In this document: positions 1 through 64,000 of the stretch, piece by piece
Numbering within the stretch: the stretch's first letter is position 1
Layout: every line of letters starts with the position of its first letter
Assembly: GCA_009914755.4 (NCBI GenBank)
Contig: CP086569.2
Location: 37,728,001-37,792,000, forward strand
Direction of reading: 5' to 3'
Source: the human T2T-CHM13v2.0 reference genome, Homo sapiens
Length of the DNA stretch: 64,000 nt
Translations under genes and position numbers: made by a program
The notes under the pieces: generated by a model
What the model was told of the DNA's origin: nothing
The model's input: the letters and a program-made list of their open reading frames with translations, nothing else
Databases searched by the model: none

Positions 1-13
1 GAAGGTTCTCGAA
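1..13. promoter_or_regulatory. Exact match to a trimeric heat-shock element (HSE) consensus, GAAggTTCtcGAA (nGAAnnTTCnnGAAn). It recurs at the start of 15 of the 18 unit starts in the window (3530, 7099, 10673, 14242, 17816, 21380, 24939, 28493, 32062, 35621, 39185, 42719, 46283, 55539).
   Basis: This is a direct match of the motif to the sequence. TTC is rare on this strand, so the motif stands out. Function is not demonstrated. Confidence 0.35.
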
Positions 14-1026
14 AATAATGGAAGCAAATGGAATGGAATTGAATGGAACGGAATAGAGTCGAATGGAATTGAATGGAATGGAATGGACTAGAGTGAAATG
101 GAATCGAACCACAAGGAATGGACAGGAATAGAATGGTCTCGAATTGAATGGAATCGTATGGAATGGCATCAAACGGAATGGAATGGACAGCCACGGAATG
201 GAATGCACTCGAATGCAATGGAGTCGAAACTTATGGACTGGAATAGAATGGACTCGACTGGTACGGACTCCAATGGAATGGAATCGAATGGAAGGGATTC
301 GAACGGAATGGACTCGAAGGGAAAAGACTGCAATGGAAAGGTCTCGAATGGAATGGAAATTAATGGAATGGAATGGAATCGAATGAAATGGAGTCAAAAG
401 GAATGGAATCGAATGGCAAGAAATCAAATGTAATGGAATCGCAAGGAATTGATGTGAACGGAACGGAATGGAATGGAATCCAAAGGAATGGAATAGAATG
501 GAATGGAATCGAATGGAAAGGACTCGAATGGAAATCACTCGAATGGAATGAAATTTAATAAAATAGGATCAAATGTAATTGAATGGAATGGAAAGGAATC
601 GAAACGAAAGGAATGGAGACAGATGGAATGGAATGGAACAGAGAGCAATGGTATAGAATGGAATGGAATCATCTGGAATGGAATTGAATGGAATGGAATA
701 ATATGAAATGGAATGGAATGGAATGGAATGGAATGCCCTTGAATTAAATGGACTGGAATGGAATGGACTCGAACAGAGTGGAATGGAAAGTGTTGAGATA
801 GAATGGAATGGACTCTTTTAGAATGGTCTAGTATGCAATGCAATCGACTGGCAGGGAATCAAAAGGAATGTAATCGAATGGATTGGACTGGAATGCAATG
901 GACTCGAATAGATTGGAAACGGAATGCAAAGGAATGGAATGGAATAGTATGGAATGGAATGGAAAGGAATGGAGTGGAATAGACTAGAGTGGAATGGAAT
1001 GGACTGGAAAGCAATGGACTGGAATG

Positions 1027-1039
1027 GAACTTTCTTGAA
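1027..1039. promoter_or_regulatory. Second exact HSE consensus match per unit, GAActTTCttGAA, at unit offset ~1026 (also 4556..4568 and 8125..8137). It is degenerate in B-type units (ctttcttgGAtgg, for example about 18845) and in U7 and U10 (gGATctttcttgaa).
   Basis: Direct match of the motif to the sequence. Variation in its integrity tracks the unit subtypes. Confidence 0.3.
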
Positions 1040-2834
1040 TGGACTGGAATCAAACGGAATGGAATGCAATGCAATCAAAAGGCATGGAATAAAATAGAAT
1101 GAAAGAGAATCAAATGGAATTGAATCGAATGGAATCGAATGGATTGGAAAGGAATAGAATGGAATGGAATGGAATTGACTCAAATGGAATGGACTAGAAT
1201 GGAATGGATTCGAATGGAAGGCAAAGGAATGGAATCTATTGGAATGGACAGTAATGGAATGGAATGGAAGGGATTGGAATGGACTCGAATGGAATGGACT
1301 GCAATAGAAAGGATTCGAATGGAATGAAAAAGAATTGAATGGAATAGAACAGAATGGAATCAAATCGAATGAAATGGAATGGAATAGAAAGGAATGGAAT
1401 GAAATGGAATGGAAAGGATTCGAATGGAATGCAATCGAATGGAATGGAATCGAACGGAATGGAATAAAATGGAAGAAAACTGGCAAGAAATGGAATCGAA
1501 ATGAATGGAGTGTTATGGAACGGACTCAAAAGGAATTGAATGTAATAGAATGGAGTGGAGTGGACTCGAATATAATGAACTGGAATGGAATGAAATCACA
1601 TGGAATGGGAACGAATGGAATGGAATGGAAAGGAATGGAATCGAATGGAAAGGAATCGAATGGAAGGGAATGAAATTGGATCAACAGGAATGGAAGGGAA
1701 TAGAATAGACGGTAATGGAATGGACTCGAATAGAATGGACACGAATGCTCAAATTGAATGGACTCGAATGGAATGGAAACAAAAGGAATGTCATCGAATG
1801 GAATTGAATCGATTGGAATGAAATCGCATAGAATGGAGTGGAATCAAATGGAATTGAATCGAAAGGAAAGGAAGCGAATGGACTGAAATGAAATGGAATG
1901 GAATTGAATGGAAAGTAATGTAATGGAATAGAATGGAACGAAATTTCACGGAATGGAATCAAACTGAATGGAATCAAATCAATGGAATCAAATCAAATGG
2001 AATGGAAAGGAATTGAATGGAGTAGATTGGATTGGATGGGATTGGAATGAAATGTACTGGAAAGGACTCGAATTTCATGAAACGGAATGGAATGAATTGG
2101 AACGGAATGGACTCGAATGGAATGGAATGTCATGGAATGGCATCAAATGGAATGGAATCGAATGCAATGGAATGCTATGGAATGGAATGGAATGCATTGG
2201 AATGGAATGTCCTCTAATGGAATGGATTCGAGTGGAATGGAATCGAATATAATGGAGTCGAATGAAATGGAATTGAAAGGAATGGGATCGAATACAATGG
2301 AATATACTGGAATGTAATGTAATGAACTCGAATGTAATTGACTGGAATGGAATGTACATGAATGGAATGTAATCGAATGGAAAGTAATCCAACGGAATAG
2401 AATCTAATGCAATAAAATCGACTCAGATAGAGTAGAATGTAATGGAATGGAGTGCAGTGCAATGGAATGGAATGGAATGGAATGCAATGGAATGGAATGG
2501 AATGGAATGGGATGGAATGGTATGGAATGGATAGTAATGGACTGGAATGAAATGGACTGGAAAAGAATGGACTCAAATTGAAAGGGCTCGAAAGGAATGG
2601 AGTCAAATGGAATGGTCTGGAATGGAATGAACACGAATGTAATGCAATCCAATAGAATGGAATCGAATGGCATGGAATATAAAGAAATGGAATCAAAGAG
2701 AATGGAAACAAATGGAATGGAATTGAATGGAATGGAATTGAATGGAATGGGAACGAATGGAGTGAAATTGTATGCAGTAGAAGAGAATAGAATGGAATGC
2801 AAGCGAAAGGAAAGGAATGGATTGCAATGGAATG

Positions 2835-2877
2835 GAATTCATTGGAATGGAAGGGAATGTAGTGTAATGGACAGGCC
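2835..2877. other. The only EcoRI site (GAATTC, 2835..2840) and the only HaeIII site (GGCC, 2874..2877) in the unit, recurring once per ~3.56 kb
   Basis: Context is ggaattcattggaatggaagggaatgtagtgtaatggacaggcctgg. It is present in every complete unit at the same offset. This is consistent with the classical single-cut 3.56-kb restriction ladder of DYZ1. Confidence 0.7.
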
Positions 2878-3529
2878 TGGAATAAAGTGGAATGCTACGG
2901 TCTCGAATGGAATAAAAATGTATGGAATGGAATGCAATGAAATGGAATCGAATGTCATAGAATGTAATGGAATGCAACAAAATGGAATCCAATATCATTG
3001 ACTGGAAAGGCTGGGTGTCGAAAGGAATTGACTCCAATGGAATGGAATCGAATGGAATGGAAGTGAATAGAATCGAACTAAATCGAATGGAATGGAATTG
3101 ATAGGAACGGAATGGAAAGGAATGCAATGATTTGGCATGGAATGGAATCGAATGGCATCGAATGGAATGGAATGGAATGCAATGGAATGGAATGTATTAG
3201 AATGTAATGAACTTTAATGGAATGTACTCGAATGGATTCGACTGGAATGGAATGTTCTGGAAGTGAATGGACTCCAATGGAATGGATTCAAAAGGAATGG
3301 AATCGTACGGAATGGAATCTAATGGAATGGAATTAAATGGAAATGAATCAAATTGAATAGCACGGAATTGAATTGAATGGAATGGAATGCAATGGAATCT
3401 AATGAAACGGAAAGGAAAGGAATGGAATGGAATGGAATGGGCTGGAATGGAAAGGAATCGAAACGAATGGAATGGAATCGAACTGAAGAGACTGGAATGG
3501 AATGCACTGGAATGGAAGGGAGTGTAATG

Positions 3530-6500
3530 GAAGGTTCTCGAAAAAAATGGAATCGAATGGAATGGAATTGAATGGAACGGAATAGAGTCGAATGGAATTG
3601 AATGGAATGGAATGGACTAGAGTGAAATGGAATCGAACCACAAGGAATGGAGAGGAATAGAATGGTCTCGAATTGAATGGAATCGTATGGAATGGCATCA
3701 AACGGAATGGAATGGACAGCCACGGAATGGAATGCACTCGAATGCAATGGAGTCGAAACTAATGGACTGGAATAGAATGGACTCGACTGGTACGGACTCC
3801 AATGGAATGGAATCGAATGGAAGGGAATCGAACGGAATGGACTCGAAGGGAAAAGACTGCAATGGAAAGGTCTCGAATGGAATGGAAATTAATGGAATGG
3901 AATGGAATCGAATGAAATGGAGTCAAAAGGAATGGAATCGAATGGCAAGAAATCGAATGTAATGGAATCGCAAGGAATTGATGTGAACGGAACGGAATGG
4001 AATGGAATCCAAAGGAATGGAATAGAATGGAATGGAATCGAATGGAAAGGACTCGAATGGAAATCACTCGAATAGAATGCAATTTAATAAAATAGGATCA
4101 AATGTAATGGAATGGAATGGAAAGGAATCGAAACGAAAGGAATGGAGACAGATGGATTGGAATAGAACAGAGAGCAATGGTATAGAATGGAATGGAATCA
4201 TCTGGAATGGAATTGAATGGAATGGAATAATATGAAATGGAATGGAATGGAATGGAATGGAATGCCCTTGAATTAAATGGACTGGAATGGAATGGACTCG
4301 AACAGAGTGGAATGGAAAGTGTTGAGATAGAATGGAATGGACTCCTTTGGAATGGTGTAGTATGCAATGCAATCGACTGGCAGGGAATCAAAAGGAATGT
4401 AATCGAATGGATTGGACTGGAATGCAATGGACTCGAATAGATTGCAAACGGGATGCAAAGGAATGGAATGGAATAGTATGGAATGGAATGGAAAGGAATG
4501 GAGTGGAATAGACTAGAGTGGAATGGAATGGACTGGAAAGCAATGGACTGGAATGGAACTTTCTTGAATGGACTGGAATCAAACGGAATGGAATGCAATG
4601 CAATCAAATGGCATGGAATAAAATAGAATGAAAGAGAATCAAATGGAATTGAATCGAATGGAATCGAATGGATTGGAAAGGAATAGAATGGAATGGAATG
4701 GAATGGACTCAAATGGAATGGACTAGAATGGAATGGATTCGAATGGAAGGCAAAGGAATGGAATCTATTGGAATGGACTGTAATGGAATGGAATGGAAGG
4801 GATTGGAATGGACTCAAATAGAATGGACTGCAATAGAAAGGATTCGAATGGAATGAAAAAGAATTGAATGGAATAGAACAGAATGGAATCAAATCGAATG
4901 AAATGGAATGGAATAGAAAGGAATGGAATGAAATGGAATGGAAAGGATTCGAATGGAATGCAATCGAATGGAATGGAATCGAACGGAATGGAATAAAATG
5001 GAAGAAAACTGGCAAGAAATGGAATCGAAATGAATGGAGTGTTATGGAACGGACTCAAAAGGAATTGAATGTAATAGAATGGAGTGGAGTGGACTCGAAT
5101 ATAATGGACTGGAATGGAATGAAATCACATGGAATGGGAACGAATGGAATGGAATGGAAAGGAATGGAATCGAATGGAAAGGAATCGAATGGAAGGGAAT
5201 GAAATTGAATCAACAGGAATGGAAGGGAATAGAATAGACGGTAATGGAATGGACTCGAATAGAATGGACACGAATGCTCAAATTGAATGGACTCGAATGG
5301 AATGGAAACGAAAGGAATGTCATCGAATGGAATTGAATCGATTGGAATGAAATCGCATAGAATGGAGTGGAATCAAATGGAATTGAATCGAAAGGAAAGG
5401 AAGCGAATGGACTGAAATGAAATGGAATGGAATTGAATGGAAAGTAATGCAATGGAATAGAATGGAACGAAATTTCACGGAATGGAATCAAACTGAATGG
5501 AATCAAATCAATGGAATCTAATCAAATGGAATGGAAAGGAATTGAATGGAGTAGATTGGATTGGATGGGATTGGAATGAAATGTACTGGAAAGGACTCGA
5601 ATTTCATGAAACGGAATGGAATGAATTGGAACGGAAGGGACTCGAATGGAATGGAATGTCATGGAATGGCATCAAATGGAATGGCATCAAATGGAATGGA
5701 ATCGAATGCAATGGAATGGTATGGAATGGAATGGAATGCATTGGAATGGAATGTCCTCTAATGGAATGGATTCGAGTGGAATGGAATCGAATATAATGGA
5801 GTCGAATGAAATGGAATTGAAAGGAATGGGATCGAATACAATGGAATATACTGGAATGTAATGTAATGAACTCGAATGTAATTGACTGGAATGGAATGTA
5901 CATGAATGGAATGTAATCGAATGGAAAGTAATCCAATGGAATAGAATCTAATGCAATAAAATCGACTCAGATAGAGTAGCATGTAATGGAATGGAGTGCA
6001 GTGCAATGGAATGGAATGGAATGGAATGCAATGGAATGGAATGGAATGGAATGGAATGGAATGGAATGGGATAATATGGGATGGAATGGTATGGAATGGA
6101 TAGTAATGGACTGGAGTGAAATGGACTGGAAAGGAATGGACTCAAATTGAAAGGGCTCGAAAGGAATGGAGTCAAATGGAATGGTCTGGAATGGAATGAA
6201 CACGAATGTAATGCAATCCAATAGAATGGAATCGAATGGCATGGAATATAAAGAAATGGAATCGGAGAGAATGGAAACAAATGGAATGGAATTTAATGGA
6301 ATGGAATTGAATGGAATGGGAACGAATGGAGTGAAATTGTATGCAGTAGAAGGGAATAGAATGGAATGCAAGCAAAAGGAAAGGAATGGATTGGAATGGA
6401 ATGGAATTCATTGGAATGGAAGGGAATGTAGTGTAATGGACAGGCCTGGAATAAAGTGGAATGCTACGGTCTCGAATGGAATAAAAATGTATGGAATGGA

Positions 6501-7098
6501 ATGCAATGAAATGGAATCGAATGTCATAGAATGTAATGGAATGCAACAAAATGGAATCCAATATCATTGACTGGAAAGGCTGGGTGTCGAAAGGAATTGA
6601 CTCCAATGGAATGGAATCGAATGGAATGGAAGTGAATAGAATCGAACTAAATCGAATGGAATGGAATTGATAGGAACGGAATGGAAAGGAATGCAATGAT
6701 TTGGCATGGAATGGAATCGAATGGCATCGAATGGAATGGAATGGAATGCAATGGAATGGAATGTATTAGAATGTAATGAACTTTAATGGAATGTACTCGA
6801 ATGGATTCGACTGGAATGGAATGTTCTGGAAGTGAATGGACTCCAATGGAATGGATTCAAAAGGAATGGAATCGTACGGAATGGAATCTAATGGAATGGA
6901 ATTAAATGGAAATGAATCAAATTGAATAGCACGGAATTGAATTGAATGGAATGGAATGCAATGGAATCTAATGAAACGGAAAGGAAAGGAATGGAATGGA
7001 ATGGAATGGGCTGGAATGGAAAGGAATCGAAACGAATGGAATGGAATCGAACTGAAGAGACTGGAATGGAATGCACTGGAATGGAAGGGAGTGTAATG
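3530..7098 (+). repeat. HOR unit U2 (3569 bp)
   Basis: Anchor at 3530 and 7099. Artefact ORFs 3627..3962 and 4098..5015 are homologous to those in the other units. Confidence 0.9.
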
Positions 7099-10000
7099 GA
7101 AGGTTCTCGAAAAAAATGGAATCGAATGGAATGGAATTGAATGGAACGGAATAGAGTCGAATGGAATTGAATGGAATGGAATGGACTAGAGTGAAATGGA
7201 ATCGAACCACAAGGAATGGACAGGAATAGAATGGTCTCGAATTGAATGGAATCGTATGGAATGGCATCAAACGGAATGGAATGGACAGCCACGGAATGGA
7301 ATGCACTCGAATGCAATGGAGTCGAAACTAATGGACTGGAATAGAATGGACTCGACTGGTACGGACTCCAATGGAATGGAATCGAATGGAAGGGAATCGA
7401 ACGGAATGGACTCGAAGGGAAAAGACTGCAATGGAAAGGTCTCGAATGGAATGGAAATTAATGGAATGGAATGGAATCGAATGAAATGGAGTCAAAAGGA
7501 ATGGAATCGAATGGCAAGAAATCGAATGTAATGGAATCGCAAGGAATTGATGTGAACGGAACGGAATGGAATGGAATCCAAAGGAATGGAATAGAATGGA
7601 ATGGAATCGAATGGAAAGGACTCGAATGGCAATCACTCGAATAGAATGCAATTTAATAAAATAGGATCAAATGTAATGGAATGGAATGGAAAGGAATCGA
7701 AACGAAAGGAATGGAGACAGATGGAATGGAATGGAACAGAGAGCAATGGTATAGAATGGAATGGAATCATCTGGAATGGAATTGAATGGAATGGAATAAT
7801 ATGAAATGGAATGGAATGGAATGGAATGGAATGCCCTTGAATTAAATGGACTGGAATGGAATGGACTCGAACAGAGTGGAATGGAAAGTGTTGAGATAGA
7901 ATGGAATGGACTCCTTTGGAATGGTCTAGTATGCAATGCAATCGACTGGCAGGGAATCAAAAGGAATGTAATCGAATGGATTGGACTGGAATGCAATGGA
8001 CTCGAATAGATTGGAAACGGGATGCAAAGGAATGGAATGGAATAGTATGGAATGGAATGGAAAGGAATGGAGTGGAATAGACTAGAGTGGAATGGAATGG
8101 ACTGGAAAGCAATGGACTGGAATGGAACTTTCTTGAATGGACTGGAATCAAACGGAATGGGATGCAATGCAATCAAATGGCATGGAATAAAATAGAATGA
8201 AAGAGAATCAAATGGAATTGAATCGAATGGAATCGAATGGATTGGAAAGGAATAGAATGGAATGGAATGGAATGGACTCAAATGGAATGGACTAGAATGG
8301 AATGGATTCGAATGGAAGGCAAAGGAATGGAATCTATTGGAATGGACTGTAATGGAATGGAATGGAAGGGATTGGAATGGACTCAAATAGAATGGACTGC
8401 AATAGAAAGGATTCGAATGGAATGAAAAAGAATTGAATGGAATAGAACAGAATGGAATCAAATCGAATGAAATGGAATGGAATAGAAAGGAATGGAATGA
8501 AATGGAATGGAAAGGATTCGAATGGAATGCAATCGAATGGAATGGAATCGAACGGAATGGAATAAAATGGAAGAAAACTGGCAAGAAATGGAATCGAAAT
8601 GAATGGAGTGTTATGGAACGGACTCAAAAGGAATTGAATGTAATAGAATGGAGTGGAGTGGACTCGAATATAATGGACTGGAATGGAATGAAATCACATG
8701 GAATGGGAACGAATGGAATGGAATGGAAAGGAATGGAATCGAATGGAAAGGAATCGAATGGAAGGGAATGAAATTGAATCAACAGGAATGGAAGGGAATA
8801 GAATAGACGGTAATGGAATGGACTCGAATAGAATGGACACGAATGCTCAAATTGAATGGACTCGAATGGAATGGAAACGAAAGGAATGTCATCGAATGGA
8901 ATTGAATCGATTGCAATGAAATCGCATAGAATGGAGTGGAATCAAATGGAATTGAATCGAAAGGAAAGGAAGCGAATGGACTGAAATGAAATGGAATGGA
9001 ATTGAATGGAAAGTAATGCAATGGAATAGAATGGAACGAAATTTCACGGAATGGAATCAAACTGAATGGAATCAAATCAATGGAATCTAATCAAATGGAA
9101 TGGAAAGGAATTGAATGGAGTAGATTGGATTGGATGGGATTGGAATGAAATGTACTGGAAAGGACTCGAATTTCATGAAACGGAATGGAATGAATTGGAA
9201 CGGAATGGACTCGAATGGAATGGAATGTCATGGAATGGCATCAAATGGAATGGCATCAAATGGAATGGAATCGAATGCAATGGAATGCTATGGAATGGAA
9301 TGGAATGCATTGGAATGGAATGTCCTCTAATGGAATGGATTCGAGTGGAATGGAATCGAATATAATGGAGTCGAATGAAATGGAATTGAAAGGAATGGGA
9401 TCGAATACAATGGAATATACTGGAATGTAATGTAATGAACTCGAATGTAATTGACTGGAATGGAATGTACATGAATGGAAGGTAATCGAATGGAAAGTAA
9501 TCCAATGGAATAGAATCTAATGCAATAAAACCGACTCAGATAGAGTAGAATGTAATGGAATGGAGTGCAGTGCAATGGAATGGAATGGAATTGAATGCAA
9601 TGGAATGGAATGGAATGGAATGGAATGGAATGGAATGGAATGGAAAGGAATGGGATGGAATGGTATGGAATGGATAGTAATGGACTGGAGTGAAATGGAC
9701 TGGAAAGGAATGGACTCAAATTGAAAGGGCTCGAAAGGAATGGAGTCAAATGGAATGGTCTGGAATGGAATGAACACGAATGTAATGCAATCCAATAGAA
9801 TGGAATCGAATGGCATGGAATATAAAGAAATGGATTCGAAGAGAATGGAAACAAATGGAATGGAATTGAATGGAATGGAATTGAATGGAATGGGAACGAA
9901 TGGAGTGAAATTGTATGCAGTAGAAGGGAATAGAAAGGAATGCAAGCGAAAGGAAAGGAATGGATTGTAATGGAATGGAATTCATTGGAATGGAAGGGAA

Positions 10001-10672
10001 TGTAGTGTAATGGACAGGCCTGGAATAAAGTGGAATGCTACGGTCTCGAATGGAATAAAAATGTATGGAATGGAATGCAATGAAATGGAATCGAATGTCA
10101 TAGAATGTAATGGAATGCAACAAAATGGAATCCAATATCATTGACTGGAAAGGCTGGGTGTCGAAAGGAATTGACTCCAATGGAATGGAATCGAATGGAA
10201 TGGAAGTGAATAGAATCGAACTAAATCGAATGGAATGGAATTGATAGGAACGGAATGGAAAGGAATGCAATGATTTGGCATGGAATGGAATCGAATGGCA
10301 TCGAATGGAATGGAATGGAATGCAATGGAATGGAATATATTAGAATGTAATGAACTTTAATGGAATGTACTCGAATGGATTCGACTGGAATGGAATGTTC
10401 TGGAAGTGAATGGACTCCAATGGAATGGATTCAAAAGGAATGGAATCGTACGGAATGGAATCTAATGGAATGGAATTAAATGGAAATGAATCAAATTGAA
10501 TAGCACGGAATTGAATTGAATGGAATGGAATGCAATGGAATCTAATGAAACGGAAAGGAAAGGAATGGAATGGAATGGAATGGGCTGGAATGGAAAGGAA
10601 TCGAAACGAATGGAATGGAATCGAACTGAAGAGACTGGAATGGAATGCACTGGAATGGAAGGGAGTGTAATG
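7099..10672 (+). repeat. HOR unit U3 (3574 bp)
   Basis: Anchor at 7099 and 10673. Confidence 0.9.
9582..9655 (+). repeat. Perfect (GGAAT)n microsatellite-like run inside the unit (approximate coordinates). Its copy number varies between units and is the main source of unit-length variation.
   Basis: The perfect run varies from roughly 4 copies in U1 (about 2480 to 2510) and U12 (about 41683 to 41722) to roughly 11 copies in U3 (9582 to 9655). Confidence 0.75.
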
Positions 10673-13600
10673 GAAGGTTCTCGAAAAAAATGGAATCGAA
10701 TGGAATGGAATTGAATGGAACGGAATAGAGTCGAATGGAATTGAATGGAATGGAATGGACTAGAGTGAAATGGAATCGAACCACAAGGAATGGAGAGGAA
10801 TAGAATGGTCTCGAATTGAATGGAATCGTATGGAATGGCATCAAACGGAATGGAATGGACAGCCACGGAATGGAATGCACTCGAATGCAATGGAGTCGAA
10901 ACTAATGGACTGGAATAGAATGGACTCGACTGGTACGGACTCCAATGGAATGGAATCGAATGGAAGGGAATCGAACGGAATGGACTCGAAGGGAAAAGAC
11001 TGCAATGGAAAGGTCTCGAATGGAATGGAAATTAATGGAATGGAATGGAATCGAATGAAATGGAGTCAAAAGGAATGGAATCGAATGGCAAGAAATCGAA
11101 TGTAATGGAATCGCAAGGAATTGATGTGAACGGAACGGAATGGAATGGAATCCAAAGGAATGGAATAGAATGGAATGGAATCGAATGGAAAGGACTCGAA
11201 TGGAAATCACTCGAATAGAATGCAATTTAATAAAATAGGATCAAATGTAATGGAATGGAATGGAAAGGAATCGAAACGAAAGGAATGGAGACAGATGGAT
11301 TGGAATAGAACAGAGAGCAATGGTATAGAATGGAATGGAATCATCTGGAATGGAATTGAATGGAATGGAATAATATGAAATGGAATGGAATGGAATGGAA
11401 TGGAATGCCCTTGAATTAAATGGACTGGAATGGAATGGACTCGAACAGAGTGGAATGGAAAGTGTTGAGATAGAATGGAATGGACTCCTTTGGAATGGTC
11501 TAGTACGCAATGCAATCGACTGGCAGGGAATCAAAAGGAATGTAATCGAATGGATTGGACTGGAATGCAATGGACTCGAATAGATTGCAAACGGGATGCA
11601 AAGGAATGGAATGGAATAGTATGGAATGGAATGGAAAGGAATGGAGTGGAATAGACTAGAGTGGAATGGAATGGACTGGAAAGCAATGGACTGGAATGGA
11701 ACTTTCTTGAATGGACTGGAATCAAACGGAATGGAATGCAATGCAATCAAATGGCATGGAATAAAATAGAATGAAAGAGAATCAAATGGAATTGAATCGA
11801 ATGGAATCGAATGGATTGGAAAGGAATAGAATGGAATGGAATGGAATGGACTCAAATGGAATGGACTAGAATGGAATGGATTCGAATGGAAGGCAAAGGA
11901 ATGGAATCTATTGGAATGGACTGTAATGGAATGGAATGGAAGGGATTCGAATGGACTCGAATGGAATGGACTGCAATAGAAAGGGTTCGAATGGAATGAA
12001 AAAGAATTGAATGGAATAGAACAGAATGGAATCAAATCGAATGAAATGGAATGGAATAGAAAGGAATGGAATGAAATGGAATGGAAAGGATTCGAATGGA
12101 ATGCAATCGAATGGAATGGAATCGAACGGAATGGAATAAAATGGAAGAAAACTGGCAAGAAATGGAATCGAAATGAATGGAGTGTTATGGAACGGACTCA
12201 AAAGGAATTGAATGTAATAGAATGGAGTGGAGTGGACTCGAATATAATGGACTGGAATGGAATGAAATCACATGGAATGGGAACGAATGGAATGGAATGG
12301 AAAGGAATGGAATCGAATGGAAAGGAATCGAATGGAAGGGAATGAAATTGAATCAACAGGAATGGAAGGGAATAGAATAGACGGTAATGGAATGGACTCG
12401 AATAGAATGGACACGAATGCTCAAATTGAATGGACTCGAATGGAATGGAAACGAAAGGAATGTCATCGAATGGAATTGAATCGATTGGAATGAAATCGCA
12501 TAGAATGGAGTGGAATCAAATGGAATTGAATCGAAAGGAAAGGAAGCGAATGGACTGAAATGAAATGGAATGGAATTGAATGGAAAGTAATGCAATGGAA
12601 TAGAATGGAACGAAATTTCACGGAATGGAATCAAACTGAATGGAATCAAATCAATGGAATCAAATCAAATGGAATGGAAAGGAATTGAATGGAGTAGATT
12701 GGATTGGATGGGATTGGAATGAAATGTACTGGAAAGGACTCGAATTTCATGAAACGGAATGGAATGAATTGGAACGGAATGGACTCGAATGGAATGGAAT
12801 GTCATGGAATGGCATCAAATGGAATGGCATCAAATGGAATGGAATCGAATGCAATGGAATGCTATGGAATGGAATGGAATGCATTGGAATGGAATGTCCT
12901 CTAATGGAATGGATTCGAGTGGAATGGAATCGAATATAATGGAGTCGAACGAAATGGAATTGAAAGGAATGGGATCGAATACAATGGAATATACTGGAAT
13001 GTAATGTAATGAACTCGAATGTAATTGACTGGAATGGAAGGTATATGAATGGAATGTAATCGAATGGAAAGTAATCCAATGGAATAGAATCTAATGCAAT
13101 AAAATCGACTCAGATAGAGTAGCATGTAATGGAATGGAGTGCAGTGCAATGGAATGGAATGGAATGGAATGCAATGGAATGGAATGGAATGGAATGGAAT
13201 GGAATGGAATGGAATGGGATGGGATGGAATGGTATGGAATGGATAGTAATGGACTGGAGTGAAATGGACTGGAAAGGAATGGACTCAAATTGAAAGGGCT
13301 CGAAAGGAATGGAGTCAAATGGAATGGTCTGGAATGGAATGAACACGAATGTAATGCAATCCAATAGAATGGAATCGAATGGCATGGAATATAAAGAAAT
13401 GGAATCGGAGAGAATGGAAACAAATGGAATGGAATTGAATGGAATGGAATTGAATGGAATGGGAACGAATGGAGTGAAATTGTATGCAGTAGAAGGGAAT
13501 AGAATGGAATGCAAGCAAAAGGAAAGGAATGGATTGGAATGGAATGGAATTCATTGGAATGGAAGGGAATGTAGTGTAATGGACAGGCCTGGAATAAAGT

Positions 13601-14241
13601 GCAATGCTACGGTCTCGAATGGAATAAAAATGTATGGAATGGAATGCAATGAAATGGAATCGAATGTCATAGAATGTAATGGAATGCAACAAAATGGAAT
13701 CCAATATCATTGACTGGAAAGGCTGGGTGTCGAAAGGAATTGACTCCAATGGAATGGAATCGAATGGAATGGAAGTGAATAGAATCGAACTAAATGGAAT
13801 GGAATGGAATTGATAGGAACGGAATGGAAAGGAATGCAATGATTTGGCATGGAATGGAATCGAATGGCATCGAATGGAATGGAATGGAATGCAATGGAAT
13901 GGAAGGTATTAGAATGGAATGAACTTTAATGGAATGTACTCGAATGGATTCGACTGGAATGGAATGTTCTGGAAGTGAATGGACTCCAATGGAATGGATT
14001 CAAAAGGAATGGAATCGTACGGAATGGAATCTAATGGAATGGAATTAAATGGAAATGAATCAAATTGAATAGCACGGAATTGAATTGAATGGAATGGAAT
14101 GCAATGGAATCTAATGAAACGGAAAGGAAAGGAATGGAATGGAATGGAATGGGCTGGAATGGAAAGGAATCGAAACGAATGGAATGGAATCGAACTGAAG
14201 AGACTGGAATGGAATGCACTGGAATGGAAGGGAGTGTAATG
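10673..14241 (+). repeat. HOR unit U4 (3569 bp)
   Basis: Anchor at 10673 and 14242. Near-identical to U2. Confidence 0.9.
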
Positions 14242-17200
14242 GAAGGTTCTCGAAAAAAATGGAATCGAATGGAATGGAATTGAATGGAACGGAATAGAGT
14301 CGAATGGAATTGAATGGAATGGAATGGACTAGAGTGAAATGGAATCGAACCACAAGGAATGGACAGGAATAGAATGGTCTCGAATTGAATGGAATCGTAT
14401 GGAATGGCATCAAACGGAATGGAATGGACAGCCACGGAATGGAATGCACTCGAATGCAATGGAGTCGAAACTAATGGACTGGAATAGAATGGACTCGACT
14501 GGTACGGACTCCAATGGAATGGAATCGAATGGAAGGGAATCGAACGGAATGGACTCGAAGGGAAAAGACTGCAATGGAAAGGTCTCGAATGGAATGGAAA
14601 TTAATGGAATGGAATGGAATCGAATGAAATGGAGTCAAAAGGAATGGAATCGAATGGCAAGAAATCGAATGTAATGGAATCGCAAGGAATTGATGTGAAC
14701 GGAACGGAATGGAATGGAATCCAAAGGAATGGAATAGAATGGAATGGAATCGAATGGAAAGGACTCGAATGGCAATCACTCGAATAGAATGCAATTTAAT
14801 AAAATAGGATCAAATGTAATGGAATGGAATGGAAAGGAATCGAAACGAAAGGAATGGAGACAGATGGAATGGAATGGAACAGAGAGCAATGGTATAGAAT
14901 GGAATGGAATCATCTGGAATGGAATTGAATGGAATGGAATAATATGAAATGGAATGGAATGGAATGGAATGGAATGCCCTTGAATTAAATGGACTGGAAT
15001 GGAATGGACTCGAACAGAGTGGAATGGAAAGTGTTGAGATAGAATGGAATGGACTCCTTTGGAATGGTCTAGTATGCAATGCAATCGACTGGCAGGGAAT
15101 CAAAAGGAATGTAATCGAATGGATTGGACTGGAATGCAATGGACTCGAATAGATTGGAAACGGGATGCAAAGGAATGGAATGGAATAGTATGGAATGGAA
15201 TGGAAAGGAATGGAGTGGAATAGACTAGAGTGGAATGGAATGGACTGGAAAGCAATGGACTGGAATGGAACTTTCTTGAATGGACTGGAATCAAACGGAA
15301 TGGGATGCAATGCAATCAAATGGCATGGAATAAAATAGAATGAAAGAGAATCAAATGGAATTGAATCGAATGGAATCGAATGGATTGGAAAGGAATAGAA
15401 TGGAATGGAATGGAATGGACTCAAATGGAATGGACTAGAATGGAATGGATTCGAATGGAAGGCAAAGGAATGGAATCTATTGGAATGGACTGTAATGGAA
15501 TGGAATGGAAGGGATTGGAATGGACTCAAATAGAATGGACTGCAATAGAAAGGATTCGAATGGAATGAAAAAGAATTGAATGGAATAGAACAGAATGGAA
15601 TCAAATCGAATGAAATGGAATGGAATAGAAAGGAATGGAATGAAATGGAATGGAAAGGATTCGAATGGAATGCAATCGAATGGAATGGAATCGAACGGAA
15701 TGGAATAAAATGGAAGAAAACTGGCAAGAAATGGAATCGAAATGAATGGAGTGTTATGGAACGGACTCAAAAGGAATTGAATGTAATAGAATGGAGTGGA
15801 GTGGACTCGAATATAATGGACTGGAATGGAATGAAATCACATGGAATGGGAACGAATGGAATGGAATGGAAAGGAATGGAATCGAATGGAAAGGAATCGA
15901 ATGGAAGGGAATGAAATTGAATCAACAGGAATGGAAGGGAATAGAATAGACGGTAATGGAATGGACTCGAATAGAATGGACACGAATGCTCAAATTGAAT
16001 GGACTCGAATGGAATGGAAACGAAAGGAATGTCATCGAATGGAATTGAATCGATTGCAATGAAATCGCATAGAATGGAGTGGAATCAAATGGAATTGAAT
16101 CGAAAGGAAAGGAAGCGAATGGACTGAAATGAAATGGAATGGAATTGAATGGAAAGTAATGCAATGGAATAGAATGGAACGAAATTTCACGGAATGGAAT
16201 CAAACTGAATGGAATCAAATCAATGGAATCTAATCAAATGGAATGGAAAGGAATTGAATGGAGTAGATTGGATTGGATGGGATTGGAATGAAATGTACTG
16301 GAAAGGACTCGAATTTCATGAAACGGAATGGAATGAATTGGAACGGAATGGACTCGAATGGAATGGAATGTCATGGAATGGCATCAAATGGAATGGCATC
16401 AAATGGAATGGAATCGAATGCAATGGAATGCTATGGAATGGAATGGAATGCATTGGAATGGAATGTCCTCTAATGGAATGGATTCGAGTGGAATGGAATC
16501 GAATATAATGGAGTCGAATGAAATGGAATTGAAAGGAATGGGATCGAATACAATGGAATATACTGGAATGTAATGTAATGAACTCGAATGTAATTGACTG
16601 GAATGGAATGTACATGAATGGAAGGTAATCGAATGGAAAGTAATCCAATGGAATAGAATCTAATGCAATAAAACCGACTCAGATAGAGTAGAATGTAATG
16701 GAATGGAGTGCAGTGCAATGGAATGGAATGGAATTGAATGCAATGGAATGGAATGGAATGGAATGGAATGGAATGGAATGGAATGGAAAGGAATGGGATG
16801 GAATGGTATGGAATGGATAGTAATGGACTGGAGTGAAATGGACTGGAAAGGAATGGACTCAAATTGAAAGGGCTCGAAAGGAATGGTGTCAAATGGAATG
16901 GTCTGGAATGGAATGAACACGAATGTAATGCAGTCCAATAGAATGGAATCGAATGGCATGGAATATAAAGAAATGGATTCGAAGAGAATGGAAACAAATG
17001 GAATGGAATTGAATGGAATGGAATTGAATGGAATGGGAACGAATGGAGTGAAATTGTATGCAGTAGAAGGGAATAGAATGGAATGCAAGCGAAAGGAAAG
17101 GAATGGATTGGAATGGAATGGAATTCATTGGAATGGAAGGGAATGTAGTGTAATGGACAGGCCTGGAATAAAGTGGAATGCTACGGTCTCGAATGGAATA

Positions 17201-17815
17201 AAAATGTATGGAATGGAATGCAATGAAACGGAATCGAATGTCATAGAATGTAATGGAATGCAACAAAATGGAATCCAAAATCATTGACTGGAAAGGCTGG
17301 GTGTCGAAAGGAATTGACTCCAATGGAATGGAATCGAATGGAATGGAAGTGAATAGAATCGAACTAAATCGAATGGAATGGAATTGATAGGAACGGAATG
17401 GAAAGGAATGCAATGATTTGGCATGGAATGGAATCGAATGGCATCGAATGGAATGGAATGGAATGCAATGGAATGGAATGTATTAGAATGTAATGAACTT
17501 TAATGGAATGTACTCGAATGGATTCGACTGGAATGGAATGTTCTGGAAGTGAATGGACTCCAATGGAATGGATTCAAAAGGAATGGAATCGTACGGAATG
17601 GAATCTAATGGAATGGAATTAAATGGAAATGAATCAAATTGAATAGCACGGAATTGAATTGAATGGAATGGAATGCAATGGAATCTAATGAAACGGAAAG
17701 GAAAGGAATGGAATGGAATGGAATGGGCTGGAATGGAAAGGAATCGAAACGAATGGAATGGAATCGAACTGAAGAGACTGGAATGGAATGCACTGGAATG
17801 GAAGGGAGTGTAATG
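14242..17815 (+). repeat. HOR unit U5 (3574 bp)
   Basis: Anchor at 14242 and 17816. Near-identical to U3: the 305-aa artefact ORF 14810..15727 is identical to 7667..8584. Confidence 0.9.
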
Positions 17816-20800
17816 GAAGGTTCTCGAAAATAATGGAATCGAATGGAATGGAATTGAATGGAACGGAATAGAGTCGAATGGAATTGAATGGAATGGAATG
17901 GACTAGAGTGAAATGGAATCGAACCACAAGGAATGGACAGGAATAGAATGGTCTCGAATTGAATGGAATCGTATGGAATGGCATCAAACGGAATGGAATG
18001 GACAGCCACGGAATGGAATGCACTCGAATGCAATGGAGTCGAAACTAATGGACTGGAATAGAATGGACTCGACTGGTACGGACTCCAATGGAATGGAATC
18101 GAATGGAAGGGAATCGAACGGAATGGACTCGAAGGGAAAAGACTGCAATGGAAAGGTCTCGAATGGAATGGAAATTAATGGAATGGAATGGAATCGAATG
18201 AAATGGAGTCAAAAGGAATGGAATCGAATGGCAAGAAATCGAATGTAATGGAATCGCAAGGAATTGATGTGAACGGAACGGAATGGAATGGAATCCAAAG
18301 GAATGGAATAGAATGGAATGGAATCGAATGGAAAGGACTCGAATGGAAATCACTCGAATAGAATGCAATTTAATAAAATAGGATCAAATGTAATGGAATG
18401 GAATGGAAAGGAATCGAAACGAAAGGAATGGAGACAGATGGAATGGAATGGAACAGAGAGCAATGGTATAGAATGGAATGGAATCATCTGGAATGGAATT
18501 GAATGGAATGGAATAATATGAAATGGAATGGAATGGAATGGAATGGAATGCCCTTGAATTAAATGGACTGGAATGGAATGGACTCGAACAGAGTGGAATG
18601 GAAAGTGTTGAGATAGAATGGAATGGACTCCTTTGGAATGGTCTAGTATGCAATGCAATCGACTGTCAGGGAATCAAAAGGAATGTAATCGAATGGATTG
18701 GACTGGAATGCAATGGACTCGAATAGATTGGAAACGGAATGCAAAGGAATGGAATGGAATAGTATGGAATGGAATGGAAAGGAATGGAGTGGAATAGACT
18801 AGAGTGGAATGGAATGGACTGGAAAGCAATGGACTGGAATGGAACTTTCTTGGATGGACTGGAATCAAACGGAATGGAATGCAATGCAATCAAATGGCAT
18901 GGAATAAAATAGAATGAAAGAGAATCAAATGGAATTGAATCGAATGGAATCGAATGGATTGTAAAGGAATAGAATGGAATGGAATGGAATTGACTCAAAT
19001 GGAATGGACTAGAATGGAATGGATTCGAATGGAAGGCAAAGGAATGGAATCTATTGGAATGGACTGTAATGGAATGGAATGGAAGGGATTGGAATGGACT
19101 CGAATGGAATGGACTGCAATAGAAAGGATTCGAATGGAATGAAAAAGAATTGAATGGAATAGAACAGAATGGAATCAAATCGAATGAAATGGAATGGAAT
19201 AGAAAGGAATGGAATGAAATGGAATGGAAAGGATTCGAATGGAATGCAATCGAATGGAATGGAATCGAACGGAATGGAATAAAATGGAAGAAAACTGGCA
19301 AGAAATGGAATCGAAATGAATGGAGTGTTATGGAACGGACTCAAAAGGAATTGAATGTAATAGAATGGAGTGGAGTGGACTCGAATATAATGGACTGGAA
19401 TGGAATGAAATCACATGGAATGGGAACGAATGGAATGGAATGGAAAGGAATGGAATCGAATGGAAAGGAATCGAATGGAAGGGAATGAAATTGAATCAAC
19501 AGGAATGGAAGGGAATAGAATAGACGGTAATGGAATGGACTCGAATAGAATGGACACGAATGCTCAAATTGAATGGATTCGAATGGAATGGAAACGAAAG
19601 GAATGTCATCGAATGGAATTGAATCGATTGGAATGAAATCGCATAGAATGGAGTGGAATCAAATGGAATTGAATCGAAAGGAAAGGAAGCGAATGGACTG
19701 AAATGAAATGGAATGGAATTGAATGGAAAATAATGCAATGGAATAGAATGGAACGAAATTTCACGGAATGGAATCAAACTGAATGGAATCAAATCAATGG
19801 AATCTAATCAAATGGAATGGAAAGGAATTGAATGGAGTAGATTGGATTGGATGGGATTGGAATGAAATGTACTGGAAAGGACTCGAATTTCATGAAACGG
19901 AATGGAATGAATTGGAACGGAATGGACTCGAATGGAATGGAATGTCATGGAATGGCATCGAATGGAATGGCATCAAATGGAATGGAATCGAATGCAATGG
20001 AATGTTATGGAATGGAATGGAATGCATTGGAATGGAATGTCCTCTAATGGAATGGATTCGAGTGGAATGGAATCGAATATAATGGAGTCGAATGAAATGG
20101 AATTGAAAGGAATGGGATCGAATAGAATGGAATATACTGGAATGTAATGTAATGAACACGAATGTAATTGACTGGAATGGAATGTACATGAATGGAAGGT
20201 AATCGAATGGAAAGTAATCCAATGGAATAGAATCTAATGCAATAAAACCGAATCAGATAGAGTAGAATGTAATGGAATGGAGTGCAGTGCAATGGAATGG
20301 AATGGAATTGAATGCAATGGAATGGAATGGAATGGAATGGAATGGAATGGAATGGAATGGAATGGTATGGAATGGATAGTAATGGACTGGAGTGAAATGG
20401 ACTGGAAAGGAATGGACTCAAATTGAAAGGGCTCGAAAGGAATGGAGTCAAATGGAATGGTCTGGAATGGAATGAACACGAATGAAATGCAATCCAATAG
20501 AATGGAATCGAATGGCATGGAATATAAAGAAATGGAATCGAAGAGAATGGAAACAAATGGAATGGAATTGAATGGAATGGAATTGAATGGAATGGGAACG
20601 AATGGAGTGAAATTGTATGCAGTAGAAGGGAATAGAATGGAATGCAAGCGAAAGGAAAGGAATGGATTGGAATGGAATGGAATTCATTGGAATGGAAGGG
20701 AATGTAGTGTAATGGACAGGCCTGGAATAAAGTGGAATGCTACGGTCTCGAATGGAATAAAAATGTATGGAATGGAATGCAATGAAACGGAATCGAATGT

Positions 20801-21379
20801 CATAGAATGTAATGGAATGCAACAAAATGGAATCCAAAATCATTGACTGGAAAGGCTGGGTGTCGAAAGGAATTGACTCCAATGGAATGGAATAGAATGG
20901 AATGGAAGTGAATAGAATCGAACTAAATCGAATGGAATGGAATTGATAGGAACGGAATGGAAAGGAATGCAATGATTTGGCATGGAATGGAATCGAATGG
21001 CATCGAATGGAATGGAATGGAATGGAATGCAATGGAATGGAATGTATTAGAATGTAATGAACTTTAATGGAATGTACTCGAATGGATTCGACTGGAATGG
21101 AATGTTCTGGAAGTGAATGGACTCCAATGGAATGGATTCAAAAGGAATGGAATTGTACGGAATGGAATCTAATGGAATGGAATTAAATGGAAATGAATCA
21201 AATTGAATAGCACGGAATTGAATTGAATGGAATGGAATGCAATGGAATCTAATGAAACGGAAAGGAAAGGAATGGAATGGAATGGAATGGGCTGGAATGG
21301 AAAGGAATCGAAACGAATGGAATGGAATCGAACTGAAGAGACTGGAATGGAATGCACTGGAATGGAAGGGAGTGTAATG
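17816..21379 (+). repeat. HOR unit U6 (3564 bp), B-type (gactgTcagg allele)
   Basis: Anchor at 17816 and 21380. The diagnostic sequence gcaatcgactgtcagg is at about 18655. Confidence 0.9.
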
Positions 21380-24300
21380 GAAGGTTCTCGAAAAAAATGG
21401 AATCGAATGGAATGGAATTGAATGGAACGGAATAGAGTCGAATGGAATTGAATGGAATGGAATGGACTAGAGTGAAATGGAATCGAACCACAAGGAATGG
21501 ACAGGAATAGAATGGTCTCGAATTGAATGGAATCGTATGGAATGGCATCAAACGGAATGGAATGGACAGCCACGGAATGGAATGCACTCGAATGCAATGG
21601 AGTCGAAACTAATGGACTGGAATAGAATGGACTCGACTGGTACGGACTCCAATGGAATGGAATCGAATGGAAGGGAATCGAACGGAATGGACTCGAAGGG
21701 AAAAGACTGCAATGGAAAGGTCTCGAATGGAATGGAAATTAATGGAATGGAATGGAATCGAATGAAATGGAGTCAAAAGGAATGGAATCGAATGGCAAGA
21801 AATCGAATGTAATGGAATCGCAAGGAATTGATGTGAACGGAACGGAATGGAATGGAATCCAAAGGAATGGAATAGAATGGAATGGAATCGAATGGAAAGG
21901 ACTCGAATGGAAATCACTCGAATAGAATGCAATTTAATAAAATAGGATCAAATGTAATGGAATGGAATGGAAAGGAATCGAAACGAAAGGAATGGAGACA
22001 GTTGGAATGGAATAGAACAGCGAGCAATGGTATAGAATGGAATGGAATCATCTGGAATGGAATTGAATGGAATGGAATAATATGAAATGGAATGGAATGG
22101 AATGGAATGGAATGCCCTTGAATTAAATGGACTGGAATGGAATGGACTCGAACAGAGTGGAATGGAAAGTGTTGAGATAGAATGGAATGGACTCCTTTGG
22201 AAAGGTGTAGTATGCAATGCAATCGACTGGCAGGGAATCAAATGGAATGTAATCGAATGGATTGGACTGGAATGCAATGGACTCGAATAGATTGCAAACG
22301 GAATGCAAAGGAATGGAATGGAATAGTATGGAATGGAATGGAAAGGAATGGAGTGGAATAGACTAGAGTGGAATGGAATGGACTGGAAAGCAATGGACTG
22401 GAATGGATCTTTCTTGAATGGACTGGAATCAAACGGAATGGAATGCAATGCAATCAAATGGCATGGAATAAAATAGAATGAAAGAGAATCAAATGGAATT
22501 GAATCGAATGGAATCGAATGGATTGGAAAGGAATAGAATGGAATGGAATGGAATGGACTCAAATGGAATGGACTAGAATGGAATGGATTCGAATGGAAGG
22601 CAAAGGAATGGAATCTATTGGAATGGACTGTAATGGAATGGAATGGAAGGGATTGGAATGGACTCGAATGGAATGGACTGCAATAGAAAGGATTCGAATG
22701 GAATGAAAAAGAATTGAATGGAATAGAACAGAATGGAATCAAATCGAATGAAATGGAATGGAATAGAAAGGAATGGAATGAAATGGAATGGAAAGGATTC
22801 GAGTGGAATGCAATCGAATGGAATGGAATCGAACGGAATGGAATAAAATGGAAGAAAACTGGCAAGAAATGGAATCGAAATGAATGGAGTGTTATGGAAC
22901 GGACTCAAAAGGAATTGAATGTAATAGAATGGAGTGGAGTGGACTCGAATATAATGGACTGGAATGGAATGAAATCACATGGAATGGGAACGAATGGAAT
23001 GGAATGGAAAGGAATGGAATCGAATGGAAAGGAATCGAATGGAAGGGAATGAAATTGAATCAACAGGAATGGAAGGGAATAGAATAGACGGTAATGGAAT
23101 GGACTCGAATAGAATGGACACGAATGCTCAAATTGAATGGACTCGAATGGAATGGAAACGAAAGGAATGTCATCGAATGGAATTGAATCGATTGGAATGA
23201 AATCGCATAGAATGGAGTGGAATCAAATGGAATTGAATCGAAAGGAAAGGAAGCGAATGGACTGAAATGAAATGGAATGGAATTGAATGGAAAGTAATGC
23301 AATGGAATAGAATGGAACGAAATTTCACGGAATGGAATCAAACTGAATGGAATCAAATCAATGGAATCAAATCAAATGGAATGGAAAGGAATTGAATGGA
23401 GTAGATTGGATTGGATGGGATTGGAATGAAATGTACTGGAAAGGACTCGAATTTCATGAAACGGAATGGAATGAATTGGAACGGAATGGACTCGAATGGA
23501 ATGGAATGTCATGGAATGGCATCAAATGGAATGGCATCAAATGGAATGGAATCGAATGCAATGGAATGCTATGGAATGGAATGGAATGCATTGGAATGGA
23601 ATGTCCTCTAATGGAATGGATTCGAGTGGAATGGAATCGAATATAATGGAGTCGAATGAAATGGAATTGAAAGGAATGGGATCGAATACAATGGAATATA
23701 CTGGAATGTAATGTAATGAACTCGAATGTAATTGACTGGAATGGAATGTACGTGAATGGAATATAATCGAATGGAAAGTAATCCAATGGAATAGAATCTA
23801 ATGCAATAAAATCGACTCAGATAGAGTAGAATGTAATGGAAAGGAGTGCAGTGCAATGGAATGGAATGGAATGGAATGCAATTGAATGGAATGGAATGGA
23901 ATGGAATGGAATGGAATGGGATGGAATGGTATGGAATGGATAGTAATGGACTGGAGTGAAATGGACTGGAAAGGAATATACTCAAATTGAAAGGGCTCGA
24001 AAGGAATGGAGTCAAATGGAATGGTCTGGAATGGAATGAACACGAATGTAATGCAATCCAATAGAATGGAATCGAATGGCATGGAATATAAAGAAATGGA
24101 ATCGGAGAGAATGGAAACAAATGGAAAGGAAATGAATGGAATGGAATTGAATGGAATGGGAACGAATGGAGTGAAATTGTATGCAGTAGAAGGGAATAGA
24201 ATGGAATGCAAGCGAAAGGAAAGGAATGGATTGGAATGGAATGGAATTCATTGGAATGGAAGGGAATGTAGTGTAATGGACAGGCCTGGAATAAAGTGGA

Positions 24301-24938
24301 ATGCTACGGTCTCGAATGGAATAAAAATGTATGGAATGGAATGCAATGAAATGGAATCGAATGTCATAGAATGTAATGGAATGCAACAAAATGGAATCCA
24401 ATATCATTGACTGGAAAGGCTGGGTGTCGAAAGGAATTGACTCCAATGGAATGGAATCGAATGGAATGGAAGTGAATAGAATCGAACTAAATCGAATGGA
24501 ATGGAATTGATAGGAACGGAATGGAAAGGAATGCAATGATTTGGCATGGAATGGAATCGAATGGCATCGAATGGAATGGAATGGAATGCAATGGAATGGA
24601 ATGTATTAGAATGTAATGAACTTTAATGGAATGTACTCGAATGGATTCGACTGGAATGGAATGTTCTGGAAGTGAATGGACTCCAATGGAATGGATTCAA
24701 AAGGAATGGAATCGTACGGAATGGAATCTAATGGAATGGAATTAAATGGAAATGAATCAAATTGAATAGCACGGAATTGAATTGAATGGAATGGAATGCA
24801 ATGGAATCTAATGAAACGGAAAGGAAAGGAATGGAATGGAATGGAATGGGCTGGAATGGAAAGGAATCGAAACGAATGGAATGGAATCGAACTGAAGAGA
24901 CTGGAATGGAATGCACTGGAATGGAAGGGAGTGTAATG
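21380..24938 (+). repeat. HOR unit U7 (3559 bp), A-type variant
   Basis: Anchor at 21380 and 24939. The gactggcagg allele is present, together with private variants (ggatctttcttgaatgg at about 22405). Confidence 0.9.
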
Positions 24939-27900
24939 GAAGGTTCTCGAAAAAAATGGAATCGAATGGAATGGAATTGAATGGAACGGAATAGAGTCGA
25001 ATGGAATTGAATGGAATGGAATGGACTAGAGTGAAATGGAATCGAACCACAAGGAATGGAGATGAATAGAATGGTCTCGAATTGAATGGAATCGTATGGA
25101 ATGGCATCAAACGGAATGGAATGGACAGCCACGGAATGGAATGCACTCGAATGCAATGGAGTCGAAACTAATGGACTGGAATAGAATGGACTCGACTGGT
25201 ACGGACTCCAATGGAATGGAATCGAATGGAAGGGAATCGAACGGAATGGACTCGAAGGGAAAAGACTGCAATGGAAAGGTCTCGAATGGAATGGAAATTA
25301 ATGGAATGGAATGGAATCGAATGAAATGGAGTCAAAAGGAATGGAATCGAATGGCAAGAAATCGAATGTAATGGAATCGCAAGGAATTGATGTGAACGGA
25401 ACGGAATGGAATGGAATCCAAAGGAATGGAATAGAATGGAATGGAATCGAATGGAAAGGACTCGAATGGAAATCACTCGAATAGAATGCAATTTAATAAA
25501 ATAGGATCAAATGTAATGGAATGGAATGGAAAGGAATCGAAACGAAAGGAATGGAGACAGATGGAATGGAATGGAACAGAGAGCAATGGTATAGAATGGA
25601 ATGGAATCATCTGGAATGGAATTGAATGGAATGGAATAATATGAAATGGAATGGAATGGAATGGAATGGAATGCCCTTGAATTAAATGGACTGGAATGGA
25701 ATGGACTCGAACAGAGTGGAATGGAAAGTGTTGAGATAGAATGGAATGGACTCCTTTGGAATGGTCTAGTATGCAATGCAATCGACTGTCAGGGAATCAA
25801 AAGGAATGTAATCGAATGGATTGGACTGGAATGCAATGGACTCGAATAGATTGGAAACGGAATGCAAAGGAATGGAATGGAATAGTATGGAATGGAATGG
25901 AAAGGAATGGAGTGGAATAGACTAGAGTGGAATGGAATGGACTGGAAAGCAATGGACTGGAATGGAACTTTCTTGAATGGACTGGAATCAAACGGAATGG
26001 AATGCAATGCAATCAAATGGCATGGAATAAAATAGAATGAAAGAGAATCAAATGGAATTGAATCGAATGGAATCGAATGGATTGTAAAGGAATAGAATGG
26101 AATGGAATGGAATTGACTCAAATGGAATGGACTAGAATGGAATGGATTCGAATGGAAGGCAAAGGAATGGAATCTATTGGAATGGACTGTAATGGAATGG
26201 AATGGAAGGGATTGGAATGGACTCGAATGGAATGGACTGCAATAGAAAGGATTCGAATGGAATGAAAAAGAATTGAATGGAATAGAACAGAATGGAATCA
26301 AATCGAATGAAATGGAATGGAATAGAAAGGAATGGAATGAAATGGAATGGAAAGGATTCGAATGGAATGCAATCGAATGGAATGGAATCGAACGGAATGG
26401 AATAAAATGGAAGAAAACTGGCAAGAAATGGAATCGAAATGAATGGAGTGTTATGGAACGGACTCAAAAGGAATTGAATGTAATAGAATGGAGTGGAGTG
26501 GACTCGAATATAATGGACTGGAATGGAATGAAATCACATGGAATGGGAACGAATGGAATGGAATGGAAAGGAATGGAATCGAATGGAAAGGAATCGAATG
26601 GAAGGGAATGAAATTGAATCAACAGGAATGGAAGGGAATAGAATAGACGGTAATGGAATGGACTCGAATAGAATGGACACGAATGCTCAAATTGAATGGA
26701 TTCGAATGGAATGGAAACGAAAGGAATGTCATCGAATGGAATTGAATCGATTGGAATGAAATCGCATAGAATGGAGTGGAATCAAATGGAATTGAATCGA
26801 AAGGAAAGGAAGCGAATGGACTGAAATGAAATGGAATGGAATTGAATGGAAAGTAATGCAATGGAATAGAATGGAACGAAATTTCACGGAATGGAATCAA
26901 ACTGAATGGAATCAAATCAATGGAATCTAATCAAATGGAATGGAAAGGAATTGAATGGAGTAGATTGGATTGGATGGGATTGGAATGAAATGTACTGGAA
27001 AGGACTCGAATTTCATGAAACGGAATGGAATGAATTGGAACGGAATGGACTCGAATGGAATGGAATGTCATGGAATGGCATCGAATGGAATGGCATCAAA
27101 TGGAATGGAATCGAATGCAATGGAATGTTATGGAATGGAATGGAATGCATTGGAATGGAATGTCCTCTAATGGAATGGATTCGAGTGGAATGGAATCGAA
27201 TATAATGGAGTCGAATGAAATGGAATTGAAAGGAATGGGATCGAATAGAATGGAATATACTGGAATGTAATGTAATGAACACGAATGTAATTGACTGGAA
27301 TGGAATGTACATGAATGGAAGGTAATCGAATGGAAAGTAATCCAATGGAATAGAATCTAATGCAATAAAACCGAATCAGATAGAGTAGAATGTAATGGAA
27401 TGGAGTGCAGTGCAATGGAATGGAATGGAATTGAATGCAATGGAATGGAATGGAATGGAATGGAATGGAATGGAATGGAATGGTATGGAATGGATAGTAA
27501 TGGACTGGAGTGAAATGGACTGGAAAGGAATGGACTCAAATTGAAAGGGCTCGAAAGGAATGGAGTCAAATGGAATGGTCTGGAATGGAATGAACACGAA
27601 TGTAATGCAATCCAATAGAATGGAATCGAATGGCATGGAATATAAAGAAATGGAATCGAAGAGAATGGAAACAAATGGAATGGAATTGAATGGAATGGAA
27701 TTGAATGGAATGGGAACGAATGGAGTGAAATTGTATGAAGTAGAAGGGAATAGAATGGAATGCAAGCGAAAGGAAAGGAATGGATTGGAATGGAATGGAA
27801 TTCATTGGAATGGAAGGGAATGTAGTGTAATGGACAGGCCTGGAATAAAGTGGAATGCTACGGTCTCGAATGGAATAAAAATGTATGGAATGGAATGCAA

Positions 27901-28492
27901 TGAAACGGAATCGAATGTCATAGAATGTAATGGAATGCAACACAATGGAATCCAAAATCATTGACTGGAAAGGCTGGGTGTCGAAAGGAATTGACTCCAA
28001 TGGAATGGAATCGAATGGAATGGAAGTGAATAGAATCGAACTAAATCGAATGGAATGGAATTGATAGGAACGGAATGGAAAGGAATGCAATGATTTGGCA
28101 TGGAATGGAATCGAATGGCATCGAATGGAATGGAATGGAATGCAATGGAATGGAATGTATTAGAATGTAATGAACTTTAATGGAATGTACTCGAATGGAT
28201 TCGACTGGAATGGAATGTTCTGGAAGTGAATGGACTCCAATGGAATGGATTCAAAAGGAATGGAATCGTACGGAATGGAATCTAATGGAATGGAATTAAA
28301 TGGAAATGAATCAAATTGAATAGCACGGAATTGAATTGAATGGAATGGAATGCAATGGAATCTAATGAAACGGAAAGGAAAGGAATGGAATGGAATGGAA
28401 TGGGCTGGAATGGAAAGGAATCGAAACGAATGGAATGGAATCGAACTGAAGAGACTGGAATGGAATGCACTGGAATGGAAGGGAGTGTAATG
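24939..28492 (+). repeat. HOR unit U8 (3554 bp), B-type
   Basis: Anchor at 24939 and 28493. A private stop, ggagatgaatag at about 25060, truncates the MESNH artefact ORF to 91 aa. Confidence 0.9.
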
Positions 28493-31400
28493 GAAGGTTC
28501 TCGAAAATAATGGAATCGAATGGAATGGAATTGAATGGAACGGAATAGAGTCGAATGGAATTGAATGGAATGGAATGGACTAGAGTGAAATGGAATCGAA
28601 CCACAAGGAATGGACAGGAATAGAATGGTCTCGAATTGAATGGAATCGTATGGAATGGCATCAAACGGAATGGAATGGACAGCCACGGAATGGAATGCAC
28701 TCGAATGCAATGGAGTCGAAACTAATGGACTGGAATAGAATGGACTCGACTGGTACGGACTCCAATGGAATGGAATCGAATGGAAGGGAATCGAACGGAA
28801 TGGACTCGAAGGGAAAAGACTGCAATGGAAAGGTCTCGAATGGAATGGAAATTAATGGAATGGAATGGAATCGAATGAAATGGAGTCAAAAGGAATGGAA
28901 TCGAATGGCAAGAAATCGAATGTAATGGAATCGCAAGGAATTGATGTGAACGGAACGGAATGGAATGGAATCCAAAGGAATGGAATAGAATGGAATGGAA
29001 TCGAATGGAAAGGACTCGAATGGAAATCACTCGAATAGAATGCAATTTAATAAAATAGGATCAAATGTAATGGAATGGAATGGAAAGGAATCGAAACGAA
29101 AGGAATGGAGACAGATGGAATGGAATGGAACAGAGAGCAATGGTATAGAATGGAATGGAATCATCTGGAATGGAATTGAATGGAATGGAATAATATGAAA
29201 TGGAATGGAATGGAATGGAATGGAATGCCCTTGAATTAAATGGACTGGAATGGAATGGACTCGAACAGAGTGGAATGGAAAGTGTTGAGATAGAATGGAA
29301 TGGACTCCTTTGGAATGGTCTAGTATGCAATGCAATCGACTGTCAGGGAATCAAAAGGAATGAAATCGAATGGATTGGACTGGAATGCAATGGACTCGAA
29401 TAGATTGGAAACGGAATGCAAAGGAATGGAATGGAATAGTATGGAATGGAATGGAAAGGAATGGAGTGGAATAGACTAGAGTGGAATGGAATGGACTGGA
29501 AAGCAATGGACTGGAATGGAACTTTCTTGGATGGACTGGAATCAAACGGAATGGAATGCAATGCAATCAAATGGCATGGAATAAAATAGAATGAAAGAGA
29601 ATCAAATGGAATTGAATCGAATGGAATCGAATGGATTGTAAAGGAATAGAATGGAATGGAATGGAATTGACTCAAATGGAATGGACTAGAATGGAATGGA
29701 TTCGAATGGAAGGCAAAGGAATGGAATCTATTGGAATGGACTGTAATGGAATGGAATGGAAGGGATTGGAATGGACTCGAATGGAATGGACTGCAATAGA
29801 AAGGATTCGAATGGAATGAAAAAGAATTGAATGGAATAGAACAGAATGGAATCAAATCGAATGAAATGGAATGGAATAGAAAGGAATGGAATGAAATGGA
29901 ATGGAAAGGATTCGAGTGGAATGCAATCGAATGGAATGGAATCGAACGGAATGGAATAAAATGGAAGAAAACTGGCAAGAAATGGAATCGAAATGAATGG
30001 AGTGTTATGGAACGGACTCAAAAGGAATTGAATGTAATAGAATGGAGTGGAGTGGACTCGAATATAATGGACTGGAATGGAATGAAATCACATGGAATGG
30101 GAACGAATGGAATGGAATGGAAAGGAATGGAATCGAATGGAAAGGAATCGAATGGAAGGGAATGAAATTGAATCAACAGGAATGGAAGGGAATAGAATAG
30201 ACGGTAATGGAATGGACTCGAATAGAATGGACACGAATGCTCAAATTGAATGGATTCGAATGGAATGGAAACGAAAGGAATGTCATCGAATGGAATTGAA
30301 TCGATTGGAATGAAATCGCATAGAATGGAGTGGAATCAAATGGAATTGAATCGAAAGGAAAGGAAGCGAATGGACTGAAATGAAATGGAATGGAATTGAA
30401 TGGAAAGTAATGCAATGGAATAGAATGGAACGAAATTTCACGGAATGGAATCAAACTGAATGGAATCAAATCAATGGAATCTAATCAAATGGAATGGAAA
30501 GGAATTGAATGGAGTAGATTGGATTGGATGGGATTGGAATGAAATGTACTGGAAAGGACTCGAATTTCATGAAACGGAATGGAATGAATTGGAACGGAAT
30601 GGACTCGAATGGAATGGAATGTCATGGAATGGCATCGAATGGAATGGCATCAAATGGAATGGAATCGAATGCAATGGAATGTTATGGAATGGAATGGAAT
30701 GCATTGGAATGGAATGTCCTCTAATGGAATGGATTCGAGTGGAATGGAATCGAATATAATGGAGTCGAATGAAATGGAATTGAAAGGAATGGGATCGAAT
30801 AGAATGGAATATACTGGAATGTAATGTAATGAACACGAATGTAATTGACTGGAATGGAATGTACATGAATGGAAGGTAATCGAATGGAAAGTAATCCAAT
30901 GGAATAGAATCTAATGCAATAAAACCGAATCAGATAGAGTAGAATGTAATGGAATGGAGTGCAGTGCAATGGAATGGAATGGAATTGAATGCAATGGAAT
31001 GGAATGGAATGGAATGGAATGGAATGGAATGGAATGGAATGGAATGGTATGGAATGGATAGTAATGGACTGGAGTGAAATGGACTGGAAAGGAATGGACT
31101 CAAATTGAAAGGGCTCGAAAGGAATGGAGTCAAATGGAATGGTCTGGAATGGAATGAACACGAATGAAATGCAATCCAATAGAATGGAATCGAATGGCAT
31201 GGAATATAAAGAAATGGAATCGAAGAGAATGGAAACAAATGGAATGGAATTGAATGGAATGGAATTGAATGGAATGGGAACGAATGGAGTGAAATTGTAT
31301 GCAGTAGAAGGGAATAGAATGGAATGCAAGCGAAAGGAAAGGAATGGATTGGAATGGAATGGAATTCATTGGAATGGAAGGGAATGTAGTGTAATGGACA

Positions 31401-32061
31401 GGCCTGGAATAAAGTGGAATGCTACGGTCTCGAATGGAATAAAAATGTATGGAATGGAATGCAATGAAACGGAATCGAATGTCATAGAATGTAATGGAAT
31501 GCAACAAAATGGAATCCAAAATCATTGACTGGAAAGGCTGGGTGTCGAAAGGAATTGACTCCAATGGAATGGAATAGAATGGAATGGAAGTGAATAGAAT
31601 CGAACTAAATCGAATGGAATGGAATTGATAGGAACGGAATGGAAAGGAATGCAATGATTTGGCATGGAATGGAATCGAATGGCATCGAATGGAATGGAAT
31701 GGAATGGAATGCAATGGAATGGAATGTATTAGAATGTAATGAACTTTAATGGAATGTACTCGAATGGATTCGACTGGAATGGAATGTTCTGGAAGTGAAT
31801 GGACTCCAATGGAATGGATTCAAAAGGAATGGAATTGTACGGAATGGAATCTAATGGAATGGAATTAAATGGAAATGAATCAAATTGAATAGCACGGAAT
31901 TGAATTGAATGGAATGGAATGCAATGGAATCTAATGAAACGGAAAGGAAAGGAATGGAATGGAATGGAATGGGCTGGAATGGAAAGGAATCGAAACGAAT
32001 GGAATGGAATCGAACTGAAGAGACTGGAATGGAATGCACTGGAATGGAAGGGAGTGTAATG
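28493..32061 (+). repeat. HOR unit U9 (3569 bp), B-type
   Basis: Anchor at 28493 and 32062. Confidence 0.9.
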
Positions 32062-35000
32062 GAAGGTTCTCGAAAAAAATGGAATCGAATGGAATGGAAT
32101 TGAATGGAACGGAATAGAGTCGAATGGAATTGAATGGAATGGAATGGACTAGAGTGAAATGGAATCGAACCACAAGGAATGGACAGGAATAGAATGGTCT
32201 CGAATTGAATGGAATCGTATGGAATGGCATCAAACGGAATGGAATGGACAGCCACGGAATGGAATGCACTCGAATGCAATGGAGTCGAAACTAATGGACT
32301 GGAATAGAATGGACTCGACTGGTACGGACTCCAATGGAATGGAATCGAATGGAAGGGAATCGAACGGAATGGACTCGAAGGGAAAAGACTGCAATGGAAA
32401 GGTCTCGAATGGAATGGAAATTAATGGAATGGAATGGAATCGAATGAAATGGAGTCAAAAGGAATGGAATCGAATGGCAAGAAATCGAATGTAATGGAAT
32501 CGCAAGGAATTGATGTGAACGGAACGGAATGGAATGGAATCCAAAGGAATGGAATAGAATGGAATGGAATCGAATGGAAAGGACTCGAATGGAAATCACT
32601 CGAATAGAATGCAATTTAATAAAATAGGATCAAATGTAATGGAATGGAATGGAGAGGAATCGAAACGAAAGGAATGGAGACAGTTGGAATGGAATAGAAC
32701 AGCGAGCAATGGTATAGAATGGAATGGAATCATCTGGAATGGAATTGAATGGAATGGAATAATATGAAATGGAATGGAATGGAATGGAATGGAATGCCCT
32801 TGAATTAAATGGACTGGAATGGAATGGACTCGAACAGAGTGGAATGGAAAGTGTTGAGATAGAATGGAATGGACTCCTTTGGAATGGTGTAGTATGCAAT
32901 GCAATCGACTGGCAGAGAATCAAATGGAATGTAATCGAATGGATTGGACTGGAATGCAATGGACTCGAATAGATTGCAAACGGAATGCAAAGGAATGGAA
33001 TGGAATAGTATGGAATGGAATGGAAAGGAATGGAGTGGAATAGACTAGAGTGGAATGGAATGGACTGGAAAGCAATGGACTGGAATGGATCTTTCTTGAA
33101 TGGACTGGAATCAAACGGAATGGAATGCAATGCAATCAAATGGCATGGAATAAAATAGAATGAAAGAGAATCAAATGGAATTGAATCGAATGGAATCGAA
33201 TGGATTGGAAAGGAATAGAATGGAATGGAATGGAATTGACTCAAATGGAATGGACTAGAATGGAATGGATTCGAATGGAAGGCAAAGGAATGGAATCTAT
33301 TGGAATGGACTGTAATGGAATGGAATGGAAGGGATTGGAATGGACTCGAATGGAATGGACTGCAATAGAAAGGATTCGAATGGAATGAAAAAGAATTGAA
33401 TGGAATAGAACAGAATGGAATCAAATCGAATGAAATGGAATGGAATAGAAAGGAATGGAATGAAATGGAATGGAAAGGATTCGAATGGAATGCAATCGAA
33501 TGGAATGGAATCGAACGGAATGGAATAAAATGGAAGAAAACTGGCAAGAAATGGAATCGAAATGAATGGAGTGTTATGGAACGGACTCAAAAGGAATTGA
33601 ATGTAATAGAATGGAGTGGAGTGGACTCGAATATAATGGACTGGAATGGAATGAAATCACATGGAATGGGAACGAATGGAATGGAATGGAAAGGAATGGA
33701 ATCGAATGGAAAGGAATCGAATGGAAGGGAATGAAATTGAATCAACAGGAATGGAAGGGAATAGAATAGACGGTAATGGAATGGACTCGAATAGAATGGA
33801 CACGAATGCTCAAATTGAATGGACTCGAATGGAATGGAAACGAAAGGAATGTCATCGAATGGAATTGAATCGATTGGAATGAAATCGCATAGAATGGAGT
33901 GGAATCAAATGGAATTGAATCGAAAGGAAAGGAAGCGAATGGACTGAAATGAAATGGAATGGAATTGAATGGAAAGTAATGCAATGGAATAGAATGGAAC
34001 GAAATTTCACGGAATGGAATCAAACTGAATGGAATCAAATCAATGGAATCAAATCAAATGGAATGGAAAGGAATTGAATGGAGTAGATTGGATTGGTTGG
34101 GATTGGAATGAAATGTACTGGAAAGGACTCGAATTTCATGAAACGGAATGGAATGAATTGGAACGGAATGGACTCGAATGGAATGGAATGTCATGGAATG
34201 GCATCAAATGGAATGGCATCAAATGGAATGGAATCGAATGCAATGGAATGCTATGGAATGGAATGGAATGCATTGGAATGGAATGTCCTCTAATGGAATG
34301 GATTCGAGTGGAATGGAATCGAATATAATGGAGTCGAATGAAATGGAATTGAAAGGAATGGGATCGAATACAATGGAATATACTGGAATGTAATGTAATG
34401 AACTCGAATGTAATTGACTGGAATGGAATGTACGTGAATGGAATATAATCGAATGGAAAGTAATCCAATGGAATAGAATCTAATGCAATAAAATCGACTC
34501 AGATAGAGTAGAATGTAATGGAAAGGAGTGCAGTGCAATGGAATGGAATGGAATGGAATGCAATTGAATGGAATGGAATGGAATGGAATGGAATGTAATG
34601 GGATGGAATGGTATGGAATGGATAGTAATGGACTGGAGTGAAATGGACTGGAAAGGAATATACTCAAATTGAAAGGGCTCGAAAGGAATGGAGTCAAATG
34701 GAATGGTCTGGAATGGAATGAACACGAATGTAATGCAATCCAATAGAATGGAATCGAATGGCATGGAATATAAAGAAATGGAATCGGAGAGAATGGAAAC
34801 AAATGGAATGGAAATGAATGGAATGGAATTGAATGGAATGGGAACGAATGGAGTGAAATTGTATGCAGTAGAAGGGAATAGAATGGAATGCAAGCGAAAG
34901 GAAAGGAATGGATTGGAATGGAATGGAATTCATTGGAATGGAAGGGAATGTAGTGTAATGGACAGGCCTGGAATAAAGTGGAATGCTACGGTCTCGAATG

Positions 35001-35620
35001 GAATAAAAATGTATGGAATGGAATGCAATGAAATGGAATCGAATGTCATAGAATGTAATGGAATGCAACAAAATGGAATCCAATATCATTGACTGGAAAG
35101 GCTGGGTGTCGAAAGGAATTGACTCCAATGGAATGGAATCGAATGGAATGGAAGTGAATAGAATCGAACTAAATCGAATGGAATGGAATTGATAGGAACG
35201 GAATGGAAAGGAATGCAATGATTTGGCATGGAATGGAATCGAATGGCATCGAATGGAATGGAATGGAATGCAATGGAATGGAATGTATTAGAATGTAATG
35301 AACTTTAATGGAATGTACTCGAATGGATTCGACTGGAATGGAATGTTCTGGAAGTGAATGGACTCCAATGGAATGGATTCAAAAGGAATGGAATCGTACG
35401 GAATGGAATCTAATGGAATGGAATTAAATGGAAATGAATCAAATTGAATAGCACGGAATTGAATTGAATGGAATGGAATGCAATGGAATCTAATGAAACG
35501 GAAAGGAAAGGAATGGAATGGAATGGAATGGGCTGGAATGGAAAGGAATCGAAACGAATGGAATGGAATCGAACTGAAGAGACTGGAATGGAATGCACTG
35601 GAATGGAAGGGAGTGTAATG
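32062..35620 (+). repeat. HOR unit U10 (3559 bp), A-type variant; copy of U7
   Basis: Anchor at 32062 and 35621. Shares the U7 private variants (KKDPFQ, ITFHLI and ARCSIPFQLS in ORF 32630..33547). Confidence 0.9.
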
Positions 35621-38600
35621 GAAGGTTCTCGAAAAAAATGGAATCGAATGGAATGGAATTGAATGGAACGGAATAGAGTCGAATGGAATTGAATGGAATG
35701 GAATGGACTAGAGTGAAATGGAATCGAACCACAAGGAATGGAGATGAATAGAATGGTCTCGAATTGAATGGAATCGTATGGAATGGCATCAAACGGAATG
35801 GAATGGACAGCCACGGAATGGAATGCACTCGAATGCAATGGAGTCGAAACTAATGGACTGGAATAGAATGGACTCGACTGGTACGGACTCCAATGGAATG
35901 GAATCGAATGGAAGGGAATCGAACGGAATGGACTCGAAGGGAAAAGACTGCAATGGAAAGGTCTCGAATGGAATGGAAATTAATGGAATGGAATGGAATC
36001 GAATGAAATGGAGTCAAAAGGAATGGAATCGAATGGCAAGAAATCGAATGTAATGGAATCGCAAGGAATTGATGTGAACGGAACGGAATGGAATGGAATC
36101 CAAAGGAATGGAATAGAATGGAATGGAATCGAATGGAAAGGACTCGAATGGAAATCACTCGAATAGAATGCAATTTAATAAAATAGGATCAAATGTAATG
36201 GAATGGAATGGAAAGGAATCGAAACGAAAGGAATGGAGACAGATGGAATGGAATGGAACAGAGAGCAATGGTATAGAATGGAATGGAATCATCTGGAATG
36301 GAATTGAATGGAATGGAATAATATGAAATGGAATGGAATGGAATGGAATGGAATGGAATGCCCTTGAATTAAATGGACTGGAATGGAATGGACTCGAACA
36401 GAGTGGAATGGAAAGTGTTGAGATAGAATGGAATGGACTCCTTTGGAATGGTCTAGTATGCAATGCAATCGACTGTCAGGGAATCAAAAGGAATGTAATC
36501 GAATGGATTGGACTGGAATGCAATGGACTCGAATAGATTGGAAACGGAATGCAAAGGAATGGAATGGAATAGTATGGAATGGAATGGAAAGGAATGGAGT
36601 GGAATAGACTAGAGTGGAATGGAATGGACTGGAAAGCAATGGACTGGAATGGAACTTTCTTGAATGGACTGGAATCAAACGGAATGGAATGCAATGCAAT
36701 CAAATGGCATGGAATAAAATAGAATGAAAGAGAATCAAATGGAATTGAATCGAATGGAATCGAATGGATTGTAAAGGAATAGAATGGAATGGAATGGAAT
36801 TGACTCAAATGGAATGGACTAGAATGGAATGGATTCGAATGGAAGGCAAAGGAATGGAATCTATTGGAATGGACTGTAATGGAATGGAATGGAAGGGATT
36901 GGAATGGACTCGAATGGAATGGACTGCAATAGAAAGGATTCGAATGGAATGAAAAAGAATTGAATGGAATAGAACAGAATGGAATCAAATCGAATGAAAT
37001 GGAATGGAATAGAAAGGAATGGAATGAAATGGAATGGAAAGGATTCGAATGGAATGCAATCGAATGGAATGGAATCGAACGGAATGGAATAAAATGGAAG
37101 AAAACTGGCAAGAAATGGAATCGAAATGAATGGAGTGTTATGGAACGGACTCAAAAGGAATTGAATGTAATAGAATGGAGTGGAGTGGACTCGAATATAA
37201 TGGACTGGAATGGAATGAAATCACATGGAATGGGAACGAATGGAATGGAATGGAAAGGAATGGAATCGAATGGAAAGGAATCGAATGGAAGGGAATGAAA
37301 TTGAATCAACAGGAATGGAAGGGAATAGAATAGACGGTAATGGAATGGACTCGAATAGAATGGACACGAATGCTCAAATTGAATGGATTCGAATGGAATG
37401 GAAACGAAAGGAATGTCATCGAATGGAATTGAATCGATTGGAATGAAATCGCATAGAATGGAGTGGAATCAAATGGAATTGAATCGAAAGGAAAGGAAGC
37501 GAATGGACTGAAATGAAATGGAATGGAATTGAATGGAAAGTAATGCAATGGAATAGAATGGAACGAAATTTCACGGAATGGAATCAAACTGAATGGAATC
37601 AAATCAATGGAATCTAATCAAATGGAATGGAAAGGAATTGAATGGAGTAGATTGGATTGGATGGGATTGGAATGAAATGTACTGGAAAGGACTCGAATTT
37701 CATGAAACGGAATGGAATGAATTGGAACGGAATGGACTCGAATGGAATGGAATGTCATGGAATGGCATCGAATGGAATGGCATCAAATGGAATGGAATCG
37801 AATGCAATGGAATGTTATGGAATGGAATGGAATGCATTGGAATGGAATGTCCTCTAATGGAATGGATTCGAGTGGAATGGAATCGAATATAATGGAGTCG
37901 AATGAAATGGAATTGAAAGGAATGGGATCGAATAGAATGGAATATACTGGAATGTAATGTAATGAACACGAATGTAATTGACTGGAATGGAATGTACATG
38001 AATGGAAGGTAATCGAATGGAAAGTAATCCAATGGAATAGAATCTAATGCAATAAAACCGAATCAGATAGAGTAGAATGTAATGGAATGGAGTGCAGTGC
38101 AATGGAATGGAATGGAATTGAATGCAATGGAATGGAATGGAATGGAATGGAATGGAATGGAATGGAATGGAATGGTATGGAATGGATAGTAATGGACTGG
38201 AGTGAAATGGACTGGAAAGGAATGGACTCAAATTGAAAGGGCTCGAAAGGAATGGAGTCAAATGGAATGGTCTGGAATGGAATGAACACGAATGTAATGC
38301 AATCCAATAGAATGGAATCGAATGGCATGGAATATAAAGAAATGGAATCGAAGAGAATGGAAACAAATGGAATGGAATTGAATGGAATGGAATTGAATGG
38401 AATGGGAACGAATGGAGTGAAATTGTATGAAGTAGAAGGGAATAGAATGGAATGCAAGCGAAAGGAAAGGAATGGATTGGAATGGAATGGAATTCATTGG
38501 AATGGAAGGGAATGTAGTGTAATGGACAGGCCTGGAATAAAGTGGAATGCTACGGTCTCGAATGGAATAAAAATGTATGGAATGGAATGCAATGAAACGG

Positions 38601-39184
38601 AATCGAATGTCATAGAATGTAATGGAATGCAACACAATGGAATCCAAAATCATTGACTGGAAAGGCTGGGTGTCGAAAGGAATTGACTCCAATGGAATGG
38701 AATCGAATGGAATGGAAGTGAATAGAATCGAACTAAATCGAATGGAATGGAATTGATAGGAACGGAATGGAAAGGAATGCAATGATTTGGCATGGAATGG
38801 AATCGAATGGCATCGAATGGAATGGAATGGAATGCAATGGAATGGAATGTATTAGAATGTAATGAACTTTAATGGAATGTACTCGAATGGATTCGACTGG
38901 AATGGAATGTTCTGGAAGTGAATGGACTCCAATGGAATGGATTCAAAAGGAATGGAATCGTACGGAATGGAATCTAATGGAATGGAATTAAATGGAAATG
39001 AATCAAATTGAATAGCACGGAATTGAATTGAATGGAATGGAATGCAATGGAATCTAATGAAACGGAAAGGAAAGGAATGGAATGGAATGGAATGGGCTGG
39101 AATGGAAAGGAATCGAAACGAATGGAATGGAATCGAACTGAAGAGACTGGAATGGAATGCACTGGAATGGAAGGGAGTGTAATG
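35621..39184 (+). repeat. HOR unit U11 (3564 bp), B-type; copy of U8
   Basis: Anchor at 35621 and 39185. Carries the same private stop as U8: ggagatgaatag at about 35742 gives the 91-aa ORF 35778..36053. Confidence 0.9.
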
Positions 39185-42100
39185 GAAGGTTCTCGAAAAT
39201 AATGGAATCGAATGGAATGGAATTGAATGGAACGGAATAGAGTCGAATGGAATTGAATGGAATGGAATGGACTAGAGTGAAATGGAATCGAACCACAAGG
39301 AATGGACAGGAATAGAATGGTCTCGAATTGAATGGAACCGTATGGAATGGCATCAAACGGAATGGAATGGACAGCCACGGAATGGAATGCACTCGAATGC
39401 AATGGAGTCGAAACTAATGGACTGGAATAGAATGGACTCGACTGGTACGGACTCCAATGGAATGGAATCGAATGGAAGGGAATCGAACGGAATGGACTCG
39501 AAGGGAAAAGACTGCAATGGAAAGGTCTCGAATGGAATGGAAATTAATGGAATGGAATGGAATCGAATGAAATGGAGTCAAAAGGAATGGAATCGAATGG
39601 CAAGAAATCGAATGTAATGGAATCGCAAGGAATTGATGTGAACGGAACGGAATGGAATGGAATCCAAAGGAATGGAATAGAATGGAATGGAATCGAATGG
39701 AAAGGACTCGAATGGAAATCACTCGAATAGAATGCAATTTAATAAAATAGGATCAAATGTAATGGAATGGAATGGAAAGGAATCGAAACGAAAGGAATGG
39801 AGACAGATGGAATGGAATGGAACAGAGAGCAATGGTATAGAATGGAATGGAATCATCTGGAATGGAATTGAATGGAATGGAATAATATGAAATGGAATGG
39901 AATGGAATGGAATGGAATGCCCTTGAATTAAATGGACTGGAATGGAATGGACTCGAACAGAGTGGAATGGAAAGTGTTGAGATAGAATGGAATGGACTCC
40001 TTTGGAATGGTCTAGTATGCAATGCAATCGACTGTCAGGGAATCAAAAGGAATGAAATCGAATGGATTGGACTGGAATGCAATGGACTCGAATAGATTGG
40101 AAACGGAATGCAAAGGAATGGAATGGAATAGTATGGAATGGAATGGAAAGGAATGGAGTGGAATAGACTAGAGTGGAATGGAATGGACTGGAAAGCAATG
40201 GACTGGAATGGAACTTTCTTGGATGGACTGGAATCAAACGGAATGGAATGCAATGCAATCAAATGGCATGGAATAAAATAGAATGAAAGAGAATCAAATG
40301 GAATTGAATCGAATGGAATCGAATGGATTGTAAAGGAATAGAATGGAATGGAATGGAATTGACTCAAATGGAATGGACTAGAATGGAATGGATTCGAATG
40401 GAAGGCAAAGGAATGGAATCTATTGGAATGGACTGTAATGGAATGGAATGGAAGGGATTGGAATGGACTCGAATGGAATGGACTGCAATAGAAAGGATTC
40501 GAATGGAATGAAAAAGAATTGAATGGAATAGAACAGAATGGAATCAAATCGAATGAAATGGAATGGAATAGAAAGGAATGGAATGAAATGGAATGGAAAG
40601 GATTCGAGTGGAATGCAATCGAATGGAATGGAATCGAACGGAATGGAATAAAATGGAAGAAAACTGGCAAGAAATGGAATCGAAATGAATGGAGTGTTAT
40701 GGAACGGACTCAAAAGGAATTGAATGTAATAGAATGGAGTGGAGTGGACTCGAATATAATGGACTGGAATGGAATGAAATCACATGGAATGGGAACGAAT
40801 GGAATGGAATGGAAAGGAATGGAATCGAATGGAAAGGAATCGAATGGAAGGGAATGAAATTGAATCAACAGGAATGGAAGGGAATAGAATAGACGGTAAT
40901 GGAATGGACTCGAATAGAATGGACACGAATGCTCAAATTGAATGGATTCGAATGGAATGGAAACGAAAGGAATGTCATCGAATGGAATTGAATCGATTGG
41001 AATGAAATCGCATAGAATGGAGTGGAATCAAATGGAATTGAATCGAAAGGAAAGGAAGCGAATGGACTGAAATGAAATGGAATGGAATTGAATGGAAAGT
41101 AATGCAATGGAATAGAATGGAACGAAATTTCACGGAATGGAATCAAACTGAATGGAATCAAATCAATGGAATCTAATCAAATGGAATGGAAAGGAATTGA
41201 ATGGAGTAGATTGGATTGGATGGGATTGGAATGAAATGTACTGGAAAGGACTCGAATTTCATGAAACGGAATGGAATGAATTGGAACGGAATGGACTCGA
41301 ATGGAATGGAATGTCATGGAATGGCATCGAATGGAATGGCATCAAATGGAATGGAATCGAATGCAATGGAATGTTATGGAATGGAATGGAATGCATTGGA
41401 ATGGAATGTCCTCTAATGGAATGGATTCGAGTGGAATGGAATCGAATATAATGGAGTCGAATGAAATGGAATTGAAAGGAATGGGATCGAATAGAATGGA
41501 ATATACTGGAATGTAATGTAATGAACACGAATGTAATTGACTGGAATGGAATGTACATGAATGGAAGGTAATCGAATGGAAAGTGATCCAATGGAATAGA
41601 ATCTAATGCAATAAAACCGAATCAGATAGAGTAGAATGTAATGGAATGGAGTGCAGTGCAATGGAATGGAATGGAATTGAATGCAATGGAATGGAATGGA
41701 ATGGAATGGAATGGAATGGATAGTAATGGACTGGAGTGAAATGGACTGGAAAGGAATGGACTCAAATTGAAAGGGCTCGAAAGGAATGGAGTCAAATGGA
41801 ATGGTCTGGAATGGAATGAACACGAATGTAATGCAATCCAATAGAATGGAATCGAATGGCATGGAATATAAAGAAATGGAATCGAAGAGAATGGAAACAA
41901 ATGGAATGGAATTGAATGGAATGGAATTGAATGGAATGGGAACGAATGGAGTGAAATTGTATGAAGTAGAAGGGAATAGAATGGAATGCAAGCGAAAGGA
42001 AAGGAATGGATTGGAATGGAATGGAATTCATTGGAATGGAAGGGAATGTAGTGTAATGGACAGGCCTGGAATAAAGTGGAATGCTACGGTCTCGAATGGA

Positions 42101-42718
42101 ATAAAAATGTATGGAATGGAATGCAATGAAACGGAATCGAATGTCATAGAATGTAATGGAATGCAACACAATGGAATCCAAAATCATTGACTGGAAAGGC
42201 TGGGTGTCGAAAGGAATTGACTCCAATGGAATGGAATCGAATGGAATGGAAGTGAATAGAATCGAACTAAATCGAATGGAATGGAATTGATAGGAACGGA
42301 ATGGAAAGGAATGCAATGATTTGGCATGGAATGGAATCGAATGGCATCGAATGGAATGGAATGGAATGCAATGGAATGGAATGTATTAGAATGTAATGAA
42401 CTTTAATGGAATGTACTCGAATGGATTCGACTGGAATGGAATGTTCTGGAAGTGAATGGACTCCAATGGAATGGATTCAAAAGGAATGGAATCGTACGGA
42501 ATGGAATCTAATGGAATGGAATTAAATGGAAACGAATCAAATTGAATAGCACGGAATTGAATTGAATGGAATGGAATGCAATGGAATCTAATGAAACGGA
42601 AAGGAAAGGAATGGAATGGAATGGAATGGGCTGGAATGGAAAGGAATCGAAACGAATGGAATGGAATCGAACTGAAGAGACTGGAATGGAATGCACTGGA
42701 ATGGAAGGGAGTGTAATG
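39185..42718 (+). repeat. HOR unit U12 (3534 bp), B-type, with a contracted (GGAAT)n tract
   Basis: Anchor at 39185 and 42719. The pure pentamer run at about 41683 to 41722 is roughly 30 bp shorter than the homologous run in U11 (about 38124 to 38192). Confidence 0.9.
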
Positions 42719-45700
42719 GAAGGTTCTCGAAAATAATGGAATCGAATGGAATGGAATTGAATGGAACGGAATAGAGTCGAATGGAATTGAATGGAATGGA
42801 ATGGACTAGAGTGAAATGGAATCGAACCACAAGGAATGGACAGGAATAGAATGGTCTCGAATTGAATGGAACCGTATGGAATGGCATCAAACGGAATGGA
42901 ATGGACAGCCACGGAATGGAATGCACTCGAATGCAATGGAGTCGAAACTAATGGACTGGAATAGAATGGACTCGACTGGTACGGACTCCAATGGAATGGA
43001 ATCGAATGGAAGGGAATCGAACGGAATGGACTCGAAGGGAAAAGACTGCAATGGAAAGGTCTCGAATGGAATGGAAATTAATGGAATGGAATGGAATCGA
43101 ATGAAATGGAGTCAAAAGGAATGGAATCGAATGGCAAGAAATCGAATGTAATGGAATCGCAAGGAATTGATGTGAACGGAACGGAATGGAATGGAATCCA
43201 AAGGAATGGAATAGAATGGAATGGAATCGAATGGAAAGGACTCGAATGGAAATCACTCGAATAGAATGCAATTTAATAAAATAGGATCAAATGTAATGGA
43301 ATGGAATGGAAAGGAATCGAAACGAAAGGAATGGAGACAGATGGAATGGAATGGAACAGAGAGCAATGGTATAGAATGGAATGGAATCATCTGGAATGGA
43401 ATTGAATGGAATGGAATAATATGAAATGGAATGGAATGGAATGGAATGGAATGCCCTTGAATTAAATGGACTGGAATGGAATGGACTCGAACAGAGTGGA
43501 ATGGAAAGTGTTGAGATAGAATGGAATGGACTCCTTTGGAATGGTCTAGTATGCAATGCAATCGACTGTCAGGGAATCAAAAGGAATGAAATCGAATGGA
43601 TTGGACTGGAATGCAATGGACTCGAATAGATTGGAAACGGAATGCAAAGGAATGGAATGGAATAGTATGGAATGGAATGGAAAGGAATGGAGTGGAATAG
43701 ACTAGAGTGGAATGGAATGGACTGGAAAGCAATGGACTGGAATGGAACTTTCTTGGATGGACTGGAATCAAACGGAATGGAATGCAATGCAATCAAATGG
43801 CATGGAATAAAATAGAATGAAAGAGAATCAAATGGAATTGAATCGAATGGAATCGAATGGATTGTAAAGGAATAGAATGGAATGGAATGGAATTGACTCA
43901 AATGGAATGGACTAGAATGGAATGGATTCGAATGGAAGGCAAAGGAATGGAATCTATTGGAATGGACTGTAATGGAATGGAATGGAAGGGATTGGAATGG
44001 ACTCGAATGGAATGGACTGCAATAGAAAGGATTCGAATGGAATGAAAAAGAATTGAATGGAATAGAACAGAATGGAATCAAATCGAATGAAATGGAATGG
44101 AATAGAAAGGAATGGAATGAAATGGAATGGAAAGGATTCGAGTGGAATGCAATCGAATGGAATGGAATCGAACGGAATGGAATAAAATGGAAGAAAACTG
44201 GCAAGAAATGGAATCGAAATGAATGGAGTGTTATGGAACGGACTCAAAAGGAATTGAATGTAATAGAATGGAGTGGAGTGGACTCGAATATAATGGACTG
44301 GAATGGAATGAAATCACATGGAATGGGAACGAATGGAATGGAATGGAAAGGAATGGAATCGAATGGAAAGGAATCGAATGGAAGGGAATGAAATTGAATC
44401 AACAGGAATGGAAGGGAATAGAATAGACGGTAATGGAATGGACTCGAATAGAATGGACACGAATGCTCAAATTGAATGGATTCGAATGGAATGGAAACGA
44501 AAGGAATGTCATCGAATGGAATTGAATCGATTGGAATGAAATCGCATAGAATGGAGTGGAATCAAATGGAATTGAATCGAAAGGAAAGGAAGCGAATGGA
44601 CTGAAATGAAATGGAATGGAATTGAATGGAAAGTAATGCAATGGAATAGAATGGAACGAAATTTCACGGAATGGAATCAAACTGAATGGAATCAAATCAA
44701 TGGAATCTAATCAAATGGAATGGAAAGGAATTGAATGGAGTAGATTGGATTGGATGGGATTGGAATGAAATGTACTGGAAAGGACTCGAATTTCATGAAA
44801 CGGAATGGAATGAATTGGAACGGAATGGACTCGAATGGAATGGAATGTCATGGAATGGCATCGAATGGAATGGCATCAAATGGAATGGAATCGAATGCAA
44901 TGGAATGTTATGGAATGGAATGGAATGCATTGGAATGGAATGTCCTCTAATGGAATGGATTCGAGTGGAATGGAATCGAATATAATGGAGTCGAATGAAA
45001 TGGAATTGAAAGGAATGGGATCGAATAGAATGGAATATACTGGAATGTAATGTAATGAACACGAATGTAATTGACTGGAATGGAATGTACATGAATGGAA
45101 GGTAATCGAATGGAAAGTAATCCAATGGAATAGAATCTAATGCAATAAAACCGAATCAGATAGAGTAGAATGTAATGGAATGGAGTGCAGTGCAATGGAA
45201 TGGAATGGAATTGAATGCAATGGAATGGAATGGAATGGAATGGAATGGAATGGAATGGAATGGAATGGAATGGTATGGAATGGATAGTAATGGACTGGAG
45301 TGAAATGGACTGGAAAGGAATGGACTCAAATTGAAAGGGCTCGAAAGGAATGGAGTCAAATGGAATGGTCTGGAATGGAATGAACACGAATGTAATGCAA
45401 TCCAATAGAATGGAATCGAATGGCATGGAATATAAAGAAATGGAATCGAAGAGAATGGAAACAAATGGAATGGAATTGAATGGAATGGAATTGAATGGAA
45501 TGGGAACGAATGGAGTGAAATTGTATGCAGTAGAAGGGAATAGAATGGAATGCAAGCGAAAGGAAAGGAATGGATTGGAATGGAATGGAATTCATTGGAA
45601 TGGAAGGGAATGTAGTGTAATGGACAGGCCTGGAATAAAGTGGAATGCTACGGTCTCGAATGGAATAAAAATGTATGGAATGGAATGCAATGAAACGGAA

Positions 45701-46282
45701 TCGAATGTCATAGAATGTAATGGAATGCAACAAAATGGAATCCAAAATCATTGACTGGAAAGGCTGGGTGTCGAAAGGAATTGACTCCAATGGAATGGAA
45801 TCGAATGGAATAGAAGTGAATAGAATCGAACTAAATCGAATGGAATGGAATTGATAGGAACGGAATGGAAAGGAATGCAATGATTTGGCATGGAATGGAA
45901 TCGAATGGCATCGAATGGAATGGAATGGAATGCAATGGAATGGAATGTATTAGAATGTAATGAACTTTAATGGAATGTACTCGAATGGATTCGACTGGAA
46001 TGGAATGTTCTGGAAGTGAATGGACTCCAATGGAATGGATTCAAAAGGAATGGAATCGTACGGAATGGAATCTAATGGAATGGAATTAAATGGAAATGAA
46101 TCAAATTGAATAGCACGGAATTGAATTGAATGGAATGGAATGCAATGGAATCTAATGAAACGGAAAGGAAAGGAATGGAATGGAATGGAATGGGCTGGAA
46201 TGGAAAGGAATCGAAACGAATGGAATGGAATCGAACTGAAGAGACTGGAATGGAATGCACTGGAATGGAAGGGAGTGTAATG
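42719..46282 (+). repeat. HOR unit U13 (3564 bp), B-type
   Basis: Anchor at 42719 and 46283. Nearly identical to U12 and U9. Confidence 0.9.
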
Positions 46283-49200
46283 GAAGGTTCTCGAAAAAAA
46301 TGGAATGGAATGGAATGGAATTGAATGGAACGGAATAGAGTCGAATGGAATTGAATGGAATGGAATGGACTAGAGTGAAATGGAATCGAACCACAAGGAA
46401 TGGACAGGAATAGAATGGTCTCGAATTGAATGGAATCGTATGGAATGGCATCAAACGGAATGGAATGGACAGCCACGGAATGGAATGCACTCGAATGCAA
46501 TGGAGTCGAAACTAATGGACTGGAATAGAATGGACTCGACTGGTACGGACTCCAATGGAATGGAATCGAATGGAAGGGAATCGAACGGAATGGACTCGAA
46601 GGGAAAAGACTGCAATGGAAAGGTCTCGAATGGAATGGAAATTAATGGAATGGAATGGAATCGAATGAAATGGAGTCAAAAGGAATGGAATCGAATGGCA
46701 AGAAATCGAATGTAATGGAATCGCAAGGAATTGATGTGAACGGAACGGAATGGAATGGAATCCAAAGGAATGGAATAGAATGGAATGGAATCGAATGGAA
46801 AGGACTCGAATGGAAATCACTCGAATAGAATGCAATTTAATAAAATAGGATCAAATGTAATGGAATGGAATGGAAAGGAATCGAAACGAAAGGAATGGAG
46901 ACAGATGGAATGGAATGGAACAGAGAGCAATGGTATAGAATGGAATGGAATCATCTGGAATGGAATTGAATGGAATGGAATAATATGAAATGGAATGGAA
47001 TGGAATGGAATGGAATGCCCTTGAATTAAATGGACTGGAATGGAATGAACTCGAACAGAGTGGAATGGAAAGTGTTGAGATAGAATGGAATGGACTCCTT
47101 TGGAATGGTCTAGTATGCAATGCAATCGACTGTCAGGGAATCAAAAGGAATGTAATCGAATGGATTGGACTGGAATGCAATGGACTCGAATAGATTGGAA
47201 ACGGAATGCAAAGGAATGGAATGGAATAGTATGGAATGGAATGGAAAGGAATGGAGTGGAATAGACTAGAGTGGAATGGAATGGACTGGAAAGCAATGGA
47301 CTGGAATGGAACTTTCTTGGATGGACTGGAATCAAACGGAATGGAATACAATGCAATCAAATGGCATGGAATAAAATAGAATGAAAGAGAATCAAATGGA
47401 ATTGAATCGAATGGAATCGAATGGATTGTAAAGGAATAGAATGGAATGGAATGGAATTGACTCAAATGGAATGGACTAGAATGGAATGGATTCGAATGGA
47501 AGGCAAAGGAATGGAATCTATTGGAATGGACTGTAATGGAATGGAATGGAAGGGATTGGAATGGACTCGAATGGAATGGACTGCAATAGAAAGGATTCGA
47601 ATGGAATGAAAAAGAATTGAATGGAATAGAACAGAATGGAATCAAATCGAATGAAATGGAATGGAATAGAAAGGAATGGAATGAAATGGAATGGAAAGGA
47701 TTCGAATGGAATGCAATCGAATGGAATGGAATCGAACGGAATGGAATAAAATGGAAGAAAACTGGCAAGAAATGGAATCGAAATGAATGGAGTGTTATGG
47801 AACGGACTCAAAAGGAATTGAATGTAATAGAATGGAGTGGAGTGGACTCGAATATAATGGACTGGAATGGAATGAAATCACATGGAATGGGAACGAATGG
47901 AATGGAATGGAAAGGAATGGAATCGAATGGAAAGGAATCGAATGGAAGGGAATGAAATTGAATCAACAGGAATGGAAGGGAATAGAATAGACGGTAATGG
48001 AATGGACTCGAATAGAATGGACACGAATGCTCAAATTGAATGGATTCGAATGGAATGGAAACGAAAGGAATGTCATCGAATGGAATTGAATCGATTGGAA
48101 TGAAATCGCATAGAATGGAGTGGAATCAAATGGAATTGAATCGAAAGGAAAGGAAGCGAATGGACTGAAATGAAATGGAATGGAATTGAATGGAAAGTAA
48201 TGCAATGGAATAGAATGGAACGAAATTTCACGGAATGGAATCAAACTGAATGGAATCAAATCAATGGAATCTAATCAAATGGAATGGAAAGGAATTGAAT
48301 GGAGTAGATTGGATTGGATGGGATTGGAATGAAATGTACTGGAAAGGACTCGAATTTCATGAAACGGAATGGAATGAATTGGAACGGAATGGACTCGAAT
48401 GGAATGGAATGTCATGGAATGGCATCGAATGGAATGGCATCAAATGGAATGGAATCGAATGCAATGGAATGTTATGGAATGGAATGGAATGCATTGGAAT
48501 GGAATGTCCTCTAATGGAATGGATTCGAGTGGAATGGAATCGAATATAATGGAGTCGAATGAAATGGAATTGAAAGGAATGGGATCGAATAGAATGGAAT
48601 ATACTGGAATGTAATGTAATGAACACGAATGTAATTGACTGGAATGGAATGTACATGAATGGAAGGTAATCGAATGGAAAGTAATCCAATGGAATAGAAT
48701 CTAATGCAATAAAACCGAATCAGATAGAGTAGAATGTAATGGAATGGAGTGCAGTGCAATGGAATGGAATGGAATTGAATGCAATGGAATGGAATGGAAT
48801 GGAATGGAATGGAATGGAATGGAATGGTATGGAATGGATAGTAATGGACTGGAGTGAAATGGACTGGAAAGGAATGGACTCAAATTGAAAGGGCTCGAAA
48901 GGAATGGAGTCAAATGGAATGGTCTGGAATGGAATGAACACGAATGTAATGCAATCCAATAGAATGGAATCGAATGGCATGGAATATAAAGAAATGGAAT
49001 CGAAGAGAATGGAAACAAATGGAATGGAATTGAATGGAATGGAATTGAATGGAATGGGAACGAATGGAGTGAAATTGTATGCAGTAGAAGGGAATAGAAT
49101 GGAATGCAAGCGAAAGGAAAGGAATGGATTGGAATGGAATGGAATTCATTGGAATGGAAGGGAATGTAGTGTAATGGACAGGCCTGGAATAAAGTGGAAT

Positions 49201-49364
49201 GCTACGGTCTCGAATGGAATAAAAATGTATGGAATGGAATGCAATGAAACGGAATCGAATGTCATAGAATGTAATGGAATGCAACAAAATGGAATCCAAA
49301 ATCATTGACTGGAAAGGCTGGGTGTCGAAAGGAATTGACTCCAATGGAATGGAATCGAATGGAA
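46283..49364 (+). repeat. HOR unit U14, B-type, truncated at its 3' end by a deletion (about the last 470 bp is missing)
   Basis: Anchor at 46283. Homology to the other units ends at 49359 to 49369, where the sequence jumps to unit offset ~948. Confidence 0.8.
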
Positions 49365-49369
49365 TGGAA
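49359..49369 (+). other. Deletion junction removing about 1.4 kb across a unit boundary, with 11 bp of microhomology (atggaatggaa)
   Basis: The left flank matches unit offset ~3098 (compare 38700 to 38719). The right flank matches unit offset ~948 (compare 47231). The homologous ORF start spacing 48904 to 51032 is 2128 bp instead of ~3564. Confidence 0.8.
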
Positions 49370-51964
49370 TGGAAAGGAATGGAGTGGAATAGACTAGAGT
49401 GGAATGGAATGGACTGGAAAGCAATGGACTGGAATGGAACTTTCTTGGATGGACTGGAATCAAACGGAATGGAATACAATGCAATCAAATGGCATGGAAT
49501 AAAATAGAATGAAAGAGAATCAAATGGAATTGAATCGAATGGAATCGAATGGATTGTAAAGGAATAGAATGGAATGGAATGGAATTGACTCAAATGGAAT
49601 GGACTAGAATGGAATGGATTCGAATGGAAGGCAAAGGAATGGAATCTATTGGAATGGACTGTAATGGAATGGAATGGAAGGGATTGGAATGGACTCGAAT
49701 GGAATGGACTGCAATAGAAAGGATTCGAATGGAATGAAAAAGAATTGAATGGAATAGAACAGAATGGAATCAAATCGAATGAAATGGAATGGAATAGAAA
49801 GGAATGGAATGAAATGGAATGGAAAGGATTCGAATGGAATGCAATCGAATGGAATGGAATCGAACGGAATGGAATAAAATGGAAGAAAACTGGCAAGAAA
49901 TGGAATCGAAATGAATGGAGTGTTATGGAACGGACTCAAAAGGAATTGAATGTAATAGAATGGAGTGGAGTGGACTCGAATATAATGGACTGGAATGGAA
50001 TGAAATCACATGGAATGGGAACGAATGGAATGGAATGGAAAGGAATGGAATCGAATGGAAAGGAATCGAATGGAAGGGAATGAAATTGAATCAACAGGAA
50101 TGGAAGGGAATAGAATAGACGGTAATGGAATGGACTCGAATAGAATGGACACGAATGCTCAAATTGAATGGATTCGAATGGAATGGAAACGAAAGGAATG
50201 TCATCGAATGGAATTGAATCGATTGGAATGAAATCGCATAGAATGGAGTGGAATCAAATGGAATTGAATCGAAAGGAAAGGAAGCGAATGGACTGAAATG
50301 AAATGGAATGGAATTGAATGGAAAGTAATGCAATGGAATAGAATGGAACGAAATTTCACGGAATGGAATCAAACTGAATGGAATCAAATCAATGGAATCT
50401 AATCAAATGGAATGGAAAGGAATTGAATGGAGTAGATTGGATTGGATGGGATTGGAATGAAATGTACTGGAAAGGACTCGAATTTCATGAAACGGAATGG
50501 AATGAATTGGAACGGAATGGACTCGAATGGAATGGAATGTCATGGAATGGCATCGAATGGAATGGCATCAAATGGAATGGAATCGAATGCAATGGAATGT
50601 TATGGAATGGAATGGAATGCATTGGAATGGAATGTCCTCTAATGGAATGGATTCGAGTGGAATGGAATCGAATATAATGGAGTCGAATGAAATGGAATTG
50701 AAAGGAATGGGATCGAATAGAATGGAATATACTGGAATGTAATGTAATGAACACGAATGTAATTGACTGGAATGGAATGTACATGAATGGAAGGTAATCG
50801 AATGGAAAGTAATCCAATGGAATAGAATCTAATGCAATAAAACCGAATCAGATAGAGTAGAATGTAATGGAATGGAGTGCAGTGCAATGGAATGGAATGG
50901 AATTGAATGCAATGGAATGGAATGGAATGGAATGGAATGGAATGGAATGGAATGGTATGGAATGGATAGTAATGGACTGGAGTGAAATGGACTGGAAAGG
51001 AATGGACTCAAATTGAAAGGGCTCGAAAGGAATGGAGTCAAATGGAATGGTCTGGAATGGAATGAACACGAATGTAATGCAATCCAATAGAATGGAATCG
51101 AATGGCATGGAATATAAAGAAATGGAATCGAAGAGAATGGAAACAAATGGAATGGAATTGAATGGAATGGAATTGAATGGAATGGGAACGAATGGAGTGA
51201 AATTGTATGCAGTAGAAGGGAATAGAATGGAATGCAAGCGAAAGGAAAGGAATGGATTGGAATGGAATGGAATTCATTGGAATGGAAGGGAATGTAGTGT
51301 AATGGACAGGCCTGGAATAAAGTGGAATGCTACGGTCTCGAATGGAATAAAAATGTATGGAATGGAATGCAATGAAACGGAATCGAATGTCATAGAATGT
51401 AATGGAATGCAAAAAAATGGAATCCAAAATCATTGACTGGAAAGGCTGGGTGTCGAAAGGAATTGACTCCAATGGAATGGAATCGAATGGAATGGAAGTG
51501 AATAGAATCGAACTAAATCGAATGGAATGGAATTGATAGGAACGGAATGGAAAGGAATGCAATGATTTGGCATGGAATGGAATCGAATGGCATCGAATGG
51601 AATGGAATGGAATGCAATGGAATGGAATGTATTAGAATGTAATGAACTTTAATGGAATGTACTCGAATGGATTCGACTGGAATGGAATGTTCTGGAAGTG
51701 AATGGACTCCAATGGAATGGATTCAAAAGGAATGGAATCGTACGGAATGGAATCTAATGGAATGGAATTAAATGGAAATGAATCAAATTGAATAGCACGG
51801 AATTGAATTGAATGGAATGGAATGCAATGGAATCTAATGAAACGGAAAGGAAAGGAATGGAATGGAATGGAATGGGCTGGAATGGAAAGGAATCGAAACG
51901 AATGGAATGGAATCGAACTGAAGAGACTGGAATGGAATGCACTGGAATGGAAGGGAGTGTAATG
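49365..51964 (+). repeat. HOR unit U15, partial (the first ~948 bp is missing)
   Basis: The sequence after 49369 matches unit offset ~948 onward (compare 47231 onward). The next anchor is at 51965. Confidence 0.8.
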
Positions 51965-51977
51965 GAAGGTTGTCGAA
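51965..51977. promoter_or_regulatory. Mutated HSE-like anchor GAAggTTGtcGAA (central TTC changed to TTG) in subfamily-C units U16, U18 and U19 (also at 59083 and 62662)
   Basis: A single C-to-G change relative to the anchor in the other 15 units. U17 at 55539 retains TTC. Confidence 0.35.
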
Positions 51978-52257
51978 AAAAATGGAATCGAATGGAATGG
52001 AATTGAATGGAACGGAATAGAGTCGAATGGAATTGAATGGAATGGAATGGACTAGAGTGAAATGGAATCGAACCACAAGGAATGGACAGGAATAGAATGG
52101 TCTCGAATTGAATGGAATCGTATGGAATGGCATCAAACGGAATGGAATGGACAGCCACGGAATGGAATGCACTCGAATGCAATGGAGTCGAAACTAATGG
52201 ACTGGAATAGAATGGACTCGACTGGTACGGACTCCAATGGAATGGAATCGAATGGAA

Positions 52258-52287
52258 GGGAATCGAACGGAAGGGAATCGAACGGAA
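52258..52287 (+). repeat. 15-bp tandem duplication (gggaatcgaacggaa x2) diagnostic of subfamily C; repeated at 55832..55861, 59386..59415 and 62955..62984
   Basis: Units U1 to U15 have a single copy (for example ggaagggaatcgaacggaatggactcg at about 3826). The duplication extends the artefact ORF from 111 to 116 aa (…NGRESNGRESNGMDS…). Confidence 0.85.
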
Positions 52288-55200
52288 TGGACTCGAAGGG
52301 AAAAGACTGCAATGGAAAGGTCTCGAATGGAATGGAAATTAATGGAATGGAATGGAATCGAATGAAATGGAGTCAAAAGGAATGGAATCGAATGGCAAGA
52401 AATCTAATGTAATGGAATCGCCAGGAATTGATGTGAACGGAACGGAATGGAATGGAATCCAAAGGAATGGAATAGAATGGAATGGAATCGAATGGAAAGG
52501 ACTCCAATGGAAATCACTCGAATAGAATGCAATTTAATAAAATAGGATCAAATGTAATGGAATGGAATGGAAAGGAATCGAAACGAAAGGAATGGAGACA
52601 GATGGAATGGAATGGAACAGAGAGCAATGGTATAGAATGGAATGGAATCATCTGGAATGGAATTGAATGGAATGGAATAATATGAAATGGAATGGAATGG
52701 AATGGAGTGGAATGCCCTTGAATTAAATGGACTGGAATGGAATGGACTCAAACAGAGTGGAATGGAAAGTGTGGAGATAGAATGGAATGAACTCCTTTGG
52801 AATGGTGTAGTATGCAATGCAATCGACTGGCAGGGAATCAAAAGAAATGTAATCGAATGGATTGGACTGGAATGCAATGGACTCGAATAGATTGGAAACG
52901 GAATGCAAAGGAATGGAATGGAATAGTATGGAATGCAATGGAAGGGAATGGAGTGGAATAGACTAGAGTGGAATGGAATGGACTGGAAAGCAATGGACTG
53001 GAATGGAACTTTCTTGGATGGACTGGAATCAAACGGAATGGAATGCAATGCAATCAAATGGCATGGAATAAAATAGAATGAAAGAGAATCAAATGGAATT
53101 GAATCGAATGGAATCGAATGGATTGGAAATGAATAGAATGGAATGGAATGGAATTGACTCAAATGGAATGGACTAGAATGGAATGGATTCGAATGGAAGG
53201 CAAAGGAATGGAATCTATTGGAATGGACTGTAATGGAATGGAATGGAAGGGATTGGAATGGACTCGAATGGAATGGACTGCAATAGAAAGGATTCGAATG
53301 GAATGAAAAAGAATTGAATGGAATAGAACAGAATGGAATCAAATCGAATGAAATGGAATGGAATAGAAAGCAATGGAATGAAATGGAATGGAAAGGATTC
53401 GAATGGAATGCAATCGAATGGAATGGAATTGAACGGAATGGAATAAAATGGAAGAAAACTGGCAAGAAATGGAATCGAAATGAATGGAGTGTTATGGAAC
53501 GGACTCAAACGGAATTGAATGTAATAGAATGGAGTGGAGTGGACTCGAATATAATGGACTGGAATGGAATGAAATCACATGGAATGGGAACGAATGGAAT
53601 GGAATGGAAAGGAATGGAATCGAATGGAAAGGAATCGAATGGAAGGGAATGAAATTGAATCAACAGGAATGGAAGGGAATAGAATAGACTGTAATGGAAT
53701 GGACTCGAATAGAATGGACACGAATGCTCAAATTAAATGGACTCGAATGGAATGGAAACGAAAAGAATGTCATCGAATGGAATTGAATCGATTGGAATGA
53801 AATCGCATAGAATGGAGTGGAATCAAATGGAATTGAATCGAAAGGAAAGGAAGCGAATGGACTGAAATGAAATGGAATGGAATTGTATGGAAAGTAATGC
53901 AATGGAATAGAATGGAACGAAATTTCACGGAATGGAATCAAACTGAATGGAATCAAATCAATGGAATCAAATCAAATGGAATGGAAAGGAATTGAATGGA
54001 GTAGATGGGATTGGATGGGATTGGAATGAAATGTACTGGAAAGGACTCGAATTTCATGAAACGGAATGGAATGAATTGGAACGGAATGGACTCGAATGGA
54101 ATGGAATGTCATGGGATGGCATCAAATGGAATGGCATCAAATGGAATGGAATCGAATGCAATGGAATGCTGTGGAATGGAATGGAATGCATTGGAATGGA
54201 ATGTCCTCTAATGGAATGGATTCGAGTGGAATGGAATTGAATATAATGGAGTCGAATGAAATGGAATTGAAAGGAATGGGATCGAATACAATGGAATATA
54301 CTGGAATGTAACGTAATGAACTCGAATGTAATTGACTGGAATGGAATGTACATGAATGGAATGTAATCGAATGGAAAGTAATCCAATGGAATAGAATCTA
54401 ATGCAATAAAATCGACTCAGATAGAGTAGAATGTAATGGAATGGAGTGCAGTGCAATGGAATGGAATGGAATGGAATGCAATGGAATGGAATGGAATGGA
54501 ATGGAATGGAATGGAATGGGATGGAATGGTATGGAATGGATAGTAATAGACTGGAGTGAAATGGACTGGAAAGGAATGGACTCAAATTGAAAGGGCTCGA
54601 AAGGAATGGAGTCAAATGGAATGGTCTGGAATGGAATGAACACGAATGTAATGCAACCCAATAGAATGGAATCGAATGGCATGGAATATAAAGAAATGGA
54701 ATCGAAGAGAATGGAAACAAATGGAATGGAATTGAATGGAATGGAATTGAATGGAATGGGAACGAATGGAGTGAAATTGTATGCAGTAGAAGAGAATAGA
54801 ATGGAATGCAAGCGAAAGGAAAGGAATGGATTGGAATGGAATGGAATTCATTGGAATGGAAGGGAATGTAGTGTAATGGACAGGCCTGGAATAAAGTGGA
54901 ATGCTACGGTCTCGAATGGAATAAAAATGTATGGAATGGAATGCAATGAAACGGAATCGAATGTCATAGAATGTAATGGAATGCAACACAATGGAATCCA
55001 ATATCATTGACTGGAAAGGCTGGGTGTCGAAAGGAATTGACTCCAATGGAATGGAATCGAATGGAATGGAAGTGAATAGAATCGAACTAAATCGAATGGA
55101 ATGGAATTGATAGGAACGGAATGGAAAGGAATGCAATGATTTGGCATGGAATGGAATCGAATGGCATCGAATGGAATGGAATGGAATGCAATGGAATGGA

Positions 55201-55538
55201 ATGTATTAGAATGTAATGAACTTTAATGGAATGTACTCGAATGGATTCGACTGGAATGGAATGTTCTGGAAGTGAATGGACTCCAATGGAATGGATTCAA
55301 AAGGAATGGAATCGTACGGAATGGAATCTAATGGAATGGAATTAAATGGAAATGAATCAAATTGAATAGCACGGAATTGAATTGAATGGAATGGAATGCA
55401 ATGGAATCTAATGAAACGGAAAGGAAAGGAATGGAATGGAATGGAATGGGCTGGAATGGAAAGGAATCGAAACGAATGGAATGGAATCGAACTGAAGAGA
55501 CTGGAATGGAATGCACTGGAATGGAAGGGAGTGTAATG

Positions 55539-58500
55539 GAAGGTTCTCGAAAAAAATGGAATCGAATGGAATGGAATTGAATGGAACGGAATAGAGTCGA
55601 ATGGAATTGAATGGAATGGAATGGACTAGAGTGAAATGGAATCGAACCACAAGGAATGGACAGGAATAGAATGGTCTCGAATTGAATGGAATCGTATGGA
55701 ATGGCATCAAACGGAATGGAATGGACAGCCACGGAATGGAATGCACTCGAATGCAATGGAGTCGAAACTAATGGACTGGAATAGAATGGACTCGACTGGT
55801 ACGGACTCCAATGGAATGGAATCGAATGGAAGGGAATCGAACGGAAGGGAATCGAACGGAATGGACTCGAAGGGAAAAGACTGCAATAGAAAGGTCTCGA
55901 ATGGAATGGAAATTAATGGAATGGAATGGAATCGAATGAAATGGAGTCAAAAGGAATGGAATCGAATGGCAAGAAATCTAATGTAATGGAATCGCCAGGA
56001 ATTGATGTGAACGGAACGGAATGGAATGGAATCCAAAGGAATGGAATAGAATGGAATGGAATCGAATGGAAAGGACTCGAATGGAAATCACTCGAATAGA
56101 ATGCAATTTAATAAAATAGGATCAAATGTAATGGAATGGAATGGAAAGGAATCGAAACGAAAGGAATGGAGACAGATGGAATGGAATGGAACAGAGAGCA
56201 ATGGTATAGAATGGAATGGAATCATCTGGAATGGAATTGAATGGAATGGAATAATATGAAATGGAATGGAATGGAATGGAATGGAATGCCCTTGAATTAA
56301 ATGGACTGGAATGGAATGGACTCAAACAGAGTGGAATGGAAAGTGTGGAGATAGAATGGAATGAACTCCTTTGGAATGGTGTAGTATGCAATGCAATCGA
56401 CTGGCAGGGAATCAAAAGGAATGTAATCGAATGGATTGGACTGGAATGCAATGGACTCGAATAGATTGGAAACGGAATGCAAAGGAATGGAATGGAATAG
56501 TATGGAATGCAATGGAAGGGAATGGAGTGGAATAGACTAGAGTGGAATGGAATGGACTGGAAAGCAATGGACTGGAATGGAACTTTCTTGGATGGACTGG
56601 AACCAAACGGAATGGAATGCAATGCAATCAAATGGCATGGAATAAAATAGAATGAAAGAGAATCAAATGGAATTGAATCGAATGGAATCGAATGGATTGG
56701 AAAGGAATAGAATGGAATGGAATGGAATTGACTCAAATGGAATGGACTAGAATGGAATGGATTCGAATGGAAGGCAAAGGAATGGAATCTATTGGAATGG
56801 ACTGTAATGGAATGGAATGGAAGGGATTGGAATGGACTCGAATGGAATGGACTGCAATAGAAAGGATTCGAATGGAATGAAAAAGAATTGAATGGAATAG
56901 AACAGAATGGAATCAAATCGAATGAAATGGAATGGAATAGAAAGGAATGGAATGAAATGGAATGGAAAGGATTCGAATGGAATGCAATCGAATGGAATGG
57001 AATCGAACGGAATGGAATAAAATGGAAGAAAACTGGCAAGAAATGGAATCGAAATGAATGGAGTGTTATGGAACGGACTCAAAAGGAATTGAATGTAATA
57101 GAATGGAGTGGAGTGGACTCGAATATAATGGACTGGAATGGAATGAAATCACATGGAATGGGAACGAATGGAATGGAATGGAAAGGAATGGAATCGAATG
57201 GAAAGGAATCGAATGGAAGGGAATGAAATTGAATCAACAGGAATGGAAGGGAATAGAATAGACTGTAATGGAATGGACTCGAATAGAATGGACACGAATG
57301 CTCAAATTAAATGGACTCGAATGGAATGGAAACGAAAGGAATGTCATCGAATGGAATTGAATCGATTGGAATGAAATCGCATAGAATGGAGTGGAATCAA
57401 ATGGAATTGAATCGAAAGGAAAGGAAGCGAATGGACTGAAATGAAATGGAATGGAATTGAATGGAAAGTAATGCAATGGAATAGAATGGAACGAAATTTC
57501 ACGGAATGGAATCAAACTGAATGGAATCAAATCAATGGAATCAAATCAAATGGAATGGAAAGGAATTGAATGGAGTAGATGGGATTGGATGGGATTGGAA
57601 TGAAATGTACTGGAAAGGACTCGAATTTCATGAAACGGAATGGAATGAATTGGAACGGAATGGACTCGAATGGAATGGAATGTCATGGGATGGCATCAAA
57701 CGGAATGGCATCAAATGGAATGGAATCGAATGCAATGGAATGCTATGGAATGGAATGGAATGCATTGGAATGGAATGTCCTCTAATGGAATGGATTCGAG
57801 TGGAATGGAATTGAATATAATGGAGTCGAATGAAATGGAATTGAAAGGAATGGGATCGAATACAATGGAATATACTGGAATGTAACGTAATGAACTCGAA
57901 TGTAATTGACTGGAATGGAATGTACATGAATGGAATGTAATCGAATGGAAAGTAATCCAATGGAATAGAATCTAATGCAATAAAATCGACTCAGATAGAG
58001 TAGAATGTAATGGAATGGAGTGCAGTGCAATGGAATGGAATGGAATGGAATGCAATGGAATGGAATGGAATGGAATGGGATGGAATGGTATGGAATGGAT
58101 AGTAATGGACTGGAGTGAAATGGACTGGAAAGGAATGGACTCAAATTGAAAGGGCACGAAAGGAATGGAGTCAAATGGAATGGTCTGGAATGGAATGAAC
58201 ACGAATGTAATGCAACCCAATAGAATGGAATCGAATGGCATGGAATATAAAGAAATGGAATCGAAGAGAATGGAAACAAATGGAATGGAATTGAATGGAA
58301 TGGGAACGAATGGAGTGAAATTGTATGCAGTAGAAGTGAATAGAATGGAATGCAAGCGAAAGGAAAGGAATGGATTGGAATGGAATGGAATTCATTGGAA
58401 TGGAAGGGAATGTAGTGTAATGGACAGGCCTGGAATAAAGTGGAATGCTACGGTCTCGAATGGAATAAAAATGTATGGAATGGAATGCAATGAAACGGAA

Positions 58501-59082
58501 TCGAATGTCATAGAATGTAATGGAATGCAAAAAAATGGAATCCAAAATCATTGACTGGAAAGGCTGGGTGTCGAAAGGAATTGACTCCAATGGAATGGAA
58601 TCGAATGGAATGGAAGTGAATAGAATCGAACTAAATCGAATGGAATGGAATTGATAGGAACGGAATGGAAAGGAATGCAATGATTTGGCATGGAATGGAA
58701 TCGAATGGCATCGAATGGAATGGAATGGAATGCAATGGAATGGAATGTATTAGAATGTAATGAACTTTAATGGAATGTACTCGAATGGATTCGACTGGAA
58801 TGGAATGTTCTGGAAGTGAATGGACTCCAATGGAATGGATTCAAAAGGAATGGAATCGTACGGAATGGAATCTAATGGAATGGAATTAAATGGAAATGAA
58901 TCAAATTGAATAGCACGGAATTGAATTGAATGGAATGGAATGCAATGGAATCTAATGAAACGGAAAGGAAAGGAATGGAATGGAATGGAATGGGCTGGAA
59001 TGGAAAGGAATCGAAACGAATGGAATGGAATCGAACTGAAGAGACTGGAATGGAATGCACTGGAATGGAAGGGAGTGTAATG
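55539..59082 (+). repeat. HOR unit U17 (3544 bp), subfamily C
   Basis: A canonical anchor is at 55539. The 15-bp duplication is at 55832..55861. Several 15-bp deletions relative to its neighbours (129-aa versus 134-aa artefact ORF at 58165) account for the shorter length. Confidence 0.9.
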
Positions 59083-62000
59083 GAAGGTTGTCGAAAAAAA
59101 TGGAATCGAATGGAATGGAATTGAATGGAACGGAATAGAGTCGAATAGAATTGAATGGAATGGAATGGACTAGAGTGAAATGGAATCGAACCACAAGGAA
59201 TGGACAGGAATAGAATGGTCTCGAATTGAATGGAATCGTATGGAATGGCATCAAACGGAATGGAATGGACAGCCACGGAATGGAATGCACTCGAATGCAA
59301 TGGAGTCGAAACAAATGGACTGGAATAGAATGGACTCGACTGGTACGGACTCCAATGGAATGGAATCGAATGGAAGGGAATCGAACGGAAGGGAATCGAA
59401 CGGAATGGACTCGAAGGGAAAAGACTGCAATGGAAAGGTCTCGAATGGAATGGAAATTAATGGAATGGAATGGAATCGAATGAAATGGAGTCAAAAGGAA
59501 TGGAATCGAATGGCAAGAAATCTAATGTAATGGAATCGCCAGGAATTGATGCGAACGGAACGGAATGGAATGGAATCCAAAGGAATGGAATAGAATGGAA
59601 TGGAATCGAATGGAAAGGACTCCAATGGAAATCACTCGAATAGAATGCAATTTAATAAAATAGGATCAAATGTAATGGAATGGAATGGAAAGGAATCGAA
59701 ACGAAAGGAATGGAGACAGATGGAATGGAATGGAACAGAGAGCAATGGTATAGAATGGAATGGAATCATCTGGAATGGAATTGAATGGAATGGAATAATA
59801 TGAAATGGAATGGAATGGAATGGAGTGGAATGCCCTTGAATTAAATGGACTGGAATGGAATGGACTCAAACAGAGTGGAATGGAAAGTGTGGAGATAGAA
59901 TGGAATGAACTCCTTTGGAATGGTGTAGTATGCAATGCAATCGACTGGCAGGGAATCAAAAGAAATGTAATCGAATGGATTGGACTGGAATGCAATGGAC
60001 TCGAATAGATTGGAAACGGAATGCAAAGGAATGGAATGGAATAGTATGGAATGCAATGGAAGGGAATGGAGTGGAATAGACTAGAGTGGAATGGAATGGA
60101 CTGGAAAGCAATGGACTGGAATGGAACTTTCTTGGATGGACTGGAATCAAACGGAATGGAATGCAATGCAATCAAATGGCATGGAATAAAATAGAATGAA
60201 AGAGAATCAAATGGAATTGAATCGAATGGAATCGAATGGATTGGAAATGAATAGAATGGAATGGAATGGAATTGACTCAAATGGAATGGACTAGAATGGA
60301 ATGGATTCGAATGGAAGGCAAAGGAATGGAATCTATTGGAATGGACTGTAATGGAATGGAATGGAAGGGATTGGAATGGACTCGAATGGAATGGACTGCA
60401 ATAGAAAGGATTCGAATGGAATGAAAAAGAATTGAATGGAATAGAACAGAATGGAATCAAATCGAATGAAATGGAATGGAATAGAAAGGAATGGAATGAA
60501 ATGGAATGGAAAGGATTCGAATGGAATGCAATCGAATGGAATGGAATCGAACGGAATGGAATAAAATGGAAGAAAACTGGCAAGAAATGGAATCGAAATG
60601 AATGGAGTGTTATGGAACGGACTCAAACGGAATTGAATGTAATAGAATGGAGTGGAGTGGACTCGAATATAATGGACTGGAATGGAATGAAATCACATGG
60701 AATGGGAACGAATGGAATGGAATGGAAAGGAATGGAATCGAATGGAAAGGAATCGAATGGAAGGGAATGAAATTGAATCAACAGGAATGGAAGGGAATAG
60801 AATAGACTGTAATGGAATGGACTCGAATAGAATGGACACGAATGCTCAAATTAAATGGACTCGAATGGAATGGAAACGAAAGGAATGTCATCGAATGGAA
60901 TTGAATCGATTGGAATGAAATCGCATAGAATGGAGTGGAATCAAATGGAATTGAATCGAAAGGAAAGGAAGCGAATGCACTGAAATGAAATGGAATGGAA
61001 TTGTATGGAAAGTAATGCAATGGAATAGAATGGAACGAAATTTCACGGAATGGAATCAAACTGAATGGAATCAAATCAATGGAATCAAATCAAATGGAAT
61101 GGAAAGGAATTGAATGGAGTAGATGGGATTGGATGGGATTGGAATGAAATGTACTGGAAAGGACTCGAATTTCATGAAACGGAATGGAATGAATTGGAAC
61201 GGAATGGACTCGAATGGAATGGAATGTCATGGGATGGCATCAAATGGAATGGCATCAAATGGAATGGAATCGAATGCAATGGAATGCTGTGGAATGGAAT
61301 GGAATGCATTGGAATGGAATGTCCTCTAATGGAATGGATTCGAGTGGAATGGAATTGAATATAATGGAGTCGAATGAAATGGAATTGAAAGGAATGGGAT
61401 CGAATACAATGGAATATACTGGAATGTAACGTAATGAACTCGAATGTAATTGACTGGAATGGAATGTACATGAATGGAATGTAATCGAATGGAAAGTAAT
61501 CCAATGGAATAGAATCTAATGCAATAAAATCGACTCAGATAGAGTAGAATGTAATGGAATGGAGTGCAGTGCAATGGAATGGAATGGAATGGAATGCAAT
61601 GGAATGGAATGGAATGGAATGGAATGGAATGGAATGGAATGGGATGGAATGGTATGGAATGGATAGTAATAGACTGGAGTGAAATGGACTGGAAAGGAAT
61701 GGACTCAAATTGAAAGGGCTCGAAAGGAATGGAGTCAAATGGAATGGTCTGGAATGGAATGAACACGAATGTAATGCAACCCAATAGAATGGAATCGAAT
61801 GGCATGGAATATAAAGAAATGGAATCGAAGAGAATGGAAACAAATGGAATGGAATTGAATGGAATGGAATTGAATGGAATGGGAACGAATGGAGTGAAAT
61901 TGTATGCAGTAGAAGAGAATAGAATGGAATGCAAGCGAAAGGAAAGGAATGGATTGGAATGGAATGGAATTCATTGGAATGGAAGGGAATGTAGTGTAAT

Positions 62001-62661
62001 GGACAGGCCTGGAATAAAGTGGAATGCTACGGTCTCGAATGGAATAAAAATGTATGGAATGGAATGCAATGAAACGGAATCGAATGTCATAGAATGTAAT
62101 GGAATGCAAAAAAATGGAATCCAAAATCATTGACTGGAAAGGCTGGGTGTCGAAAGGAATTGACTCCAATGGAATGGAATCGAATGGAATGGAAGTGAAT
62201 AGAATCGAACTAAATCGAATGGAATGGAATTGATAGGAACGGAATGGAAAGGAATGCAATGATTTGGCATGGAATGGAATCGAATGGCATCGAATGGAAT
62301 GGAATGGAATGCAATGGAATGGAATGTATTAGAATGGAATGAACTTTAATGGAATGTACTCGAATGGATTCGACTGGAATGGAATGTTCTGGAAGTGAAT
62401 GGACTCCAATGGAATGGATTCAAAAGGAATGGAATCGTACGGAATGGAATCTAATGGAATGGAATTAAATGGAAATGAATCAAATTGAATAGCACGGAAT
62501 TGAATTGAATGGAATGGAATGCAATGGAATCTAATGAAACGGAAAGGAAAGGAATGGAATGGAATGGAATGGGCTGGAATGGAAAGGAATCGAAACGAAT
62601 GGAATGGAATCGAACTGAAGAGACTGGAATGGAATGCACTGGAATGGAAGGGAGTGTAATG
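59083..62661 (+). repeat. HOR unit U18 (3579 bp), subfamily C; copy of U16
   Basis: The anchor variant gaaggttGtcgaa is at 59083. The 15-bp duplication is at 59386..59415. Confidence 0.9.
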
Positions 62662-64000
62662 GAAGGTTGTCGAAAAAAATGGAATCGAATGGAATGGAAT
62701 TGAATGGAACGGAATAGAGTCGAATGGAATTGAATGGAATGGAATGGACTAGAGTGAAATGGAATCGAACCACAAGGAATGGACAGGAATAGAATGGTCT
62801 CGAATTGAATGGAATCGTATGGAATGGCATCAAACGGAATGGAATGGACAGCCACGGAATGGAATGCACTCGAATGCAATGGAGTCGAAACAAATGGACT
62901 GGAATAGAATGGACTCGACTGGTACGGACTCCAATGGAATGGAATCGAATGGAAGGGAATCGAACGGAAGGGAATCGAACGGAATGGACTCGAAGGGAAA
63001 AGACTGCAATGGAAAGGTCTCGAATGGAATGGAAATTAATGGAATGGAATGGAATCGAATGAAATGGAGTCAAAAGGAATGGAATCGAATGGCAAGAAAT
63101 CTAATGTAATGCAATCGCCAGGAATTGATGCGAACGGAACGGAATGGAATGGAATCCAAAGGAATGGAATAGAATGGAATGGAATCGAATGGAAAGGACT
63201 CCAATGGAAATCACTCGAATAGAATGCAATTTAATAAAATAGGATCAAATGTAATGGAATGGAATGGAAAGGAATCGAAACGAAAGGAATGGAGACAGAT
63301 GGAATGGAATGGAACAGAGAGCAATGGTATAGAATGGAATGGAATCATCTGGAATGGAATTGAATGGAATGGAATAATATGAAATGGAATGGAATGGAAT
63401 GGAGTGGAATGCCCTTGAATTAAATGGACTGGAATGGAATGGACTCAAACAGAGTGGAATGGAAAGTGTGGAGATAGAATGGAATGAACTCCTTTGGAAT
63501 GGTGTAGTATGCAATGCAATCGACTGGCAGGGAATCAAAAGAAATGTAATCGAATGGATTGGACTGGAATGCAATGGACTCGAATAGATTGGAAACGGAA
63601 TGCAAAGGAATGGAATGGAATAGTATGGAATGCAATGGAAGGGAATGGAGTGGAATAGACTAGAGTGGAATGGAATGGACTGGAAAGCAATGGACTGGAA
63701 TGGAACTTTCTTGGATGGACTGGAATCAAACGGAATGGAATGCAATGCAATCAAATGGCATGGAATAAAATAGAATGAAAGAGAATCAAATGGAATTGAA
63801 TCGAATGGAATCGAATGGATTGGAAATGAATAGAATGGAATGGAATGGAATTGACTCAAATGGAATGGACTAGAATGGAATGGATTCGAATGGAAGGCAA
63901 AGGAATGGAATCTATTGGAATGGACTGTAATGGAATGGAATGGAAGGGATTGGAATGGACTCGAATGGAATGGACTGCAATAGAAAGGATTCGAATGGAA
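62662..64000 (+). repeat. HOR unit U19, subfamily C, cut off by the window end
   Basis: The anchor variant is at 62662. The 15-bp duplication is at 62955..62984. Confidence 0.85.

What the first reader, a model, noticed from the sequence alone, without database searches (positions are those of the whole stretch)
1..1039. Two exact heat-shock-element consensus matches per unit, one lost by point mutation in three of the four subfamily-C units
Each unit contains GAAggTTCtcGAA at offset 0 and GAActTTCttGAA at offset ~1026. Both fit nGAAnnTTCnnGAAn exactly. From established knowledge, HSat3 arrays (notably 9q12) are bound by HSF1 and transcribed from the GGAAT strand into nuclear-stress-body RNA after heat shock. 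Outside these two sites the + strand is nearly devoid of TTC, so they are the only inverted-GAA configurations in 3.56 kb. The first site is TTC to TTG in U16, U18 and U19. The second is degenerate in B-type units. Units therefore differ in their HSE complement. Whether these sites are functional on this array is inference.
Basis: partly seen in the sequence, partly recalled or inferred. Interest (0 to 1): 0.6.

Follow-up and report, generated by a model that had tools for sequence, protein, structure and literature searches.

The report
Known heat-shock elements in Y-chromosome DYZ1 satellite
The window is the human Y-chromosome DYZ1 satellite, whose 3.56 kb repeat carries three (not two) perfect heat-shock-factor binding motifs; these motifs, and HSF1 binding to this array after heat shock, were already published in 2021.

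Summary
The claim that they are the only inverted-GAA sites is wrong. A third perfect site, GAATGTTCTGGAA at unit offset about 3250-3300 (3280 in the consensus unit), is intact in all 17 copies, and two dimer-only sites also exist. The array is DYZ1 (HSat3A6, Yq12), not 9q12. It is 97-99% identical to a printed fragment of GenBank X06228, matches Yq12-specific ChIP primers and an HSat3A6-specific 24-mer, and has one EcoRI site per unit.

Penin et al. 2021 (PMC7889540) already reported perfect heat-shock elements in the 3564 bp DYZ1 unit.

The motifs exceed composition-based nulls, but only three sites are independent. All three are intact in more than 90% of 43-45 external DYZ1 copies. Their core bases are no more conserved than the rest of the unit.

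Units here carry 3, 2 or 1 perfect sites, a small new detail of unknown consequence. Verdict: real, most likely HSF1 docking sites, already known, low interest.

The parts
1..64000 (+). DYZ1 (HSat3A6, Yq12) satellite array. It holds about 18 copies of a ~3.56 kb higher-order unit of diverged GGAAT pentamers, and the + strand is the G/A-rich strand that matches the GGAAU RNA.
   Evidence: Unit boundaries and 97-98% identity between the regular units are. A 400 bp fragment of X06228 printed in Penin 2021 aligns at 97-99% in 17 of the 18 places it matches; the 18th, in the rearranged segment at 49171, aligns at 85%. The HSat3A6-specific 24-mer occurs about twice per unit (34 hits) and the chr9 HSat3B5 24-mer is absent. 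There is one EcoRI site per unit.
1..13 (+). Site S1, GAAGGTTCTCGAA, a perfect three-pentamer heat-shock element at unit offset 0.
   Evidence: Intact copies are at 1, 3530, 7099, 10673, 14242, 17816, 21380, 24939, 28493, 32062, 35621, 39185, 42719, 46283 and 55539. It is intact in 41 of 45 external DYZ1 copies.
51965..51977 (+). S1 variant GAAGGTTGTCGAA (TTC to TTG), which is no longer a perfect element. The same change occurs at 59083-59095 and 62662-62674.
   Evidence: The same variant is present in an independent DYZ1 contig, L007, so it is a real DYZ1 subfamily allele.
1027..1039 (+). Site S2, GAACTTTCTTGAA, a perfect element at unit offset 1026.
   Evidence: It is intact at 1027, 4556, 8125, 11699, 15268, 25965 and 36652. 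It reads GAACTTTCTTGGA at 18842, 29519, 40211, 43745, 47309, 49437, 53006, 56580, 60124 and 63703. It reads GATCTTTCTTGAA at 22406 and 33088. It is intact in 42 of 45 external copies, and the GGA variant was seen in none of them.
3250..3262 (+). Site S3, GAATGTTCTGGAA, a perfect element at unit offset about 3250-3300 (3280 in the consensus unit), 267 bp upstream of the next S1.
   Evidence: It is intact in 17 of 17 copies: 3250, 6819, 10393, 13962, 17536, 21100, 24659, 28213, 31782, 35341, 38905, 42439, 46003, 51685, 55259, 58803 and 62382. The DYZ1 fragment printed in Penin 2021 Fig S4 contains a single GAAnnTTCnnGAA, at its 3' end, and that is this site. The figure's frame is not visible in the stored text, so the identification rests on this. 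It is intact in 39 of 43 external copies, and 2 more differ only in a spacer base.
2868..3034 (+). Region matching the published Yq12 HSF1 ChIP-qPCR amplicon. It ends 216 bp upstream of S3 and 496 bp upstream of the next S1.
   Evidence: The forward primer matches with 1 mismatch and the reverse primer exactly, 18 times each, about once per unit.
1940..1952 (+). Site S4, GAAATTTCACGGA. It is a GAAnnTTC dimer whose third pentamer is out of register (GGA), so it is a one-mismatch element.
   Evidence: It did not vary among the 16 aligned units.
2074..2081 (+). Site S5, TTCATGAA, a TTCnnGAA dimer whose upstream GAA is one base out of register.

Best explanation
The window is part of the DYZ1 array on Yq12, the Y-specific HSat3A6 subfamily. 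Its canonical 3.56 kb unit carries three perfect three-pentamer heat-shock elements (S1, S2, S3) set in a sea of direct GGAAT repeats. Two of them, S3 and the next S1, lie only 267 bp apart across the unit boundary used here.

Proposed mechanism:
- After heat shock, trimeric HSF1 docks on these elements. They are repeated thousands of times across Yq12; about 20 Mb of DYZ1 divided by 3.56 kb gives roughly 5,600 units.
- The resulting local HSF1 concentration nucleates a nuclear stress body.
- It also recruits acetyltransferases and RNA polymerase II, which transcribe the array so that the RNA carries the G-rich (+ strand here) sequence, giving (GGAAU)n SATIII RNA. That RNA retains SRSF1 and other splicing factors.

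Shown in the literature: HSF1 foci on Yq12, a requirement for Yq12, ChIP enrichment within about 0.5 kb of S3 and S1, and RNA and SRSF1 foci.
Shown here: the identity of the array, the number, position and per-unit state of the sites, and their prevalence in other DYZ1 copies.
Inferred: that these particular 13-mers, rather than near-matches or the bulk repeats, are the contact points, and that a unit with fewer perfect sites loads less HSF1.

The sites most likely arose as neutral variants in the pentamer register rather than by selection.
For: Identity as DYZ1.
Three exact GAAnnTTCnnGAA sites per canonical unit.
Excess over dinucleotide and Markov order 1-4 nulls.
TTC is the commonest of the 27 triplets that differ from GAA at all three positions in the in-register slots, 3 of 5 such slots, P about 4e-4 under independent substitution.
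All three sites are the majority state in 43-45 DYZ1 copies recovered from unrelated assemblies.
Published experiments (PMC7889540): perfect heat-shock elements noted in X06228; heat-shock-dependent HSF1 ChIP-qPCR at the amplicon that maps to window 2868-3034; no HSF1 foci in a hybrid cell line lacking Yq12; SATIII RNA and SRSF1 foci on the Y.
In other HSat3 arrays, HSF1 ChIP-seq signal follows HSF1 motif density (preprint 10.1101/2024.10.22.616524).
Heat-induced SATIII RNA is mostly G-rich (abstract of PMC2241877).
Against: - No experiment has shown HSF1 contacting these exact 13-mers. With 500 bp ChIP fragments the published amplicon cannot separate S3 from S1 or from nearby near-matches.
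- HSF1 also binds a 9q12 satellite III clone whose NGAAN elements are not arranged canonically, although more weakly than a consensus element.
- Each unit has 8 further one-mismatch sites.
- The core bases are not more conserved than background. Among the window's units, 3 of 27 core columns vary against 1.06 expected. In the pooled external copies the core mismatch rate is 0.9% against a 1.1% median, and 37% of random site sets are equally or better conserved.
- Penin et al. count four perfect elements in X06228, whereas I find three in this window and in two full-length external units. That discrepancy is unresolved.
Confidence: 0.7

Rival explanations
1. The perfect matches are incidental. 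In a GGAAT array, GAA recurs every 5 bp, so any variant pentamer carrying TTC in register automatically completes a perfect element. HSF1 would be recruited to Yq12 mainly by the mass of degenerate or non-canonical nGAAn arrangements and near-matches, or by DNA structure, and the three perfect 13-mers would add little.
For: - 138 of 244 in-register slots per unit are GAA, and all three in-register TTC triplets therefore have perfect flanks.
- TTC is one substitution away from in-register triplets that occur 7 times per unit (GTC x3, TAC x3, ATC x1).
- The sites belong to a wider class of 15 short pyrimidine islands per unit.
- The cores show no excess conservation.
- HSF1 binds non-canonical 9q12 satellite III in vitro, and purified HSF1 binds several chromosomes that carry satellite II or III.
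Against: - In vitro binding to the non-canonical repeat needed about four-fold more HSF1 than a consensus element.
- HSF1 ChIP-seq in HSat3 follows the density of canonical motifs, not the uniformly distributed GGAAT content.
- Yq12 competes with or outcompetes 9q12 for limiting HSF1, which Penin et al. tentatively attribute to more heat-shock elements.
- TTC is over-represented among triple-substituted slots.
Confidence: 0.25
2. The motifs are inert in vivo. Yq12 heterochromatin would keep them inaccessible, and the Y-linked HSF1 focus would depend on something other than DYZ1, for example the interspersed DYZ2 (HSat1B) blocks.
For: The hybrid-cell deletion removes all of Yq12, both DYZ1 and DYZ2, so it does not single out DYZ1.
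Against: - ChIP-qPCR with DYZ1-specific primers is heat-shock dependent and male specific.
- The RNA foci are detected with a GGAAU-repeat probe.
- Recombinant HSF1 binds protein-stripped metaphase chromosomes directly: the 9q12 region in Jolly 2002 and in HT1080 spreads, and, as cited there from Eymery et al. 2010, several satellite II/III chromosomes including the Y.
Confidence: 0.05

Closest known systems
Heat-shock elements of the DYZ1 (Yq12) satellite III unit, GenBank X06228, described by Penin et al. 2021 (Chromosoma 130:53; PMC7889540)
   Same: It is the same array family: 97-99% identity to the printed X06228 fragment, and the same ChIP primers match. The only GAAnnTTCnnGAA in their Fig S4 fragment is identical to S3 here. 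The proposed role is the same: HSF1 docking, nuclear stress body formation and SATIII transcription on the Y.
   Different: They report four perfect elements in X06228, whereas I find three per canonical unit, plus two dimer-only sites and eight one-mismatch sites. They did not tabulate variation between units. Here units carry 3, 2 or 1 perfect sites because of the S1 TTG and the S2 GGA and GAT alleles.
9q12 satellite III (HSat3B5; clone pHuR98), the classical primary nuclear stress body locus
   Same: It is a GGAAT-derived satellite that HSF1 binds after heat shock and that is transcribed into G-rich SATIII RNA, which seeds nuclear stress bodies.
   Different: It is a different HSat3 subfamily on a different chromosome; the HSat3B5 marker 24-mer is absent from the window. 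The pHuR98 repeat has NGAAN elements in a non-canonical arrangement and binds HSF1 more weakly than a consensus element. DYZ1 carries canonical three-pentamer elements.
Promoter heat-shock elements of HSP genes, for example the proximal element of HSPA1A
   Same: The core architecture is the same: three or more contiguous inverted nGAAn pentamers recognised by trimeric HSF1.
   Different: In DYZ1 no defined promoter or transcription start site is known nearby. The sites are three-pentamer minimal elements with no fourth or fifth inverted unit. They occur thousands of times in heterochromatin rather than once upstream of a gene.
Heat-shock elements in other repeats: human subtelomeres upstream of TERRA, Alu subfamilies, and Chironomus telomeric repeats
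   Same: HSF binding sites embedded in repetitive non-coding DNA give stress-induced non-coding transcription.
   Different: The repeat families are unrelated. Only in satellite III does the repeat unit itself (GGAAT) supply two thirds of the motif.

Membership tests
DYZ1 / HSat3A6 (Yq12 Y-specific satellite III) | Tandem higher-order unit of about 3.56 kb (3564 bp in X06228; about 3.6 kb in T2T-Y) built from diverged GGAAT/CATTC pentamers | tested here: met
   Regular unit lengths are 3529-3579 bp and identity to unit 1 is 97-98%. The pentamer composition is visible.
DYZ1 / HSat3A6 (Yq12 Y-specific satellite III) | Sequence identity to the reference DYZ1 clone X06228 | tested here: met
   Only the 400 bp fragment printed in Penin 2021 Fig S4 was available. 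It aligns end to end at 97.3-99.0% in 17 of the 18 places it matches; the 18th, in the rearranged segment at 49171, aligns at 85%. The full X06228 record could not be retrieved.
DYZ1 / HSat3A6 (Yq12 Y-specific satellite III) | Presence of subfamily-specific marker k-mers or primers and absence of markers of other subfamilies | tested here: met
   The HSat3A6 24-mer from Altemose 2014 Table 1 occurs 34 times, and the HSat3B5 (chr9) 24-mer occurs 0 times. The Yq12-specific ChIP primers each match 18 times.
DYZ1 / HSat3A6 (Yq12 Y-specific satellite III) | One EcoRI site per unit, giving the classical 3.56 kb EcoRI ladder (this feature is from my own knowledge of the DYZ1 literature) | tested here: met
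   GAATTC occurs 18 times, once per unit.
Canonical heat-shock element (HSF1 trimer binding site) | At least three contiguous nGAAn pentamers in alternating orientation (nGAAnnTTCnnGAAn) | tested here: met
   S1, S2 and S3 are exact matches. No fourth inverted pentamer flanks any of them (sequence).
Canonical heat-shock element (HSF1 trimer binding site) | Occupancy by HSF1 in vivo after heat shock | not testable with these tools
   Published ChIP-qPCR is positive for an amplicon 216 bp from S3 and 496 bp from S1, with about 500 bp chromatin fragments. The resolution is too low to assign the signal to a given 13-mer.
Canonical heat-shock element (HSF1 trimer binding site) | Direct, sequence-specific binding that is lost when the GAA or TTC cores are mutated, and heat-inducible transcription that depends on the site | not testable with these tools
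   I found no gel-shift, footprint or reporter data for DYZ1 sites in the literature searches.
Canonical heat-shock element (HSF1 trimer binding site) | Evolutionary constraint on the core bases (supportive, not strictly defining) | tested here: not met
   Among 16 units, 3 of 27 core columns are polymorphic against 1.06 expected. In 52 external loci, 37% of random site sets are as conserved or more. This is weak evidence, because individual copies in a multi-megabase array are not expected to be under selection.
   The HSat3B5 marker 24-mer is absent on both strands, and all positive markers point to HSat3A6.

The most novel reading that the evidence does not exclude
The number of perfect heat-shock elements per DYZ1 unit is not uniform. 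In this 64 kb it falls from 3 to 1 per unit along the array, through alleles that are rare or absent in other DYZ1 copies. Yq12 blocks, and therefore different men's Y chromosomes, could differ several-fold in HSF1 loading capacity. That would help explain why some male cell lines nucleate their primary stress body on the Y and others on chromosome 9.
Probability: 0.15. Interest if true: 0.45.

Novelty: already known. Interest (0 to 1): 0.15.

Why it matters
Stress-induced transcription of satellite III is the best-studied case of heterochromatin being switched on by a sequence-specific factor. Where HSF1 actually lands inside these arrays was long unclear. For the Y array the answer, canonical elements embedded in the repeat unit, is already in the literature, so the finding mainly rediscovers it.

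The added value here is modest. It consists of a correct site count and map, a per-unit table of intact and mutated sites, natural loss-of-site alleles (S1 TTG; S2 GGA and GAT) that could serve as built-in controls for allele-resolved ChIP on complete Y assemblies, and evidence that the sites are not under detectable constraint.

Tried and rejected
1. Reading the array as a 9q12-type stress-body locus. Rejected: every marker says DYZ1/HSat3A6.
2. Treating 39 matches as 39 observations. Rejected: they are copies of three sites, so the statistics were redone per consensus unit.
3. Markov models of order 5 and 6 as a register-aware null. They reproduce 2.4-3.5 sites per unit, but only because they memorise a 3.56 kb training sequence, so they are uninformative.
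4. Looking for purifying selection on the core bases within the window and in 52 external loci. No signal.
5. The idea that in-register TTC arose by micro-inversion of a GAA-centred purine run. For example, CTTTCTT is the reverse complement of AAGAAAG. I 'restored' each of the 15 pyrimidine runs and looked for the restored core elsewhere in the unit. Only one restored core (at 3242, not a heat-shock element) recurs even once, so the idea is neither supported nor excluded.
6. Finding the fourth 'perfect' element reported for X06228. It is not found in the window, in the printed 400 bp fragment, or in two full-length external units. The full X06228 record was not available.
7. A true HSF1 position weight matrix scan was not run, because no matrix was available offline and I did not want to invent one. 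I counted mismatches to the 9 core bases instead.
8. Searches for allele- or unit-resolved HSF1 ChIP-seq on the Y found nothing beyond Penin 2021.

Full report
**What is in the sequence**

The whole 64 kb window is a strongly strand-asymmetric GGAAT-type satellite, with GC about 0.39 and GC skew about +0.56 throughout. Aligning the first 3529 bases against the window gives 14 regular head-to-tail units of 3529-3574 bp. These are followed by a rearranged 5682 bp segment (46283-51964), three more regular units and a partial one. Identity to unit 1 is 97-98% for the regular units. Substitution divergence between units is 0.1-1.5%, and the units from 51965 onward form their own cluster.

**Checking the observation**

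An exact scan for GAAnnTTCnnGAA finds 39 matches on the + strand. There are none of the TTCnnGAAnnTTC type. The matches fall into three positional classes, not two.

| Site | Sequence | Unit offset | State in the window |
|---|---|---|---|
| S2 | GAACTTTCTTGAA | 1026 | Intact in 7 of 19 copies; third pentamer GAA to GGA in ten; first pentamer GAA to GAT in two |

S3 lies only 267 bp upstream of the next S1. In addition, the units that cover those offsets have a GAAnnTTC dimer followed by GGA (consensus position 1940) and a TTCnnGAA dimer whose upstream GAA is one base out of register (position 2074).

The consensus unit has 12 TTC. Three are the perfect sites and two are the dimers. Six are of the GGATTC type, out of register and usually followed by GA. 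One is the EcoRI site.

So the coordinates, sequences and the TTG variant are confirmed. The claim that these are the only inverted-GAA configurations is wrong.

The number of perfect sites per unit in this window is:
- 3 in units 1-5, 8 and 11;
- 2 in units 6, 7, 9, 10, 12 and 13, in the rearranged segment, and in the unit at 55539;
- 1 in the units at 51965 and 59083.

**Is it more than chance?**

- Dinucleotide shuffles of the window expect 1.1 matches against 39 observed. The 39 are copies of three sites, so I redid the test on the 3559 bp consensus unit.
- Markov models of order 1-3 expect 0.05-0.10 sites per unit. Order 4 expects 0.52, with P(>=3) = 0.01. Orders 5-6 expect 2.4-3.5, but they simply memorise the unit.
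- The key structural point is that GAA recurs every 5 bp. The unit has 244 slots of the form GAAnnXYZnnGAA, and 138 of them hold GAA. Any TTC in register therefore completes a perfect element.
- Of the five slots whose triplet differs from GAA at all three positions, three are TTC. This gives P about 4e-4 if substitutions were independent.
- However, TTC is one step away from in-register triplets present seven times per unit (GTC x3, TAC x3, ATC x1).
- The sites also belong to a broader set of 15 short pyrimidine islands per unit.

My reading is that there is a real excess over composition and a suggestive but not compelling excess once the pentamer register is taken into account.

**What the array is**

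It is DYZ1, the Y-specific HSat3A6 subfamily on Yq12.
- Penin et al. 2021 print a 400 bp stretch of the reference DYZ1 clone (GenBank X06228) in their Fig S4. It aligns end to end at 97.3-99.0% in 17 of the 18 places it matches, at offset 2864-3263 in the first unit. The 18th place, at 49171 in the rearranged segment, aligns at 85%.
- Their Yq12-specific ChIP primers match 18 times each, about once per unit. The reverse primer matches exactly and the forward primer has one mismatch.
- The HSat3A6-specific 24-mer of Altemose et al. 2014 occurs 34 times. The chr9 HSat3B5 24-mer does not occur.
- There is one EcoRI site per unit.
- T2T-Y describes DYZ1 as a Y-specific HSat3 with a unit of about 3.6 kb covering more than 20 Mb.

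**What is already known**

Penin et al. 2021 (PMC7889540) searched X06228 for heat-shock elements and reported 'four perfect HSEs' in its 3564 bp. They showed the following:
- heat-shock-dependent, male-specific HSF1 ChIP-qPCR enrichment with the amplicon that maps to window 2868-3034;
- HSF1 foci that co-localise with Yq12 and are lost in a hybrid cell line lacking Yq12;
- a single SATIII RNA focus in the nuclei of several male cell types, and SRSF1 foci that co-localise with the Y-linked HSF1 focus.

The frame in their figure is not visible in the stored text, so this identification is by elimination.

With about 500 bp chromatin fragments, the amplicon is 216 bp from S3 and 496 bp from S1. 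It cannot tell the two apart.

A 2024-25 preprint from the Altemose laboratory reports that HSF1 motifs cluster in sub-regions of HSat3 arrays and that HSF1 ChIP-seq follows motif density. It used female MCF7 cells, so the Y was not covered.

Jolly et al. 2002 showed that recombinant HSF1 also binds a 9q12 satellite III clone whose NGAAN elements are not canonically arranged. That binding needed about four-fold more protein than a consensus element.

**Related sequences from elsewhere**

An HSat3A6 marker 24-mer that lies between S3 and S1 pulled out 10 contigs from bacterial and archaeal genome assemblies and 67 stretches from metagenome assemblies. These are presumably human male DNA. T2T-Y reports this kind of contamination.

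I called orthologous sites where the flanks were at least 92% identical:

| Site | Intact in external copies | Window variant seen externally |
|---|---|---|
| S1 | 41 of 45 | TTG variant once, in L007 |
| S2 | 42 of 45 | GGA variant never |
| S3 | 39 of 43, plus 2 with only a spacer change | none in the window |

Two full-length units (L001 and L010) carry exactly the three sites.

Short-read assemblies collapse repeats towards the majority sequence. This therefore shows that three perfect elements are the majority DYZ1 state, and that the S2 GGA allele abundant in this window is a local variant. I could not find the fourth element reported for X06228.

**Constraint**

- Among 16 aligned units, 3.9% of columns carry substitutions. 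Three of the 27 core columns do, against 1.06 expected (P for at least 3 is 0.09).
- In the pooled external copies the core mismatch rate is 0.9% against a background median of 1.1%. Of random site sets, 37% are at least as conserved.

There is no sign that selection maintains individual sites. This is expected for any one copy among thousands, and it fits a neutral origin.

**Most likely mechanism**

Heat-activated HSF1 trimers dock on these three-pentamer elements. Their repetition across Yq12, roughly 5,600 units by inference, concentrates HSF1, nucleates a stress body, and drives RNA polymerase II transcription into G-rich SATIII RNA that has the sequence of the + strand here.

Array-level binding and transcription are published. 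The assignment to these 13-mers is inference. The main rival is that the mass of near-matches and non-canonical nGAAn repeats does most of the work. An origin by chance and a biochemical function are compatible.

**Verdict**

The only new element is the unit-by-unit variation in site complement, whose consequence is unknown. Interest is low.

Noticed in passing
window 46283-51964 (identical copies at about 47205-49340 and 49333-51468): One 'unit' is 5682 bp long. After consensus position about 3092 the sequence jumps back to about 933, giving a 2128 bp tandem duplication whose two copies are 100% identical over about 2.1 kb. This is either a very recent unequal exchange or an assembly artefact. 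The duplicated part contains S2 (GGA allele), S4, S5, the EcoRI site and the ChIP amplicon, but not S3 or S1.
   Followed up: partly
L001-L010 (for example BMRF01000076.1 Actinomadura cremea, 3637 bp; CAYVXY010000078.1, 3604 bp): Ten contigs in public bacterial and archaeal genome assemblies are human DYZ1. Two are complete collapsed units at 99.5-99.9% identity to the window consensus. This is evidently human male DNA contamination of the kind the T2T-Y paper reported. A further 67 stretches were found in metagenome assemblies.
   Followed up: partly
L007 (NZ_QZCH01000177.1) versus window 51965, 59083 and 62662: The S1 TTC-to-TTG allele of the late units also occurs in an unrelated DYZ1 contig, so it is a shared DYZ1 subfamily variant rather than a private mutation or an error. 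The S2 GGA allele, present in 10 of 19 copies in the window, was absent from all 45 external copies.
   Followed up: yes
window 2835, 2874 and 2678, and the same offsets in every unit: Exactly one EcoRI site (GAATTC), one HaeIII/StuI site (AGGCCT) and one TATAAA occur per unit, all within about 200 bp of each other and just upstream of or inside the published ChIP amplicon. Whether the TATAAA has any promoter role is unknown.
   Followed up: no
consensus unit positions 131, 336, 666, 2315, 2365, 2640 and 3250: These are seven of the eight one-mismatch heat-shock-element-like sites per unit; the eighth is S4 at 1940. Their middle triplets are GTC (x3), TAC (x3) and ATC (x1). One of them lies 30 bp upstream of S3. 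They might add weak HSF1 affinity and they blur the idea of a fixed 'site complement'.
   Followed up: partly
window 1-3529: The first unit is 3529 bp, 25-50 bp shorter than the other regular units (3554-3579 bp apart from one of 3534 bp). It is also the most divergent of the early units, at about 1.2% from all the others.
   Followed up: no

What the first reader, a model, noticed from the sequence alone, without database searches (positions are those of the whole stretch)
3530..17815. A 2-unit (~7.14 kb) super-repeat sits on top of the 3.56-kb HOR
Alternate units are more alike than adjacent units. U2 matches U4 and U3 matches U5: the 305-aa artefact ORFs at 7667 and 14810 are identical, and the RGIEW versus TGIEW alleles alternate. 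This points to recent amplification of a two-unit block by unequal crossing-over and shows that the effective repeat period here is ~7.14 kb.
Basis: seen in the sequence. Interest (0 to 1): 0.5.

Follow-up and report, generated by a model that had tools for sequence, protein, structure and literature searches.

The report
Two-unit duplication inside human Y DYZ1 satellite
The window is the well-known human Y-chromosome satellite DYZ1 (3.56-kb units built from GGAAT), and the "7.14-kb super-repeat" is one real but ordinary tandem duplication of two neighbouring units, of the kind unequal exchange makes all the time in such arrays.

Summary
In 3530..17815, alternate units are more alike (99.41% and 99.80%, no indels) than adjacent units (98.97-99.22%, each with a 5-bp indel). 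All 15 informative sites among the four units group H1 with H3 and H2 with H4, and none support another grouping.

There are exactly two copies of a 7,143-bp block, at about 2826..9968 and 9969..17111. They differ by 26 substitutions. The unit to the left and the unit to the right belong to other variant types, so 7.14 kb is not the period of the array. Across the whole window the best period is 3,564 bp.

The same 64 kb holds a cleaner three-unit repeat (17160..42062), another alternate-unit pair (H15 and H17), near-identical neighbouring units, and one unit truncated by a 1,426-bp deletion.

The sequence is human Y DYZ1 / HSat3A6. It has one HaeIII site per unit, published DYZ1 primers hit once per unit, and the published HSat3A6 24-mer is present while those of 12 other subfamilies are absent.

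The most likely mechanism is out-of-register sister-chromatid exchange or a replication-based equivalent, followed by point mutation and short gene conversion. All of this is already described for Yq12. Interest is low.

The parts
1..64000 (+). DYZ1 / HSat3A6 satellite array, read on its GGAAT-rich strand. It holds 18 HaeIII sites, giving 17 HaeIII-to-HaeIII units (H1-H17) plus partial units H0 and H18 at the window ends.
   Evidence: TRF reports a pentamer-derived array across the whole window. GGCC occurs once per unit, with fragments of 3534-3579 bp and one of 2128 bp. Published DYZ1 primers hit once per unit. The HSat3A6 24-mer occurs 34 times and the 24-mers of 12 other subfamilies never. 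GC is 0.38-0.40.
2826..9968 (+). Copy 1 of the 7,143-bp two-unit block. It is essentially H1 (type A, 2874..6442, 3569 bp) plus H2 (type B, 6443..10016, 3574 bp).
   Evidence: Lag-7143 mismatch map, haplotype table and block alignment with 26 substitutions and 0 indels. The left junction is inferred to lie between 2826 and 2943.
9969..17111 (+). Copy 2 of the two-unit block. It is essentially H3 (type A, 10017..13585) plus H4 (type B, 13586..17159).
   Evidence: Same as copy 1. The type A alleles are found only in H1 and H3 and the type B alleles only in H2 and H4. Both sets are absent from the 33 external DYZ1 loci.
6775..9743 (+). A 2,969-bp tract identical to 13918..16886. It is flanked by two clusters of four private substitutions each (6459-6774 and 9744-9968).
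   Evidence: The probability of no mismatch here under a uniform rate is 9e-6.
7667..8584 (-). A 305-aa ORF, identical to the one at 14810..15727(-). It is an artefact of a stop-free pentamer repeat (TTCCA reads FHSIP).
   Evidence: Pfam matches are only low-complexity hits far below cut-off (34 bits against 105).
14810..15727 (-). The second copy of the artefact ORF.
17160..42062 (+). The neighbouring three-unit (about 10.68 kb) repeat, H5 | H6 H7 H8 | H9 H10 H11. It starts where the two-unit block ends.
   Evidence: 17160..31400 against 27837..42062 gives 16 substitutions and 4 gap events, 99.57% identity. The same region gives 98.82% at lag 1 and 98.87% at lag 2. Site patterns supporting period 3 number 29 + 4 + 4, against 2 that contradict it.

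Best explanation
The window is a stretch of the human Y-chromosome long-arm satellite DYZ1 (HSat3A6). Two adjacent 3.57-kb units had each picked up their own private variants, giving type A and type B. This pair was then copied once in tandem as a 7,143-bp block, giving A-B-A-B at about 2826..17111.

The most likely process is an exchange between sister chromatids misaligned by two units. This part of the Y has no homologue to recombine with. A replication template switch would give the same product.

After the duplication the two copies accumulated 26 point differences and a few short conversion-like patches. A 3-kb stretch of the B units is still identical, or was re-homogenised.

What is shown: the two-copy structure, its extent, the shared private variants and the family identity. 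What is inferred: the exchange mechanism, the order of events and the age.
For: Family identity:
- Pentamer array with a 3.56-kb unit.
- One HaeIII site per unit, with fragment sizes of 3564, 3569 and 3574 bp. These match the published 3,564-bp unit and the modal 3,569-bp HaeIII fragment.
- DYZ1 primers A-H from PMC3925983 each hit once per unit. The exception is B, which matches only 2 units within 2 errors.
- The HSat3A6 24-mer from PMC4022460 is present 34 times. The 24-mers of 12 other subfamilies are absent.

Duplication:
- 7,143 bp are in register with 0 indels and 26 substitutions (99.64%). The same region gives 99.11% with four indel events at lag 1.
- Informative sites among H1-H4 split 15:0:0 in favour of the H1+H3 / H2+H4 grouping.
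- About six alleles are private to H1+H3 and about six more, including a 5-bp insertion, to H2+H4. Neither set occurs in any other window unit or in the 33 external DYZ1 loci, while the alternative alleles occur in 15-23 of those loci.
- Most differences between the copies are singletons private to one copy, as expected for mutation after duplication.

Mechanism, from the literature:
- De novo gains or losses of whole DYZ2 units of 2.4-4.8 kb, on average one per Y transmission. The same study reports a Yq12 SNV rate of 3.86e-7 per bp per generation, with 29% of changes looking like gene conversion (PMC12240836).
Against: Divergence inside the block is uneven. There are 0 differences in 2,969 bp, 8 in the 540 bp around it, and 18 in H1-H3 (p = 9e-6 for uniformity). 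One duplication followed by clock-like mutation is therefore not the whole story. Later conversion events, or a second event with different end points, must be added.

Three H1-H3 differences (4357, 4820, 5519) involve alleles that recur in other window units or external loci under the exact 25-mer test. The alignment additionally shows the H1 allele at 4816 in H2 and H4. These point to conversion or recurrent mutation.

Sequence alone cannot separate unequal sister-chromatid exchange from a replication-based duplication or from a 7-kb conversion. The external comparison set is small and mostly made of consensus-like collapsed contigs.
Confidence: 0.8

Rival explanations
1. Long-tract gene conversion. 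The array already had four units here, and about 7 kb of sequence (A-B) overwrote the next two units without changing array length.
For: Gene-conversion-like changes are common in Yq12: 29% of de novo SNVs in one pedigree study and 17% of events in another. The identical 2,969-bp tract inside an otherwise diverged block looks like a conversion tract. Some H1-H3 differences involve alleles shared with other units.
Against: A single tract would have to cover exactly two whole units (7,143 bp) and carry both 5-bp indel states (3569/3574/3569/3574). That is simpler to explain as a duplication. Whole-unit gains and losses are seen directly in pedigrees.
Confidence: 0.1
2. An old dimeric higher-order repeat. 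DYZ1 here has, or once had, a true 7.14-kb period, and the window catches the remnant.
For: HaeIII fragment lengths alternate 3569/3574/3569/3574. A second alternate-unit resemblance (H15 and H17, 7 substitutions, against 20-21 to H16) exists at 51309..62005.
Against: There are only two copies, and H0 and H5 are other types. The whole-window best lag is 3564, and there is no lag-2 advantage in the mean. The A- and B-defining alleles are absent from all other units and from 33 external loci. Elsewhere in the window the block size is 3 units or 1 unit, not 2.
Confidence: 0.05
3. Assembly artefact. The assembler created a false tandem duplication in a hard satellite region.
For: Yq12 is among the hardest regions to assemble, and many Y assemblies carry flagged issues. 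Copy 2 carries about twice as many private alleles as copy 1, and the differences are rich in transversions (14 of 26).
Against: False duplications are normally identical. Here the copies differ at 26 sites spread over the block and share coherent haplotypes. No reads are available to test this further.
Confidence: 0.04
4. Chance. Alternate units look closer only through random variation among units that are about 99% identical.
For: The H1-H3 advantage is modest: 18 differences against 24-31 for adjacent pairs.
Against: Site patterns split 15:0:0, the binomial test gives p = 3e-4, and there are no indels at lag 2 while every lag-1 pair has one.
Confidence: 0.01

Closest known systems
DYZ1 / HSat3A6, the 3.56-kb HaeIII satellite of human Yq12
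   Same: Pentamer GGAAT/TTCCA base, a 3,564-3,574-bp unit, a single HaeIII site per unit, about 38-39% GC, published primers and the subfamily 24-mer all match (literature).
   Different: Nothing found. The window shows no array edge or DYZ2 flank, so its position within Yq12 is unknown.
Tandem duplications and unit gains or losses in Yq12 attributed to unequal exchange (Rhie et al. 2023 preprint; Porubsky et al. 2025, PMC12240836)
   Same: Head-to-tail copying of whole repeat units. Sister-chromatid exchange has been observed in the region, and de novo events of 2.4-4.8 kb, each affecting entire DYZ2 unit(s), have been seen.
   Different: The published examples are either very large (up to 5 Mb, spanning DYZ1 and DYZ2 blocks) or de novo events in DYZ2. 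This is a fixed, somewhat aged, two-unit event in DYZ1.
Local multi-unit duplications and variant-unit domains in alpha-satellite HOR arrays, and Smith's unequal-crossover model of tandem-array evolution (from my own knowledge, not checked in the library)
   Same: Neighbouring units fall into local haplotype domains. Blocks of several HOR units are duplicated, so identity peaks at multiples of the unit length over short distances.
   Different: A different satellite family, on a non-recombining chromosome arm. The blocks here are short (2-3 units, 2-2.3 copies).

Membership tests
DYZ1 / HSat3A6 | Array derived from the pentamer GGAAT/TTCCA | tested here: met
   TRF consensus units are multiples of AATGG across 27..64000.
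DYZ1 / HSat3A6 | Higher-order unit of about 3.56 kb (published values: 3,564 bp, and a modal HaeIII fragment of 3,569 bp) | tested here: met
   The whole-window autocorrelation peaks at 3564, 3574 and 3569. HaeIII fragments are 3534-3579 bp.
DYZ1 / HSat3A6 | One HaeIII (GGCC) site per unit | tested here: met
   There are 18 GGCC sites in 64 kb, exactly one per unit.
DYZ1 / HSat3A6 | Published DYZ1-specific primers anneal in the expected order | tested here: met
   Primers A, C, D, E, F, G and H of PMC3925983 Table 5 hit 17-19 times each, once per unit, with 0-1 errors. Primer B matches only 2 units within 2 errors. The classic 154-bp primer pair, recalled from memory, matches exactly and defines a 154-bp amplicon in every unit. 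I could not confirm that pair in the paper library.
DYZ1 / HSat3A6 | Subfamily-specific 24-mer of Altemose et al. 2014 | tested here: met
   TCGTTTCGATTCCTTTCCATTCCA occurs 34 times on the minus strand. The example 24-mers of 12 other HSat2/3 subfamilies occur 0 times.
DYZ1 / HSat3A6 | Location in Yq12, interspersed with DYZ2 blocks | not testable with these tools
   No human genome collection is available, and the window contains no array edge.
True multi-unit (dimeric) higher-order repeat with a 7.14-kb period | Alternate units more alike than adjacent units | tested here: met
   This holds locally, for H1-H4 only.
True multi-unit (dimeric) higher-order repeat with a 7.14-kb period | The pattern persists over many consecutive copies or across the array | tested here: not met
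   There are two copies only, and H0 and H5 are other types. The window shows no lag-2 advantage overall. The type-defining alleles are absent elsewhere.
Tandem duplication by unequal exchange | Head-to-tail copies in register, with no spacer, whose length is a whole number of units | tested here: met
   The lag is exactly 7143 = 3569 + 3574, with 0 indels over the block.
Tandem duplication by unequal exchange | The copies share derived variants that are absent from other units | tested here: met
   About 12 such variants were found.
Tandem duplication by unequal exchange | A length change relative to an ancestral or related haplotype (reciprocal product) | not testable with these tools
   This needs orthologous Y assemblies or pedigree data.

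The most novel reading that the evidence does not exclude
The uneven divergence inside the block could mean that DYZ1 units two apart keep exchanging sequence in register by long-tract conversion. The pattern is a 2,969-bp identical tract bracketed by tight clusters of private, transversion-rich substitutions. On this reading, small multi-unit domains (2 units here, 3 units next door) would be actively maintained rather than being passive relics of single duplications.
Probability: 0.12. Interest if true: 0.3.

Novelty: already known. Interest (0 to 1): 0.1.

Why it matters
It matters little by itself. It is a clean small-scale example of how Yq12 satellite arrays turn over: blocks of one, two or three units are copied locally, then blurred by mutation and conversion. 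Unit-level haplotype maps like this one could serve as fine markers of Y lineages, or help calibrate exchange rates, but only if compared across assembled Y chromosomes. For the genome scan, the useful result is that the whole window is DYZ1. Its ORFs are artefacts of a stop-free pentamer, and the super-repeat is not a new level of organisation.

Tried and rejected
- TRF cannot see periods above 500 bp, so it reports only the pentamer-derived periods and a 23-bp marker. Autocorrelation and unit alignments were used instead.
- Ungapped lag scans are broken up by 5-bp indels and give a fragmented picture. Gapped alignments replaced them.
- The first alignment treated the long end gaps of the partial units (H0, H14, H18) as informative. 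It was redone with those gaps masked. H0 and H14 distances are still inflated by misalignment and were not used.
- Searching the paper library for the classic 154-bp DYZ1 primer sequences found nothing. Their attribution rests on my memory, so the primers printed in PMC3925983 were used as the documented test.
- The one metagenome scan gave 33 DYZ1-bearing contaminant contigs. The long ones (BNJT/BNJU, 52-55 kb) are noisy long-read assemblies with 33-149 gap events per unit against a window unit (up to 192 between units), so they are useless for comparing lag 1 with lag 2. Only k-mer presence or absence was used.
- A Pfam scan of the 305-aa ORF gave only sub-threshold low-complexity matches, so a coding reading was rejected.
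- Array-wide dimeric periodicity was rejected.
Full report
**What the window is.** The whole 64-kb window is one tandem array built from the pentamer GGAAT. GC is an even 0.38-0.40 with strong G-over-C skew. The best whole-window period is 3,564 bp, followed by 3,574 and 3,569.

GGCC (HaeIII) occurs exactly once per unit. The fragments are 3569, 3574, 3569, 3574, 3559, 3564, 3554, 3564, 3564, 3564, 3534, 3564, 3554, 2128, 3574, 3544 and 3579 bp.

These features match the human Y long-arm satellite DYZ1 (HSat3A6). It has been described as:
- a 3,564-bp HaeIII unit of TTCCA pentamers (PMC3925983);
- a unit of about 3.5 kb with a modal HaeIII fragment of 3,569 bp and 38% GC (Hallast et al. preprint);
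- a nested repeat of about 3.6 kb (Rhie et al. preprint).

I tested membership directly.
- Seven of the eight DYZ1 primers printed in PMC3925983 hit once per unit with 0-1 errors. Primer B matches in only two units within 2 errors.
- The HSat3A6 example 24-mer of Altemose et al. 2014 occurs 34 times. The example 24-mers of twelve other HSat2/3 subfamilies never occur.
- The classic 154-bp Y-specific primer pair, recalled from memory, matches exactly and gives a 154-bp amplicon in every unit. I could not confirm its attribution in the paper library.
- A scan of metagenome contigs with the HaeIII-site 23-mer returned 33 human-contaminant loci carrying it. One short-read unit (L023) aligned to window unit H10 with 21 substitutions and 1 gap event, about 99.4% identity.

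The chromosomal position (Yq12, next to DYZ2) cannot be tested with the tools available.

**Checking the observation.** At lag 7,143 the sequence stays in register without a single indel from 2453 to 13054. Within 3530..17815 this lag gives 99.6% ungapped identity, the best of all lags.

|---|---|---|---|
| U2-U3 | 1 unit | 99.22% | 2 gap events, 5 bases |
| U3-U4 | 1 unit | 98.99% | one 5-bp indel |
| U4-U5 | 1 unit | 98.97% | one 5-bp indel |
| U2-U4 | 2 units | 99.41% | none |
| U3-U5 | 2 units | 99.80% | none |

I cut the array at the HaeIII sites into units H0-H18 and aligned them. The four units H1-H4 have 15 informative sites with the pattern H1=H3 differing from H2=H4. None support either alternative grouping. 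Lag-2 differences are 26 in 7,143 bp against 85 in 10,712 bp at lag 1 (p = 3e-4).

The smaller claims also hold.
- The two 305-aa ORFs are identical. They lie in a mismatch-free tract.
- RGIEW occurs only at 3651 and 10794, while the homologous sites in H0, H2, H4 and H5 read TGIEW.
- The ORFs are artefacts. TTCCA repeats contain no stop codon, and Pfam gives only sub-threshold low-complexity matches.

**What it really is.** The haplotype table sorts the units into local types:

- H0: its own type
- H1 A, H2 B, H3 A, H4 B
- H5 C
- H6 D, H7 C', H8 C''
- H9 D, H10 C', H11 C''
- H12 C'', H13 C, H14 C (truncated)
- H15 E, H16 E', H17 E, H18 E

The A-B pattern therefore has exactly two copies. H0 lacks the B alleles and H5 is a C-type unit.

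The best-fitting block is 2826..9968 against 9969..17111. It is 7,143 bp long, with 26 substitutions and no indel (99.64%). The same region at lag 1 gives 99.11% with four indel events. The junction falls near the HaeIII site, inferred at 2826-2943.

The alleles that define type A occur only in H1 and H3 (positions 3652, 4157, 4164, 4445, 5980, 6374). Those that define type B occur only in H2 and H4 (positions 7630, 8161, 8914, 9531, and a GGAAA insertion at 9642). Neither set appears in any of the 33 external DYZ1 loci, whereas the alternative alleles are present in 15-23 of them.

This is what a single local duplication of two already-distinct neighbouring units predicts. It argues against an old, widespread dimeric subfamily, although the external sample is small and largely consensus-like.

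**Not an array-wide period.** Mean substitution divergence by lag over the window is 0.70% at lag 1, 0.72% at lag 2 and 0.64% at lag 3, so lag 2 has no general advantage.

The two-unit block ends at about 17111. From about there a cleaner three-unit repeat begins. 17160..31400 against 27837..42062 has 16 substitutions and 4 gap events (99.57%; 99.89% counting substitutions only). The same region gives 98.82% at lag 1 and 98.87% at lag 2. Thirty-seven sites support period 3 and two contradict it.

Further along:
- H8 and H12 differ by 3 substitutions, and H11 and H12 by 3 substitutions plus 3 indels.
- H15 and H17 differ by 7 substitutions, while H16 differs from both by 20-21.
- H14 lacks 1,426 bp, with the deletion junction at about 49358/49359.

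The window is a patchwork of small local copying events with block sizes of one, two and three units.

**Fine structure of the two-unit block.** Differences between the copies are unevenly spread.
- There are none in 6775..9743 (2,969 bp).
- There are four in 6459-6774 and four in 9744-9968.
- There are 18 in H1 against H3, mostly in 4805-6294.

A uniform rate would leave the 2,969-bp tract clean with probability 9e-6.

All eight H2-H4 differences are singletons private to one unit, as are about two-thirds of the H1-H3 differences. This is as expected for new mutations after copying. Three H1-H3 differences (4357, 4820, 5519) involve alleles that recur in other window units or external loci under the exact 25-mer test. 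In the alignment the H1 allele at 4816 is also carried by H2 and H4. These suggest short conversion events or recurrent mutation. Fourteen of the 26 differences are transversions, and only three are CpG transitions.

**Mechanism.** Yq12 lies in the male-specific part of the Y, so any exchange must be between sister chromatids or within one chromatid. An exchange between sisters misaligned by two units yields exactly this product. A replication template switch would yield it too. This step is inferred, not shown.

The literature supports it.
- Porubsky et al. 2025 report de novo structural changes of 2,416-4,839 bp, each affecting entire DYZ2 unit(s), on average one per Y transmission. They also report a Yq12 SNV rate of 3.86e-7 per bp per generation, with 29% of changes matching non-orthologous sites, which suggests interlocus gene conversion.
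- A 2026 preprint reports similar proportions.

Using that rate as a rough clock, 26/7,143 differences correspond to about 4,700 generations. The three-unit repeat (16/14,200) corresponds to about 1,500 generations. These figures are crude inferences that ignore conversion and rate heterogeneity. They do show that 'recent' is relative.

**Rivals.**
- A 7-kb gene conversion that overwrote two pre-existing units cannot be excluded from one haplotype. It is less economical, because it must cover exactly two whole units and both indel states.
- An old dimeric HOR is contradicted inside the window.
- An assembly artefact is unlikely, because the copies differ at 26 coherent sites. No reads were available to check this.
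- Chance is excluded by the site patterns.

**Comparison with what is known, and verdict.** This is a member of DYZ1/HSat3A6 on every feature I could test. The two-unit duplication is an ordinary instance of the unequal-exchange dynamics already described for Yq12 and for satellite arrays in general. It does not meet the definition of a true higher level of repeat, because it does not persist beyond two copies.

Interest: low, about 0.1.

The only mildly open point is the uneven divergence within the block. It may reflect later in-register conversion between units two apart.

Noticed in passing
window 17160..42062: A three-unit (about 10.68 kb) repeat, H5 | H6 H7 H8 | H9 H10 H11, that is cleaner than the two-unit one. 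It has 16 substitutions and 4 gap events over 14.2 kb at lag 3, against about 98.8% identity at lags 1 and 2. H7 and H10 have no substitution difference at all. It begins about where the two-unit block ends.
   Followed up: partly
window 49181..51308 (junction about 49358/49359): Unit H14 is only 2,128 bp long. It lacks 1,426 bp, corresponding to positions 179-1604 of the preceding unit, and is otherwise near-identical to H13.
   Followed up: partly
window 51309..64000: The last units form a separate variant domain (type E, with a 15-bp insertion GGAAGGGAATCGAAC and many shared substitutions). H15 and H17 differ by 7 substitutions while H16 differs from both by 20-21. This is a second alternate-unit resemblance, at lag 7118.
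   Followed up: partly
window 6459..6774 and 9744..9968 (and their partners 7143 bp downstream): All eight H2-H4 differences sit in two tight clusters flanking a 2,969-bp identical tract. Six of the eight are transversions, and six of the private alleles are on the downstream copy. This could reflect conversion, local hypermutability or base-level assembly error. It is unresolved.
   Followed up: partly
window 38529..42062 (H11, around 41711): H11 carries a private deletion of about 25-30 bp of pentamer repeats relative to H8 and H12. This accounts for its 3,534-bp length.
   Followed up: no
loci L004, L005, L013, L021, L027 (contigs BNJT01001888.1, BNJU01004413.1, BNJU01001848.1): Public metagenome assemblies contain 52-55-kb contigs of human Y DYZ1, which is host contamination from male donors. 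They are noisy long-read sequence, with 33-149 gap events per 3.5-kb unit against a window unit.
   Followed up: partly
window-wide, minus strand (e.g. 4098..5015, 7667..8584, 11241..12158, 14810..15727, 21948..22865): A 305-aa ORF recurs in some but not all units of 1..22000 (five ORFs of at least 250 aa there, none in H5), because TTCCA repeats have no stop codon in that frame (FHSIP-like peptide). Pfam shows only sub-threshold Extensin and pentapeptide low-complexity matches.
   Followed up: yes

What the first reader, a model, noticed from the sequence alone, without database searches (positions are those of the whole stretch)
17816..39184. A 3-unit (~10.68 kb) super-repeat with shared private mutations
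The block [B-type, A-variant, B-type-with-stop] occurs twice in tandem. The same private stop, ggagatgaatag, is at 25060 and at 35742. The same KKDPFQ, ITFHLI and ARCSIPFQLS variants are at 21948 and at 32630. A-type units (gactgGcagg) are interleaved among B-type units (gactgTcagg), which suggests block duplication of an already mosaic trio. The block period differs from the 2-unit period upstream, so the array is a patchwork of independently amplified multimers.
Basis: seen in the sequence. Interest (0 to 1): 0.55.

Follow-up and report, generated by a model that had tools for sequence, protein, structure and literature searches.

The report
Three-unit duplication in human Y satellite
The window is the well-known human Y-chromosome satellite DYZ1 (3.56-kb units built from GGAAT pentamers), and the "super-repeat" is a real but ordinary recent tandem duplication of three neighbouring units, of the kind that unequal exchange makes in this non-coding array.

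Summary
Units U6-U8 (17816-28492) and U9-U11 (28493-39184) are two head-to-tail copies of a 10.68-kb block. They differ by 11 substitutions and three AATGG indels (99.90% identity). The same block compared at lags of one or two units differs by 88 and 86 substitutions. A neighbour-joining tree pairs U6+U9, U7+U10 and U8+U11 with bootstrap support of 77%, 100% and 100%.

The whole window is human Y-chromosome DYZ1 (HSat3A6, Yq12). It has one HaeIII site per 3.53-3.58-kb unit, 38.8% GC and one CpG per 35 bp. The HSat3A6-diagnostic 24-mer occurs 34 times and the 13 other HSat subfamily markers never occur. Published DYZ1 primers map once per unit.

The ORFs are artefacts of a stop-free pentamer repeat.

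The most likely mechanism is unequal sister-chromatid exchange three units out of register, followed by point mutation, pentamer slippage and gene conversion. The "patchwork" reading holds. There is an older 2-unit repeat (U2-U5), a hybrid unit (U12) and a very recent out-of-register 2,128-bp duplication (47231-51486).

This is ordinary behaviour, already described for Yq12, so interest is low.

The parts
17816..28492 (.). Copy 1 of the 3-unit block: U6 (17816-21379), U7 (21380-24938), U8 (24939-28492); 10,677 bp
28493..39184 (.). Copy 2 of the 3-unit block: U9 (28493-32061), U10 (32062-35625), U11 (35626-39184); 10,692 bp. It differs from copy 1 by 11 substitutions and three +AATGG indels.
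   Evidence: tree
17267..17815 (.). Possible leftward extension of the periodic region. The tail of U5 is identical to the tail of U8 after the last U5/U8 mismatch at 17266. The tail has few variable sites, so this is uninformative.
39185..41584 (.). Rightward extension. The head of U12 matches the head of U9 with 1 substitution, but it is equally close to the head of U13.
39185..42718 (.). U12, a hybrid unit. Its head carries the U9/U13 markers and its tail carries the U8/U11 markers. It looks like a third trio collapsed by a 2-unit deletion.
25058..25069 (+). Marker GGAGATGAATAG in U8. The two substitutions relative to the consensus GGACAGGAATAG are at 25061 (C>G) and 25063 (G>T).
   Evidence: 0 of 43 external DYZ1 copies carry it
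35740..35751 (+). The same marker in U11, 10,682 bp downstream.
21948..22865 (-). It is a pentamer-repeat artefact, not a gene. Its twin is at 32630-33547 in U10.
3530..17815 (.). Older 2-unit repeat [U2 U3][U4 U5]. U2/U4 differ by 21 substitutions and U3/U5 by 7. Identical k-mers peak at lag 7143.
47231..51486 (.). Out-of-register tandem duplication of 2,128 bp (0.6 unit): 47231-49358 and 49359-51486, with 1 mismatch. The junction near 49350-49369 lies in pentamer microhomology.
1..64000 (-). DYZ1 / HSat3A6 array: 18 whole or rearranged units plus one partial unit. The canonical TTCCA strand is the minus strand of the window.

Best explanation
The window is a stretch of the human Y-chromosome long-arm heterochromatic satellite DYZ1 (HSat3A6, Yq12). 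This is a non-coding array of about 3.56-kb units, themselves derived from the pentamer GGAAT/ATTCC.

Within it, a block of three adjacent and already-diverged units (B1 type, an A-lineage variant, B2 type) was duplicated head to tail as one 10.68-kb piece. The most likely cause is an unequal exchange between sister chromatids, or an equivalent intrachromatid or replication-template switch, misaligned by exactly three units.

After the duplication the copies accumulated:
- a few point mutations;
- three single-pentamer slippage indels;
- a few gene-conversion-like allele swaps with neighbouring units.

The right-hand part of the block coalesced more recently than the left. The downstream unit U12 looks like a further trio collapsed by a 2-unit deletion. 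The duplication has no function of its own and is a neutral trace of satellite turnover.

Shown: the identity of the satellite, the duplication, its extent and the differences between copies. Inferred: the exchange mechanism, the order of events and the age.
For: Identity as DYZ1.
- The whole window is a pentamer-derived satellite; AATGG is the commonest pentamer.
- There is exactly one HaeIII site per unit. Fragments are 3,534-3,579 bp; 3,564 bp is the commonest (4 of 17), followed by 3,574 (3) and 3,569 (2). GC is 38.8% and there is one CpG per 35.5 bp.
- These values match the published DYZ1 description: a 3,569-bp modal HaeIII fragment, 38% GC and 1 CpG per 35 bp (bioRxiv 10.1101/2022.12.01.518658).
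- The HSat3A6-specific 24-mer of Altemose 2014 (PMC4022460) occurs 34 times. The 13 other subfamily 24-mers occur 0 times.
- Six of the eight DYZ1 primers in PMC3925983 Table 5 map once per unit in the expected orientation.
- A facing primer pair gives a 154-bp product once per unit. I recalled these primers from memory.

Duplication.
- Identity is 99.90% at lag 3 units and about 99.2% at lags 1 and 2.
- The tree and bootstraps support the three pairings, as do the pair-private alleles and the k-mer lag peak.
- The markers are local. The U8/U11 allele is in 0 of 43 external DYZ1 copies found as human contamination in metagenome contigs. The B-type, C-type and U7/U10-specific alleles are in 0-3 of about 20 external copies.

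Mechanism.
- Pedigree data show about one whole-unit structural change per Y transmission in Yq12, and 29% of new SNVs match other Yq12 copies, which points to gene conversion (PMC12240836).
- Here 4 of the 11 differences lie at sites where both alleles occur in other units.
- All three indels are whole AATGG pentamers inside (AATGG)n tracts.

Age. With the Yq12 rate of 3.86e-7 per bp per generation, 11 differences in 10,680 bp give about 1,300 generations. This is a rough figure.
Against: - No human reference genome could be searched, so the Y-chromosome location rests on diagnostic markers and published descriptions, not on mapping.
- The three unit pairs differ unevenly (0, 3 and 8 substitutions; chi-square p = 0.012). 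All 11 substitutions fall in 18686-24127 (range test p = 0.004). A single event followed by uniform clock-like mutation is therefore too simple.
- Sequence alone cannot distinguish sister-chromatid exchange from replication-based template switching.
- Only two full copies are present.
- Read-level support for the assembly could not be checked.
Confidence: 0.87

Rival explanations
1. The two trios are the remnant of a longer array of the 10.7-kb trimer (three or more copies), a short-lived local higher-order repeat that later partly collapsed. They are not the product of a single duplication.
For: U12 joins a B1-type head to a B2-type tail. This is what an unequal exchange between the first and third unit of a trio would leave. 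The 'B2 tail to B1 head' junction recurs at U8/U9, U11/U12 and U12/U13, seen as k-mer lags 10692, 14226 and 3534. The uneven divergence along the block fits several exchanges with different coalescence times.
Against: The head of U12 is as close to U13 (0 differences before column 2427) as to U9 (1 difference). It need not be a trio member. Only one A-variant pair exists in the window.
Confidence: 0.3
2. There was no block duplication. Three separate gene-conversion or homogenisation events happened to make U6~U9, U7~U10 and U8~U11.
For: Gene conversion is frequent in Yq12. The three pairs show unequal divergence.
Against: Three events would all have to act at the same 3-unit lag, on adjacent units, and leave continuous near-identity across both internal unit boundaries. 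U7/U10 is an A-lineage unit found nowhere else among the B units, and conversion from a distant donor would not place it twice at the same spacing.
Confidence: 0.04
3. Assembly artefact: a false duplication of one trio in a hard-to-assemble satellite.
For: Yq12 is described as among the hardest regions to assemble. The copies are 99.9% identical.
Against: The copies differ by 11 substitutions and 3 whole-pentamer indels. This is biological-type variation and enough for long accurate reads to tell them apart. Flanking units differ on each side. Similar multi-size events nearby form a coherent picture.
Confidence: 0.05
4. A tandem array of protein-coding genes in which one copy per trio has been knocked out by a stop codon.
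For: 305-aa ORFs recur on the minus strand.
Against: (GGAAT)n and its complement contain no stop codon in any frame, so long ORFs are expected by composition. Pfam gives only sub-threshold low-complexity hits: Extensin_1 at 48 bits against a cut-off of 105, and Pentapeptide_4 below its cut-off. The TAG of the 'private stop' is present in all units. There are no Rfam or tRNA matches.
Confidence: 0.01

Closest known systems
DYZ1 / HSat3A6 satellite of human Yq12 (3.56-kb HaeIII repeat; Nakahori 1986, Altemose 2014, T2T-Y 2023, Hallast 2023)
   Same: Pentamer-derived sequence, unit length, single HaeIII site, GC and CpG content, subfamily-diagnostic 24-mer, primer sites, and more than 98% identity among units.
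   Different: Nothing at the family level. The local B-type, C-type and U7/U10 variants are rare among other sampled DYZ1 copies. This is expected from local homogenisation.
Iterative tandem duplications in Yq12 by unequal exchange (T2T-Y paper, Extended Data Fig. 8) and de novo whole-unit structural variants in pedigrees (PMC12240836)
   Same: Head-to-tail, in-register duplication of whole satellite units with near-identical copies, on a non-recombining chromosome with frequent sister-chromatid exchange.
   Different: Scale. This event is 10.7 kb (3 DYZ1 units). The published examples are up to 5 Mb, or 1-2 DYZ2 units (2.4-4.8 kb).
Higher-order repeats of alpha satellite and other HSat2/3 arrays
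   Same: A multimer of diverged sub-units repeats as a block. Blocks are more alike than the sub-units within a block: 99.9% against 99.2%.
   Different: Only about 2.3 copies are present. The contrast in identity is small. The period is not maintained through the array, since 2-unit, 1-unit and 0.6-unit periods lie next to it.

Membership tests
DYZ1 / HSat3A6 (human Yq12 satellite) | Built from diverged copies of the pentamer GGAAT/ATTCC (CATTC) | tested here: met
   TRF covers 27-64000 with pentamer-multiple periods. AATGG rotations make up 21,605 of 63,996 pentamers.
DYZ1 / HSat3A6 (human Yq12 satellite) | About 3.56-kb unit released by a single HaeIII site (3,564/3,569 bp) | tested here: met
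   18 GGCC sites, one per unit. Fragments are 3,534-3,579 bp plus one of 2,128 bp.
DYZ1 / HSat3A6 (human Yq12 satellite) | Carries the HSat3A6-specific 24-mer and not those of other HSat2/3 subfamilies | tested here: met
   TCGTTTCGATTCCTTTCCATTCCA occurs 34 times. The 13 other subfamily 24-mers occur 0 times (table).
DYZ1 / HSat3A6 (human Yq12 satellite) | Published DYZ1 PCR primers anneal once per unit in the right order and orientation | tested here: met
   Six of eight primers of PMC3925983 map. Primers A and H were not found at up to 1 substitution. By my own reading of the window sequence, not by a tool run, H as printed appears to lack one G. A 154-bp facing pair matches exactly once per unit, with one mismatch in U4.
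DYZ1 / HSat3A6 (human Yq12 satellite) | 38% GC and about 1 CpG per 35 bp | tested here: met
   38.8% GC and 1 CpG per 35.5 bp, against the values.
DYZ1 / HSat3A6 (human Yq12 satellite) | Located on the Y chromosome (male-specific), in blocks alternating with DYZ2 | not testable with these tools
   No human genome collection is available. The window holds no DYZ2, which is expected because DYZ1 blocks are 80-1,600 kb.
Tandem duplication by unequal (out-of-register) homologous exchange | Head-to-tail copies in the same orientation, offset by a whole number of repeat units, near-identical, continuous across internal unit boundaries | tested here: met
   Lag of 10,677-10,692 bp equals 3 units. Identity is 99.90% along the whole block. 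K-mer lags agree.
Tandem duplication by unequal (out-of-register) homologous exchange | Direct observation of the exchange, or of the reciprocal product | not testable with these tools
   This needs pedigree or population assemblies.
Established higher-order repeat (HOR) array | Multimer repeated many times and dominating the array's periodicity | tested here: not met
   About 2.3 copies only. Neighbouring stretches have 2-unit, 1-unit and 0.6-unit periods.
Protein-coding tandem gene array | ORFs with significant family membership or non-repetitive conservation | tested here: not met
   Only sub-threshold low-complexity Pfam hits. The ORFs follow from stop-free pentamers.

The most novel reading that the evidence does not exclude
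The trimer is a nascent 10.7-kb higher-order repeat peculiar to one Y lineage. It was once present in three or more copies and is now partly collapsed, with U12 as the scar. That would make this spot a datable marker of how new periodicities are born and die inside DYZ1 blocks.
Probability: 0.15. Interest if true: 0.25.

Novelty: already known. Interest (0 to 1): 0.12.

Why it matters
It matters little beyond bookkeeping. The finding shows at base resolution the known way Yq12 satellite arrays turn over. Events include whole-unit unequal exchanges of various sizes, an out-of-register event mediated by pentamer microhomology, pentamer slippage, and gene-conversion-like allele sharing. Such local multimers could serve as lineage markers or as anchors for assembly validation. 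They do not point to a new element, gene or mechanism. The main practical lesson for the scan is that long ORFs and 'private stops' in pentamer satellites are compositional artefacts.

Tried and rejected
- Ungapped lag autocorrelation did not rank 10.68 kb highly; the best value near it was 0.623 at lag 10697. Pentamer indels shift the register. I replaced it with identical-k-mer lag counts and gapped alignment.
- My first unit segmentation gave a 'U15' with about 300 mismatches. This was a phase error caused by the 2,128-bp out-of-register duplication and was resolved.
- A literature search for the 154-bp primer sequence found nothing. 'DYZ1' plus '154 bp' gave irrelevant papers. The original DYZ1 paper, PMC311781, is not held. 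The primer pair therefore stays a recollection, although it matches perfectly.
- Coding reading: rejected after the Pfam scan.
- RNA families and tRNAs: none found.
- A third partial trio (the head of U12) was considered as an extension of the repeat. It is left open because that head is equally close to U13.
- The two 55-kb metagenome contigs carrying DYZ1 could not be used to look for multimers elsewhere.
Full report
**What the window is**

Tandem Repeats Finder covers 27-64000 with periods that are multiples of five, and the consensus is (AATGG)n. Composition is uniform at about 39% GC, with strong G>C and A>T skew throughout.

A 23-bp marker recurs every ~3.56 kb. This divides the window into units U1-U19 of 3,529-3,579 bp.

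Several independent markers identify the sequence as DYZ1 / HSat3A6:
- There is exactly one HaeIII site (GGCC) per unit. Fragments are 3,534-3,579 bp, most often 3,564 (4 of 17), then 3,574 (3) and 3,569 (2).
- GC is 38.8% and there is one CpG per 35.5 bp.
- These values match the published description of human Y-chromosome DYZ1 (HSat3A6). That description gives a ~3.5-kb pentameric unit, a modal HaeIII fragment of 3,569 bp, 38% GC and 1 CpG per 35 bp. The classical unit is 3,564 bp.
- The HSat3A6-specific 24-mer from Altemose et al. 2014 occurs 34 times on the minus strand. The diagnostic 24-mers of the 13 other HSat2/3 subfamilies never occur.
- Six of the eight DYZ1 primers in PMC3925983 map once per unit. 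The 'forward' primers lie on the minus strand and the 'reverse' primers on the plus strand.
- A facing primer pair that I recalled as the classical Y-specific 154-bp assay matches exactly once per unit, and the sites are 154 bp apart. I could not verify that pair in the paper library.

The canonical TTCCA strand is the window's minus strand. This agrees with the report that 96% of Yq12 units lie antisense in assemblies.

There are no Rfam families or tRNAs.

Human DYZ1 also turned up as contamination in 41 metagenome contig stretches. These are up to 99.5% identical to the window's units.

**Checking the observation**

The unit-by-unit substitution matrix:

| Pair | Substitutions |
|---|---|
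| U6-U9 | 3 |
| U7-U10 | 8 |
| U8-U11 | 0 |
| Non-corresponding pairs within U6-U11 | 10-41 |

A direct global alignment of 17816-28492 against 28493-39184 gives 11 substitutions and three indels in 10,677 aligned bases, which is 99.90% identity. Each indel is one extra AATGG in copy 2. Shifting the comparison by one or two units gives 88 and 86 substitutions.

Further support:
- Neighbour-joining with 300 bootstraps pairs U6+U9 (77%), U7+U10 (100%) and U8+U11 (100%).
- Of 31 alleles carried by exactly two of the 16 full units, 13 belong to these three pairs. None belongs to a conflicting pair within U6-U11.
- Identical 300-mers are most numerous at lags 10677, 10682, 10687 and 10692, with 9,511 positions together. 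The next class is lag 7143, from the upstream 2-unit repeat.

- GGAGATGAATAG occurs only at 25058 and 35740.
- The three peptide strings each occur only twice, 10,682 bp apart, in minus-strand ORFs.

Minor corrections:
- Marker coordinates are 2 bases off.
- U10 has GACTGGCAGA because of a private change.
- The high-identity 3-unit periodicity actually spans 17267-41584, about 2.28 periods.

**The coding language is spurious**

(GGAAT)n and its complement have no stop codon in any frame, so 305-aa ORFs arise by composition. Pfam gives only sub-threshold low-complexity hits. The TAG of the 'private stop' is present in every unit, and only the neighbouring GAGATG versus GACAGG is private.

As markers, however, these variants are good. 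Among 43 external DYZ1 copies, none carries the U8/U11 allele. The alleles that define the B-type, C-type and U7/U10 units are seen in 0-3 of about 20 external copies. The window's sub-types are therefore local products of homogenisation.

**Finer anatomy**

- *Unit types.* The B units split into B1 (U6, U9, U12, U13) and B2 (U8, U11). U7 and U10 belong to the A lineage with U2 and U4 (91% bootstrap).
- *Differences between copies.* Seven of the 11 are alleles seen in no other unit of the window. Four lie at sites where both alleles occur in other units. This resembles the 29% of de novo Yq12 SNVs attributed to interlocus gene conversion.
- *Uneven divergence.* All 11 substitutions lie in 18686-24127 and none in 24128-28645 (range test p = 0.004; per-unit heterogeneity p = 0.012). 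The right part of the block therefore shares a more recent ancestor than the left.
- *Hybrid unit U12.* It has a B1 head and a B2 tail. The 'B2 tail to B1 head' junction recurs three times. This fits a third trio that lost two units by a further unequal exchange, but the case is not decisive.
- *Upstream 2-unit repeat.* [U2 U3][U4 U5] is older, with 21 and 7 substitutions between partners.
- *Recent 2,128-bp duplication.* 47231-49358 is repeated at 49359-51486 with a single mismatch. It is an out-of-register (0.6-unit) duplication whose junction lies in a stretch of shared pentamers. It produces the lone 2,128-bp HaeIII fragment.

**Mechanism**

The sequence shows an in-register, head-to-tail duplication of three whole units. 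I infer that it arose by unequal sister-chromatid exchange, or an equivalent template switch. Three published observations support this:
- The Y long arm has no homologue to recombine with.
- Pedigrees show about one whole-unit structural change per Y transmission.

With the pedigree-based Yq12 rate of 3.86e-7 per bp per generation, 11 differences in 10.68 kb correspond to roughly 1,300 generations. The 2,128-bp duplication corresponds to about 600 generations and the U2/U4 pair to about 7,600. These are order-of-magnitude figures only, because conversion inflates and erases differences.

**Comparison with what is known, and verdict**

The window meets every sequence-level criterion of DYZ1 / HSat3A6 that I could test. 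Chromosomal location could not be tested.

The 3-unit block behaves like a local higher-order repeat but does not qualify as an established one. There are about 2.3 copies and the periodicity is not maintained.

Local multi-unit duplications, gene conversion and unit-scale structural change are all documented for Yq12. The finding is therefore real and correctly interpreted in structural terms, and it is already-known biology of low interest.

Noticed in passing
window 47231-51486: A very recent out-of-register tandem duplication of 2,128 bp (0.6 of a unit). 47231-49358 equals 49359-51486 apart from one mismatch at 49285. The junction at about 49350-49369 sits in shared TGGAATCGAATGGAATGGAA pentamers. 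It creates the only aberrant HaeIII fragment (2,128 bp).
   Followed up: yes
window 39185-42718 (U12): A hybrid unit. Its head carries U9/U13 markers and its tail carries U8/U11 markers, with the switch between alignment columns about 2427 and 2845. It looks like the scar of a 2-unit deletion inside a third trio.
   Followed up: partly
window 18686-24127 versus 24128-28645 (and partners +10.68 kb): All 11 substitutions between the two trio copies cluster in the left 5.4 kb, and the right 4.5 kb has none (p about 0.004). This implies more than one exchange or conversion event.
   Followed up: partly
window 19239/29916 and 22803/33485 (alignment column 1450): The same A/G site differs in both the U6/U9 and the U7/U10 pair, in opposite directions. 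The G allele is also in U12 and U13. This is either a recurrent mutation or a gene-conversion hotspot.
   Followed up: no
window 20316, 25645, 27439 (and partners): All three indels between the copies are a single extra AATGG in copy 2. Two fall in the same (AATGG)n tract (alignment column 2532), which also varies among other units. It is a slippage hotspot.
   Followed up: no
window 3530-17815: An older 2-unit repeat [U2 U3][U4 U5]. U2/U4 differ by 21 substitutions and U3/U5 by 7. U1 does not join the pattern (37-42 differences from all of U2-U5).
   Followed up: partly
window 51980-64000: There is an abrupt change to a third unit type (C: U16-U19) with 13 defining alleles. U16, U18 and U19 are close to one another and U17 is a little apart. 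There is no clear multimer period here.
   Followed up: partly
L007, L008, L014, L019 (contig BNJT01001888.1, 55 kb) and L011, L016 (BNJU01004413.1, 55 kb): Two long metagenome contigs are human DYZ1 contamination. In all, 41 metagenome stretches carry DYZ1, including one labelled human gut metagenome (L040).
   Followed up: partly
window 4098-5015, 21948-22865, 48910-49896 and others (minus strand): 305-328-aa ORFs recur in A- and C-type units and in the duplication junction. They are artefacts of a stop-free pentamer repeat, and their Pfam hits are sub-threshold and low-complexity.
   Followed up: yes

What the first reader, a model, noticed from the sequence alone, without database searches (positions are those of the whole stretch)
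51800..52600. Abrupt switch to a distinct unit subfamily (C) at ~51.9 kb
From the anchor at 51965 onward, U16, U18 and U19 carry gaaggttGtcgaa. All four C units (U16 to U19) also carry the 15-bp tandem duplication gggaatcgaacggaa, aatcTaatg, cgcCagg and gactcCaatgg, none of which occur in the 15 upstream units. The change coincides with the deletion-bearing partial unit U15. This looks like a boundary between two homogenisation domains, and the array is not a single well-mixed population of units.
Basis: seen in the sequence. Interest (0 to 1): 0.5.

Follow-up and report, generated by a model that had tools for sequence, protein, structure and literature searches.

The report
Local variant block in Y-chromosome DYZ1 satellite
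The window is an ordinary stretch of the human Y-chromosome DYZ1 (GGAAT-type, about 3.56 kb unit) satellite, and the "switch" near 51.9 kb is a real edge of one small block of near-identical variant units among several, the patchwork already described for such arrays.

Summary
The core observation holds. Units U16-U19 (51965 to the window end) share a 15-bp extra repeat copy and 14 single-base differences that none of the 15 upstream units has at those positions. The change is abrupt and in register.

Three details are wrong or overstated:
- gactcCaatgg is missing in U17.
- aatctaatg and gactccaatgg are not diagnostic as bare strings; each occurs 56 times in the window.
- The odd "U15" is not at the switch. 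It comes from a separate out-of-register joint at 49359-49369, with 11 bp of microhomology, inside the upstream unit type. It reads better as a 2,128-bp tandem duplication than as a deletion.

The upstream units are not one family. They include at least five variant lineages, a 3-unit (10.7 kb) duplication and a 2-unit duplication. U1 alone has more private changes (21) than the C block (14).

Repeat period, single HaeIII site per unit, 38.8% GC and CpG density match published DYZ1 values. Human contaminant contigs in metagenomes are 99-99.8% identical, and one carries the C-type haplotype.

This is patchy local homogenisation by unequal exchange and tandem duplication, already described for Yq12. 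It is ordinary, and interest is low.

The parts
27..64000 (+). Uninterrupted GGAAT-type satellite array with a higher-order unit of about 3.56 kb (19 units or part-units). It is best identified as human Yq12 DYZ1 / HSat3A6.
   Evidence: TRF covers 27-64000. Unit anchors are spaced 3529-3579 bp. There is one GGCC site per unit, GC is 38.8% and CpG density is 1 per 35.5 bp. These match the DYZ1 values.
51965..64000 (+). C block: U16 (51965-55538), U17 (55539-59082), U18 (59083-62661) and U19 (62662-64000, cut by the window end). The sub-pattern is C1 C2 C1 C1.
   Evidence: Units are 99.3-99.9% identical to each other and 97.8-99.0% to upstream units. They share 14 fixed SNVs and a 15-bp insertion. 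Nine further SNVs are private to U16/18/19 and five to U17.
51219..51972 (+). Interval that contains the in-register switch from upstream type B to type C. One site tentatively narrows it to 51219-51413.
   Evidence: The last non-C state in U15 is at column 2858, position 51219. At column 3052 (51413) U15 has A, as do U17 and U18, whereas U1-14 have C. The U15 tail (columns 2859-3608) is identical to the U17 tail. The first C1 marker is at 51972 and the first fixed marker at 52254.
52243..52287 (+). 15-bp mini-tandem with three copies in C units (ggaatcgaatggaag / ggaatcgaacggaag / ggaatcgaacggaat) against two in the upstream units. The same feature is at about 55817, 59361 and 62940.
   Evidence: The extra copy is also seen in 4 of 39 external DYZ1 matches.
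49359..49369 (+). Out-of-register joint with 11-bp microhomology (ATGGAATGGAA). Unit position about 3106 is joined to unit position about 959.
   Evidence: k-mer phase map. Three-way comparison with intact units.
47231..51497 (+). Two tandem copies at a lag of 2,128 bp (47231-49369 and 49359-51497), identical except at 49285 (C) / 51413 (A).
   Evidence: U14 and U15 differ at 0 columns over columns 978-2858, where other B units differ from U15 at 3-24 columns.
17816..39184 (+). Three-unit (about 10.7 kb) tandem duplication: U6-U7-U8 matches U9-U10-U11.
   Evidence: 99.76% identity over 10,692 aligned bases. The unit pairs differ by 3, 8 and 0 substitutions.
3530..17815 (+). Older two-unit duplication: U2-U3 matches U4-U5.
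   Evidence: 99.61% identity over 7,143 bp. U3/U5 differ by 7 substitutions and U2/U4 by 21.

Best explanation
The window lies inside one DYZ1 (HSat3A6) array of the human Y long-arm heterochromatin. Such arrays change by unequal exchange between misaligned sister chromatids (or within one chromatid), by replication slippage and by gene conversion. Each event copies or removes one or a few whole units, so a variant unit spreads to its neighbours and forms a small clonal block.

The C block is one such block. Its founder was a DYZ1 variant that carried about 14 derived base changes and a third copy of a slippage-prone 15-bp motif. That variant was amplified to at least 3.4 adjacent units, and a second layer of 9 changes then spread to U16, U18 and U19. 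The left edge of the block is an in-register homologous joint to a different clonal block (type B) somewhere in 51219-51972.

The 2,128-bp repeat just upstream is a separate, very recent, out-of-register exchange at an 11-bp pentamer microhomology inside the B block.

Shown directly: the unit structure, the linked markers, the block pattern, the joint, and the existence of C-type sequence in another sample. Inferred: the mechanism (unequal exchange or duplication) and the Y-chromosomal location.
For: Identity:
- The period is 3.53-3.58 kb with one HaeIII site per unit. Fragments are 3564, 3569 or 3574 bp. GC is 38.8% and CpG density is 1 per 35.5 bp.
- The published DYZ1 values are 3,569 bp as the commonest HaeIII fragment, 38% GC and 1 CpG per 35 bp.
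- 38 contaminant contigs, including one from a human gut metagenome, are up to 99.8% identical.

Clonal blocks:
- Pairwise matrix and clustering and the Mantel test, p=2e-4.
- Multi-unit duplications at 99.6-99.8% identity, with U8 identical to U11 at all aligned bases.
- Every lineage has its own linked private variants.

Polarity: external contigs almost always carry the A-type state at both the C-diagnostic and the B-diagnostic sites. C and B are therefore two independently derived, locally amplified lineages.

C is not private to this site:
- L001 is C-type over 716 columns, with 5-7 differences to U16-19 against 22-29 to U1-14.
- L007 and L023 carry sub-blocks of C alleles.

The boundary is in register, with no indel or foreign sequence.

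[quoted passage not shown] Local homogenisation within DYZ1 arrays is reported, as are de novo changes and gene conversion in Yq12.
Against: - No reference Y assembly could be searched, so the chromosomal position, the size of the C block and its distribution across Yq12 are unknown.
- The exchange mechanism is inferred from the pattern, not observed.
- The external contigs are short-read collapsed assemblies, so the linkage of markers within them may be chimeric.
- The lack of any fixed C marker in one third of the unit (columns 2723-288) could hint at mosaic units, but it is not significant (p=0.06).
- Refining the breakpoint to 51219-51413 rests on a single site, and U16 itself carries the other state there.
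Confidence: 0.8

Rival explanations
1. Assembly artefact. The B-to-C switch and the neighbouring odd-length unit are a misjoin or collapse between two different DYZ1 regions in a hard-to-assemble satellite.
For: Two irregularities lie within 2.6 kb of each other: a 2,128-bp fragment and a change of unit type. Yq12 is called among the most challenging regions to assemble.
Against: - The switch is in register and seamless.
- The joint has a clean 11-bp microhomology, typical of real slippage or exchange.
- The two 2.1-kb copies differ at one base, so they are not a simple duplicated-read artefact.
- C-type sequence exists independently in another sample.
- No reads were available to test this.
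Confidence: 0.07
2. The boundary is the edge of a large insertion or duplication that brought units from another DYZ1 array (inter-array exchange or a segmental duplication spanning blocks). It is not a small local expansion.
For: T2T-Y shows iterative duplications of up to 5 Mb spanning several DYZ1/DYZ2 blocks. The C block is open-ended at the window edge. C-type sequence exists elsewhere.
Against: Within the window, all other structure is at the 1-3 unit scale. The C block itself already shows fine-scale substructure, C1 C2 C1 C1. Nothing in 64 kb can separate a 12-kb block from a 1-Mb block.
Confidence: 0.1
3. Gene conversion, not unequal crossover, spread the C haplotype. Conversion tracts covering columns 289-2722 were copied into pre-existing neighbouring units, which would explain why the remaining third of the unit has no C-specific marker.
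For: All 15 fixed C differences lie in columns 289-2722, and none lies in the other 1,176 columns. Gene conversion is reported among de novo Yq12 events.
Against: The empty arc is not significant once the choice of arc is allowed for (p=0.06). Four neighbouring units would each need the same tract of about 2.4 kb. Whole-unit and multi-unit duplications are directly visible elsewhere in the window.
Confidence: 0.03

Closest known systems
DYZ1 / HSat3A6 arrays of human Yq12 (Rhie et al. 2023, doi 10.1101/2022.12.01.518724; Hallast et al. 2023, doi 10.1101/2022.12.01.518658)
   Same: - A pentamer-derived (GGAAT/CATTC) nested tandem repeat of about 3.5-3.6 kb.
- A single HaeIII site per unit, with a modal fragment of about 3,569 bp.
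- 38% GC and 1 CpG per 35 bp.
- Units more than 98% identical.
- Local homogenisation and tandem duplications attributed to unequal exchange.
   Different: Nothing substantive differs. The window shows unit-by-unit detail (blocks of 1-8 units, a 2,128-bp out-of-register duplicate) that those papers summarise as heatmaps rather than describe. No DYZ2 block lies within the 64 kb, as expected for arrays of 50 kb to 3.6 Mb.
Higher-order-repeat haplotype blocks and layered expansions in centromeric alpha satellite (established knowledge; also referred to)
   Same: Contiguous runs of units share linked variants. Boundaries between runs are sharp and in register. Neighbours are more alike than distant units.
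   Different: This is a different satellite family (HSat3, not the 171-bp alpha satellite), with no kinetochore role. The blocks seen here are only a few units long.
Unequal-crossover model of tandem repeat evolution and concerted evolution (Smith 1976; Dover 1982; cited from general knowledge)
   Same: The model predicts exactly this patchwork of locally amplified variants, multi-unit super-repeats and occasional out-of-register joints at short internal homologies.
   Different: It is a model, not a sequence family. The events themselves were not observed here.

Membership tests
DYZ1 / HSat3A6 (human Yq12 satellite) | Built from diverged GGAAT/CATTC pentamers | tested here: met
   TRF consensus units are AATGG multiples across 27-64000. 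The sequence reads this way directly.
DYZ1 / HSat3A6 (human Yq12 satellite) | Higher-order unit of about 3.56 kb with one HaeIII (GGCC) site; modal fragment about 3,564-3,569 bp | tested here: met
   There are 18 GGCC sites. The spacings are 3534-3579 bp (3564 five times, 3574 three times, 3569 and 3554 twice each) plus one of 2128 bp. The published modal fragment is 3,569 bp.
DYZ1 / HSat3A6 (human Yq12 satellite) | Base composition of about 38% GC and about 1 CpG per 35 bp | tested here: met
   GC is 38.8% and CpG density is 1 per 35.5 bp, against the values.
DYZ1 / HSat3A6 (human Yq12 satellite) | High sequence identity to a DYZ1 reference or consensus | tested here: inconclusive
   - No reference sequence was available.
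- Indirect support: contaminant contigs of about 3.6 kb from human-associated metagenomes and bacterial assemblies are 99-99.8% identical.
- DYZ1 PCR primers recalled from memory match once per unit and give a 154-bp product. No held paper containing them was found.
DYZ1 / HSat3A6 (human Yq12 satellite) | Male-specific, located on Yq12, alternating with DYZ2 (HSat1B) arrays | not testable with these tools
   The window is entirely one array and no human assembly can be searched. The absence of DYZ2 in 64 kb fits DYZ1 array sizes of 50 kb to 3.6 Mb.
Local homogenisation block (clonal run of variant units made by unequal exchange or duplication) | Contiguous units share linked derived variants absent from other units | tested here: met
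   14 SNVs and one 15-bp insertion are fixed in U16-19 and absent in U1-15. They are derived relative to the external consensus. Contiguity has p=0.004.
Local homogenisation block (clonal run of variant units made by unequal exchange or duplication) | Similarity decays with distance along the array | tested here: met
   Mantel r=0.54, permutation p=2e-4. Mean divergence is 0.64-0.71% at lags 1-3 and 0.90-1.00% at lags 4-7.
Local homogenisation block (clonal run of variant units made by unequal exchange or duplication) | The boundary is in register and free of foreign sequence | tested here: met
   U15 runs into U16 with no indel. The switch is confined to 51219-51972.
   There are at least six lineages, and types are interleaved upstream. 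The size of the C block is unknown because it is cut by the window end.

The most novel reading that the evidence does not exclude
The B/C boundary and the adjacent 2,128-bp out-of-register duplicate together mark the edge of a large, recent, lineage-specific Yq12 rearrangement: a block brought in from another DYZ1 array. The C haplotype would then be a usable marker for tracing such events across Y haplogroups. A weaker variant is that C units are mosaics, with only columns 289-2722 of the unit exchanged by long-tract gene conversion.
Probability: 0.1. Interest if true: 0.25.

Novelty: already known. Interest (0 to 1): 0.08.

Why it matters
It matters little beyond bookkeeping. The window gives a clean, unit-resolution example of how DYZ1 arrays are assembled from small clonal expansions. 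It shows nested layers (consensus, then C core, then C1), 2- and 3-unit super-repeats, and an out-of-register joint at a pentamer microhomology. This fits what the complete Y assemblies already report.

Practical lessons:
- Short k-mers are unsafe as subfamily markers in pentamer satellites, because they recur at other unit positions or lie one mismatch from a universal sequence.
- The 15-bp extra copy sits in a slippage-prone mini-tandem and appears on several backgrounds, so it may be recurrent.
- Human DYZ1 contaminates bacterial genome and metagenome assemblies.

Tried and rejected
- Literature look-up of the DYZ1 PCR primers I recalled found no held paper. The primer match is therefore only memory-based support.
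- Scans of viral contigs for the motif and for a C-specific 33-mer found nothing.
- An Rfam scan of 44000-64000 found no RNA family.
- The ORF list shows many ORFs of 120-330 aa on both strands. I rejected these as genes. GGAAT/ATTCC repeats are poor in stop codons, and the ORFs recur at unit period.
- I tested whether C markers avoid one third of the unit (mosaic or conversion-tract idea). The result is p=0.06, not significant.
- My first flank-probe genotyping of external contigs was unreliable at several sites because the flanks are not unique. I replaced it with alignment-based genotyping.
- Deletion against duplication for U14/U15 cannot be strictly separated. I favour one duplication event on parsimony, because the two copies are identical in the body where other B units differ at 3-24 columns.
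- Chance was rejected as an explanation for the block.
Full report
**What the window is.**
Tandem Repeats Finder reports one uninterrupted array from 27 to 64000, built from AATGG-type pentamers. GC is flat at 38-40% with a strong G-over-C skew.

A unit-start anchor, gaaggttNtcgaa, recurs 18 times at spacings of 3529-3579 bp, with one double-length gap of 5682 bp. Each unit holds exactly one GGCC (HaeIII) site. The fragments are 3534-3579 bp, mostly 3564, 3569 or 3574, plus one of 2128 bp. GC is 38.8% and CpG density is 1 per 35.5 bp.

These are the figures published for the human Yq12 satellite DYZ1 (HSat3A6):
- a unit of about 3.5-3.6 kb derived from the pentamer CATTC;
- 3,569 bp as the commonest HaeIII fragment;
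- 38% GC and 1 CpG per 35 bp.

Two DYZ1 PCR primers that I recalled from memory match once per unit and bracket 154 bp. I could not find a held paper that prints them, so this is only a lead.

A motif scan of public metagenome and prokaryote-genome contigs returned 38 contigs, many about 3.6 kb long. One is from a human gut metagenome, and several are in bacterial isolate assemblies. They align at 99-99.8% identity to units of this window. I read them as human male DNA contamination, and they serve as independent samples of the same satellite. No human assembly could be searched, so the Y location is inferred.

**Check of the observation.**
U16-U19 are 99.3-99.9% identical to each other and 97.8-99.0% identical to U1-U15.

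Fourteen single-base differences and one 15-bp insertion are fixed between the two sets.

- gaaggttG is in U16, U18 and U19 only.
- The doubled 15-mer and cgcCagg are in all four C units and nowhere else.
- aatcT is in all four at that position.
- gactcC is in U16, U18 and U19 but not in U17.
- As bare strings, aatctaatg and gactccaatgg each occur 56 times in the window.
- The suggested 27-mer is one mismatch from a sequence present in 13 of the 14 upstream units that cover the site (U1 falls outside one mismatch) and again in all four C units. The site already holds two imperfect 15-bp copies, and C units simply have a third.

The block is not a chance pattern. The chance that 4 marked units out of 19 are contiguous is 0.004. 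Divergence rises with distance along the array (Mantel r=0.54, p=2e-4).

**The upstream units are not one family.**
Substitution counts and private-variant counts resolve these lineages:
- U1, with 21 private SNVs;
- U2/U4;
- U3/U5;
- U7/U10, with 10 private SNVs;
- type B = U6, 8, 9, 11-15, with 7 private SNVs;
- C, with 14 SNVs and the insertion.

The order along the array is A A A A A B A B B A B B B B B C C C C.

U6-U7-U8 is repeated as U9-U10-U11 at 99.76% identity over 10.7 kb, and U8 and U11 have no substitutions between them. U2-U3 is repeated as U4-U5 at 99.61%.

Inside C, U16, U18 and U19 share nine further changes that U17 lacks. The structure is therefore nested: consensus, then C core, then C1.

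C is the deepest split in the window, but only just. C differs from upstream units by 36-53 substitutions, against 23-43 between A and B units.

**Polarity and occurrence elsewhere.**
At both the C-diagnostic and the B-diagnostic sites, the external contigs almost always carry the A-type state. The A type is therefore close to the general DYZ1 consensus, and B and C are separately derived, locally amplified lineages.

The C variants are not private to this place:
- Contig L001 is C-type across 716 aligned columns. It has 5-7 differences to U16-19 against 22-29 to U1-14, and it is closest to U17.
- L007 carries the C alleles at columns 1730, 1775 and 2047, and L023 at columns 976 and 984.
- The third 15-bp copy appears in 4 of 39 external matches, three of them on non-C flanking alleles. 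This fits recurrent slippage at a mini-tandem, or chimeric short-read contigs.

**Where the switch is.**
There is no fixed marker between unit column 2722 and column 289 of the next unit.
- In U15 the last state that differs from C units is at column 2858 (51219).
- At column 3052 (51413) U15 has A, like U17, U18 and the external majority. U1-U14 have C there.
- The U15 tail (columns 2859-3608) is identical to the U17 tail.
- The first C1 marker is at 51972.

The switch therefore lies in 51219-51972. It may lie in 51219-51413, but that refinement rests on one site at which U16 itself carries the other state. The transition is in register, with no indel or foreign sequence.

**The "deletion-bearing partial unit".**
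A k-mer phase map shows that U14 runs to unit position about 3106 and is then joined to position about 959. The joint is at 49359-49369, inside an 11-bp microhomology, ATGGAATGGAA.

Segments 47231-49369 and 49359-51497 are identical at a lag of 2,128 bp, except for one base: 49285 C against 51413 A. Both sides are type B. The joint lies 1.9-2.6 kb upstream of the switch, so it is a separate event.

Formally it can be read either as a deletion of about 1.43 kb across two units or as a 2,128-bp tandem duplication within one unit. The two copies differ at 0 columns over columns 978-2858, where other B units differ from U15 at 3-24 columns. A single recent out-of-register duplication is therefore the more parsimonious reading.

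**Mechanism.**
The anatomy shows small runs of near-identical units, super-repeats of 2 and 3 units, nested layers of private variants, seamless in-register boundaries, and one out-of-register joint at a pentamer microhomology. This is what unequal sister-chromatid or intrachromatid exchange, tandem duplication and slippage produce in a non-recombining satellite (Smith 1976 model, from general knowledge).

The Y-assembly papers describe the same processes:
- Homogenisation occurs within arrays.
- Most de novo Y variants fall in Yq12, and some are attributed to gene conversion.

The mechanism is inferred from the pattern; no exchange was observed here.

**Rivals.**
- An assembly misjoin cannot be excluded without reads. 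It is made unlikely by the seamless in-register boundary, the clean microhomology joint and the independent C-type contig.
- A large inter-array rearrangement whose edge happens to fall here cannot be separated from a small local block, because the C run leaves the window.
- Gene-conversion tracts covering only columns 289-2722 are suggested by the marker-free third of the unit. That gap is not significant once the choice of arc is allowed for (p=0.06).

**Other checks.**
There is no Rfam family in 44-64 kb. Long ORFs on both strands recur with the unit period and are by-products of a stop-poor pentamer repeat.

**Verdict.**
This is a real but ordinary feature of a known satellite. Its "two domains" reading is too simple, and the link to the partial unit is adjacency only. 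Novelty: already known. Interest: low.

Noticed in passing
window 1-3529 (U1): U1 is the most divergent unit in the window. It has 21 private SNVs, a private 15-bp deletion at unit columns 2151-2165 and a shorter pentamer run at about columns 2551-2580. That is more private change than the C block has. It may belong to yet another block lying upstream of the window.
   Followed up: partly
window 17816-39184: Three-unit (10.7 kb) super-repeat: U6-U7-U8 matches U9-U10-U11 at 99.76% identity. U8 and U11 have no substitutions between them, which points to a very recent multi-unit duplication.
   Followed up: yes
unit columns about 2520-2595 (e.g. window 54479-54530 in U16): A pure (AATGG)n run inside the unit is the main source of unit-length differences (3529-3579 bp). 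It varies in steps of 5 bp between units, as microsatellite-like slippage would produce.
   Followed up: partly
L034, L035, L036, L037, L038 (GTDB genome contigs); L001-L033 (metagenome contigs): Human DYZ1 satellite contigs sit inside deposited bacterial isolate assemblies (Actinomadura cremea JCM 3308, two Streptomyces JCM strains, Senimuribacter sp. DSM 106208), in a Polyangiaceae MAG and in many metagenome assemblies. I read this as human male DNA contamination.
   Followed up: partly
L016 (contig BNJT01001888.1, 55,496 bp; only 24836-28061 held): A 55-kb metagenome contig carries DYZ1-like sequence at only about 96% identity to the window consensus. It could be a noisy long-read assembly or a more diverged DYZ1-related array. 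Only 3.2 kb could be read.
   Followed up: no
window 48720-55756, both strands: ORFs of 120-330 aa recur at unit period on both strands. They arise because GGAAT/ATTCC repeats are poor in stop codons and are not evidence of genes.
   Followed up: yes
window 1725-50180 (TRF rows, period 23): A 2-copy 23-bp tandem, CTCAAATAGAATGGACACGAATG, is detected by TRF once in each of the 15 upstream units. It drops out of the TRF list in U16-U19, where C-type substitutions at columns 1730 and 1775 lower the match. This is another visible signature of the same switch.
   Followed up: partly
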